Shown here: positions 1 through 24,000 of the stretch, one piece after another | How positions within the stretch are numbered: position 1 is the stretch's first letter | Layout: each line of letters opens with the position of its first letter | Assembly (NCBI GenBank): GCA_041651575.1 | Contig: JBAZJB010000001.1 | Location: 742,450-766,449, forward strand | Direction: 5' to 3' | DNA from: Candidatus Nanoarchaeia archaeon | Lineage (GTDB): Archaea > Nanobdellota > Nanobdellia > SCGC-AAA011-G17 > JAFCDX01 | DNA length: 24,000 bases | Translations under genes and position numbers: made by a program | The notes under the pieces: generated by a model | What the model was told of the DNA's origin: nothing | Seen by the model: the letters and a program-made list of their open reading frames with translations, nothing else | The model's database searches: none

Positions 1-231
1 TGGATCTAAAGTTCCTCCATGTCCTGCTTTTTTTGTATTTAAAATTCTTTTAAGATAATCTACTGTTTGATGGCTTGTTGGTCCTGAAGGTTTGTTTAAA
101 CAAATAACTCCTTTATCAAACAATTCTTGAATAGTCCTATTTTCAGGAGAACTTCCATATTTATCAGAAGTTTTAGCTTCTTTCTTAATTAGAATAGTTC
201 TTTTAATTTCTTCAAAAGGCAATTTATTCAT
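1..231 (-). CDS. cbf5: H/ACA RNP pseudouridine synthase Cbf5 (TruB family), N-terminal part; the gene runs off the left edge
   Basis: Hand translation of the minus strand from ATG 231..229 gives [77 protein letters not shown]. The KPxGPTSH...GHGGTLDP block is the TruB/Cbf5 catalytic-Asp signature. It is absent from the ORF track because the window edge truncates it. Confidence 0.75.
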
Positions 232-232
232 T

Positions 233-784
233 TTATTTTGGATAAGGTAATATTTTTTTTAGTAAGCCTTTTTTGTAAGATATATAAAGAGAAATTGTTC
301 CAATAATACACATTATTAAAAAATAATTTCCTATAAAATTATTTATCTTTGAAATGATACATAATAAAGGGCCTTTTGATTTAACAACTATAATACTGCA
401 CTTTTCTCTAATCTTTTCAATTTCTCCAGAACCACTTCCCAAATCTTTTAATATAATAAAATAAGTATCTTCATTAAATTTATAATTATATCCTTCATAA
501 ATCTTTATTACTTTTTCATTTATAGATAAATCGGCTTCATTCCCAAAGTGTAACCAACTAAGTTTCATATTAGAACAAGAGAGATTATACCCCTCAAAAT
601 TTTCAATAGTGTTTATATGGCTTATAAGTATTGTTTTTTGATAGTCTCCAATACCTATTGATAATATTCCTAAAGAAAAATTAAAAATACCTAAAAAAAC
701 TAAAGGCAAACATAAACTAACTAGTATAGCATTAAATTCAAAATACAATTTGCGTTCAGATTCTAACTTAGTATTATCAACCAT
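233..784 (-). CDS. hypothetical membrane protein (183 aa, hydrophobic helix near each end)
   Basis: ORF track. Hydrophobic segments are [26 protein letters not shown] (N-terminal) and [14 protein letters not shown] (C-terminal). A TATA-like TTTATAAAA at 806..814 lies about 26 nt upstream of the ATG. I recognise no family motif. Confidence 0.55.
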
Positions 785-835
785 CGTATTAAATAATATA
801 ATTAGTTTATAAAAGTTATTATAACTATTTTAAAA

Positions 836-1360
836 TTAATGACTTGTTTTACTAAATGATTTACTTTGTTTCTCGTGTTTAATCATTCTTTTTTGTGATT
901 TATTAACAATTTTTTCTTTTTTTAATCTCTCTTCCATTTGTTTTGTTTTTAATTCTTCTTTTTTCTCAGGACTAGGAGCAAGATTTTCTTTACCTGCAGG
1001 TTCATTCTTTAATAATTTCTCTTCTTTTTTACCTTCTACATCTTTATCATTTAGAGCTTTTTCAATTTTAGTTTCTTTAGCTTCTTCTTTTTTCTTAGGG
1101 AAATCATAATCTTGTAATTCTACCAAAGCATAAGTTCCTTCTCTTCTTGTTTTAATTTTTATTTTTGAAGGAGGATTTGTACATCCTTTTTCCCATAAAA
1201 AATGATTTAGATTAGCACAGATTTTAACTTCTTCTACTTTCATATGTCTTATAATGAATTTTCTTACTTCAGAAATTGCTCTTTTTGTTCTTTTAAAAAT
1301 TGGCACTTTTAAACATTCTCTTCTAAGAGGTATAACATAATTTCTTTCTAAGTCTGCCAT
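836..1360 (-). CDS. rpl31e: 50S ribosomal protein L31e with a long Lys/Glu-rich C-terminal extension
   Basis: The N-terminal ~88 aa (ERNYVIPLRR...RAISEVRKFIIRHMKVEEVKICANLNHFLWEKGCTNPPSKIKIKTRREGTYALVEL) matches the L31e pattern. The remaining ~85 aa are low-complexity K/E-rich. The start lies 1 nt after the rpl39e stop. Confidence 0.9.
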   Translation of the reverse strand: MADLERNYVIPLRRECLKVPIFKRTKRAISEVRKFIIRHMKVEEVKICANLNHFLWEKGCTNPPSKIKIKTRREGTYALVELQDYDFPKKKEEAKETKIEKALNDKDVEGKKEEKLLKNEPAGKENLAPSPEKKEELKTKQMEERLKKEKIVNKSQKRMIKHEKQSKSFSKTSH

Positions 1361-1361
1361 T

Positions 1362-1529
1362 TTATACTTTTAATTTAGTTCTTCTCCAGGATCTTTTAAT
1401 TTCAGTATGTCTTGAAGGATGTACTCTACGACCTTTTCCATATTTCTTTGGAATAGTCCAGAATGGAGCCCACTTTGTTTGAGCTAATCTTTTTCCTAAT
1501 CTTAATTTTTGTATTAATCTTTTTACCAT
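1362..1529 (-). CDS. rpl39e: 50S ribosomal protein L39e (55 aa)
   Basis: Not in the ORF track (too short). Hand translation gives MVKRLIQKLRLGKRLAQTKWAPFWTIPKKYGKGRRVHPSRHTEIKRSWRRTKLKV, a typical basic L39e sequence. It sits between rps19e and rpl31e with 1-nt spacers on both sides. Confidence 0.85.
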   Translation of the reverse strand: MVKRLIQKLRLGKRLAQTKWAPFWTIPKKYGKGRRVHPSRHTEIKRSWRRTKLKV

Positions 1530-1530
1530 T

Positions 1531-1944
1531 TTACTTTGCTAATTTATCCAAGAAAGATTTTCCTTTTGGAGTAATTATTCTTCCTTTATGAACTCCTTTT
1601 TCAACTTGTTTTGAGAATCCTGCTTTGTCTAATTGCTGTAATATTTTTCTTATAACATTTCCAGAACCAGTATATGCTTTTTCTGGTTTAAATCCTCTAT
1701 GTTTTCTATGACCATATTTTTTTCTTAATTTAGAAACACCTATTGGACCTTGAGCGATATATAATTTTCTTAATAATGAAGCTGTTCTATGATACCACCA
1801 ATCTTTTTTTGCAGGAGGTCTTTGCTTTCCAGCACAAGTTTTAACAAAAGGAGCCCAGATTGGAGCTTTAATTTCTGGAATATTTTTTAGCTCTTCTGCT
1901 GTTTTCTCTATTAACTTATTTGTATCTTTATTGTAGATTGACAT
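1531..1944 (-). CDS. rps19e: 30S ribosomal protein S19e
   Basis: WAPFVKTCAGKQRPP...DWWYHRTASLLRKLY...GVSKLRKKYGHRKHRGFKPEKAYTGSGNVIRKILQQLDKAGF is the S19e signature. Confidence 0.9.
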   Translation of the reverse strand: MSIYNKDTNKLIEKTAEELKNIPEIKAPIWAPFVKTCAGKQRPPAKKDWWYHRTASLLRKLYIAQGPIGVSKLRKKYGHRKHRGFKPEKAYTGSGNVIRKILQQLDKAGFSKQVEKGVHKGRIITPKGKSFLDKLAK

Positions 1945-1981
1945 ATTAATTTAGAAAGATATAACCCCTTTAAAAAGGTTT

Positions 1982-2623
1982 TTATTTGTTTAAAATGATG
2001 ATATTGCCTCTTCCTTTTTTAATCTTTTTTATAAGGCCTTTATCCTCTAATTCTACTATCATTAAGCTTACTTTAGCTTCAGATAGTCCTATCCTTTCCC
2101 TAATATCCTTTTGAGTAGTTCTTCCACCTTCTTTTTTAATGATTTCAATTACTTTTTCAAGATCGTCCTTTACTCCTTCAATTTTTAGTTCTACTTTTCT
2201 AGGTTTTTTAAATCTCTTATAAATTATTGTTATTAAAATTAGGATTAATACAAAAGGAATTATATAATAAAGATAATTTGTAGATTTAGTTTCTTTTTCT
2301 TCGAATTCAGGTATTAAAAATAAGTCTATTGTATAAGTTCCTTCTTGAGTTATTGTAATATCTTCGGTAGTTATTATGGATTTATCTTGAGTATATGCTT
2401 TTATAACATAATTTCCAATAGGAATACTTTCAAAAGAGTAATCTCCTGTTTTTGCAACATATTTTTGTTCAGGAATAGTGTTAATTTCAAGAATTACATT
2501 ACTAACTTTGTCTAAGGTTAAATCATAAACGCTACCTTGTATCGTTGCTGTAATTGCATTAACAGAAATTAAATTAATTAAGAATAGACTAAATAAAACA
2601 AAAACCCTACCGATATTTTTCAT
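1982..2623 (-). CDS. membrane-tethered winged-helix regulator: signal peptide, extracellular beta-sandwich-like domain, one TM helix, cytoplasmic wHTH
   Basis: N-terminal signal is MKNIGRVFVLFSLFLINLISVNA. A carboxypeptidase-regulatory-like stretch follows (IQGSVYD...IPIGNYVIKAY). The TM helix is YLYYIIPFVLILILITIIY. The C-terminal wHTH is GGRTTQKDIRERIGLSEAKVSLMIVELEDKGLIKKIKKGRGNIIIL. The architecture resembles archaeal predicted membrane-associated transcriptional regulators (COG2512-like, from memory). Confidence 0.65.
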   Translation of the reverse strand: MKNIGRVFVLFSLFLINLISVNAITATIQGSVYDLTLDKVSNVILEINTIPEQKYVAKTGDYSFESIPIGNYVIKAYTQDKSIITTEDITITQEGTYTIDLFLIPEFEEKETKSTNYLYYIIPFVLILILITIIYKRFKKPRKVELKIEGVKDDLEKVIEIIKKEGGRTTQKDIRERIGLSEAKVSLMIVELEDKGLIKKIKKGRGNIIILNK

Positions 2624-2637
2624 AAATTTTTGTAAGT

Positions 2638-2647
2638 TTAAAGCTTT
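2638..2647. promoter_or_regulatory. 10-bp perfect palindrome TAAAGCTTTA, copy 1, overlapping the TATA box of the minus-strand wHTH gene
   Basis: Read directly from the sequence. TAAAGCTTTA is its own reverse complement. It overlaps CTTTATATAA (2643..2652), which lies about 27 nt upstream of the ATG at 2623. Confidence 0.4.
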
Positions 2648-2709
2648 ATATAATTTTCTTTAATAAAAAGAAGCTTGAAATGAGCTCTAAATAGTGTTAA
2701 GAAGTCTCG

Positions 2710-2719
2710 TAAAGCTTTA
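2710..2719. promoter_or_regulatory. 10-bp perfect palindrome TAAAGCTTTA, copy 2, about 30 nt upstream of the TATA box of the 2797 gene
   Basis: Identical 10-mer, 72 bp from copy 1, in the same 173-bp divergent intergenic region. Confidence 0.4.
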
Positions 2720-2741
2720 AATTTTTTGAAAAGAAAGTTTC

Positions 2742-2749
2742 TTTATATA
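2742..2749 (+). promoter_or_regulatory. TATA box (TTTATATA) for the 2797 gene, which also has a GGAGG Shine-Dalgarno at 2786..2790
   Basis: The TATA lies about 50 nt upstream of the ATG, and GGAGG lies 6 nt before the ATG. This is one of the few leadered genes in the window. Confidence 0.45.
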
Positions 2750-2796
2750 TAAGGTTATTAATCTAATATTAATAAAAATTTTGATGGAGGCAATAA

Positions 2797-3600
2797 ATGA
2801 AAAAGATATTTAGTATTTTTGTAACACTTTTGTTAGTCTTGATTACATTAAGCACAGTTTTAGCTGAAGATACAAATGAAATTGTAACAGAAGCTTCTAC
2901 TATAACAGAAACTGAAAATCTAACACCTAGCGAAACAACTGAATTGACTGATTCAATAGATGATGCTACTACAAATGAAACAGAAGAAGTAGGAGCAACA
3001 CCAGATCAAAAAGTTGCTTATGGTTGGAAAAGATTTGCAGAAAAGTTAAGCTTATTGATGACAAGAGGTAAAGAAAAGCAAGCAGAAAAGAAATTACAAT
3101 TTGCTCAAAGAAGATTATCAGAAATGAAAGAAATGGCAAAGAAAGGAGATTTGAAATCTTTGGCTAAAGCTGAAGGATTCCATGCTCAACTTGTCCAAGA
3201 ACTTTCTGAATTAAAAGAGCAATTTGCTAAAGAAAATGTAACAAAAGCTGAAAGATTAGAATATAATTTGCAAAAGCATATTACTGTTCTTGATATAATT
3301 CAGCAAAAACTGCAAGCTAAAAATGTTACAGCTCCGGGTATTGAGAAAACTTTGACTAGGCTTAAAGCAGCAGAAGAAAAATATAACAACATGAGCGAAG
3401 TTAAGCAAGAAAGAATCGCTAAAGAAGTTTCTAGATTAAATAAAGAAGAGAAAAGAGATAGAAACCAAAAAAGAATAGCAAATGAAACTGTTGTTGGAGA
3501 ACAAGTGACTGCTGAGGTTGAGAATCAAGAACAAAATTCTGGTGAAGACACAGAAATACAAGAACAAAATCAGCAACAAACCCAAGCAGGGCAACAATAA
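2797..3600 (+). CDS. secreted coiled-coil protein (signal peptide, acidic T/E-rich region, K/E/Q-rich helical body, Q/E-rich tail)
   Basis: Signal peptide is MKKIFSIFVTLLLVLITLSTVLA. Heptad-like K/E/L-rich sequence follows. I am not confident of any family name. Confidence 0.65.
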   Translation: MKKIFSIFVTLLLVLITLSTVLAEDTNEIVTEASTITETENLTPSETTELTDSIDDATTNETEEVGATPDQKVAYGWKRFAEKLSLLMTRGKEKQAEKKLQFAQRRLSEMKEMAKKGDLKSLAKAEGFHAQLVQELSELKEQFAKENVTKAERLEYNLQKHITVLDIIQQKLQAKNVTAPGIEKTLTRLKAAEEKYNNMSEVKQERIAKEVSRLNKEEKRDRNQKRIANETVVGEQVTAEVENQEQNSGEDTEIQEQNQQQTQAGQQ

Positions 3601-3606
3601 ATTTAC

Positions 3607-3626
3607 TTTTTTTCTTTTTATTTTTT
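3607..3626 (+). terminator. oligo-T tract (T7-C-T5-A-T6), a likely archaeal intrinsic terminator
   Basis: T runs begin 7 nt after the stop at 3598..3600. Archaeal RNA polymerase terminates at oligo-T stretches. Confidence 0.45.
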
Positions 3627-3663
3627 ATATCGAAAGATTTTTAAATAGAGTATCTATTACATA

Positions 3664-5076
3664 GTGATAAAAATGGCAGAACAAGACAATAATAATAAAA
3701 GTAACAGTATACTTTATTCTTCAGAGAACCCTATCATTGATATTCTTAAACAATTATCTGAGGTTGGAACTAATAGAGAAAAATTAGCGGTTTTAGAAGA
3801 TAGACTTACAACCTATCCTGTAGAAGATAAAATTGGAAGAGAAAGATTAGAAACCTATAAAATGGATTTGGTATCTGATATAGAACAAGCAGAAGTTGAG
3901 GATAATATAAAAAAACTTAAACGTATAAGAAAAAAATCGGCTGAAAGTTATAATTTTCAACATGTTCATCCTTCAATTATTAATTCTTATGAAGAATATA
4001 GGAAGGCACATACTTTTTCTATGCAGGGAGATAGTTTAGATCAATTACCTATAGAAGAAGCTGATAACTTATTACATTTTTTTATGATAAATGATAATAA
4101 ATTTTTTGAATCTGTAATTGAAAAGTATGTTGGGGCTGTTTCTGAAGATATAAAGTCAGTTAAATTATTAAAAAAAATATCTGAACAATCTTTAACAGAC
4201 GCTTTAGCTACAAAAGAAATTTTTGAAGTTTTATCCTTTAAAGAATTAACTCCGGATATGTTTCCTTGGCCAAATGGAGAGCAATTTAAAAAATTAAATG
4301 AAGAAAATTTAGAGAGATTAAGGGGGCTAATTAAAAAAGGATTAGAAGTGTCTTCACATTATTTATACTTATTAAATAATTTAAATGAAAAAAAAGCTAT
4401 AGAAAAAATAAAAGAAAATGATTCTCAAAAAATAACTTCTTTACCTCAATCTATCGTATTTGATCAACATAAAAGATTTTATGAAGGTATAAATAGAGTA
4501 AATAATTTTTGTTTAGACCTTTTAAGTGGAAAAGAAGATAGTACATCTAATTCAAATTTAGAGAGAATTTTAAAGTTAGAAAATTTTATAGATGTTTGTG
4601 AACCTTATCTTAATCTTTTATTAAAACAAGAAAAATATGGGGATGCTACTCTTATAGGGGCAATTTCTTTTTATAAACAAAATAATGTAGTTAAATTAAT
4701 AGAAGAAACTAAATCTAAAATTAGAGAAGCAACAACCCACATACAAATAAATAAAATAAAACAAATTTATACTCCCTATTATGATAAAAATTCAAGGCCC
4801 TATCTGTCTTTTTTAATAGAAAAATACCAATCTAAATATTTAAAAATATTGGGTGAAGTAAAGATAGATTATTCTAAATTAGATCCTATTATAGACCAAG
4901 TTTCTTTTAAACTTTTATACGCTTTCCATATGGGAGATAAAAAACTTTATGACGAAGTAGAAGATATTGTACATAGTACTCCAATACCAGGAAAACTAAA
5001 AATAAATGGAAATGATATAACTTTTAATTTTTTATTTTTGGATTTAATAAGAGGATTTAAACCTTCTTCCAAATAA
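3664..5076 (+). CDS. hypothetical cytoplasmic protein (470 aa, helical, no recognised motif)
   Basis: Long uninterrupted ORF. The track start is GTG 3664, and an alternative ATG lies at 3673. TATA-like TTTTAAATA is at 3638..3646. The 3' end overlaps the convergent cysS by 20 nt. Confidence 0.6.
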   Translation: MIKMAEQDNNNKSNSILYSSENPIIDILKQLSEVGTNREKLAVLEDRLTTYPVEDKIGRERLETYKMDLVSDIEQAEVEDNIKKLKRIRKKSAESYNFQHVHPSIINSYEEYRKAHTFSMQGDSLDQLPIEEADNLLHFFMINDNKFFESVIEKYVGAVSEDIKSVKLLKKISEQSLTDALATKEIFEVLSFKELTPDMFPWPNGEQFKKLNEENLERLRGLIKKGLEVSSHYLYLLNNLNEKKAIEKIKENDSQKITSLPQSIVFDQHKRFYEGINRVNNFCLDLLSGKEDSTSNSNLERILKLENFIDVCEPYLNLLLKQEKYGDATLIGAISFYKQNNVVKLIEETKSKIREATTHIQINKIKQIYTPYYDKNSRPYLSFLIEKYQSKYLKILGEVKIDYSKLDPIIDQVSFKLLYAFHMGDKKLYDEVEDIVHSTPIPGKLKINGNDITFNFLFLDLIRGFKPSSK

Positions 5077-6445
5077 TTCCTTTTTTAGTATCTTCAAGAA
5101 CAAAACCCTTTTCTTTTAATTTATTTCTAATTTCATCAGCCTTTTTCCAGTCTTTTTCTTTTCTATATTTTTCTCTTTTATCCATTAATTCTTTAATCTC
5201 TTTTGGAATAGCTTCTTTTTTAGAAATTAAATTTAAACCAAGAACTTGATCAAATTCATTTAATGTTTCTAAGATTTCTTTTACTTCTTTTTTACTTGGG
5301 TCTAATTTGTTTACTTCATTAATAAAACTAAATATAGAACCAAGTGCATTAGCAATATTTAAATCATCATCTAATGATTCTTCAAATTCTTTTTTAACAT
5401 TTTTTATCAAGCTAGAAACTTTTTTACTATCTTTATCTGATTTTACAAAATTTAACCTATTTATAAATTCATTAAGTCTTTTTAGCGAGTTTCTAGCAGA
5501 ATCAAGTCCTTCAAATGTAAAATTAAATGGAATTCTATAATGTGTGCTTAATAAAGAATATCTTATTTCTCTTCCAGAATACCCTTTTGCAAGAACATCT
5601 CTTAATGTATAAAAATTACCTAAAGATTTGGACATTTTTTTACCATCAACTAAAATAAATTCATTATGCAACCAATAATTTACAAATTTCTTTCTAGTTG
5701 CACATTCTGATTGAGCAATTTCATTTTCGTGATGAGGAAATATTAAATCAATTCCACCTGTATGAATATCAAAGGTTTCTCCAAGATATTTCATAGCCAT
5801 TGCAGAACATTCTATATGCCATCCAGGTCTTCCTTTACCAATTTCAGTTTCCCAAAAAACATCTCCATCTAATTTATCATAGAATTTCCATAAACAAAAA
5901 TCTTGAACATTTTCTTTATCATATTCATCTTTTTTAACACGTTCAGACGCTCCTGCTTCTAAATCATCAAACTTTAAATGAGCTAATTTTCCATATTCTT
6001 TATCTTTAGAAATTTTAAAATAAATTCCGTCATCTGTTTTGTAAGCATAACCTTTATTTAATAATTTTTTAATTATAGAAACCATTTCTTTGATATGTTC
6101 TGTAGCTCTTGGATATTTGAAAGATTCTTTAATATTTAAAGTTTTAATGTCTTCAAAGAATGCTTTTTCATATTTAGAAGTAAATTGTTTCAAAGATAAT
6201 TTTTCTTTTTGTGAATCTCTTATGGTTTTATCATCAACATCTGTTACATTAGTAATATGTTTAATTTTATATCCTTTATATTCTAAATATCTATGTAATA
6301 AATCTGCAAATACAAAAGCTCTAAAATTACCTATATGTCCATAATTATAAACAGTTAATCCACAAGAATATATTCCAACGTTTTTATTTTTAATTGGTTT
6401 AAATTCCTCTTTTTTTCTTGTTAAGGTATTGAATAGTTTTATCAT
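5057..6445 (-). CDS. cysS: cysteinyl-tRNA synthetase
   Basis: Class I synthetase with a HIGH-type motif (GHIGNFRAF), KMSKS (GKKMSKSLGNF) and CysRS-typical blocks (YSCGLTVYNYGHIGN, WHIECSAM, DIHTGGIDLIFPHHENE). Confidence 0.95.
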   Translation of the reverse strand: MIKLFNTLTRKKEEFKPIKNKNVGIYSCGLTVYNYGHIGNFRAFVFADLLHRYLEYKGYKIKHITNVTDVDDKTIRDSQKEKLSLKQFTSKYEKAFFEDIKTLNIKESFKYPRATEHIKEMVSIIKKLLNKGYAYKTDDGIYFKISKDKEYGKLAHLKFDDLEAGASERVKKDEYDKENVQDFCLWKFYDKLDGDVFWETEIGKGRPGWHIECSAMAMKYLGETFDIHTGGIDLIFPHHENEIAQSECATRKKFVNYWLHNEFILVDGKKMSKSLGNFYTLRDVLAKGYSGREIRYSLLSTHYRIPFNFTFEGLDSARNSLKRLNEFINRLNFVKSDKDSKKVSSLIKNVKKEFEESLDDDLNIANALGSIFSFINEVNKLDPSKKEVKEILETLNEFDQVLGLNLISKKEAIPKEIKELMDKREKYRKEKDWKKADEIRNKLKEKGFVLEDTKKGIIWKKV

Positions 6446-6479
6446 AAGAAAATGAAAGAAATTTAATTTAAAAAGTTAT

Positions 6480-6992
6480 TTATTCTATTGTTACTGTTAA
6501 AGTTTGACTATAATACATGTTAGATTGACTTTTTGCATAAGTTTCTAAAGAGTACATATATGTTTCTCCAGGTATTGCATTTTTAGGTACTTTAACATTA
6601 ACTACAATTGTTGCATAAGCTCCTGCTTCTATTGGTTGAGATACTGTAGGAACTTCTATCCATTTTGGATCGCTTTTTCCATCTGCAGATTTAACTTTTA
6701 GATAAAATTCATCGTCCCTACCGAGAATATTTTTAATACCTACATACATTCTTTGAGAAGTTTTTGGTTGCATTACTGTATTTGAACCAAGAATGTACAT
6801 TTTTGTTGTTCCAGTTGTCATATACGCTCTTATTTGTTCATCTGCACTTTCAAAAGTTTGTTTTGTAATATCATTTATTTTATCAAACATTCCTCTTATA
6901 AACATTAATCCTAAACTTAACAAAGTAACTCCAAGAATAATAACTATTATGGTAGTCATAGAAAGTTCAATCGCACCCTTTTTTGATTTCAT
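6480..6992 (-). CDS. archaeal type IV pilin-like protein (class III signal peptide)
   Basis: The N-terminus MKSKKG|AIELSMTTIIVIILGVTLLSLGLMF has basic residues, then Gly, then a small residue and a long hydrophobic helix. This is the prepilin-peptidase (class III) signal pattern of archaeal pilins and archaellins. The rest looks beta-rich. Confidence 0.6.
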   Translation of the reverse strand: MKSKKGAIELSMTTIIVIILGVTLLSLGLMFIRGMFDKINDITKQTFESADEQIRAYMTTGTTKMYILGSNTVMQPKTSQRMYVGIKNILGRDDEFYLKVKSADGKSDPKWIEVPTVSQPIEAGAYATIVVNVKVPKNAIPGETYMYSLETYAKSQSNMYYSQTLTVTIE

Positions 6993-7054
6993 ATAAATTA
7001 AGAGTTTAAAATTATATTTAAAGGTTTCTATAACTTCAAAATTAAAAAAATAAG

Positions 7055-7128
7055 TGAGGAGAGGGGGATTTGAACCCCCGACATCTACGGCTTCAGCGTA
7101 GTGCTCTCCCGGGCTGAGCTACCTCCCC
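7055..7128 (-). tRNA. tRNA-Phe (anticodon GAA), 74 nt, no encoded CCA
   Basis: The reverse complement folds by hand into a cloverleaf: GGGGAGG-TA-GCTC-AGCCCGGGA-GAGC-A-CTACG-CTGAAGC-CGTAG-ATGTC-GGGGG-TTCAAAT-CCCCC-TCTCCTC-A. The 7-bp acceptor stem has two G-U pairs. The T-loop is TTCAAAT and the anticodon loop is CT-GAA-GC. Confidence 0.9.
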
Positions 7129-7154
7129 ATTGTAAGTTTAAAATTAAATACAAT

Positions 7155-7166
7155 ATATTTAAATAT
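7155..7166. promoter_or_regulatory. perfectly palindromic TATA element ATATTTAAATAT between the divergent tRNA-Phe and valS genes
   Basis: The 12-mer is its own reverse complement. Its centre lies about 32 nt from the tRNA 5' end (7128) and about 27 nt from the valS ATG (7188). Confidence 0.4.
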
Positions 7167-7187
7167 TTCTAATTGGAGATAATTAAT

Positions 7188-9530
7188 ATGCCAAGTCAAA
7201 ATTATGATTTTAAAGCTTCAGAAAAGAAGTGGAAGGAATATTGGGAAAAGAATAAGGTTTACAAATTTGATATAAATTCAAAAAAACCCATTTATTCTAT
7301 TGATACCCCTCCTCCATATATTTCTGGAAAAATGCATATAGGTCATGCTTTTTCATATTCACAACAAGATTTTATAGCAAGATACCAAAGAATGTCTGGA
7401 AAAAATGTATTTTACCCTTTTGGTACAGATGATAATGGATTACCTACAGAAAGATTTGTAGAAAAAATGAATAATGTTAAAAGTATAAATATGGATAGGG
7501 CAACATTTATAGAACTTTGTTTAAAAACACTCAAGGAAACTACTTTTGGATTTATACAAGATTGGAAAGATATTGCAATGAGCGCAGATTTTAATATATA
7601 TTATTCTACTATAGATAAACCTACTCAAAAAGTTTCTCAAAAATCTTTTATTGATTTATTTAAACAAGGAGATATTTATGTTCAAGAATTTCCAACTTTG
7701 TGGTGTGTAGATTGTAGAACTACAGTTGCACAAGCAGAATTGGAAGATAAACATTTAGAAAGTTTATTTTCTACATTGAAATTTAAAGCAAATGGAAAAG
7801 ATTTGTTGATAGCAACAACAAGACCAGAATTATTACCTGCCTGTGTTGCAGTATTTGTAAATCCTACTGATGATAGATATAAAAATTTAGTTGGTAAGAA
7901 AGCAAAAGTTCCTTTATTTAATTTTGAAGTTCCTATAATTGCAGATGAATCAGCTTCTATAGAAAAAGGAACAGGAGTATTGATGGTTTGTTCTTATGGA
8001 GATAAATATGATGCACAAGCAATTACAAAACATAAACTTTCACCTAAAATAATTTTCAATCAAGATGGGACTTTAAACTTCGGAAATTATAAAGGACTTA
8101 AAATAAGAGAAGCAAGAAAACAAATTCTTGAAGATTTAAAAAATGCAAATTTAATTACTGAACAAAAACCAATAAGTCATATTGTTAATGTACATGATAG
8201 ATGTGGAACTGAAATTGAATTATTGCCTACAAAACAATGGTTCATAAAAATATTGGATAAAAAGAAAAAATTAATAGAACAAGGTAAGAAAATAAATTGG
8301 TATCCTGAATTTATGTTTAAAAGATATGAAAATTGGGTTCAAGGATTAGAATGGGATTGGTCTATTTCAAGAGATAGACATTTTGGTATTCCTATTCCAG
8401 TTTGGGAATGTGAAAAATGTAAAGAAATTATTTTGCCTTTAGAAAAAGAATTACCTATAGATCCTTTACAAACAAAAAAGAAATGTCCTAAATGTAAACA
8501 AGATGCAAAAGGTGAGGAAAAAGTTTTAGATACTTGGGCAACATCTTCTTTATCTCCACAAATAGCTTCTTCTTTAGTTAATAATAAAGTAAAAATTCCA
8601 TTTTCTTTAAGACCACAAGCTCATGATATAATTAGAACTTGGGCATTTTATACAATAACAAAATCGTTTTTACATGAAAAAGAAATTCCTTGGAAAGATA
8701 TTACTATTTCAGGGTATGTTACAATGGGTGGAGAAAAAATGTCTAAATCTAAAGGCAATATTATTGATCCTAGGCAGGTTTTAGATAAATATGGAACAGA
8801 TGCTTTAAGATTCTGGGCAGCAGGTTCTAAATTAGGAGAAGATTTAGACTATCAAGAAAAAGATTTAGTTACAGGACAGAAATTAATAACAAAATTATGG
8901 AATGCTTCCAAATTCGTTGAAATGCATTTACAAGATTACAAAGAAAAAGAAAATAAAAAGTTAGAAAAGTTTGATGAATGGTTATTAATAAAATTAAATA
9001 ATTTAATTAAAGAATGTACAGAAGAATTTGAAAGTTATTCTTATTCAAAACCAAAACAAAAGTTAGAAAATTTCTTTTGGCATATATTTTGTGATAATTA
9101 TTTAGAAATCGTTAAAGATAGATTATATAATCCAGATAAAAGAGGAAAAGAATCTAGATTATCTGCACAATATACTTTACATAAAACTTTGATTTGTTTA
9201 TTGAAGATGTTAAGTCCAATAACTCCTTTTATTACAGAAGAAATTTATCAAGAAACTTTAAAGAAAAAAGAAAGCATACATTTAACTTCTTGGCCAGAGT
9301 ATGATAAGAAGAATGATAAAAAATTGGAAGAACAAGGAGATTTGGTTTTGGAAATAATTAATGAAGTAAGACAATTCAAAACAAAAAATAATAAATCTAT
9401 GAAAGAGCCAGTTATTATTACAATAGAAAAGAAAAATGAAAAAGTTATAAAAGAATTTTATGATGATTTGAAAGCTGTTACAAGTGCAAAAGATATTAAA
9501 TTCGGAGATAAATTAAAAATAGAATTTTAG
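7188..9530 (+). CDS. valS: valyl-tRNA synthetase (compact form)
   Basis: DTPPPYISGKMHIGHAFSYSQQDFIARYQRMSG...GTDDNGLPTE, WCVDCRTTVAQAELE and KMSKSKGN match archaeal ValRS. I prefer ATG 7188 (MPSQNYDF) to the track's TTG 7173, because of its spacing to the TATA element and a GGAG at 7175..7178. Confidence 0.85.
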   Translation: MPSQNYDFKASEKKWKEYWEKNKVYKFDINSKKPIYSIDTPPPYISGKMHIGHAFSYSQQDFIARYQRMSGKNVFYPFGTDDNGLPTERFVEKMNNVKSINMDRATFIELCLKTLKETTFGFIQDWKDIAMSADFNIYYSTIDKPTQKVSQKSFIDLFKQGDIYVQEFPTLWCVDCRTTVAQAELEDKHLESLFSTLKFKANGKDLLIATTRPELLPACVAVFVNPTDDRYKNLVGKKAKVPLFNFEVPIIADESASIEKGTGVLMVCSYGDKYDAQAITKHKLSPKIIFNQDGTLNFGNYKGLKIREARKQILEDLKNANLITEQKPISHIVNVHDRCGTEIELLPTKQWFIKILDKKKKLIEQGKKINWYPEFMFKRYENWVQGLEWDWSISRDRHFGIPIPVWECEKCKEIILPLEKELPIDPLQTKKKCPKCKQDAKGEEKVLDTWATSSLSPQIASSLVNNKVKIPFSLRPQAHDIIRTWAFYTITKSFLHEKEIPWKDITISGYVTMGGEKMSKSKGNIIDPRQVLDKYGTDALRFWAAGSKLGEDLDYQEKDLVTGQKLITKLWNASKFVEMHLQDYKEKENKKLEKFDEWLLIKLNNLIKECTEEFESYSYSKPKQKLENFFWHIFCDNYLEIVKDRLYNPDKRGKESRLSAQYTLHKTLICLLKMLSPITPFITEEIYQETLKKKESIHLTSWPEYDKKNDKKLEEQGDLVLEIINEVRQFKTKNNKSMKEPVIITIEKKNEKVIKEFYDDLKAVTSAKDIKFGDKLKIEF

Positions 9531-9564
9531 AAAAGTTTATATATATCTATTTTATTTTAACATT

Positions 9565-11496
9565 ATGAAAAAGAGTAATTTGTTGATTTTATTTGTTTTA
9601 ATTTTTTCTTTGGCTTTTATGTCTGCTTGTACTGTTCAATTATCTGGTAAAAATTTACCTAAAATTAATCCTAGTTGTTGTGTTGTTACAGATGTTAATA
9701 ATGGAGGTATTTTAGGTTGCGTTCAAGGTTTTAATTTAAAAAATAGTCAATCAGAATGTTATAATAAATTTTTTTCTTTAGGTAATACACAATGGGCTTC
9801 TGATTACTGTGATAAATTACCTCAATGTCAAGATACTACTTACAGTTGTATGGGTTATGATTACTCCTCAAATATAACTTACCAGTTGGTTAATATGGAG
9901 GGAAGATGTGTAGATAATACTAATTCATATCTATGTTCAAATGGAACAATTTCTTTAATTTCGACTAACGGATGCGTAACTCCTCAAGGATGTTTAGATT
10001 CAGATGATGGAATAAATATTTATGTGAAAGCAAAAGGAGGACTCTTGATAAATGGAACTTGGGGTTATAATGAAGAAATGTGTTACGATTCAAATTTTGG
10101 TATTTATAATGATGCTCCAGAAGGATGTACAGATTATACAACTGGTCATGGAAATGGTTTATGTGTACTAGAGATGTTTTGTGATGCCCTTAATCAACAA
10201 CAAACTAGAATTTACAAATGTCCAAATGGTTGTTCAAATGGGGCATGTTTGTCCGTAACTAATGAAACATGTACAGATACCGATGGAGGAATTGATTATT
10301 TAAATTTTGGAGTTATTTCTAATAATACTATGGTTGGAACATTTTCAGATAGTTGTATTAGTTCTTTAGATGGGGACGGTAGTAATGTATATGAAGGAGA
10401 TAGAATTGTAGAATATTTTTGTGGTAATGGCGGAGAATGGTCTTTTAGTTTGGTTACTTGTGAATATGGTTGTAGAAATGGAACATGCGTAAAACAATAT
10501 GATCCCTCTTTACAAAAGTATTATGTAAATCCTAGCTCTAATTTATGTACTGATACAGATAGCTCAATTAATTATTATGGTTACTTTACTAAAGGAAATA
10601 TTACTCATTATAATCCTTATAATAAAGTTAATGAATCCTTTGGAGATGGTTGTATGAATGATCCAATTGAGCAGAAGAATGTTTATGAAGGGGATTATTT
10701 AGGAGAAGCTAATTGTAGGGGAAGTTTTTATGATAATTTCATTAATTATAGTGCATTAAGTGTAGATATTTTCAAATGTCCAAATGGATGTGTAAATGGA
10801 GCATGTTTTTTAACCAATTCTAAAGTAATATCTTGTGATAGATTAATTTATCATCCAGAACAGAATGATAATGAACCGACAATTTTAGATAGAATTAATT
10901 TCTGTAAAAATAATGGTTTATATTATGCAGGAATTATGTTAGAAGGAGATCAATTCCATTGGTATGGGAATTGTTTAGATGATCCAAACAATGGGTGGGG
11001 TTATATAACTGATTTAAGAATTTGTAATTATAAATCTTGTGTAGATTCAGATAATGGAATAAATTATAGTATAAAAGGAGTTGTACAAGGATATGCAAAT
11101 AGTCCTTCGATACCTTTTAATCTTACTGATACTTGTTTACTTGAAGATGGCTCAAATGTATTAGCTGGTCCAAATATTGTGGAAGGTATTTGCGAAGATG
11201 GTTTCTGGGCATTTGGAAATATTTATACTTGTCCAAATGGATGTTATGATGGAGTTTGTATTACTCAATGCCAGTATACTTTAACTAACTGTCCTTCTTG
11301 GTCATTATGTTCTTCATCGGGCGGTCAATATTGTGCTGCAACAGGATGTAATGTTTTATTGATGAGAAGATGTTCTCCAAGCACATGTCCACAACAGTAT
11401 ACAGAAACAACTTGTCCTTCATGGACAGCTTGTGATCAAACTGGATATAAATATTGTGCAGTCGTAGGATGTTCTTCTTTAAGTAAAAAGTGTTAA
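9565..11496 (+). CDS. cysteine-rich secreted or lipid-anchored protein with four six-cysteine CxD(S/T)DxG...CxxGCxxGxC modules and a C-terminal tandem CPSW repeat
   Basis: Signal peptide with a lipobox-like FMSA|C (MKKSNLLILFVLIFSLAFMSAC). About 60 Cys in 643 aa. Modules are detailed in the next two features. Many N-x-S/T sequons. Confidence 0.85.
   Translation: MKKSNLLILFVLIFSLAFMSACTVQLSGKNLPKINPSCCVVTDVNNGGILGCVQGFNLKNSQSECYNKFFSLGNTQWASDYCDKLPQCQDTTYSCMGYDYSSNITYQLVNMEGRCVDNTNSYLCSNGTISLISTNGCVTPQGCLDSDDGINIYVKAKGGLLINGTWGYNEEMCYDSNFGIYNDAPEGCTDYTTGHGNGLCVLEMFCDALNQQQTRIYKCPNGCSNGACLSVTNETCTDTDGGIDYLNFGVISNNTMVGTFSDSCISSLDGDGSNVYEGDRIVEYFCGNGGEWSFSLVTCEYGCRNGTCVKQYDPSLQKYYVNPSSNLCTDTDSSINYYGYFTKGNITHYNPYNKVNESFGDGCMNDPIEQKNVYEGDYLGEANCRGSFYDNFINYSALSVDIFKCPNGCVNGACFLTNSKVISCDRLIYHPEQNDNEPTILDRINFCKNNGLYYAGIMLEGDQFHWYGNCLDDPNNGWGYITDLRICNYKSCVDSDNGINYSIKGVVQGYANSPSIPFNLTDTCLLEDGSNVLAGPNIVEGICEDGFWAFGNIYTCPNGCYDGVCITQCQYTLTNCPSWSLCSSSGGQYCAATGCNVLLMRRCSPSTCPQQYTETTCPSWTACDQTGYKYCAVVGCSSLSKKC
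9991..11259 (+). repeat. four divergent protein-level copies of the six-cysteine module (nt 9991..10248, 10270..10488, 10546..10803, 11038..11259)
   Basis: Module starts are CLDSDDGINIY, CTDTDGGIDY, CTDTDSSINY and CVDSDNGINY. Module ends are CPNGCSNGAC, CEYGCRNGTC, CPNGCVNGAC and CPNGCYDGVC. Coordinates were checked against TGT codons at 9991, 10270, 10546 and 11038. Confidence 0.8.
11269..11493 (+). repeat. two tandem ~36-aa cysteine repeats (CQYTLTNCPSWSLCSSSGGQYCAATGCNVLLMRRC and CPQQYTETTCPSWTACDQTGYKYCAVVGCSSLSKKC)
   Basis: Direct reading of the C-terminal 75 aa shows the shared pattern T-x-CPSW-x-x-C-x(4-5)-YCA-x-x-GC-x(6)-C. Confidence 0.75.
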
Positions 11497-11580
11497 TTTA
11501 TTTTTATTTATTTGAATGATATTTAATATAAAACTTTATTCGTTTTGTACAACTTTTATAATAATTATTAAACAATTAAC

Positions 11581-11588
11581 TTTAAATA
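11581..11588 (+). promoter_or_regulatory. TATA box TTTAAATA for the aRF1 gene (leaderless spacing)
   Basis: The centre lies about 25 nt upstream of ATG 11610, and no SD sequence lies between them. Confidence 0.45.
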
Positions 11589-11609
11589 ATATTCTCAATT
11601 TTAATTACT

Positions 11610-12701
11610 ATGAATATCAAAGAAAGATACAAACTAAAAAAAACCTTAAAAGAATTAGAAGGAATTAGGGGAAGACATACAGAATTGGTTTCTGTTTATG
11701 TTCCTGCAGGTTATGAATTAGTTAAAATTTTAAATCATTTATTCCAAGAGCAAGGAACTGCTTCTAATATTAAAGATAAAACAACAAGAATGCATGTTAT
11801 AGATTCTATTGAAAGAATGATACAACATTTAAGATTATTTAAAAGAACTCCAATAAATGGATTAGCTGTTTTTGCAGGTAATGCTTCTGAAAAAGAAAAT
11901 AAAGTCGATATTAAAGTTTGGTCTATAGAACCTCCTGAACCAATTAATATGCGAGTATATAGGTGTGATCAAACTTTTTTATTAGAACCTTTAATAGATA
12001 TGATTAATATTAAAGAAACATTTGGTTTAATAGTTCTTGATAAAAGAGAAGCCAATGTTGGATTATTAAGAGGAACAAATATTAAAAATTTAGTTACAAT
12101 GACTTCAGGTGTTCCTGGAAAAGTAAAAACTGGAGGTTTCTCACAGCAAAGATACTCAAGATTAAGAGATGAGGCAGCTCACGAATTTTATAAAAGAGTT
12201 GCAGAATTTGCAAATAAAGAATTTTTTAACAAGCCAGACTTAAAAGGAGTATTGATTGGAGGACCAGGAACAACTAAGCAAGAATTTGTAGATGGAAATT
12301 ATTTATTAACTGAAATAAGAAAAAAAATAATTGCGGTAAAAGATTTATCTTATACTGGAGAATCTGGTTTGCATGATTTAGTAGAAAGAAGTCACGAAGT
12401 TCTTGCAGAAGAAGAAATAACTGTGGAAAAAGAAATTATGCAAAAGTTTTTTGAAAAATTAGCAAGAGAAGAAGAAAAAACAACTTATGGATTAGTTGAA
12501 ACTAAAAAAGCATTAGCTTTAGGTGCCGTAGATACTTTACTCTTATCTGAAAATTTACCTGATAAACAGATAGAAGAACTTGAAGAAGAAGCAGAAAAAT
12601 ATAAAACAGAAGTAAAGATGATTTCTACTGAATCAAGAGAAGGAGTACAATTAAAAGACATTGGTGGAGTAGCAGCTATACTCAGATATCCTATAAAATA
12701 A
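11610..12701 (+). CDS. prf1: peptide chain release factor aRF1 homologue, compact (363 aa), with GGF in place of GGQ
   Basis: Matches the a/eRF1 pattern: GRHTELVSVYVP, TASNIKDKTTR (NIKS-type loop), YRCDQTF (YxCxxxF) and PGKVKTGGFSQQRYSRLRDEAAHEFYKRVAE (GGQ region). Codons 12132..12140 read GGA GGT TTC. Confidence 0.85.
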   Translation: MNIKERYKLKKTLKELEGIRGRHTELVSVYVPAGYELVKILNHLFQEQGTASNIKDKTTRMHVIDSIERMIQHLRLFKRTPINGLAVFAGNASEKENKVDIKVWSIEPPEPINMRVYRCDQTFLLEPLIDMINIKETFGLIVLDKREANVGLLRGTNIKNLVTMTSGVPGKVKTGGFSQQRYSRLRDEAAHEFYKRVAEFANKEFFNKPDLKGVLIGGPGTTKQEFVDGNYLLTEIRKKIIAVKDLSYTGESGLHDLVERSHEVLAEEEITVEKEIMQKFFEKLAREEEKTTYGLVETKKALALGAVDTLLLSENLPDKQIEELEEEAEKYKTEVKMISTESREGVQLKDIGGVAAILRYPIK

Positions 12702-12711
12702 AAACAAAAAG

Positions 12712-12719
12712 TTTAAATA
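12712..12719 (+). promoter_or_regulatory. TATA box TTTAAATA for the 12742/13153 gene pair
   Basis: The centre lies about 26 nt upstream of ATG 12742. The 13153 gene follows after only 18 nt. Confidence 0.45.
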
Positions 12720-12741
12720 TTCATTAAATTTAATATTTATC

Positions 12742-13134
12742 ATGGATAACAGAGACAAAGTGGTGATTGGTTCTGCGATATTAGTTGTTTTAGCAGTATT
12801 AATTGTTTTAAATAATACTGTAAATTATAATACTGGTCAAGCTATGAGAGCAGGTAATTGTTATGATACAGATAGTGGAGATAATAAATATGCAAGAGGA
12901 ACCCTTTCAGGCCATATATACCCTTCACAAGAACAAATTAATGAAAGGGACTATTGTGTATATTATGAAGATGATCCAGGAAAAAAAGATGTTTTAAAAG
13001 AATATTATTGTTTAAAAGATGTTTCTGAAAATTGTTTAGATAATGATCCAGATACAGATTGCGATAAATCTGCATATTCATCTAAATTTTTGATTTGTGA
13101 ATATGGTTGCAAGAACGGAGCTTGCGAGAGATAA
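12742..13134 (+). CDS. small secreted six-cysteine-module protein, paralogue 1 (130 aa, two extra Cys)
   Basis: Signal or anchor MDNRDKVVIGSAILVVLAVLIVL...NTG|QA. Module motifs are CYDTDSGDNKYARGTLSG...RDYC...LKEYYC...ICEYGCKNGAC. Confidence 0.85.
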   Translation: MDNRDKVVIGSAILVVLAVLIVLNNTVNYNTGQAMRAGNCYDTDSGDNKYARGTLSGHIYPSQEQINERDYCVYYEDDPGKKDVLKEYYCLKDVSENCLDNDPDTDCDKSAYSSKFLICEYGCKNGACER

Positions 13135-13152
13135 TTTTATTTTAATTTAAAA

Positions 13153-13503
13153 ATGAAACTATTTGAAGGTTTTACAAGAAAATTAGTAATAGTTTTTGTA
13201 ATATTGTCTTTATATCTTTTATTTTTTTCAACAGGAATTTTTGATATGGTTACAGGATATAATCTTAAAGTAGCACATTGTGAAGATACAGATAAAGGTT
13301 CTATTTATGTAAAAGGAACTATTTCTGGGCAGACAGATATTAATGCGGCTATTGAACCAAAAACAGATTATTGTTCTTTAGAAGATAAAGAAATTTTAAA
13401 AGAATTTCAATGTGATCTTTTAACACCAAATAATTGGAGATCTTTTCCAATAAATTGTACTAATTATGGTATGAGATGTGTAGATGGTGCTTGTATAAAT
13501 TAG
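13153..13503 (+). CDS. small secreted six-cysteine-module protein, paralogue 2 (116 aa)
   Basis: Hydrophobic N-terminus LVIVFVILSLYLLFF...VTG|YN. Module motifs are CEDTDKGSIYVKGTISG...TDYC...LKEFQC...CTNYGMRCVDGAC. Confidence 0.8.
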   Translation: MKLFEGFTRKLVIVFVILSLYLLFFSTGIFDMVTGYNLKVAHCEDTDKGSIYVKGTISGQTDINAAIEPKTDYCSLEDKEILKEFQCDLLTPNNWRSFPINCTNYGMRCVDGACIN

Positions 13504-13508
13504 AAATA

Positions 13509-13515
13509 TTTATAA
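13509..13515 (+). promoter_or_regulatory. TATA box (TTTATAA) for the 13538 gene
   Basis: It lies within GAAATATTTATAAG, about 26 nt upstream of the ATG. Confidence 0.4.
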
Positions 13516-13529
13516 GTACCTTTCTTTAT

Positions 13530-13628
13530 ATTAAATTATGGATACAAAAGACAAAACTATAATCGGATTAGTAGTTTTGCTCGTTTTAGCAGTACTTTTG
13601 GCATCTGGTATTTTAACTACAGGAAAAG
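13530..13628 (+). repeat. 99-bp block 100% identical to 13925..14023 (8 nt upstream of the ATG plus codons 1-30 and one further nt)
   Basis: Base-by-base comparison at a 395-nt offset. Identity starts at 13530/13925 and ends at 13628/14023. Confidence 0.9.
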
Positions 13629-13858
13629 CTATCAAAGTTTCTTGTGAAGATACAGATGGCGATAGTATTTATTTGCAAGGAGCTGTAAGTGGAACTGATT
13701 CTGGAGGAAGTGCTTTTGGACCTTATGCGGATTTTTGTTCTGTAGAAGATTCAAATATTTTAGTTGAATACACTTGTGATCAATTCCAAGCAGGTGGGTA
13801 TAAGAGAGAAACTAAATCTTGCGGAAAAGGCTGCGAAAACGGAGCATGTAAACAATAA
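13538..13858 (+). CDS. small secreted six-cysteine-module protein, paralogue 3 (106 aa)
   Basis: MDTKDKTIIGLVVLLVLAVLLASGILTTG|K. Module motifs are CEDTDGDSIYLQGAVSG...ADFC...LVEYTC...CGKGCENGAC. Confidence 0.85.
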   Translation: MDTKDKTIIGLVVLLVLAVLLASGILTTGKAIKVSCEDTDGDSIYLQGAVSGTDSGGSAFGPYADFCSVEDSNILVEYTCDQFQAGGYKRETKSCGKGCENGACKQ

Positions 13859-13865
13859 ATTAAAA

Positions 13866-13886
13866 TTTTTTTATTTTTCTTTTTTT
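13866..13886 (+). terminator. oligo-T tract (T7-A-T5-C-T7) after paralogue 3
   Basis: T runs begin 8 nt after stop 13856..13858. Confidence 0.45.
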
Positions 13887-13905
13887 AATTTAATTTAGAA
13901 ACATT

Positions 13906-13913
13906 TAAATATA
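13906..13913 (+). promoter_or_regulatory. TATA box TTTAAATA for the 13933 gene
   Basis: It lies within GAAACATTTAAATATAG, and its centre is about 24 nt upstream of the ATG. Confidence 0.45.
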
Positions 13914-13924
13914 GCTTATTCTTA

Positions 13925-14023
13925 ATTAAATTATGGATACAAAAGACAAAACTATAATCGGATTAGTAGTTTTGCTCGTTTTAGCAGTACTTTTGGCATC
14001 TGGTATTTTAACTACAGGAAAAG
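13925..14023 (+). repeat. second copy of the 99-bp identical block (see 13530..13628)
   Basis: Same comparison as for 13530..13628. Confidence 0.9.
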
Positions 14024-14259
14024 TAACTAACGCATTTTCTTGTTCAGATACAGATGTTGGAAGTAGATTTATACAAGGAACAATAACAGGATCTGTAGGT
14101 GGAAATTCTTTTGAACTTACAGATTACTGTAATGCGGATGGAACTTTAAAAGAATATTCCTGTGGTATTAATAGATGGTATTATGGGGATACAGACGAAG
14201 AAGGTCAACCTGCATTGATTTGTCCAAATGGCTGCGAAAACGGAGCATGCCTACAATAA
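13933..14259 (+). CDS. small secreted six-cysteine-module protein, paralogue 4 (108 aa)
   Basis: The first 30 aa are identical to paralogue 3. Module motifs are CSDTDVGSRFIQGTITG...TDYC...LKEYSC...ICPNGCENGAC. Confidence 0.85.
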   Translation: MDTKDKTIIGLVVLLVLAVLLASGILTTGKVTNAFSCSDTDVGSRFIQGTITGSVGGNSFELTDYCNADGTLKEYSCGINRWYYGDTDEEGQPALICPNGCENGACLQ

Positions 14260-14266
14260 ATTAAAA

Positions 14267-14287
14267 TTTTTATTTTTTATTTTTTTT
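14267..14287 (+). terminator. oligo-T tract (T5-A-T6-A-T8) after paralogue 4
   Basis: T runs begin shortly after stop 14257..14259 and are homologous to the tract at 13866..13886. Confidence 0.45.
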
Positions 14288-14303
14288 AATTTATATAGAA
14301 ATA

Positions 14304-14311
14304 TTTATAAA
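14304..14311 (+). promoter_or_regulatory. TATA box (TTTATAAA) for the 14333/14730 gene pair
   Basis: It lies within GAAATATTTATAAATA, about 25 nt upstream of ATG 14333. The 14730 gene starts 1 nt after the 14333 gene's stop. Confidence 0.4.
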
Positions 14312-14332
14312 TAATTAGATATTTAAATAAAT

Positions 14333-14728
14333 ATGAAAATGAAGAAAAAAGAGGATGTTAGAGATTATATTATTTTAGTTTTAATCATTTCTGTTTGCGC
14401 ATTTTTTATATTGGGTTTTATAAATTTTACAACAGGAAATGTTCTTTTAAAAAGAAGTTGTAATGATACAGATGGAGGATATAATCCTTTTGTAAAAGGT
14501 ACAGTGACCGCAGTAAGCAAAGGACGTTATGCTTTTGAAGAAAAAACAGATTATTGTGTATATATGCAAGTTGGACCAAATGAAGAAAATAAATATCCTG
14601 CAGTAAAAGAATATTTCTGTGGCTCAGATCCAGAAAGTACCAAATCTCAAGATTTTACTTATAGCCAATATAATGATAAATTAGTTATTTGTAATAATGG
14701 TTGTAAAGACGGAGCCTGCATAGAATAA
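14333..14728 (+). CDS. small secreted six-cysteine-module protein, paralogue 5 (131 aa)
   Basis: Signal or anchor YIILVLIISVCAFFILGFINFTTG|N. Module motifs are CNDTDGGYNPFVKGTVT...TDYC...VKEYFC...ICNNGCKDGAC. Confidence 0.85.
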   Translation: MKMKKKEDVRDYIILVLIISVCAFFILGFINFTTGNVLLKRSCNDTDGGYNPFVKGTVTAVSKGRYAFEEKTDYCVYMQVGPNEENKYPAVKEYFCGSDPESTKSQDFTYSQYNDKLVICNNGCKDGACIE

Positions 14729-14729
14729 A

Positions 14730-15098
14730 ATGGCAAAAAAATTCAACAAAGAAATTTTATTATCGGCTTTATTATTAATAACTTTAGTTCTTTTATTAGT
14801 TTTTGGAGTAACTCAATTTACTACAACAAGTAATGTTCTTGTTGGTTGCGATAAATCTTGTGAAGATAATGATCAAGGAAGTATTAATTTAAAAGGAACT
14901 GTTTCAGTAAGAGGAGATGATTGTAATTTGCGTGAAAGAACAGATTATTGTATAGATGAATATAGATTAAAAGAATATAATTGTGATTCTACCAATTCTT
15001 TAAATTTCCAAACAATGATAGTTTATTGTGAAGAAAAATGTTTTAATGGTGTTTGTTTAACTGAAAAACAGACTTTAGAATACCAAGGTTTAGAGTAA
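14730..15098 (+). CDS. small secreted six-cysteine-module protein, paralogue 6 (122 aa, divergent, extra Cys)
   Basis: Signal or anchor ILLSALLLITLVLLLVFGV. Module motifs are CEDNDQGSINLKGTVS...TDYC...LKEYNC...YCEEKCFNGVC, followed by a short C-terminal tail. Confidence 0.8.
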   Translation: MAKKFNKEILLSALLLITLVLLLVFGVTQFTTTSNVLVGCDKSCEDNDQGSINLKGTVSVRGDDCNLRERTDYCIDEYRLKEYNCDSTNSLNFQTMIVYCEEKCFNGVCLTEKQTLEYQGLE

Positions 15099-15137
15099 TA
15101 TAGTTAGTTTTTTATACTTATTTCTAATAAAAAACCT

Positions 15138-15617
15138 ATGGAAAATAGGAATAAAATAGAATCTGTATTATTTATATTAGGAAGACCTTTATCTGTACAG
15201 GAAATAGCTGGGTTAACAGGTATAGGTTCTCATGGATTAATTGCTCAAAAATTACTTGAATTAAAAGATGAATATACTAAAAGACAAGGACCTTTAGAAT
15301 TAGTAAATGAAACAGAAAAATGGAAGCTTTGTTTAAAAAAAGAATATTTATATCTAAGTGAAAAATTGTTATCGGATTCTGAATTAGATTTTCCTACACA
15401 AGAAACTTTGGCAGTAGTTGCATATAAACAACCTGTTTTACAAGCAGAAATTATAAAAATAAGGGGAAATAAAGCATACGATCATATTCATTTCTTAAAA
15501 GAAAATAATTTTATTACTTCAGAAAAATCAGGGAGAACAAGATTATTAAAATTAACTCAAAAATTCTTTGATTATTTTGATGTAGTAGATAATAATCTAA
15601 AATTAAAAAATGAATAA
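15138..15617 (+). CDS. scpB: segregation and condensation protein B (ScpB)-like, short form
   Basis: IESVLFILGRPLSVQEIAGLTG...TQETLAVVAYKQPVLQAEIIKIRG...SGRTRLLKLTQKFFDYF is the double winged-helix ScpB pattern. Confidence 0.75.
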   Translation: MENRNKIESVLFILGRPLSVQEIAGLTGIGSHGLIAQKLLELKDEYTKRQGPLELVNETEKWKLCLKKEYLYLSEKLLSDSELDFPTQETLAVVAYKQPVLQAEIIKIRGNKAYDHIHFLKENNFITSEKSGRTRLLKLTQKFFDYFDVVDNNLKLKNE

Positions 15618-17073
15618 AATATATAAAATACTTTTGTTGGTTTTATTTTTGTTTGTATTTTTATTTAGATTGAACTTTTCTTTATCTTCTCCAGAAAATT
15701 CTTTTTCAGATGATACTTCTTATTTTAATTTGAGACAAGCAGATTATGTTAAAGAAAATTTAAAACCAATGACTTACGATGAATTAAGTTATTCAGGTAA
15801 GCCAGTAAATAATTCACCTTTATTTTCGTATTTTTTGGCAGGAATTTCATTTATTCCTTGGGGCAGTAAAATAATTTTACAATTTTTTATGTCCTTATTA
15901 GTAATTCTTGCCTATTTAATATCAAAACAAATAATCAATGATGAAAGATCTGCATTAATTTCTGCATTCATTGCAGGGTTTGTGCCTTTAGCAATTAGAG
16001 AAACTTTAAACAAGATTTCGGTTTATTGTATTGTTTTTCCTTTAGTATTTTTTATGCTTTATTGCATTTTAAATATTGATAAAAAAGTATATTTTGGTTT
16101 ATTTTTATTATCTTCATTTATACTAACATTATTGAGTCCAATTTCTATTTTAATATCCTCTTTCTTTATAATTTATTTCATCTTTTCTTATGCAGAAGAT
16201 TCTGAATTAAACAAAAAAGAAATAATTTTAATATTATCTTTTTTAATAATAACCTTTATAACAAATTTATTAATCTATAAAAATTCTTTATTAAATTATG
16301 GAATAAGCGTATTATGGAACAACCTTCCTAGTTCATTATCTGTGGCTTCTTTTAAACAAATAAATATTTTTTCTATAATGTATCATTTAGGTTACATTCC
16401 TTTAATATTCGGATTTATAACTATTTATAAAGGAATTACAAAATATAAAAAGAAAGCAATATTTTTAGTATCTTCTTTATTAATAACAAATTTAATTTTA
16501 CTTTCATTAAAAATGATTAATTTTTATACTGCTTTAGTTTTTATTGGCTTATCCGCTTCAATACTATCTTCATTGACCATTTATAACTTTTTTAAATATT
16601 TGCAATTAACAAAAGTAGCACATTGGAATAAATTACTTTTAAGTGCTTTTGTAATTTTATTAATATTATTTTCAGTTTATCCTTCATTTACTATGGCAAA
16701 AAATACTGCTAGTCAAGTTCCTAGTAATATGGAAATAGAATCATTAGAATGGATAAAACAAGATTCTAAAGATTTAAATGAGGTGGTTATTGGAACGATT
16801 TATGAAGGTAATTTAATTAATTATTTTTCCGGAAAGAAAAACTTTTTTGATACAAATTTTTTGTTAGCTCCAAATCCAGAGAAAAGATTAGTTGACACAA
16901 ATATTTTATTTAGTTCTAATTCAGAAGAAAGAATAATCTCAAAAATGAAAGAGAATAATATAAAATACATTTTTTTATCAGATAAGACTAAAAAACTATA
17001 TCAAGTAGACAATAAGAAGTTTGATACAGGCTGTTTTGAAAAGAACTTATTAGTTTATAAGTTGGTTTGTTAA
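15610..17073 (+). CDS. polytopic membrane protein, GT-C-fold glycosyltransferase-like (possible divergent AglB/STT3 or GT39-like enzyme)
   Basis: About 12-13 hydrophobic helices followed by a ~130-aa soluble C-terminal domain. The first loop reads SDDTSYFNLRQ (compare the STT3 DPYFNYR motif). The C-terminal domain reads LEWIKQDSKDLNEVVIGTIYEGNLINYFSGKKNFFD, laid out like the region around WWDYG in oligosaccharyltransferases, but with a degenerate motif. The start overlaps the scpB stop (ATGAATAA). Confidence 0.45.
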   Translation: MNKIYKILLLVLFLFVFLFRLNFSLSSPENSFSDDTSYFNLRQADYVKENLKPMTYDELSYSGKPVNNSPLFSYFLAGISFIPWGSKIILQFFMSLLVILAYLISKQIINDERSALISAFIAGFVPLAIRETLNKISVYCIVFPLVFFMLYCILNIDKKVYFGLFLLSSFILTLLSPISILISSFFIIYFIFSYAEDSELNKKEIILILSFLIITFITNLLIYKNSLLNYGISVLWNNLPSSLSVASFKQINIFSIMYHLGYIPLIFGFITIYKGITKYKKKAIFLVSSLLITNLILLSLKMINFYTALVFIGLSASILSSLTIYNFFKYLQLTKVAHWNKLLLSAFVILLILFSVYPSFTMAKNTASQVPSNMEIESLEWIKQDSKDLNEVVIGTIYEGNLINYFSGKKNFFDTNFLLAPNPEKRLVDTNILFSSNSEERIISKMKENNIKYIFLSDKTKKLYQVDNKKFDTGCFEKNLLVYKLVC

Positions 17074-17089
17074 TATTCAGGGGGTTAAA

Positions 17090-18325
17090 ATGTTTGAAAT
17101 ATATATATGGATATTGTGTTTCATTTCACTATATGTATCTATCTTTTGGTTAATTATAGTTGGTTTAGGGGAGCCAAAAGAACCGCAGCCATTAAAAGAA
17201 ATTCCTAAAGTTACTGTAGTTGTTCCTGCATATAATGAAGAAAAAAATATAGCAAAAACCTTAGATTCTATACTTAATTTAGATTATCCTAAAGATAAAT
17301 TAAAAATAATTGTAGCAGATGATGCTTCTACAGATAATACTCCTTTAATTATAAAAGAATATTGTAAAAAACATAAAAATATTAAATTAATTCAAAATAA
17401 AATTAATAGTGGAAATGCAGCAGGAACATTGAATGCATCCTTACAACAAATTGATACTGAATTCTTTGCAAGAGTTGATTCTGATTCTTTTGTAGATAAA
17501 AATTCTTTAAAATTAATTATAAATCATTTTTCAGATCCAGAAATTGGTGCTATAATTAGTTCGGTTTTGATAAATAATGATATAAATTATTTAGGTAGAA
17601 TACAAAGATTAGAATATATTTTATCGAGTTTTGTTAGAAAATTAATTTCTAGAATTGGAGCATTACATATGACACATGGAGTTATGACTGTTTATAGGAC
17701 AAACTTAATTAAAAAATTAGGAGGTTTTGATAAAAATAATTTAACAGAAGATTTAGAAGTTGCATTGAAATTGAGATACAATAAATATAATGTAATTATA
17801 GAACCAAGAAGCATTAATTATACTAATGGTCCTTTAAATCTAAAAGCCTTTTGGAAGCAAAGAGTTAGATGGTTTAGGGGTTTTATTACAAATAATTGGA
17901 AATATAAAAAGATGTTTTTCAATAAAAATTATGGTTTAATTGGGTTGTTTCAATTACCTTTAAATGTTACAACTATGCTAATGGTTTTGTTTTCATTTAT
18001 TTTATTTGCTTATCAATTTTTAAGATATGTATATACTACTTTAATAAAAATAATTACTTTGGGTTTTGGAATGTTTGATTTTATAATAGAATGGCCTTCT
18101 GTAAAAGATTTTATTTTAAGTTTAGATATAAGGATTTGGTTCCCTGTAATTGCAAGTTTTATATTTGGTTTTTATATCTATATTTATGCCCATAAATACT
18201 TTAATCAGAAGTGGAAATTCCATTTCATTACACTTATATATTTATTGTTATACCCTATGTTAAGGAGCCTACAGTGGATGAATGCCTTTGTTTTAGAGGC
18301 TTTTGGGGCTAAGAGGAAATGGTAA
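17090..18325 (+). CDS. processive family-2 glycosyltransferase (IcaA/PgaC/NodC/chitin-synthase-like), membrane-integrated
   Basis: The GT2 core has VVVPAYNEE, DDASTDNT, DSDS, TEDLE and the processive-synthase signature QRVRWFRG (QxxRW). There is one N-terminal and about four C-terminal TM helices. The 411-aa length resembles IcaA/PgaC-type synthases. Confidence 0.8.
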   Translation: MFEIYIWILCFISLYVSIFWLIIVGLGEPKEPQPLKEIPKVTVVVPAYNEEKNIAKTLDSILNLDYPKDKLKIIVADDASTDNTPLIIKEYCKKHKNIKLIQNKINSGNAAGTLNASLQQIDTEFFARVDSDSFVDKNSLKLIINHFSDPEIGAIISSVLINNDINYLGRIQRLEYILSSFVRKLISRIGALHMTHGVMTVYRTNLIKKLGGFDKNNLTEDLEVALKLRYNKYNVIIEPRSINYTNGPLNLKAFWKQRVRWFRGFITNNWKYKKMFFNKNYGLIGLFQLPLNVTTMLMVLFSFILFAYQFLRYVYTTLIKIITLGFGMFDFIIEWPSVKDFILSLDIRIWFPVIASFIFGFYIYIYAHKYFNQKWKFHFITLIYLLLYPMLRSLQWMNAFVLEAFGAKRKW

Positions 18326-18326
18326 A

Positions 18327-18977
18327 ATGCCAAAGATAAGAAAAGATATTTTTATAACAGCACTAGTAATTACTTTAGCTATATTTCTATTAGGATTTTA
18401 TACTGCAAAAATTTGGGATGATTTAAGAACGAGTGATGTTGCTTATAATTTAAACCAAAATAATTTAGATATAATCAGCATATTTGTTGAACAACAATTC
18501 TTAGAATCTTTAGATATAGGGGATTGTGTTTTAATGAAAGAAAGACTTTCTTCAAGTTCTGGAAATTTATATGATTTAGGACAGAGGTTAATGGAATATG
18601 ATGATAAAAATTTATTAAAAGAAAAAGAATATGACTCATTAAGAGAACAATATTTTTTACTTGAAATAAGAGCTTATTCTCTTTTCATAGATTATAATAA
18701 AAAATGTGATAATAAACAAAATATTATTTTATATTTTTATGATTTAGAAGATGATAATTCAGTAAAGCAAGGATATGTTTTAGACAATTTAGCAAATAGA
18801 CAAGATATTAATATTAAGATATTTTCTATAGATAGACAATTTGATGAGCCAACTTTGAATTTAGTAAAGAATTATTATAATATAACAAAAGCACCAACAA
18901 TAATAGTAAACAATAAAGATAAAAAAGAAGGTTTTACAAGCGTTGGAGAAGTATTTGCTCTTGTAAAAAATGAATAA
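18327..18977 (+). CDS. single-pass membrane protein with an extracytoplasmic domain (possibly thioredoxin-like fold, no CxxC)
   Basis: TM helix is IFITALVITLAIFLLGFYTA. The C-terminal ...ILYFYD...KAPTIIVNNKDKKEGFTSVGEVFALV loosely resembles the end of a thioredoxin fold. I prefer ATG 18327 to the track's TTG 18303 because it starts 1 nt after the GT2 stop. Confidence 0.5.
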   Translation: MPKIRKDIFITALVITLAIFLLGFYTAKIWDDLRTSDVAYNLNQNNLDIISIFVEQQFLESLDIGDCVLMKERLSSSSGNLYDLGQRLMEYDDKNLLKEKEYDSLREQYFLLEIRAYSLFIDYNKKCDNKQNIILYFYDLEDDNSVKQGYVLDNLANRQDINIKIFSIDRQFDEPTLNLVKNYYNITKAPTIIVNNKDKKEGFTSVGEVFALVKNE

Positions 18978-19446
18978 TTGTGCAGTTTGTAATAAAAAGG
19001 AATGTGAAACAAGAGAAGCTATTTTTGAAGGAGTTTTAATTAAAGCTTGTGCTAATTGTATTGCTCTTGGAAAAGCCGTTGAGATAAAACCAAAAGAAAT
19101 TGAAGAAAAAGTTATGGAATTACAAAAACAAGAAGAAAACGAAATGATCGTTCCTGATTTCTCTTCAAGAATTAAAAATGCTAGATTAAAATTAAATTGG
19201 ACAGAAGAAGATTTAGCTAATAAAATGTATGATAGAATTATTACCGTTAGAAATTTAGAATCTAATAAAATGGTTCCTACTTTTAGAATGGCTAAGAATT
19301 TAGAAAGATTGTTAAGTATAAAATTGATAGATACTTTTAAGGCATATTATGTTAATCCTGTAACTAATAAACCGAGCCTAAATTTGAAAGATGGAACTCT
19401 TAAAATAGGGGATTTGTTAAATATAAAAGAGAAGCGAAAGGTTTAA
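18970..19446 (+). CDS. archaeal multiprotein bridging factor 1 (MBF1): N-terminal zinc ribbon plus XRE-type HTH
   Basis: CAVCNKKEC...CANC zinc-ribbon cysteines. HTH is IKNARLKLNWTEEDLANKMYDRIITVRNLESNKMVPTFRMAKNLERLL. The start overlaps the upstream stop (ATGAATAA). Confidence 0.8.
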   Translation: MNNCAVCNKKECETREAIFEGVLIKACANCIALGKAVEIKPKEIEEKVMELQKQEENEMIVPDFSSRIKNARLKLNWTEEDLANKMYDRIITVRNLESNKMVPTFRMAKNLERLLSIKLIDTFKAYYVNPVTNKPSLNLKDGTLKIGDLLNIKEKRKV

Positions 19447-19485
19447 AAAAGAACTATATACTAAATTATCTATATTTAAAGAAAA

Positions 19486-19743
19486 ATGGAACTTAATATT
19501 TTAGAAGAAACCAAAACAAAATTGAAATTTGAAATCAAGGGAGAAAATCATACTCTTTGTAATGCTTTAAGAAAGGAATTAACTAAAAATGCAGATATAG
19601 CAGGTTATAAAGTAGAACATCCTTTGACTAGCAGTCCTGTTTTTATAGTAGAAAGCAAAGATCCTAAAAAATCATTAACAAATACTGTTTCTTCACTTAA
19701 GAAAATAGTAGATGAATTAAGAAAAGAATCTAAAAGATTATAA
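19486..19743 (+). CDS. rpoL: DNA-directed RNA polymerase subunit L (Rpo11)
   Basis: KLKFEIKGENHTLCNALRKEL...IAGYKVEHPLTSSPVFIVES matches the RpoL/Rpb11 family pattern at a typical ~85-aa size. Confidence 0.8.
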   Translation: MELNILEETKTKLKFEIKGENHTLCNALRKELTKNADIAGYKVEHPLTSSPVFIVESKDPKKSLTNTVSSLKKIVDELRKESKRL

Positions 19744-19765
19744 ATTTGAAATTCTTTAGTTTTGC

Positions 19766-20317
19766 ATGAATAAATTAAAAGCTAAGAAATTATTATTTTT
19801 AGCTAGAAAATCCATAGAAACTTATTTTATTGGGAAAAAAGTTGATGAAAAAGAATTAAATCCATTCAAAGAGAAAAAAGGTGTTTTTGTTACTTTATAT
19901 TCTAAAGGAAAATTAAAAGGGTGCATCGGTTTTATTGAACCTCATGATATTCTTGGTAAGAGTGTTGCAGAAGCTGCAAGATTTGCTGCTTTTTCTGATA
20001 ATCGATTTGAATCTTTAAAACAAGGAGAAAAGTTCTCTATAGAAATTTCAATATTAACTAAACCTAAATTGATTAAAGTAAAAAATCCAGAAGAATATTT
20101 GAAAAAAATTAAACTTGGAAAAGATGGATTAATTATAGAATATTTGAGTAGAAAAGGATTATTATTACCTCAAGTTCCAATTGAGCATAAAATGAATTTA
20201 GTTCAGTTTTTAGACTCATTATGTTACAAAGCAGGACTATCAGAAAACTTTTGGAAGGACAAATTTGTAAAAATATACAAATTTCAAGCAGAAATCATAA
20301 AAGAGCATAAAGAATAA
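19766..20317 (+). CDS. AMMECR1 domain protein
   Basis: GVFVTLYSKGKLKGCIGFIEP...EAARFAAFSDNRF...LSRKGLLLPQVP is the AMMECR1 signature (conserved CIG and LLPQV blocks). Confidence 0.85.
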   Translation: MNKLKAKKLLFLARKSIETYFIGKKVDEKELNPFKEKKGVFVTLYSKGKLKGCIGFIEPHDILGKSVAEAARFAAFSDNRFESLKQGEKFSIEISILTKPKLIKVKNPEEYLKKIKLGKDGLIIEYLSRKGLLLPQVPIEHKMNLVQFLDSLCYKAGLSENFWKDKFVKIYKFQAEIIKEHKE

Positions 20318-20356
20318 ATTTTATATACAGCTTATTGTTATTAAATATAAGAAGAG

Positions 20357-22321
20357 GTGGTACATATTAAAAAAGATAGAGAATTGAGTGTTTTTATATT
20401 TGCAATATTTGTATTCTCATTCTTGGTTTTTATGTTAATGAAACCTTCTATTACTGGGAACGTGGTAGCAATTCCTGAGATGATAGATATTAATACCGGA
20501 AGTTCTTTATCTGATATAAATAATGTTTCTCTTAGTTTTAATGCAGGAGAGTCTTTTTCTTGTGATCATATATTGGTATTAAATATAAGTGATTCTTCAG
20601 ACCAACAAATTTATTCCGATGATGTTACTTTAGCAGTTTTTGTTTCTGCTGCAAAACCTACTAGTAGTTGTACTGGTGATCCAAGTACATACACTCCTGG
20701 TGGAACAAGTCAAATTTTAAATTCTAGTATTTCTATTTTTTCTGGTTTAACTTCTATTAATTTTAATACTGCAGGAACATATACTATTAGTTTGAATTTA
20801 TCTGATGCAATCGGATTACAAAAAAATTTTGGTGAATCTAGTTTTACAGTTTCTGCTCCAGTTGTTTCTAATCCTCCAGAAATAACAGATGTTTCTTTTA
20901 CTAACTTAACTGGTTCAAGTAAATTTAGAGTAAATGGTTATGTAAATTGTTCTTCTATTGTTAAAGATGATAGTAGTACTATTAATGTTAAATATATTTT
21001 GTGGAATAAAACAAGTTTTTCTAATCAATTTAAAACAGGAGATATTTCTTGTTCTGGGGATTCTTGGGTAAGTGGAAAATCTTGTAATGTTTCTGTACAA
21101 ATAACCGAAAGTCATATTGGAGATTGGATATGTACTATTAGTGCTAATGATACTGTTGGAGGAACTTATGCAAATTCAAGTGTTATAGAAATGTTAAATT
21201 CTCCTCCTATATTAAAAGATACTTTTGATAATGATTCTTGGAGGAAAAATACCAATGAAAGTTTAGATTTGGATGACTATTTTTCAGATCCAGATGGACA
21301 AACATTAATTTATAATTTTACAGGAAATAATTCTGTTTCTATTTTTATAGATTCTGATAAAGAAGTAAAATTCGTTCCAAAAAAAGATTGGGTAGGAACT
21401 AATAATATAAGATTTAGTGCTAATGATAGTTTAGGATTGTACGTTGTCGGTAATTTATTTTTAATAAATGTTACAAATTCTACTTCATCTTGTTCTGAAA
21501 CTTGGAATTGTACAAATTGGACTTCTTGTGTTAACAATGTTAGAACAAGAACTTGTGTTGATGAGGAAAATTGTGGAACTTTAACAGGAAGACCTGCAAT
21601 TAATGAATCTTGTACTACTTCTACTTGTGGAATAAACGATGGATGTTCTATATCTTGCGTTGGAGGAGATTCAGATTGTTCTTGCTCTTTAGAAAATGGT
21701 TATGTTTGTGGAATTAATCAAACTTGTAGTAGTTCTACTTTATTACATTCAGGATCAGGAATCTGCTGTTCTATTCCTTGTACTTCTACTGTTTTAGCAG
21801 GAACAACTACAAATGTTAATTTAGGTACTAATAACAATCTTGAAAATAAATCAAATAAGGTACTTATTGGAGTAAGTTTAATTTCTGGAATAGTTTTCAT
21901 TATGATTTTAGTAATTGTAATTTATACTTATGTACAAAGAAAAAGAGCAGTTGTTGAAGAATCAAGTCCGATAGTTCAACCAAAAGAAGTTGCTCCTCAA
22001 ACTTTTGTAAAAGAAATAAAACAAGAACCTACAATAAAAGTAAGGCCTGTTAATGTTGAAAAAATGAAAGAATATATTCAAAAATCTTTAAATGCAAAAG
22101 TTCCTTTGAAGAATATAAAAGAGGGATTAGAAAGAGCAGGATGGCCACAATCTGATATTGAAAGAGAATTAAGTTTAGCAAGATTATCAAACTATATTCA
22201 AGTTAAAATAAATCAAGGTATTCCAAAAGAACAAATTATAAGTTCTCTAAGAATAAAAGGGTGGAAAGAGGAACAAATTAAGGAAGCTTTGAAAGAAACT
22301 AGAATAAAACCTTTATTTTGA
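20357..22321 (+). CDS. large type I membrane surface protein: signal, three Ig/cadherin-like beta domains, Cys-rich stalk, TM helix, cytoplasmic tail with two GW helical repeats
   Basis: Signal is VFIFAIFVFSFLVFMLM...ITG|NVV. Domain linkers are SNPPEITDVSF and NSPPILKDTF. A cadherin-like motif LDLDDYFSDPDGQTLIYNF is present. The Cys-rich region (aa 379..475) reads SCSETWNCTNWTSCVNNVRTRTCVDEENCGT... The TM helix is VLIGVSLISGIVFIMILVIVIYTYV. About 20 N-x-S/T sequons. The GTG start is uncertain. Confidence 0.8.
   Translation: MVHIKKDRELSVFIFAIFVFSFLVFMLMKPSITGNVVAIPEMIDINTGSSLSDINNVSLSFNAGESFSCDHILVLNISDSSDQQIYSDDVTLAVFVSAAKPTSSCTGDPSTYTPGGTSQILNSSISIFSGLTSINFNTAGTYTISLNLSDAIGLQKNFGESSFTVSAPVVSNPPEITDVSFTNLTGSSKFRVNGYVNCSSIVKDDSSTINVKYILWNKTSFSNQFKTGDISCSGDSWVSGKSCNVSVQITESHIGDWICTISANDTVGGTYANSSVIEMLNSPPILKDTFDNDSWRKNTNESLDLDDYFSDPDGQTLIYNFTGNNSVSIFIDSDKEVKFVPKKDWVGTNNIRFSANDSLGLYVVGNLFLINVTNSTSSCSETWNCTNWTSCVNNVRTRTCVDEENCGTLTGRPAINESCTTSTCGINDGCSISCVGGDSDCSCSLENGYVCGINQTCSSSTLLHSGSGICCSIPCTSTVLAGTTTNVNLGTNNNLENKSNKVLIGVSLISGIVFIMILVIVIYTYVQRKRAVVEESSPIVQPKEVAPQTFVKEIKQEPTIKVRPVNVEKMKEYIQKSLNAKVPLKNIKEGLERAGWPQSDIERELSLARLSNYIQVKINQGIPKEQIISSLRIKGWKEEQIKEALKETRIKPLF
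22064..22291 (+). repeat. two tandem ~37-40-aa cytoplasmic repeats (xxxYIQxxxNxxxPxxxIxxxLxxxGWxxxxIxxxL)
   Basis: MKEYIQKSLNAKVPLKNIKEGLERAGWPQSDIEREL and LSNYIQVKINQGIPKEQIISSLRIKGWKEEQIKEAL, read directly from the translation. Confidence 0.7.
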
Positions 22322-22332
22322 AAATAAAAAGA

Positions 22333-22340
22333 TTTAAATA
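22333..22340 (+). promoter_or_regulatory. TATA box TTTAAATA for the 22363 gene
   Basis: It lies within AAAGATTTAAATATATAA, and its centre is about 26 nt upstream of ATG 22363. Confidence 0.45.
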
Positions 22341-22362
22341 TATAAATTTTAATCTTATTTGT

Positions 22363-24000
22363 ATGAAAAAGAGTTTGATTGTACTTTCTTTATTATTAAT
22401 ATTAGTAACTCCAATTGTATTTGCTTTTTCAATAAATGATTTTTTATCAAATTTATTTGGAACTAATTCAGATAATACAAGAACTTTAGAAGCGGTTACT
22501 TATTCTTGCATAAAATCAGATGGTTCTAGTTCTAGTTATTGGAATTATAATGTAAAAGGTACCATTAGTAAAATTACAGTAACTAGTTCTTCGTTTGGTT
22601 CTAGTACTACAACTCAAGCAATAGGTTCTGATTATTGTCTTAAAGATATTGGGCAAGATACTACAGGTACTCTTTTAGGAGAACATTATTGTGCAAATTC
22701 ATACACTTTTCAAATTGGTGCTGTAGATTGTTCTGATTATGGTAAAGTATGTAGTGATGGAAAATGTGTTACATCTTCAACTTCTCCTAGTGGAGGAGGA
22801 AGTACAATAACTCCAGTTACTTTATCTTCAACTATTACAACTTCTTGTGTTGGAACTAAATCAAAAGCAACTATATCTTTTAGTAGTGGAAGTGCTCCTA
22901 GTAATGGAAAATATAGTATTGATCTTTTTAAAGGAGAAATAAGTAATGCAGATCCTTCTACATCAACATATTATGCTGTAGAAGTAACAGATGATACATC
23001 AAAAGCAACCGAAACTTTTACACTTAATGAATTTAATATAAAAGTAATAGGTCCTGGAGATGTAGCTGGAAATGTACAACCATTATCTCCAAGTTATGCT
23101 TTAGAATCTGGACAAAAATATGTTGTTTGGGTATGGAATGGAGCTTTGTCAAATAAAGTAGCATTTACTGCTAAGGACTGTAGTGGAAGTGGAACAACTT
23201 CGGCAGAAGCATTTACTGTTACTGAAGATGATTGTGTTAATGCCCCTATTAACGGAGATAGTAATATTGTAAATGGTGTAGTTAGCAGAATAGGAGAATG
23301 TGGTTCTGATGGAAAAACTTTAAAATTTTGTTATAATAAAAAATTATATACAGAAACTTGTGCATATGGATGTGAGTTAAAATCATATGGGGCTTTTTGT
23401 AAAACTAAAATACCTATGTATACTACAAATACTTGCTCTTATCTTGCTAGTGACACAGGATACACAAATAGTCAATGTGTAACTTCTCCTACTCAAGAAT
23501 GTGCTGTGGTAGGTTATGATGTTAATCTTGGAAGTGCTGCTGATTGTACTAAATTAGATAAAAAATGTTGTGCAAATACATCTTCAACTTCTCCTAGTGG
23601 AGGAGGAAGTACAATAACTCCAGTTACTTTATCTTCAACTATTACAACTTCTTGTGTTGGAACTAAATCAAAAGCAACTATATCTTTTAGTAGTGGAAGT
23701 GCTCCTAGTAATGGAAAATATAGTATTGATCTTTTTAAAGGAGAAATAAGTAATGCAGATCCTTCTACATCAACATATTATGCTGTAGAAGTAACAGATG
23801 ATACATCAAAAGCAACCGAAACTTTTACACTTAATGAATTTAATATAAAAGTAATAGGTCCTGGAGATGTAGCTGGAAATGTACAACCATTATCTCCAAG
23901 TTATGCTTTAGAATCTGGACAAAAATATGTTGTTTGGGTATGGAATGGAGCTTTGTCAAATAAAGTAGCATTTACTGCTAAGGACTGTAGTGGAAGTGGA
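22363..24000 (+). CDS. large secreted repeat protein, partial (runs off the right edge): signal peptide, six-cysteine module, then repeating 269-aa units
   Basis: Not in the ORF track because no stop falls in the window. Hand translation gives MKKSLIVLSLLLILVTPIVFAFS.... A module at nt 22507..22767 reads CIKSDGSSSSYWNYNVKGTIS...SDYC...LGEHYC...CSDYGKVCSDGKC. An S/T/G linker TSSTSPSGGGSTITPVTLSS follows, then a beta-rich domain and more Cys-rich segments. The frame stays open for all 546 codons. Confidence 0.85.
   Translation, partial: MKKSLIVLSLLLILVTPIVFAFSINDFLSNLFGTNSDNTRTLEAVTYSCIKSDGSSSSYWNYNVKGTISKITVTSSSFGSSTTTQAIGSDYCLKDIGQDTTGTLLGEHYCANSYTFQIGAVDCSDYGKVCSDGKCVTSSTSPSGGGSTITPVTLSSTITTSCVGTKSKATISFSSGSAPSNGKYSIDLFKGEISNADPSTSTYYAVEVTDDTSKATETFTLNEFNIKVIGPGDVAGNVQPLSPSYALESGQKYVVWVWNGALSNKVAFTAKDCSGSGTTSAEAFTVTEDDCVNAPINGDSNIVNGVVSRIGECGSDGKTLKFCYNKKLYTETCAYGCELKSYGAFCKTKIPMYTTNTCSYLASDTGYTNSQCVTSPTQECAVVGYDVNLGSAADCTKLDKKCCANTSSTSPSGGGSTITPVTLSSTITTSCVGTKSKATISFSSGSAPSNGKYSIDLFKGEISNADPSTSTYYAVEVTDDTSKATETFTLNEFNIKVIGPGDVAGNVQPLSPSYALESGQKYVVWVWNGALSNKVAFTAKDCSGSG
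22770..23193 (+). repeat. copy 1 of a perfect direct repeat of at least 424 bp (807-bp period)
   Basis: Line-by-line comparison with 23577..24000 found no mismatch. The repeat starts at T22770/T23577 and is still identical at the window end. Confidence 0.9.
23577..24000 (+). repeat. copy 2 of the perfect direct repeat, truncated by the window edge
   Basis: See 22770..23193. The 807-nt offset equals 269 codons and is in frame. Confidence 0.9.

What the first reader, a model, noticed from the sequence alone, without database searches (positions are those of the whole stretch)
12132..12140. aRF1 homologue with the universal GGQ motif replaced by GGF, and NIKS replaced by NIKD
The region PGKVKTGGFSQQRYSRLRDEAAHEFYKRVAE aligns without gaps to the a/eRF1 block, recalled here from memory as xHGRGGQSAxRFxRLRxExxHxYxxKVAE. 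That alignment puts Phe (TTC, 12138..12140) where the catalytic Gln of GGQ sits. Q to F needs at least two nucleotide changes, so this is not a single-base error. The GGQ glutamine positions the hydrolytic water in the peptidyl-transferase centre and is the methylation target in class I release factors. The stop-codon-reading loop reads TASNIKDK (11766..11777) instead of NIKS, while YxCxxxF (YRCDQTF) is intact. At 363 aa the protein is also shorter than the roughly 410 aa I recall as typical, and the C-domain appears to lack an insertion. TAA, TAG and TGA all terminate ORFs in this window, so termination appears standard. Either this factor works with a noncanonical loop (two Gln follow at +2 and +3: GGFSQQ), or it is a specialised paralogue and a canonical aRF1 lies elsewhere.
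Basis: partly seen in the sequence, partly recalled or inferred. Interest (0 to 1): 0.65.

Follow-up and report, generated by a model that had tools for sequence, protein, structure and literature searches.

The report
Archaeal release factor lacking GGQ glutamine
The protein that ends translation in this tiny archaeon has phenylalanine where every textbook release factor has its catalytic glutamine, and the same kind of swap (to Phe, Trp or Met, always followed by Ser-Gln) recurs in many archaeal lineages, so the "universal" GGQ motif is not universal.

Summary
ORF 11610..12701 is a full three-domain aRF1 (NCBIfam TIGR03676, 430 bits against a cutoff of 235). GGA-GGT-TTC at 12132..12140 aligns without gaps onto GGQ of solved a/eRF1 structures.

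It is not a sequencing error. The identical protein is in an independent assembly. A GTDB genome 91% identical in DNA keeps TTC, with dN/dS 0.036.

It sits at the ancestral aRF1 locus. The gene order ValRS, aRF1, small ORFs, ScpB, GT2 matches relatives whose aRF1 has GGQ. I could not scan a whole genome for a second copy.

GGF arose at least 6 times among Woesearchaeota-like aRF1s, with no sign of cassette transfer. GGW or GGM aRF1s occur in 95 further GTDB species genomes, including Aenigmatarchaeota and Zestosphaera.

Non-Gln variants almost always read GG[F/W/M]-S-Q. The Gln at +2 is labile beside GGQ but invariant beside GGF. Only VLRF1 and baeRF families were previously described with a GGxSQ loop.

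Most likely this is the working release factor. Inferred mechanism: Phe177 packs in the peptidyl-transferase centre and Gln179 supplies the polar group.

NIKD, the 363-aa length and the missing C-domain insert are normal for this clade. I found no published description.

The parts
11610..12701 (+). aRF1 gene, 363 aa, class-I peptide chain release factor orthologue
   Evidence: NCBIfam TIGR03676 scores 429.8 bits against a cutoff of 234.7. Pfam finds eRF1_1, eRF1_2 and eRF1_3. The best PDB sequence hit is 4af1, E=1.8e-76. The AF2 model (pLDDT 83.7) matches aRF1/eRF1 structures at TM 0.76-0.82.
11637..12002 (+). N (stop-codon recognition) domain, aa 10-131
   Evidence: Pfam eRF1_1. This domain is nearly identical between GGF and GGQ sister proteins, for example P0046 and P0075.
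11766..11777 (+). NIKD, the clade-typical form of the NIKS motif
   Evidence: 114 of 121 closest sequences have NIKD, whether they carry GGQ or GGF. Asp at this position is a known variant (PMC2613156).
11958..11978 (+). YxCxxxF motif (YRCDQTF), intact
   Evidence: Read directly from the translation. Y117 and F123 are invariant, and C119 is conserved in at least 90% of sequences, in alignment A2.
12021..12407 (+). M (peptidyl-transferase-centre) domain, aa 138-266
   Evidence: Pfam eRF1_2, 137 bits.
12132..12140 (+). GGF (G175 G176 F177) in place of GGQ. The Phe codon TTC is at 12138..12140.
   Evidence: Gap-free alignment to GGQ of solved structures. TTC is conserved in L011 despite dS of 0.50.
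12141..12146 (+). S178-Q179, completing a GGxSQ loop. Q179 (CAG, 12144..12146) is the candidate substitute polar or catalytic Gln.
   Evidence: Position 179 shows 0 changes among 18 GGF sequences against at least 20 changes among 103 GGQ relatives. 24 of 25 non-Gln representative clusters have Gln at +2, against 14 of 84 GGQ clusters.
12153..12155 (+). Y182 (the RY of GGFSQQRY), which co-varies with the Phe
   Evidence: Tyr is present in 7 of 8 GGF clades but in only 17% of GGQ relatives, which mostly have Phe.
12423..12695 (+). C domain (aa 272-362), short form without the Zn-ribbon-like insert, ending in AAILRYPI
   Evidence: Pfam eRF1_3. It aligns end to end with the 373-aa A. pernix aRF1, 3agk.
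7173..9530 (+). Valine-tRNA ligase gene, the conserved upstream neighbour that marks the ancestral aRF1 locus
   Evidence: NCBIfam NF009687 scores 1018.7 bits against a cutoff of 738. ValRS-aRF1 adjacency is seen in GGQ, GGF, GGW and GGM loci.
15138..18325 (+). ScpB, a 487-aa ORF and a GT2 glycosyltransferase, the conserved downstream synteny block
   Evidence: Pfam. The same order follows aRF1 in GGQ loci L121, L122 and L124 and in GGF loci L082, L085 and L092.

Best explanation
This is the organism's own, ancestral-locus aRF1, and it most likely still terminates translation. Its catalytic loop has changed from GGQ-S-Q to GG-F-S-Q.

What is shown:
- The gene is a full three-domain aRF1 under strong purifying selection.
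- It is the positional orthologue of the GGQ aRF1 of its relatives.
- Its stop-codon-reading elements are unchanged.
- The Gln-to-aromatic/Met swap arose repeatedly and independently.
- The swap is tightly coupled to a Gln two residues downstream.

What is inferred (the mechanism): the glycines still let the loop enter the peptidyl-transferase centre, and the main-chain NH of residue 177 is kept. The two jobs normally done by the N5-methyl-glutamine are split between two residues. The bulky hydrophobic side chain (Phe here; Trp or Met elsewhere) does the packing against PTC nucleotides. Gln179 supplies the polar group that helps position the hydrolytic water. This mirrors the GGxSQ loops of the VLRF1 and baeRF family-10 relatives.
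For: Family identity.

Not an artefact, and selected: the same protein is in an independent assembly. Against L011 the gene has dN/dS 0.036 at dS 0.50, and TTC is kept.

Positional orthology: the order L31e-S19e-...-CysRS-ValRS-aRF1-small ORFs-ScpB-o487-GT2-o224-HTH is shared with GGQ loci L121 (P0002), L122/123 (P0007) and L124/125 (P0069). It is also shared with other GGF and GGW loci.

Convergence: with the loop masked, GGF is monophyletic in 0 of 100 NJ bootstraps, and 6-9 state changes are needed. The window clade is nested at 93% support inside GGQ sequences. Loop DNA is closer to GGQ sisters (75-76%) than to other GGF lineages (60-71%), and the Ser codons differ.

Tested representatives score 428-462 bits on TIGR03676, including the complete Aenigmatarchaeota chromosome CP070804.1 and Zestosphaera tikiterensis. 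In Desulfurococcales the loop differs by that one residue only (PGKHSKGGWSQRRYDRIIE against ...GGQSQ...).

Coupling to Gln+2. Fisher p is about 1e-9 on the counts before three intein-junction corrections, which strengthen it.

Precedents: Burroughs & Aravind 2019 describe GGxSQ as the catalytic motif of aVLRF-1 and acVLRF-1 (PMC6514570). Bacterial baeRF family-10 proteins carry GGWSQ.

Chemistry: the Gln side chain has a 'packing role'. Methylation adds van der Waals contacts with U2506, A2451 and A2452. The water is held by the main-chain NH, the side-chain C=O and the A76 2'-OH (PMC5799190). A Gln mutant of human eRF1 keeps partial activity (title of Seit-Nebi et al. 2000, cited in PMC2613156).
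Against: No release activity has been measured for any GG[F/W/M] factor.

I could not scan a complete genome, so a second GGQ aRF1 is not excluded.

One representative cluster, P0143, reads GGWSAN with no Gln at +2. Gln179 therefore may not be strictly required.

The AF2 model puts Q179 at the first turn of the helix after the loop. Whether it can reach the ester bond on the ribosome is unknown.

From my own recollection, not checked here: the GGQ Gln is essential in vivo in yeast and E. coli.
Confidence: 0.55

Rival explanations
1. It is the working, sole aRF1, but Gln179 is not catalytic. Hydrolysis relies on the glycine-dependent loop geometry and the main-chain NH of residue 177. Any well-packing hydrophobic side chain, acting as a mimic of methyl-Gln, suffices. 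Gln179 is conserved for another reason, such as helix capping or an rRNA contact.
For: The Gln side chain is described as having a packing role, with main-chain NH coordination of the water (PMC5799190). Replacements are nearly always bulky hydrophobics: 18 F, many W, several M and only two GGA clusters. P0143 (GGWSAN) lacks Gln at +2. In Desulfurococcales, Gln+2 is invariant even beside GGQ (81 of 81), so it has a role of its own.
Against: In the Woesearchaeota-like clade, position 179 flips among Q, A and S at least 20 times beside GGQ but never beside GGF. All 6 or more independent origins sit on a Gln179 background. That is the signature of dependence between the two sites.
Confidence: 0.25
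2. It is a non-hydrolytic or specialised factor, for example for ribosome rescue, recycling or hibernation, or a regulated competitor at stop codons. A canonical GGQ aRF1 elsewhere in the genome would do the peptide release.
For: GGQ is held to be universal and needed for release (PMC2613156). A Nitrososphaerota GGWSQ protein, L059, has a degenerate NIKS region and scores lower (327 bits), so paralogue-like versions exist. Bacterial GGWSQ proteins belong to baeRF families related to Balon-type hibernation factors. I could not scan whole genomes.
Against: The GGF gene occupies the ancestral ValRS-aRF1-ScpB slot. Its N domain is as conserved as in GGQ sisters, and dN/dS is 0.036.

No second aRF1 was seen in any fetched locus. 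None was seen among the top 120 relatives of the Zestosphaera protein or among their cluster names.

Inference: a release-dead factor that still reads stop codons should act as a dominant inhibitor of termination. These genomes are also small.
Confidence: 0.13
3. It is a sequencing or assembly error, or a decaying pseudogene.
For: None beyond the prior expectation that GGQ is invariant.
Against: An independent assembly gives the identical protein. TTC or TTT is found in seven further GTDB genomes. The ORF is intact, with dN/dS 0.036. Three nucleotide differences from any Gln codon would be needed.
Confidence: 0.01

Closest known systems
Canonical archaeal/eukaryotic class-I release factor aRF1/eRF1 (TIGR03676; PDB 4af1, 3agk, 5lzu)
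   Same: It has the same three domains and fold, a NIKS-type motif, YxCxxxF and a C-terminal ILRY. It occupies the same genomic locus as GGQ orthologues and is 70% identical to the nearest of them.
   Different: The Gln of the 'universally conserved' GGQ is Phe, and the loop reads GGFSQ. It is the short form, without the C-domain insert. That form is shared with its clade and with A. pernix aRF1.
aVLRF-1 and acVLRF-1 (Vms1-like RF1 clade) and baeRF family 10 of the aeRF1 superfamily (Burroughs & Aravind 2019, PMC6514570)
   Same: The catalytic-loop pattern is GGxSQ. The bacterial family-10 proteins found here read PGKHDQGGWSQ, almost the same as archaeal GGW aRF1 loops.
   Different: aVLRF-1 lacks the C-terminal Pelota-type domain and has an N-terminal coiled coil. 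acVLRF-1 lacks the stop-codon domain. The window protein scores far below their cutoffs (NF041024: 50 against 125) and has the full classical architecture.
Pelota/Dom34
   Same: It is a homologous M and C domain fold, a factor without GGQ, delivered by the same EF1-alpha-type GTPase.
   Different: Pelota has an Sm-like N domain, no NIKS or YxCxxxF, and a truncated, poorly conserved loop. Here TIGR00111 scores 118.8 against a cutoff of 177.65, the N domain is eRF1_1 and the GG-loop is intact.
Laboratory Gln mutants of GGQ (human eRF1 Gln185, bacterial RF1/RF2)
   Same: The Gln is replaced while both glycines are kept. The literature reports incomplete loss of activity and a packing role for the side chain (PMC5799190; Seit-Nebi 2000 title, cited in PMC2613156).
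   Different: Those are engineered and, as I recall, not viable as the only copy. Here the change is natural, fixed, recurrent and under purifying selection, and it comes with a coupled Gln at +2.

Membership tests
aRF1/eRF1 (classical aeRF-1, TIGR03676) | Sequence-family score above the curated equivalog cutoff | tested here: met
   429.8 bits against 234.7.
aRF1/eRF1 (classical aeRF-1, TIGR03676) | Three-domain architecture N (eRF1_1), M (eRF1_2), C (eRF1_3) and the matching fold | tested here: met
   Pfam finds all three domains. The AF2 model matches 4af1, 5lzu and 3jag at TM 0.76-0.82.
aRF1/eRF1 (classical aeRF-1, TIGR03676) | Stop-codon recognition motifs NIKS and YxCxxxF | tested here: met
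   TASNIKDK and YRCDQTF are present. NIKD is the clade norm (114 of 121), and Asp at the fourth position is a known variant (PMC2613156).
aRF1/eRF1 (classical aeRF-1, TIGR03676) | [quoted passage not shown] | tested here: not met
   The motif is GGF, on a gap-free alignment. By descent the protein is an aRF1 orthologue. By this functional motif it is a variant, so I file it as a 'new variant of a known kind'.
aRF1/eRF1 (classical aeRF-1, TIGR03676) | Orthology: same genomic slot as the aRF1 of related genomes | tested here: met
   ValRS-aRF1-...-ScpB-o487-GT2 synteny with GGQ loci L121, L122 and L124.
aRF1/eRF1 (classical aeRF-1, TIGR03676) | Stop-codon-dependent peptidyl-tRNA hydrolysis on the ribosome | not testable with these tools
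   This needs an in vitro release assay.
aRF1/eRF1 (classical aeRF-1, TIGR03676) | Single copy: the only class-I RF of the genome | tested here: inconclusive
   No second copy was seen in 8-21 kb loci or among Zestosphaera relatives. No whole genome could be scanned.
Pelota/Dom34 (TIGR00111) | Score above cutoff; Sm-like N domain; no NIKS, YxCxxxF or GG-loop | tested here: not met
   118.8 bits against 177.65, over the M and C domains only. The N domain is eRF1_1.
aVLRF-1 (archaeal Vms1-like RF1) | GGxSQ catalytic loop | tested here: met
   GGFSQ at aa 175-179.
aVLRF-1 (archaeal Vms1-like RF1) | No C-terminal Pelota-type domain; long N-terminal coiled coil | tested here: not met
   eRF1_3 is present at aa 272-362, and there is no N-terminal extension.
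acVLRF1 / baeRF family 10 / Balon-type hibernation factors | Family score above cutoff; loss of the stop-codon domain or a bacterial-type N terminus | tested here: not met
   NF041024 scores 50.4 against 125, and NF052289 scores 44.2 against 320. The Pfam PF18854 and PF18859 hits are weaker overlaps of the eRF1_2 domain.

The most novel reading that the evidence does not exclude
Several archaeal lineages terminate translation with a release factor that lacks the canonical GGQ glutamine. They include many Woesearchaeota-like DPANN, much of Aenigmatarchaeota and the Zestosphaera clade of Desulfurococcales, one of which I recall as cultivated. The motif's function has either moved two residues downstream (GG[F/W/M]-S-Q), or the Gln side chain is dispensable in vivo. 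Either way, the last 'invariant' residue shared by all class-I release factors is not invariant. If Gln methylation by Mtq2-Trm112 cannot act on the displaced Gln, it would lose its known release-factor target in these organisms.
Probability: 0.6. Interest if true: 0.85.

Novelty: new variant of a known kind. Interest (0 to 1): 0.78.

Why it matters
GGQ is the one motif shared by the unrelated bacterial and archaeal/eukaryotic release factors. It is routinely called universal and essential, and genome annotation and catalytic models both lean on it.

A natural, recurrent, selected replacement of its Gln gives a ready-made evolutionary experiment on a long-argued question: what does that side chain actually do (water positioning, packing, or exclusion of other nucleophiles)? 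It also bears on why the Gln is methylated.

The coupled Gln at +2 links classical aRF1 to the GGxSQ loops of the Vms1-like and bacterial aeRF1 relatives. This suggests two interchangeable solutions for the same loop.

It is directly testable. Recombinant GGF, GGW and back-mutated factors can be assayed on archaeal ribosomes. One carrier, Zestosphaera tikiterensis, is, as I recall, available in culture.

It also warns annotators against calling such genes inactive or Pelota-like on the motif alone.

Tried and rejected
1. I searched the protein database with an alignment of only the 43-aa GGF loop segments to enrich for GGF proteins. Only 3 candidates shared words and none scored. That search was wasted.

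I re-ran it with PGK fixed. It also required Ser-Gln after the variable residue, so those loci cannot be used for the Gln+2 association. For that I used only the unbiased sets.

3. I tested whether a GGF 'cassette' spreads between lineages, for example by co-conversion during homing of the intein that sits exactly at this site. I rejected this. Loop DNA follows the gene phylogeny: the window is 75-76% identical to its GGQ sisters and 60-71% to other GGF lineages, and the Ser codons differ.

4. I asked whether the methyltransferase gene next to the locus in L124/L125 is Mtq2 and is lost in GGF genomes. It has an NPPF motif, which I recall as METTL5-like rather than Mtq2-like. It is also present beside the GGF locus L092. 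This was uninformative.

5. The second-copy test could be done only indirectly.

6. I could not retrieve Seit-Nebi et al. 2001. Statements about eRF1 Gln185 mutants therefore rest on a cited title and my own recollection.

7. Literature searches for GGWSQ, GGFSQ and GGxSQ, and for GGQ together with DPANN taxon names, found only Burroughs & Aravind 2019.
Full report
**What is there.** The window is AT-rich (27% GC) and gene-dense. It encodes archaeal housekeeping genes: ribosomal proteins L31e and S19e, CysRS, ValRS, ScpB, RNA polymerase subunit L and AMMECR1. ORF 11610..12701 (+) encodes 363 aa. It matches NCBIfam TIGR03676, 'peptide chain release factor aRF-1', at 429.8 bits against a cutoff of 234.7. 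It carries Pfam eRF1_1, eRF1_2 and eRF1_3 in order. HMMER alignments to solved aRF1/eRF1 chains 4af1, 3agk and 3e20 run through the catalytic loop without gaps and place F177 on the Gln of GGQ. The DNA reads GGA GGT TTC TCA CAG CAA at 12132..12149. An AlphaFold2 model (pLDDT 83.7) matches aRF1 and ribosome-bound eRF1 at TM 0.76-0.82. It places residues 166-178 in a loop, followed by a helix that starts at Q179. One correction: any Gln codon differs from any Phe codon at all three positions.

**Not an artefact.** The identical protein is encoded on an independently assembled Logan contig from SRR8542065. GTDB genome JAQUOT01 is labelled Candidatus Nanoarchaeia archaeon STD1_207 and has a 536-kb contig (locus L011). 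Its orthologue is 90.9% identical in DNA and 354/363 in protein, with TTC at the same codon. Between the two genes dS is 0.50, dN is 0.018 and dN/dS is 0.036. The gene is under strong purifying selection.

**What is ordinary.** NIKD is the clade norm, found in 114 of the 121 closest sequences whether they carry GGQ or GGF. Asp at the fourth NIKS position was already recorded by Atkinson et al. 2008 (PMC2613156). The 360-368 aa length is shared by the GGQ relatives. The lack of the C-domain insert is also seen in the solved 373-aa A. pernix aRF1, which aligns end to end. The 23 large ORFs end in TAA (20), TAG (2) and TGA (1), with no sign of recoding.

**Orthologue or paralogue.** Three GGQ relatives at 61-70% identity have the same gene order as the window. 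They are P0002 in GCA_028717785.1, P0007 in GCA_975850245.1, and P0069. The order is L31e, S19e, (DUF7343), DUF5667, CysRS, a 170-aa ORF, ValRS, aRF1, small ORFs, ScpB, a ~485-aa ORF, GT2, a ~220-aa ORF, HTH, (RpoL), AMMECR1, Big_9. Other GGF loci (L011, L058, L082, L083, L085, L092, L098) and a Woesearchaeota GGW locus (L109) share this order. ValRS-aRF1 adjacency extends to Aenigmatarchaeota GGW and GGM loci. The GGF gene is therefore the positional orthologue of the canonical aRF1.

No second aRF1 was found in any fetched locus. I could not scan a whole genome, so a second copy elsewhere is not excluded. I rate it unlikely for three reasons:
- The ancestral slot holds the GGF gene.
- The N domain is as conserved as in GGQ sisters. 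P0046 (GGF) and P0075 (GGQ) are 82% identical, with differences concentrated around the loop.
- By inference, a release-dead factor that still reads stop codons would poison termination.

**Recurrence.** Among the 120 closest database proteins, 11 have GGF. I masked residues 160-195 and ran NJ bootstraps. The GGF sequences are never monophyletic (0 of 100) and need 6-9 state changes. The window's clade is nested at 93% support within GGQ sequences. Conversely, a GGQ pair is nested at 100% support with GGF sequences. At the DNA level the window's loop segment is closer to its GGQ sisters (75-76%) than to other GGF lineages (60-71%). Ser178 is TCA in some lineages and AGT/AGC in others. This argues for convergent substitution rather than transfer of a cassette.

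**Breadth.** In an unbiased set of 150 representatives clustered at 50% identity, 25 clusters have F, W, M or A at the Gln position. They divide as follows:
- 63 are archaeal GGW, mostly labelled Aenigmatarchaeota, with some Micrarchaeota and Nanoarchaeota. They include the chromosomes CP070804.1 and CP070801.1.
- 29 are Desulfurococcales/Sulfolobales GGW, including Zestosphaera tikiterensis NZ3.
- 7 are Nanoarchaeia/Woesearchaeota GGF.
- 3 are GGM.
- 17 are bacterial.

Representatives score as aRF1: Aenigmatarchaeota GGW 461.6 bits, GGM 456 bits, and Zestosphaera GGW 428 bits. In Desulfurococcales the loop differs by the one residue only. It reads PGKHSKGGWSQRRYDRIIE in 38 clusters and PGKHSKGGQSQRRYDRIIE in 81, the latter including Desulfurococcus amylolyticus and D. 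mucosus. Only one Zestosphaera tikiterensis entry appears in that list, which reaches down to 57% identity. The nearest GGQ clusters carry other organism names. The bacterial hits are Pfam baeRF family 10 and score below the cutoffs of the Balon-type hibernation-factor models. A Nitrososphaerota GGWSQ protein (L059) has a degenerate NIKS region and may be a true paralogue.

**The coupled glutamine.** Non-Gln loops nearly always read GG[F/W/M/A]-S-Q. In the representative set, 24 of 25 non-Gln clusters have Gln at +2, after I corrected three intein junctions. The exception is P0143, GGWSAN. Among GGQ clusters, 14 of 84 have Gln at +2. Fisher p is about 1e-9 on the pre-correction counts. Among Woesearchaeota-like sequences, position 179 changes at least 20 times (Q/A/S) in 103 GGQ sequences. 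It never changes in 18 GGF sequences drawn from 6 or more origins, while the next residue keeps varying. Tyr at +5 (RY) accompanies GGF in 7 of 8 clades, against 17% of GGQ sequences. The swap therefore happens only on a GGQSQ background and then freezes the second Gln.

**Mechanism (inferred).** Burroughs & Aravind 2019 state that classical aeRF-1 carries GGQ, while aVLRF-1 and acVLRF-1 carry GGxSQ, with that Gln taken as catalytic (PMC6514570). The window protein is not a member of those families. It keeps the C-terminal domain, has no coiled coil, and scores below their cutoffs. It has, however, converged on their loop.

Zeng & Jin 2018 (PMC5799190) summarise three relevant points. The glycines are needed for backbone geometry. 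The Gln side chain has a packing role that N5-methylation enhances through contacts with U2506, A2451 and A2452. The water is held by the main-chain NH, the side-chain carbonyl and the A76 2'-OH.

I therefore propose a division of labour. Phe177 (Trp or Met elsewhere) provides the packing. Gln179 provides the polar contact. The main-chain NH is unchanged. The main rival is that packing plus backbone is enough and Gln179 is conserved for other reasons; P0143 favours that view.

**Novelty.** Full-text searches found no description of non-GGQ classical aRF1s. They covered GGWSQ, GGFSQ and GGxSQ, and GGQ combined with Aenigmarchaeota, Woesearchaeota, Nanoarchaeota, Zestosphaera and DPANN. Atkinson et al. 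2008 call GGQ universally conserved in a/eRF1. Within the limits of that library, this is a new variant of a known kind.

**Limits.**
- No biochemical data exist for any of these factors.
- Single-copy status is unproven.
- The trees are NJ on one protein.
- Organism labels are those of the deposited records.

Noticed in passing
Homologues P0010, P0012, P0013, P0079, P0081, P0087 and about 50 of the 150 representatives (e.g. P0121, P0133, P0135, P0149): Many aRF1 genes carry an intein (PF14890; proteins of 490-970 aa) inserted exactly between GG[Q/F/W/M] and the following Ser. The junctions read ...GGQ|C...HN|SQ.RY. The window's gene has none. Intein-bearing and intein-free alleles share the same local flanks, for example PGKLQVGGW.
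   Followed up: partly
window 9565..11496 (+): A 643-aa Cys-rich, signal-peptide-bearing ORF with no Pfam or NCBIfam hit sits between ValRS and aRF1. It is present in the Logan contig L001. It is absent from the close relative L011 and from GGQ loci L121, L122 and L124, where ValRS abuts aRF1. It therefore looks like a recent insertion.
   Followed up: partly
window 12742..15098 (+): A run of six small (106-131 aa) secreted Cys-rich ORFs lies directly downstream of aRF1. They cross-hit one another in tblastn (31-50% identity), so they form a paralogous family. Related copies occupy the same slot in L011, L121 and L122.
   Followed up: partly
window 7054..7128 (-): A tRNA-Phe(GAA) gene lies just upstream of ValRS. 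It is probably a coincidence with respect to the Gln-to-Phe change.
   Followed up: no
window 22770..23069 and 23577..23876: An exact 300-nt direct repeat, spaced 807 nt apart, lies inside another secreted Cys-rich ORF. That ORF starts near 22360 and runs off the window end. It is either a very recent internal domain duplication or an assembly artefact.
   Followed up: partly
L059 (OY969807.1, uncultured Nitrososphaerota chromosome), match at 4568-4614 (-): An aRF1-like protein (327 bits on TIGR03676) has GGWSQ but a degenerate NIKS region (SPEIKSQ) and no YxCxxxF-like match by eye. It is a candidate true paralogue of aRF1 in a 2.25-Mb genome.
   Followed up: partly
L003, L007, L020, L031 and 13 other bacterial loci (Actinomycetota, Gaiellaceae, Chloroflexota, one labelled Patescibacteria): Bacterial baeRF family-10 proteins carry PGKH[DK][QM]GGWSQxR[YF]QRHI. 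This loop is almost identical to that of archaeal GGW aRF1s. They score below the cutoffs of the Balon/Rv2629 hibernation-factor models.
   Followed up: partly
L124/L125 17451..18044 and L092 7692..7976: A 197-aa SAM methyltransferase (PF05175, NPPF motif) follows the HTH gene in the aRF1 synteny block of one GGQ lineage and one GGF lineage. The window has no counterpart at that position.
   Followed up: partly
P0328 (Desulfurococcales) and P0143: These are single-cluster oddities. P0328 reads GGKSQ within an otherwise GGQSQ group. P0143 reads GGWSAN and is the only non-Gln loop without Gln at +2. Either could be real or an error.
   Followed up: no
L121 6833..7456 (-): A LAGLIDADG-type ORF (faint Pfam hit) is inserted between the 169-aa ORF and ValRS in the GGQ relative. 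It is absent from the window.
   Followed up: no

Follow-up and report, generated by a model that had tools for sequence, protein, structure and literature searches.

DPANN archaea and CPR bacteria, which are typically anaerobic, are believed to rely on direct physical contact with the cells of a host, and almost all of their surface molecules are, to our knowledge, 'hypothetical proteins'. The described domains closest to the module reported here share different parts of its plan. The eukaryotic LDL-receptor class A (PF00057) and calcium-binding EGF (PF07645) domains are likewise small and extracellular, with six cysteines and an acidic cluster, and are found alone or in long tandem runs whose loops vary from copy to copy. 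Loops of the DxDxDG type (EF-hand-like; thrombospondin type 3, PF02412; dockerin, PF00404) have an extracellular Asp-x-Asp-Gly-rich stretch. PKD (PF00801/PF18911), CARDB (PF07705) and Big/Ig-like domains are put to the same use, as beta-rich repeats of very large surface proteins, and the Myxococcus cysteine-rich repeat (TIGR04201) has a C-x-x-G-C-x-x-G-x-C-like tail in common with the module. Here we analyse a 24,000-nucleotide (nt) stretch of DNA from a tiny DPANN archaeon, a Candidatus Nanoarchaeia member (the window), in which six consecutive genes each encode one copy of a six-cysteine module, and show that this module mostly serves as a repeat unit in giant surface proteins and is not particular to the array.

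The six genes, P1–P6, lie on the forward strand at positions 12742–15098, with the coordinates and lengths given in the original prediction, and encode proteins of 130, 116, 106, 108, 131 and 122 amino acids (aa), respectively. Each product has a charged N-terminus, a single hydrophobic helix of 17–23 residues and one module of 69–92 aa. P1 (12742–13134; module DNA 12856–13131) has a 17-residue hydrophobic run followed by a TGQA motif, and its match to the family profile is split into two pieces (E 1e-8 and 8e-5). P2 (13153–13503; module 13276–13500) has a variant tail, C-x6-C-x4-C. P3 (13538–13858; module 13640–13855) is identical to the NCBI MAG protein WC413_04550 (Candidatus Nanoarchaeia). 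The best non-self matches of P4 (13933–14259; module 14038–14256) reach only 59–60% identity; P4 is a lineage-specific duplicate from the P3 orthology group, with an ectodomain that has no close counterpart elsewhere. P5 (14333–14728; module 14456–14725) has long C2–C3 and C3–C4 segments and a seventh cysteine inside its hydrophobic helix, and P6 (14730–15098; module 14856–15062) ends in a 13-residue C-terminal tail. The extra cysteine pair predicted for two paralogues is found in P1 (C98 and C107, within the C3–C4 insert) and in P6 (C40 and C65). The window also holds a multi-copy form of the family, a 643-aa protein (9565–11496, forward strand) with a signal or lipobox-like N-terminus, whose gene is absent at the equivalent position in two related genomes (L001 and L083, described below). 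Its four predicted modules, at about 9988–11265, are recovered by the family profile at 9988–10254, 10267–10494, 10543–10812 and 11035–11265 (E 2e-7 to 3e-15). By contrast, an eleventh module proposed at 22507–22767 has no match to the profile at E ≤ 1, and the sequence there is at best a loose relative of the family.

An alignment of P1–P6, which are 29–58% identical to one another, contains 14 invariant columns, including the six cysteines and D42, D44, G53, D70, E87 and G126 (P1 numbering). The cysteine spacings (C1–C2, 28–31; C2–C3, 10–20; C3–C4, 14–28; then 3–6, then 4) agree exactly with the earlier hand count for the first three intervals. We define the family by a profile, A4, in which the six cysteines occupy positions 2, 30, 41, 53, 57 and 62. 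All six proteins match this profile, with E-values of 1e-8 to 1e-14 that place the matches far beyond chance, and the full set of cysteines is present in each of them and in 1,011 of 1,020 family modules. D4, D6, G8, G15, D28, E38 and G60 are invariant or nearly so in P1–P6 and 89–98% conserved across the family. Natural cysteine losses, seen in only nine of the 1,020 modules and including one double loss (C2 and C5), are too few to give the disulfide connectivity. The four literal motif strings proposed for the array proved too strict: the six-cysteine plan behind them holds, but each string fails in one or two paralogues (the first in P3; the others through RDYC in P1, VKEYFC in P5 and divergent tails in P2 and P6). 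Similarly, P6 has TTTS in place of the T-G motif, which the other five proteins contain.

The family is large. At E ≤ 1e-3, 9,368 protein clusters (50% identity) match the profile, with modules of 57–110 aa (median 68), often in 5–26 tandem copies and in proteins of up to 3,760 aa. DPANN archaea and genuine CPR bacteria carry the module, and the occurrence of similar strings in uncultivated archaea and CPR, as stated in the original prediction, is correct. Partner domains in the same proteins include Dockerin_1, S_layer_C (in two relatives), CARDB, PKD, Ig-like, Flg_new_2 and, in one CPR relative, a Kazal inhibitor domain. Most family proteins begin with a hydrophobic leader, and in 29% of family proteins, compared with about 5% expected, the hydrophobic run is directly followed by [ST]-G-x-[AVI].

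The suggestion that the module belongs to no named family is borne out by all searches. P1–P6 and the 643-aa protein have no family match in Pfam, NCBIfam, PADLOC or PHROGs; PADLOC is empty at E ≤ 1, and PHROGs gives matches only at E ≥ 0.05, mostly to the transmembrane segment. Among 119 diverse modules searched against Pfam and NCBIfam at E ≤ 1, no weak match recurs, the most frequent being Myxo_Cys_RPT (5/119) and ADAMTS_CR_2 (4/119). Profile searches of PDB sequences (A2 and A4) return at best chance Sushi-like strings (E 0.8), and we found no published description of the six-cysteine module. A toxin or defence system was rejected on the PADLOC result and because no genes for immunity or export partners are present. 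No viral contig contained a match to the canonical tail string; this and the PHROGs result led us to reject a viral origin. AlphaFold2 predicts an all-beta P3 ectodomain with high confidence (pLDDT 95.8) and a P1 model (pLDDT 82.1) with the same order of five strands and the same C-terminal C-x3-C-x4-C hairpin; only the paralogue-specific insert of P1 (pLDDT 53–61) is poorly defined. The two models thus support the predicted fixed scaffold with variable segments. Foldseek finds no match for this fold in the PDB or BFVD (best E 3–5; in the PDB, best E 4.9 and TM below 0.35), and the module has a confidently predicted fold for which no solved counterpart was found.

Four Woesearchaeota/Nanoarchaeia genomes carry the array between the eRF1 and ScpB genes, with colinear orthology groups and three (L006), three (L083), five (L001) and six (the window) copies. 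P1 corresponds to Q1 of L001 (82% identity, omega 0.23), P2 (omega 0.48) to Q2 (66%) and to R1 of L006, P3 to Q3 (71%), P5 to Q5 (87%, omega 0.14) and P6 to Q6 (86%) and R3; P5 is, on these sequence comparisons, the most conserved member. Together with the shared locus in L001, L006 and L083, omega values of 0.14–0.51 for array genes, compared with 0.02–0.11 for their neighbours, indicate that these are real genes maintained by purifying selection, and chance open reading frames can be rejected. Non-synonymous rates are nevertheless 5–20 times those of neighbouring genes. Pooled omega rises from 0.19 in the leader to 0.26 in the loops and 0.33 in the scaffold; the orthologue comparison gives no signal of positive selection in the loops, and we reject diversifying selection on them, as they evolve no faster than the scaffold. 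This argues against a host–parasite arms race at the array loci. Of the 'diversified repertoire' once proposed, the divergence among paralogues stands, but orthologues are under purifying selection and their loops are not accelerated. Housekeeping genes surround the array, and no functional partner gives a clue to a ligand; in all four genomes the genes downstream are for a GT2 glycosyltransferase and a multi-pass membrane protein. Independently of this locus, L084 has an array of five genes for single-module proteins, all of which contain a hydrophobic helix. With P5 as query, a metagenome scan found three loci only, all of them distant.

The promoter motifs and intergenic gaps support the transcription units [P1–P2], [P3], [P4] and [P5–P6] of the original prediction. 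P3 (AGAAATATTTATA, 13502–13514, a perfect match), P4 (AGAAACATTTAAA, 13897–13909) and P5 (AGAAATATTTATA, 14297–14309) each have a BRE/TATA-like motif, AGAAAYNTTTAWA, on the forward strand at exactly 36 nt before the ATG; the P4 string also precedes Q3 in L001, and a one-mismatch copy at 9529 precedes the 643-aa gene by the same 36 nt. At up to one mismatch the motif occurs 21 times in the window, compared with 9.4 expected, a count that none of 100 shuffles reaches. A TATA-like box seen on inspection of the sequence (TTTAAATA, 12712–12719, forward strand) precedes the P1 start codon by 30 nt; it agrees in spacing with the TATA part of this motif and is the putative promoter of a P1–P2 unit. 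Only 18 nt separate P2 from P1, and P2 is therefore probably co-transcribed with it; the gap between P5 and P6 is 1 nt, which indicates co-transcription. A T-rich intergenic stretch after P3 (13859–13896, forward strand), with near-identical counterparts after P4 and Q3, is a putative archaeal oligo-T terminator. A scan for bacterial-type hairpin terminators found none, and a sigma-70 scan, a model irrelevant for an archaeon, showed no enrichment (19 compared with 17.5 expected).

P3 and P4 also share their 5′ ends. By DNA alignment, a 99-nt block at 13530–13628 (forward strand), comprising 8 nt upstream, codons 1–30 and 1 nt, is 100% identical to 13925–14023 in P4. Synonymous divergence is zero in the leader and 0.74 in the ectodomain (dN 0.51), and both leaders differ from Q3 at the same four synonymous sites, a pattern that indicates gene conversion along a tract that spans the leader and transmembrane segment. 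Four distinct ectodomain variants carry exactly the same 30-residue leader.

We propose, with about even confidence, that P1–P6 are surface-displayed, disulfide-locked and probably Ca2+-stabilized binding modules. Each protein would start with a short charged stub in the cytoplasm, continue with a single N-terminal hydrophobic helix and a short linker, usually with an [ST]-G-x-[AV] motif, and display one all-beta module outside the cell. The helix may be either a signal anchor or a Sec signal cleaved near the linker motif; the proteins had been described as secreted, but hydrophobic runs of 17–23 residues suffice for a signal anchor. Three disulfides between the six invariant cysteines would lock the module, one divalent cation would probably be held by four almost invariant acidic residues, namely both Asp residues that follow C1, the one that precedes C2 and the Glu in L-x-E-Y-x-C, and the segments within C1–C2, C2–C3 and C3–C4 would differ between paralogues in sequence and length. 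P1–P6 may thus form a small fixed set, the single-copy equivalents of giant surface proteins that DPANN and CPR organisms build from many copies of the module, that contacts a partner cell or its envelope polymers. We infer the disulfides, the metal site and the topology, as well as the binding role, which is drawn from the architecture and the domain partners. Extracellular disulfides would need disulfide-forming machinery, none of which was seen in the window, and such machinery has been reported to be enriched in CPR bacteria (bioRxiv 10.1101/335083).

P1–P6 might instead be building blocks of the envelope, with a part in how the S-layer or the giant multi-module proteins are assembled, spaced or anchored, for instance through module–module contacts, with the paralogues as structural variants. 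This role is possible, although on balance not probable. The co-occurrence with S_layer_C, the prevalence of long tandem runs, which are typical of stalk or spacer domains, the membrane protein and glycosyltransferase genes downstream and purifying selection without loop acceleration would all fit it; however, a structural spacer rarely needs six divergent, single-copy paralogues that have promoters of their own, the elevated non-synonymous rates speak against it, and no direct link to an S-layer gene was seen in the window. The small size, high cysteine content and tandem amplification of the proteins would also suit soluble effectors (toxins, inhibitors or signals directed against a host or competitor) released by cleavage at [ST]-G-x-A, in which G-x-A agrees with the −3/−1 rule of signal peptidase I. 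The excess of this linker motif across the family and the relative with a Kazal domain point the same way. We nonetheless consider soluble effectors quite unlikely, given that the hydrophobic runs are long for a cleaved signal, the module occurs overwhelmingly as a repeat of giant anchored surface proteins, immunity and export partner genes are missing, the defence and phage libraries (PADLOC, PHROGs) hold no match and there is no positive selection.

Type IV pilins, in which the helix would form the filament core and the beta domain the head, with major and minor forms among the paralogues, have a similar plan: a short charged N-terminus, a long hydrophobic helix and a small disulfide-bonded beta domain in about 110–130 aa. 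Tandem paralogues and the shared leader described above would be in keeping with such a role. However, no Gly or Ala precedes the helix at −1 and the residues before it are DK, RK, DK, DK, RD and KE, so that the [KR]-[GA] class III signal motif is missing; no Pfam pilin matches at E ≤ 10; neither the window nor the syntenic loci contain a gene for a pilus ATPase, platform protein or prepilin peptidase; and the same module is many times internal in giant proteins, unlike pilin heads. Pilin identity is therefore disfavoured and, in our view, highly improbable.

Beyond the binding modules proposed for the array, the module may represent an undescribed fold that serves both large radiations of ultra-small episymbionts, the DPANN archaea and the CPR bacteria, as a common attachment domain and has spread between the domains of life by gene transfer, with single-module arrays such as that between eRF1 and ScpB as a minimal host-recognition set in which the loops of the paralogues set partner specificity. 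This broader scenario is tentative, and we regard it as unlikely. The domain as defined here comprises at least 9,000 sequence clusters, has a signature of six cysteines and four acidic residues and lacks a Pfam or NCBIfam entry; naming and characterizing it would annotate thousands of DPANN and CPR surface proteins. The array proteins offer the easiest experimental entry to a family otherwise found in proteins of thousands of residues, as their ectodomains of 70–90 residues are suited to expression, disulfide mapping, metal tests and structure determination.

The module differs from each of the described domains. Its acidic start had been likened to a DxDxDG-type loop, but the consensus, C-x-D-[ST]-D-G-G, has two acidic residues, not three, and the glycine is shifted. 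The window proteins (DTDSGD, DTDKGS, DTDGDS, DTDVGS, DTDGGY and DNDQGS), with Gly or a variable residue at position 5, lack the DxDxDG arrangement of acidic or amide residues at 1, 3 and 5 and Gly at 6, and no profile for such loops matches. The other two acidic residues of the module lie 22 and 32 profile positions past D6. A metal site is still plausible because all four acidic positions (D4, D6, D28 and E38) are conserved at 89–98% in the 1,020 modules. Dockerin is present as a separate domain in one family member. The resemblance to TIGR04201 is, at the sequence level, restricted to the 10-residue tail: five of 119 modules match weakly (best E 0.026), below the NCBIfam cut-off, and although the exact string CPNGCSNGAC is present in some Myxococcota genomes, the loci with the tail string in Myxococcota, Acidobacteriota and Proteobacteria have no full module. 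Neither P1–P6 (E ≤ 10) nor the 119 modules (E ≤ 1) match PF00057 or PF07645, and compared with those eukaryotic domains of about 40 aa the module is prokaryotic, longer, all-beta with five strands and acidic at its N-terminal end. PKD, CARDB and Ig-like domains are found in the same polypeptides as the module, but PKD, CARDB and Big domains are sandwiches of the Ig-like type that lack any conserved framework of disulfides, whereas the module is built on six invariant cysteines.

Six consecutive plus-strand open reading frames, P1 to P6, lie at 12742–15098 in the AT-rich window (GC content of 21–33%), exactly at the coordinates of the original prediction, and encode proteins of 130, 116, 106, 108, 131 and 122 aa, respectively. 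Their alignment has 14 invariant columns, among them six Cys, three Asp, one Glu and two Gly, and the Cys spacings initially counted by hand are reproduced (C1–C2 of 28–31, C2–C3 of 10–20 and C3–C4 of 14–28, followed by 3–6 and 4). The four motif strings first proposed for the module capture its overall plan, but each string, read literally, fails in one or two paralogues. P1 and P6 each contain one additional Cys pair, and the seventh Cys of P5 is placed within the hydrophobic helix. A profile derived from unrelated members of the family matches all six proteins (E values of 1e-8 to 1e-14) and finds four modules in a 643-aa protein encoded at 9565–11496. By contrast with the original proposal of a further module at 22507–22767, this segment has no match to the family profile at E ≤ 1.

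The latter segment is the first Cys-rich segment of the open reading frame at 22363–24000 and resembles the module by eye, without a profile match. The protein encoded by this reading frame, which extends past the window end, is large and of surface type, with a signal peptide and linkers rich in S/T. The reading frame contains a direct repeat with a period of 807 nt (copies at 22770–23069 and 23577–23876, with 100% identity across 300 nt or more), which stems either from internal duplication that was very recent or from collapse or expansion in the assembly.

The module belongs to no named family, as originally stated: Pfam, NCBIfam, PADLOC and PHROGs contain no credible match for P1–P6 or the 643-aa protein, profile searches of PDB sequences found nothing, and the family has no detectable solved relative. 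Among 119 diverse modules scanned singly at E ≤ 1, no Pfam or NCBIfam family was recurrent (maxima of 4/119 and 5/119, with E ≥ 0.01), and no Pfam model covers the repeats of family proteins with 10–15 copies. Relatives are annotated as 'hypothetical protein' in all source databases, and full-text literature searches yielded no description of the module.

When 1.84 billion cluster representatives were searched exhaustively with the profile, 9,368 proteins matched at E ≤ 1e-3, 3,327 of them at E ≤ 1e-10 and 464 at E ≤ 1e-30. Each of the top matches has 4–26 matched stretches, and the proteins reach 3,760 aa in length. From the best 150 proteins, we extracted 1,004 full modules with a median length of 68 aa, 88% of which have exactly six Cys. 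In a broader extraction, all six framework Cys are present in 1,011 of 1,020 modules, and D4, D6, G8, G15, D28, E38 and G60 (profile positions) are conserved at 89–98%. Most family proteins start with a hydrophobic leader, and the co-occurring domains (Dockerin_1, S_layer_C, CARDB, PKD, Ig-like, Flg_new_2, DUF5667 and Kazal) are all extracellular or cell-surface types. DUF5667 is also found in a 267-aa window protein (2797–3600) and, together with PKD repeats and the module, in a 1,651-aa relative (P0155), and may be a further component of surface proteins in DPANN/CPR.

P3 and P4 are identical to WC413_04550 and WC413_04555 on a 766-kb contig of a Candidatus Nanoarchaeia MAG. A scan for the tail CPNGCSNGAC, using one genome per GTDB species, identified 75 loci, 61 of which contain full modules by HMM. 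The majority of these 61 are archaeal (Woesearchaeota, Pacearchaeota, Nanoarchaeota, Iainarchaeum and Aenigmatarchaeota), and the CPR loci belong to Saccharibacteria, Peribacteria, Buchananbacteria, Kuenenbacteria, Staskawiczbacteria, Paceibacterota and Parcubacteria. Two CPR loci, both on long contigs, are truly bacterial, with GreA, Obg and a D-Ala-D-Ala carboxypeptidase among the neighbours. Similar strings therefore do occur in DPANN and CPR, as originally stated. The tail matches in Myxococcota, Acidobacteriota and Proteobacteria are due to chance, as the HMM check found no module there, and viral contigs have no match to the canonical tail string.

The AlphaFold2 model of the P3 ectodomain, based on a 119-sequence alignment (mean pLDDT of 95.8, pTM of 0.81), comprises five β-strands followed by a short C-terminal hairpin spanning C-x3-C-x4-C. 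Structure prediction, originally suggested as a check on the fold, yields the same strand order for P1, the most divergent paralogue (pLDDT of 82.1), with low confidence limited to its paralogue-specific insert, which contains the extra Cys pair (53–61). Natural Cys-loss variants are too rare among the modules for the disulfide pairing to be inferred. Four acidic positions (D4, D6, D28 and E38), nearly as conserved as the Cys, may form a metal site; the acidic motif is not the canonical DxDxDG loop to which it had been likened.

The BRE/TATA-like string AGAAAYNTTTAWA has five perfect copies in the window, three of which precede the start codons of P3, P4 and P5 by exactly 36 nt, and a copy with one mismatch is located 36 nt upstream of the 643-aa protein gene. 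Sites with this fixed distance to a start codon lie at 13502, 13897, 14297 and 9529, plus 7017 on the minus strand, and matches to the string number 21 in the window versus 9.4 expected. P1 has a TTTAAATA box 30 nt upstream, P2 starts only 18 nt and P6 only 1 nt after the preceding gene, and T-rich tracts follow P3 and P4. These motif positions, short gaps and tracts support the proposed transcription units [P1-P2], [P3], [P4] and [P5-P6]. Given established archaeal promoter geometry, the fixed 36-nt distance implies that the array mRNAs would be leaderless or near-leaderless.

The array is located between eRF1 and ScpB, and three further genomes share the gene order ValRS, eRF1, array, ScpB, multi-pass membrane protein, GT2 and onward. 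The locus contains five module genes in L001 (GCA_028716945.1) and three each in L006, a Woesearchaeota RIFCSP MAG, and L083. A distance tree resolves colinear orthology groups with the L001 (Q) and L006 (R) genes (P1-Q1, P2-Q2-R1, P3/P4-Q3-R2, P5-Q5 and P6-Q6-R3), and therefore indicates an ancestral three-gene array that grew to five genes and then six. The 643-aa protein gene, in the ValRS–eRF1 interval, is missing at this position from both L001 and L083, in which the eRF1 start directly adjoins the ValRS stop; the protein has an N-terminus ending in a lipobox-like LAFMSAC and, at its C-terminus, a different Cys motif, T-x-CPSW-x-x-C...YCA-x-x-GC, in two copies. The L083 eRF1 (2738–4228; 496 aa) has an Intein_splicing match, and the window eRF1 (363 aa) is intein-free. 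In L001, ScpB is separated from the last array gene by an unrelated 117-aa ORF without the module (12081–12434), which is absent from the window. In another lineage and genomic context (JGI 3300025150, Ga0210057_1000545), an independent tandem array at 2651–5357 comprises five (four plus one) single-module genes, each with a hydrophobic helix, adjoins Nop56, MazG and fibrillarin, and has a leader of a different type (..YLF..G.VAIVAIVALVLN..LEGA..). Thus, the single-module tandem architecture recurs.

Between the window and L006, eRF1 is 69% and the array proteins are 36–45% identical. Relative to L001, dN is 0.06–0.26 for array genes and 0.01–0.06 for neighbours at similar dS, with omega values of 0.14–0.51 and 0.02–0.11, respectively. 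Pooled over five orthologue pairs, omega is 0.19 for the leader, 0.33 for profile match positions and 0.26 for insert loops, which thus have no excess over the match positions. The array genes are fast-evolving yet under purifying selection and, with no loop excess, the diversified repertoire of the original prediction is not supported as an arms race; the pattern suggests that each paralogue retains its own role.

P3 and P4 are 100% identical over 99 nt, covering 8 nt upstream, codons 1–30 and one base, and identity resumes across GCENGAC, the stop codon and the T-rich tract. Their ectodomains have diverged as deeply as or more deeply than the L001 split (dS of 0.74, dN of 0.51), and four synonymous sites in the leader, common to the two genes, distinguish both from Q3. 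Most simply, this would be an old duplicate with a 5′ end homogenised by gene conversion. Among 5.8 billion clusters, none closely resembles the P4 ectodomain (best non-self matches, 59–60% identical), and a metagenomic fragment, P0202, has a fourth ectodomain variant after the same leader.

The hydrophobic runs of 17–23 residues are sufficient for a membrane anchor. In 46 of 161 family proteins (29%, versus ~5% expected), the run is followed by an [ST]-G-x-[AVI] motif, as it is in four of the six array proteins (P1, P3, P4 and P5); the P2 sequence is a variant, TGYN, and P6 lacks the motif. G-x-A agrees with the −3/−1 rule for signal peptidase I, and the motif may be a site of signal processing or sorting in DPANN/CPR. 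The window ORF at 20357–22321 also carries a motif of this type (ITGNVV). The N-terminal helix could be a signal anchor or a cleaved signal, and secretion is putative; that the array proteins are soluble secreted effectors seems improbable to us. Some relatives (P0007 to P0013) have an additional C-terminal transmembrane helix. Pilin-like subunits are very improbable, as the class III cleavage motif is missing, no pilin profile matches, and the window and syntenic loci contain no pilus assembly genes. An envelope-structural role is a somewhat unlikely alternative. We give an even chance to the reading that the array proteins are surface-displayed, disulfide-locked binding modules, probably stabilised by Ca2+.

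Modest by itself, the array is valuable as the smallest form in which a major unannotated surface domain is experimentally tractable. In kind, this domain is familiar, as a Cys-rich extracellular repeat module; its family has no name, is very large and, within the radiations of ultra-small symbionts, extends across two domains of life.

Follow-up and report, generated by a model that had tools for sequence, protein, structure and literature searches.

Two neighbouring genes in a Candidatus Nanoarchaeia (DPANN) genome, here called P3 and P4, combine an identical 5' block with strongly diverged centres, and we consider this pattern to be probably the outcome of segmental gene conversion between old tandem paralogues. 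The identity pattern, its statistical significance, the conflicting histories of adjacent segments and the recurrence of such blocks elsewhere are direct observations. The pattern is genuine and has counterparts in related genomes, and it represents a familiar evolutionary process rather than a new mechanism. We read it as concerted evolution of a promoter and anchor leader, not as a programmed cassette system.

Two tandem genes with an identical 5' block

The source genome has a GC content of 27%. The window, by which we mean the whole stretch of 24,000 nucleotides that was analysed, contains a tandem array of six genes at 12742-15098, all on the + strand, of which P3 and P4 are members 3 and 4 (Table 1). 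Each array gene is preceded by a promoter-like motif of its own and ends in an oligo-T tail, and it encodes an N-terminal hydrophobic helix and one 6-Cys beta-rich module. The housekeeping neighbours of the array are ValRS, aRF1 and ScpB. P3 and P4 are both complete genes. Paralogue 1 has a leader (MDNRDKVVIG...) that is kin to that of P3 and P4, without recent conversion; orthologues of this gene are present in the relatives L001 and L006, and its dN/dS against L001 is 0.22. The exposed loops of the module diverge fast, with a dN/dS of 0.4-0.5 versus 0.02-0.11 for the neighbouring housekeeping genes. A 643-aa protein elsewhere in the window is a further member of this domain family, missing from both close relatives.

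Table 1. Positions of the array genes, of the segments of P3 and P4 and of associated features in the window
Feature	Position	Strand	Description
643-aa protein	9565..11496	+	Lipobox-like N-terminus (…FMSAC); four tandem 6-Cys modules
Paralogue 1	12742..13134	+	130 aa; N-terminal hydrophobic helix and one 6-Cys module
Paralogue 2	13153..13503	+	116 aa; dN/dS versus L001 0.48
Low-identity island	13420..13529	+	3' end of paralogue 2 and P3 promoter region
BRE/TATA-like motif AGAAATATTTATAA	13502..13515	+	Starts 36 nt before P3 ATG
Identical 5' block, copy 1	13530..13628	+	-8 to +91; codons 1-30 = MDTKDKTIIGLVVLLVLAVLLASGILTTGK
P3 (WC413_04550)	13538..13858	+	106 aa; centre orthologous to the single L001 gene
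Diverged centre 1	13629..13828	+	200 nt; linker and 6-Cys module through fourth Cys
3' block, copy 1	13829..13893	+	GC-x-NGAC codons, stop codon, oligo-T terminator-like runs
BRE/TATA-like motif AGAAACATTTAAAT	13897..13910	+	Starts 36 nt before P4 ATG
Identical 5' block, copy 2	13925..14023	+	99/99 match to copy 1
P4 (WC413_04555)	13933..14259	+	108 aa; six Cys and motif residues all retained
Diverged centre 2	14024..14229	+	206 nt
3' block, copy 2	14230..14294	+	Nearer to the 3' flank of the single L001 gene (88-90%) than to copy 1
Paralogue 5	14333..14728	+	131 aa; dN/dS 0.14
Paralogue 6	14730..15098	+	122 aa; dN/dS 0.21

An earlier, sequence-only reading of this DNA had reported that the two 5' blocks agree at all 99 positions, and direct comparison confirms this exactly. 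On both sides of the run, the very next base differs. As that reading stated, the block comprises 8 nt before the ATG and codons 1-30, to which we add the first base of codon 31. The centres that follow are diverged between conserved flanks, as had been claimed, with 115 of 218 alignment columns identical (~53%). Identity resumes, at the positions proposed earlier, with GGCTGCGAAAACGGAGCATG (13829 / 14230) and CAATAAATTAAAATTTTT, and T-runs lie downstream of the stop codon in both genes. The sequence-only reading also called the 3' ends near-identical; the two copies of this block are ~88% identical over ~65 nt (~12% diverged). Differences between P3 and P4 number 0/99 in the 5' block versus 8/65 in the 3' block (Fisher p = 5e-4). 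The 3' flank is thus older than the 5' block, and it makes a separate, weaker case.

The run of identity is far above chance. The alignment of the two genes has 466 columns with 145 differences, and none of 100,000 permutations reached its longest run of 99; an analytic estimate of the chance of a 99-nt run is ~1e-14. A maximum chi-square scan with two unconstrained breakpoints lands exactly on 13530 and 13628. Given an identical peptide and the codon usage of the window, all 30 codons would coincide with a probability of 2e-9, and all 29 leader codons for degenerate amino acids match between P3 and P4. Synonymous differences amount to 0/23 sites in the block versus ~22/46 outside it (Fisher p = 1.8e-5), and dS is 0 and 0.74, respectively.

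Because the source is a metagenome-assembled genome, it is important to consider that two alleles might have been joined in tandem, or unlike repeats merged into one consensus. Contig L006 from a related sample, moreover, ends 28 nt inside the 5' block, a break for which the 99-nt repeat accounts. However, the P4 protein is present on two contigs of different length, and ENA contig ERZ27247363 k141_170452 (447 kb) is identical to window 12933-15259 at 2327/2327 positions. We read k141 in this contig's name as MEGAHIT k=141, which is longer than the 99-nt repeat. The junction between the P3 and P4 copies is unique sequence, and the same architecture recurs in other assemblies, taken from NCBI, from Logan and from two separate JGI metagenomes that agree at 900/900 positions. 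We therefore regard an assembly artefact, the collapse or chimera named at the outset as a refuting case, as extremely unlikely.

Histories of the segments in related genomes

Homologous genes that carry a leader of the P3/P4 type number five in our comparison. The genome L001 (GCA_028716945.1) is syntenic, with aRF1, the array and ScpB, and a single gene takes the place of P3 and P4. (An extra 117-aa gene in L001 was considered as a family member and rejected, as it is not in the family.) For the centre, quartets of the form (P3,X)|(P4,O), in which X is the L001 orthologue, score 14:3:2, 17:4:5 and 18:3:6 with three alternative fourth taxa. For the leader, the quartet (P3,P4)|(X,O) scores 2:0:0, with just 2 informative sites; these are positions 66 and 72, at which P3 and P4 agree with each other and differ from L001 and the first L004 gene, while at 72 the second L004 gene has the base of the window. 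Across the whole 5' block, P3 and P4 are 100% identical versus 96% (95/99) to the L001 gene. Adjacent segments thus give conflicting topologies, that of the leader being based on few sites. Such conflicting segment trees place the coalescence of the 5' block after the species split and that of the centres before it, a hallmark of segmental gene conversion.

In the genome L004, both gene types occur and follow each other in the order seen in the window; the site counts for orthology of its genes with P3 and P4 are weak (9:4:3 and 6:3:4). Its two leaders are only 79% identical, so leaders do diverge without recent conversion. Codons of the P3/P4 leader agree with those of the two L004 genes in 18/28 and 12/22 cases, which implies that the nucleotide sequence of the leader is not itself constrained. 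This point bears on the idea that the 5' block is preserved at the nucleotide level, for example as an initiation element of leaderless mRNAs or as an antisense or regulatory RNA. Such constraint would suit a block at the very start of transcripts that are probably leaderless, and the leader keeps a somewhat higher identity to L001 (96%) than the neighbouring genes do (84-91%). However, orthologous leaders differ synonymously, with 4 differences versus L001 and 10/28 codons versus the second L004 gene. These differences, together with those between genomes at the locus described next, largely refute nucleotide constraint, which we find hardly credible as an explanation.

The same 5' identity is found at a second locus, next to zinc-finger and GatB genes. 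Adjacent paralogues there agree without a difference over 88 nt (-41..+47) in L005 and over 89 nt (-23..+66) in both L010 and L011. Identity in the 5' region is 93-94% between paralogues of one genome versus 67-68% for orthologues between genomes, while in the rest of the gene this order is reversed, with 72% for orthologues and 51-66% for paralogues within a genome. Similarity within a genome therefore exceeds that between genomes both for the P3/P4 leader and for the 5' region at the GatB locus. The identical blocks differ by 17-18% between genomes, and their boundaries vary among pairs, from these to the -8..+91 of P3 and P4. Either locus may hold one gene or two. On sequence comparison, we take the pairs at this second locus to be independent replicates, in two other genomes, of the 5' identity of P3 and P4. 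Two large adjacent paralogues in L008 were rejected as a further replicate, as their shared ends are only ~70% identical.

A different explanation is that the whole unit was duplicated recently and that the centre alone then diverged very fast, by positive selection or hypermutation, with no conversion. Between the P3 and P4 centres, dN is indeed raised (0.51) and indels are restricted to loops, and codons coincide at 24/29 conserved centre residues, which could suggest a young centre. However, this count is about what codon bias predicts in an AT-rich genome. We therefore discarded same-codon counts at conserved residues as a measure of age, since they are uninformative under extreme AT codon bias, and the age of the centre is judged from topology and not from dS. 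On topology, the P3 centre groups with its L001 orthologue, and in every segment the P4 centre is no nearer to P3 than to L001. In addition, the mismatches are biased neither towards adenines nor in any other direction, the neighbourhood lacks a reverse transcriptase, and L004 has two genes. We judge fast divergence of the centre to be very unlikely. More generally, the topology conflict, the replicates and the flanks of the L001 gene support the core of the earlier inference, recombination or gene conversion that homogenised the flanks; uniform divergence after duplication cannot explain the pattern.

A model of leader homogenisation and its alternatives

In the model that we prefer, segmental gene conversion, P3 and P4 would be ancient tandem duplicates whose centres have been diverging since before the split from the sequenced relative. 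In each protein, a short linker would join the helix to a single extracellular module that is rich in disulfides and beta structure. The leader segment would later have been overwritten, copy to copy, by non-reciprocal homologous recombination between direct repeats ~395 bp apart, and the 99-nt difference-free tract would be the remnant of that overwriting. An earlier event may have homogenised the 3' end and terminator, now ~12% diverged. Such tracts would survive only where the copies can still recombine and where homogenisation is harmless, namely in the promoter, the membrane anchor and the GC-x-NGAC tail, while the exposed loops of the module diverge fast. RadA-type homologous recombination is the enzymology that we infer, along with a direction of transfer between P3 and P4. 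The predicted proteins are presumably displayed at the surface, and module diversity may be of benefit.

The promoters complicate this model. The BRE/TATA-like pattern has 6 matches versus 0.48 expected, and a 36-nt spacing from motif to ATG is common to P3, P4, paralogue 5 and the 643-aa ORF. The promoter orthologous to that of the single L001 gene is carried by P4, not P3 (37/40 over the 40 nt upstream). In a sliding comparison with L001, the low-identity island, which borders the identical block on the left, reaches 42-65%, while its left flank is mostly 70-90% and its right flank at least 85-100% identical; the island is 97.6% shared with L006, and no donor for it was detected among the sequences compared. 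With the L001-type promoter at P4, the simple model needs a tract that included the promoter and a later replacement of 13420-13529, i.e., two extra events. We also considered that the P3 promoter was that of the second L004 gene, through a swap of promoters, and dropped this idea because the match of 29/40 is within the background of 24-32.

The same observations on L001 must be weighed for a different history, in which a recent duplication of the unit was followed by the swapping of one centre through the conserved flanks, the incoming centre being a diverged allele from another strain or from a paralogue. The flanks of P4 are orthologous to those of the single L001 gene (37/40 upstream, 95/99 in the leader, and 88-90% in the tail and downstream), but the centre is not. 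The L001 gene encloses a P3-type centre within a P4-type promoter, leader and 3' flank, so that the same slot holds different centres in two lineages; an alternative centre between the same flanks had in fact been predicted by the sequence-only reading. Moreover, the region shows gain and loss of whole genes between close relatives. On the other hand, one recent duplication should not give flanks of different age, as found above, and in L004 the second position is already taken by a P4-like gene. The replicate pairs are identical at the 5' end only and have variable boundaries. Finally, no close relative of the P4 centre, and hence no donor, is present among 5.8 billion proteins, and its loop at residues 81-90 is found in P4 alone. 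We consider replacement of the centre quite unlikely. Of the two processes first proposed, homogenisation of the flanks is thus better supported than exchange of the centre.

A broader proposal is that the conserved promoter/anchor and GC-x-NGAC/terminator flanks act as recombination handles by which these episymbiotic archaea reassort, duplicate and delete surface modules within and between strains, in a way adapted to attachment to a host or to its evasion. The differing centres of one slot, the variation between one and two genes, the recurrent 5' tracts and the presence of the module in giant multi-repeat surface proteins would all fit this proposal, which we nevertheless regard as unlikely. 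If it is true, the locus would be an archaeal counterpart of bacterial variable-surface-protein loci.

The predicted proteins were also considered in their own right. AlphaFold models the P3 module with a pLDDT of 96.5 and that of P4 with 75-90 outside one loop, and residues 3-24 of the leader form a single helix. With this length, a membrane anchor of 22 residues would suit the leader at least as well as a cleaved signal, and probably better; the leader has no Cys, and hence no lipobox. The earlier suggestion that the breakpoint coincides with a signal-peptidase site at TTG|K does not generalise, since the blocks in other genomes end within the hydrophobic helix (+47, +66), and cleavage at ASG|I is equally plausible. 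The 6-Cys module, of ~70 residues, is found in at least 6,561 protein clusters (counted as cluster representatives), in proteins with up to 25 matched stretches and with co-occurring dockerin, S-layer, CARDB and Ig-like domains. It has no significant sequence-profile match in Pfam, NCBIfam or PDB and no Foldseek match to a solved structure, and a literature search on the module or on cysteine-rich surface proteins of DPANN found nothing relevant. A degenerate DNA pattern of the leader had no match in JGI metagenome contigs. The module is widespread yet unannotated, and the present analysis brings it to attention. In organisms that probably live attached to hosts, fast-evolving surface modules with common export or anchor leaders are candidates for host contact. 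A practical consequence is that clustering based on the leader would mis-group the genes of the array.

Comparison with known systems

To our knowledge, recombination inside DPANN genomes is almost undocumented. The locus provides a clean, replicated example in which genes for predicted surface proteins of a Nanoarchaeia lineage would be subject to segmental gene conversion, and several known systems resemble it in part.

The Erp proteins of Borrelia burgdorferi (OspE/F-related, with an 'upstream homology box') likewise have a common promoter, leader and first mature residues, with exposed parts that are diverse and recombining. However, they are bacterial lipoproteins encoded on cp32 prophage plasmids, in allelic positions across replicons, whereas P3 and P4 are chromosomal tandem neighbours in an archaeon, with no lipobox, no phage context and an unrelated fold. 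The vsp, vlp, vpma and vsa loci of Mycoplasma are tandem surface-protein arrays with near-identical 5' regions or signal peptides and divergent external domains. They switch by site-specific inversion, with a recombinase and inverted sites, or by slippage of promoter homopolymers. The P3/P4 array differs in having same-strand genes, no recombinase and no meaningful inverted repeats: no recombinase was recognised among the ORFs read in the 24 kb, part of which were scanned against family libraries, and the inverted repeats found are low-complexity AT-rich matches only.

Silent-cassette systems, e.g., Neisseria pilE/pilS and Borrelia vlsE/vls, share segmental, non-reciprocal recombination between conserved flanks. 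These systems have one expression site and promoterless partial cassettes, while P3 and P4 are two whole genes with promoters, and no other gene with the P3/P4 leader turned up on the 766-kb contig in a search of proteins. The label 'cassette-like' given by the sequence-only reading is therefore not supported, as neither silent copies nor a recombinase nor inverted sites were seen. As for a diversity-generating retroelement, there is no reverse transcriptase among the ORFs of the 24 kb, and the mismatches in the centre are spread over all base pairs and are accompanied by indels.

Conotoxin and other venom-peptide superfamilies combine a conserved signal with a hypervariable, disulfide-framed mature peptide, in which the cysteines are retained, and grow by duplication (PMC3823881). 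Their genes are eukaryotic and intron-bearing, and the mechanism is debated. For P3 and P4, the block spans non-coding bases and postdates speciation, which argues for conversion rather than conservation.

The closest parallel in process is concerted evolution, which in prokaryotes (tuf and rRNA operons; archaeal mtrA, mtmB/C and histones) has been ascribed to recurrent homologous gene conversion (PMC6053082, PMC4632066). As in those cases, paralogues within a genome are closer than orthologues between genomes. One phylogenomic survey of recurrent concerted evolution reported seven cases from archaea; each of them comes from methanogens and involves whole enzyme or housekeeping genes. P3 and P4 differ from these published archaeal cases in that conversion would be segmental, covering the promoter and anchor only, in that it would affect fast-evolving, predicted surface proteins, and in that the organism is a DPANN archaeon.

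Identity and divergence along the two paralogues

The genes analyzed here, P3 and P4, stand third and fourth in an array of six same-strand tandem genes, with aRF1 on one side and ScpB on the other. By protein searches, the window belongs to a metagenome-assembled genome of Candidatus Nanoarchaeia (DPANN; locus tags WC413_04545 to 04555, 766-kb contig). It has a GC content of 27%, and its archaeal housekeeping genes include class I aminoacyl-tRNA synthetases.

Positions 13530-13628 and 13925-14023 are identical at 99/99 nucleotides, with no extension possible at either end; this block spans 8 nt upstream of the ORFs, codons 1-30 and one more base. The diverged centres that follow (13629-13828 in P3, 14024-14229 in P4) match in 115/218 alignment columns, and identity returns at 13829/14230, being ~88% through the stop codon and oligo-T runs. 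The sequence-only reading had described this pattern as a cassette-like mosaic, and all its coordinates were correct on rechecking.

The identity of the block exceeds chance or constraint. A 99-nt run was reached in 0/100,000 permutations of the 466-column alignment (145 differences), and a maximum chi-square scan with two free breakpoints placed them at 13530 and 13628. If selection held the peptide fixed, all 30 codons would coincide with a probability of 2e-9, given the window's own codon usage. Nei-Gojobori estimates for P3 versus P4 are dS = 0 in the block, as against dS = 0.74 and dN = 0.51 in the remainder of the gene. The orthologous leaders of two related contigs, L001 and L004, vary in codons, so the nucleotide sequence of the block itself is free of constraint: the L001 leader has 4 synonymous-site differences from the window leader, and the leaders of two L004 genes have 18/28 and 12/22 codons in common with it.

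An assembly artefact, which the sequence-only reading had named as a possible refutation, does not explain the block, as the P4 protein occurs on two contigs, and the one of these that was compared is base-identical to the window at the locus. This contig has a k141 name (MEGAHIT-style; k > 99-nt repeat). A relative 93% identical to the window, L006, has its contig end 28 nt inside the block, which is the expected outcome when short-k assembly meets a repeat.

The motif AGAAANNTTTAWAW begins exactly 36 nt upstream of the ATG in P3, P4, P5 and a gene encoding a 643-aa protein, and its pattern has 6 matches in the window (0.48 expected). Judging from general archaeal promoter architecture, it is a putative BRE/TATA promoter for leaderless or near-leaderless mRNAs. 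Each array stop codon is followed by T-runs. Since P3 and P4 each have their own motif and T-runs, both are complete transcription units, and "cassette" in the sense of a silent-cassette system has to be given up. We also rejected a diversity-generating retroelement (no reverse transcriptase in the window and no adenine bias in the centre mismatches) and an invertible or phase-variable array (no recombinase recognised among the ORFs read, some of which were also scanned against family libraries, and no real inverted repeats).

Features discussed in the text, in window coordinates unless a contig is named
Feature	Position	Detail
P3	13538-13858	106 aa ORF
P4	13933-14259	108 aa ORF
Six-gene array	12742-15098	
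aRF1	11610-12701	
ScpB	15138-15617	
Six-Cys modules	9988-11265 and 12856-15095	~70 residues each, C-x-D-[ST]-D ... GC-x-NGAC
AGAAANNTTTAWAW matches	7016-7029 (-), 7157-7170 (-), 9529-9542, 13502-13515, 13897-13910, 14297-14310	
[ILVF]-T-G motif	13619-13627	equivalents in all six paralogues
[ILVF]-T-G motif, 654-aa protein	20357-22321	SITGNVV
[ILVF]-T-G motif, ~800-aa protein pair	L008 570-5482	ITGKVV, LTGKVT
643-aa protein	9565-11496	gene ~2.1 kb, 9533-11609
170-aa protein	6480-6992 (-)	
117-aa protein	L001 7322-7675	

Comparison with related archaea

L001 (GCA_028716945.1) is syntenic with the window (dS 0.33-0.66), with the same arrangement in L002 and L003, and has one gene, X, at the position of P3 and P4. 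We compared X with the window by three-way alignment and segment identities. Over the 40 nt upstream, X is closest to P4 (37/40; the 29/40 for P3 is background), while its leader is equally close to both window leaders (95/99). Its centre is closest to P3 (79% in the N-half and 62% in the C-half, versus 71% and 46% for P4), and its tail and downstream sequence are closest to P4 (88-90%). With three choices of fourth taxon (O), informative sites in the centre favoured (P3,X)/(P4,O) by 14:3:2, 17:4:5 and 18:3:6, whereas the sole informative sites in the leader favour (P3,P4)/(X,O), 2:0:0. From these quartets and segment identities, we infer that the centres of P3 and P4 parted before the window-L001 split and that their leaders coalesced after it. 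Had the leaders been independent since then, ~4 differences would be expected at the leader's own rate and ~12 at the neighbouring-gene rate; 0 are seen (P ~0.02 to 6e-6, respectively).

On the L004 contig (from Logan), a P2-like gene is followed by two genes whose leaders match at just 79%, and whose centres group weakly, one with X/P3 and the other with P4. These observations suggest that the two-gene arrangement dates far back and that unconverted leaders diverge. The single gene of L001 could have arisen by deletion of the second gene between conserved 3' ends. The sequence-only reading had offered either gene conversion or exchange of the centre; that the P4 centre was imported between conserved flanks we consider improbable.

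The best-supported account is one of conversion. An old tandem duplication would have given P3 and P4, the exposed module would then have diverged, and episodic non-reciprocal homologous recombination between direct repeats would have re-homogenised the promoter and anchor (in the window very recently) and, at an earlier time, the 3' end with its terminator. The flanks differ in age, with 0/99 differences in the 5' block versus 8/65 in the 3' block (p = 5e-4). Because P4 has X's promoter, the conversion tract must once have taken in the promoter. In mature regions, dN/dS against L001 is 0.39 for P3, 0.46 for P2 and 0.14-0.20 for P5 and P6, versus 0.02-0.11 for housekeeping neighbours; the module evolves fast, but not demonstrably by positive selection.

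Positions 13420-13529 (the P2 3' end and P3 promoter) have 42-65% identity to L001 between better-conserved flanks, and are common to L006. This stretch is a separate replaced island, and with it the array has a second point at which the mosaic breaks; no donor for it was found among the sequences compared. The P2 C-terminus (CTNYGMRCVDGACIN) matches, among the relatives compared, L006 only, and is unlike those of L001, L003, L004, P0014, P0019 and P0020. In L001, ScpB is separated from the last gene of the array by an unrelated, apparently cytoplasmic 117-aa gene that the window lacks. This insertion, with other gains and losses, marks the aRF1-ScpB interval as a gene-flux hotspot.

At a different locus, adjacent paralogues of the same subfamily also occur between genes for a zinc-finger protein and GatB/E-like on L005 (an NCBI MAG) and on L010 and L011, which come from two JGI metagenomes and agree at 900/900 positions; L009 and L012 carry one gene there instead of a pair. 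Identical 5' runs measure 88 nt in L005 (-41..+47) and 89 nt in L010/L011 (-23..+66). Within a genome, the 5' regions have 93-94% identity, versus 67-68% between genomes, and the blocks differ between genomes; in the remainder of the gene, orthologues (g2-g2, 72%) are closer than within-genome pairs (51-66%). These sequence relationships have the textbook signature of concerted evolution, recurring independently. The boundaries of the runs vary and lie inside the hydrophobic helix, which argues for ordinary homologous-recombination tracts and against a site-specific leader/mature junction. On L008 (Woesearchaeota), two adjacent ~800-aa proteins have N- and C-terminal regions with ~70% nucleotide identity and differing middles, one of which contains the six-Cys module. 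We rejected this pair as the same recent-conversion pattern, as it has no identical block.

The six-Cys module and other predicted surface proteins

All 6 array proteins begin with an N-terminal hydrophobic segment, followed by a conserved [x]TG motif and a short linker, and each carries one module, whose signature is C-x-D-[ST]-D ... D-[YF]-C ... E-[YF]-x-C ... C-x(2,5)-[GKR]-C-x-[ND]-G-x-C, with six invariant Cys. A profile of the ten window modules was searched against 1.84 billion proteins; at E <= 1e-3 it matched 6,561 cluster representatives, of which 2,059 also passed E <= 1e-10. Many of these matches are giant proteins, in which as many as 25 stretches were matched. Every member with a source name is a 'hypothetical protein', and the four also naming an organism give Woesearchaeota or Nanoarchaeia. 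Accompanying domains are extracellular (dockerin, S-layer C, CARDB, Big_7 and Ig domains). The module had no match in Pfam, NCBIfam or PDB, its AlphaFold model has a pLDDT of 96.5, and it is a candidate new domain family.

In the full-length P4 model, residues 3-24 form a helix, which a flexible linker joins to the folded module; a P4-specific loop (residues 81-90) has low model confidence. Because the modelled helix is 22 residues long, it points to a membrane anchor no less than to the cleaved signal (TTG|K) of the sequence-only reading. Many of the surface proteins predicted for these archaea have a conserved [ILVF]-T-G motif just past the N-terminal hydrophobic helix. The motif may serve as a signal for processing or sorting, and is not known to have been described.

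Other predicted surface proteins were observed in the window. The 643-aa protein, lipobox-type and encoded between ValRS and aRF1, has four module copies and two more C-terminal Cys-rich repeats. Its gene is missing from L001 and L006, the two close relatives, where the ValRS stop adjoins the aRF1 ATG, and no repeats were seen flanking the gene region. The 170-aa protein bears a signal of class III (type IV pilin-like), MKSKKG|AIELSMTTIIVIILG, and matches 'choice-of-anchor T' weakly; it is a probable archaeal pilin-like surface protein. The 654-aa protein, predicted to be at the surface, has the ITG motif in its N-terminal anchor, a region rich in Cys, a transmembrane segment near the C-terminus and a cytoplasmic tail, and its sole match is a weak tandem-95-repeat.

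Relation to known systems

The P3/P4 pattern is real, clean and replicated, and its mechanism is ordinary. Conserved leaders with variable bodies are familiar from conotoxin superfamilies and from the variable lipoprotein arrays of Mycoplasma.

The closest analogue is the Borrelia Erp/UHB family, in which one promoter/leader sequence serves many recombining external parts (PMC10016077). A phylogenomic survey that looked for recurrent concerted evolution reported seven archaeal cases, every one in a methanogen and every one a whole housekeeping or enzyme gene (PMC6053082). In contrast to those whole genes, P3/P4 is a case of recurrent conversion of gene segments, in a predicted DPANN surface-protein family whose module is unannotated and very widespread.
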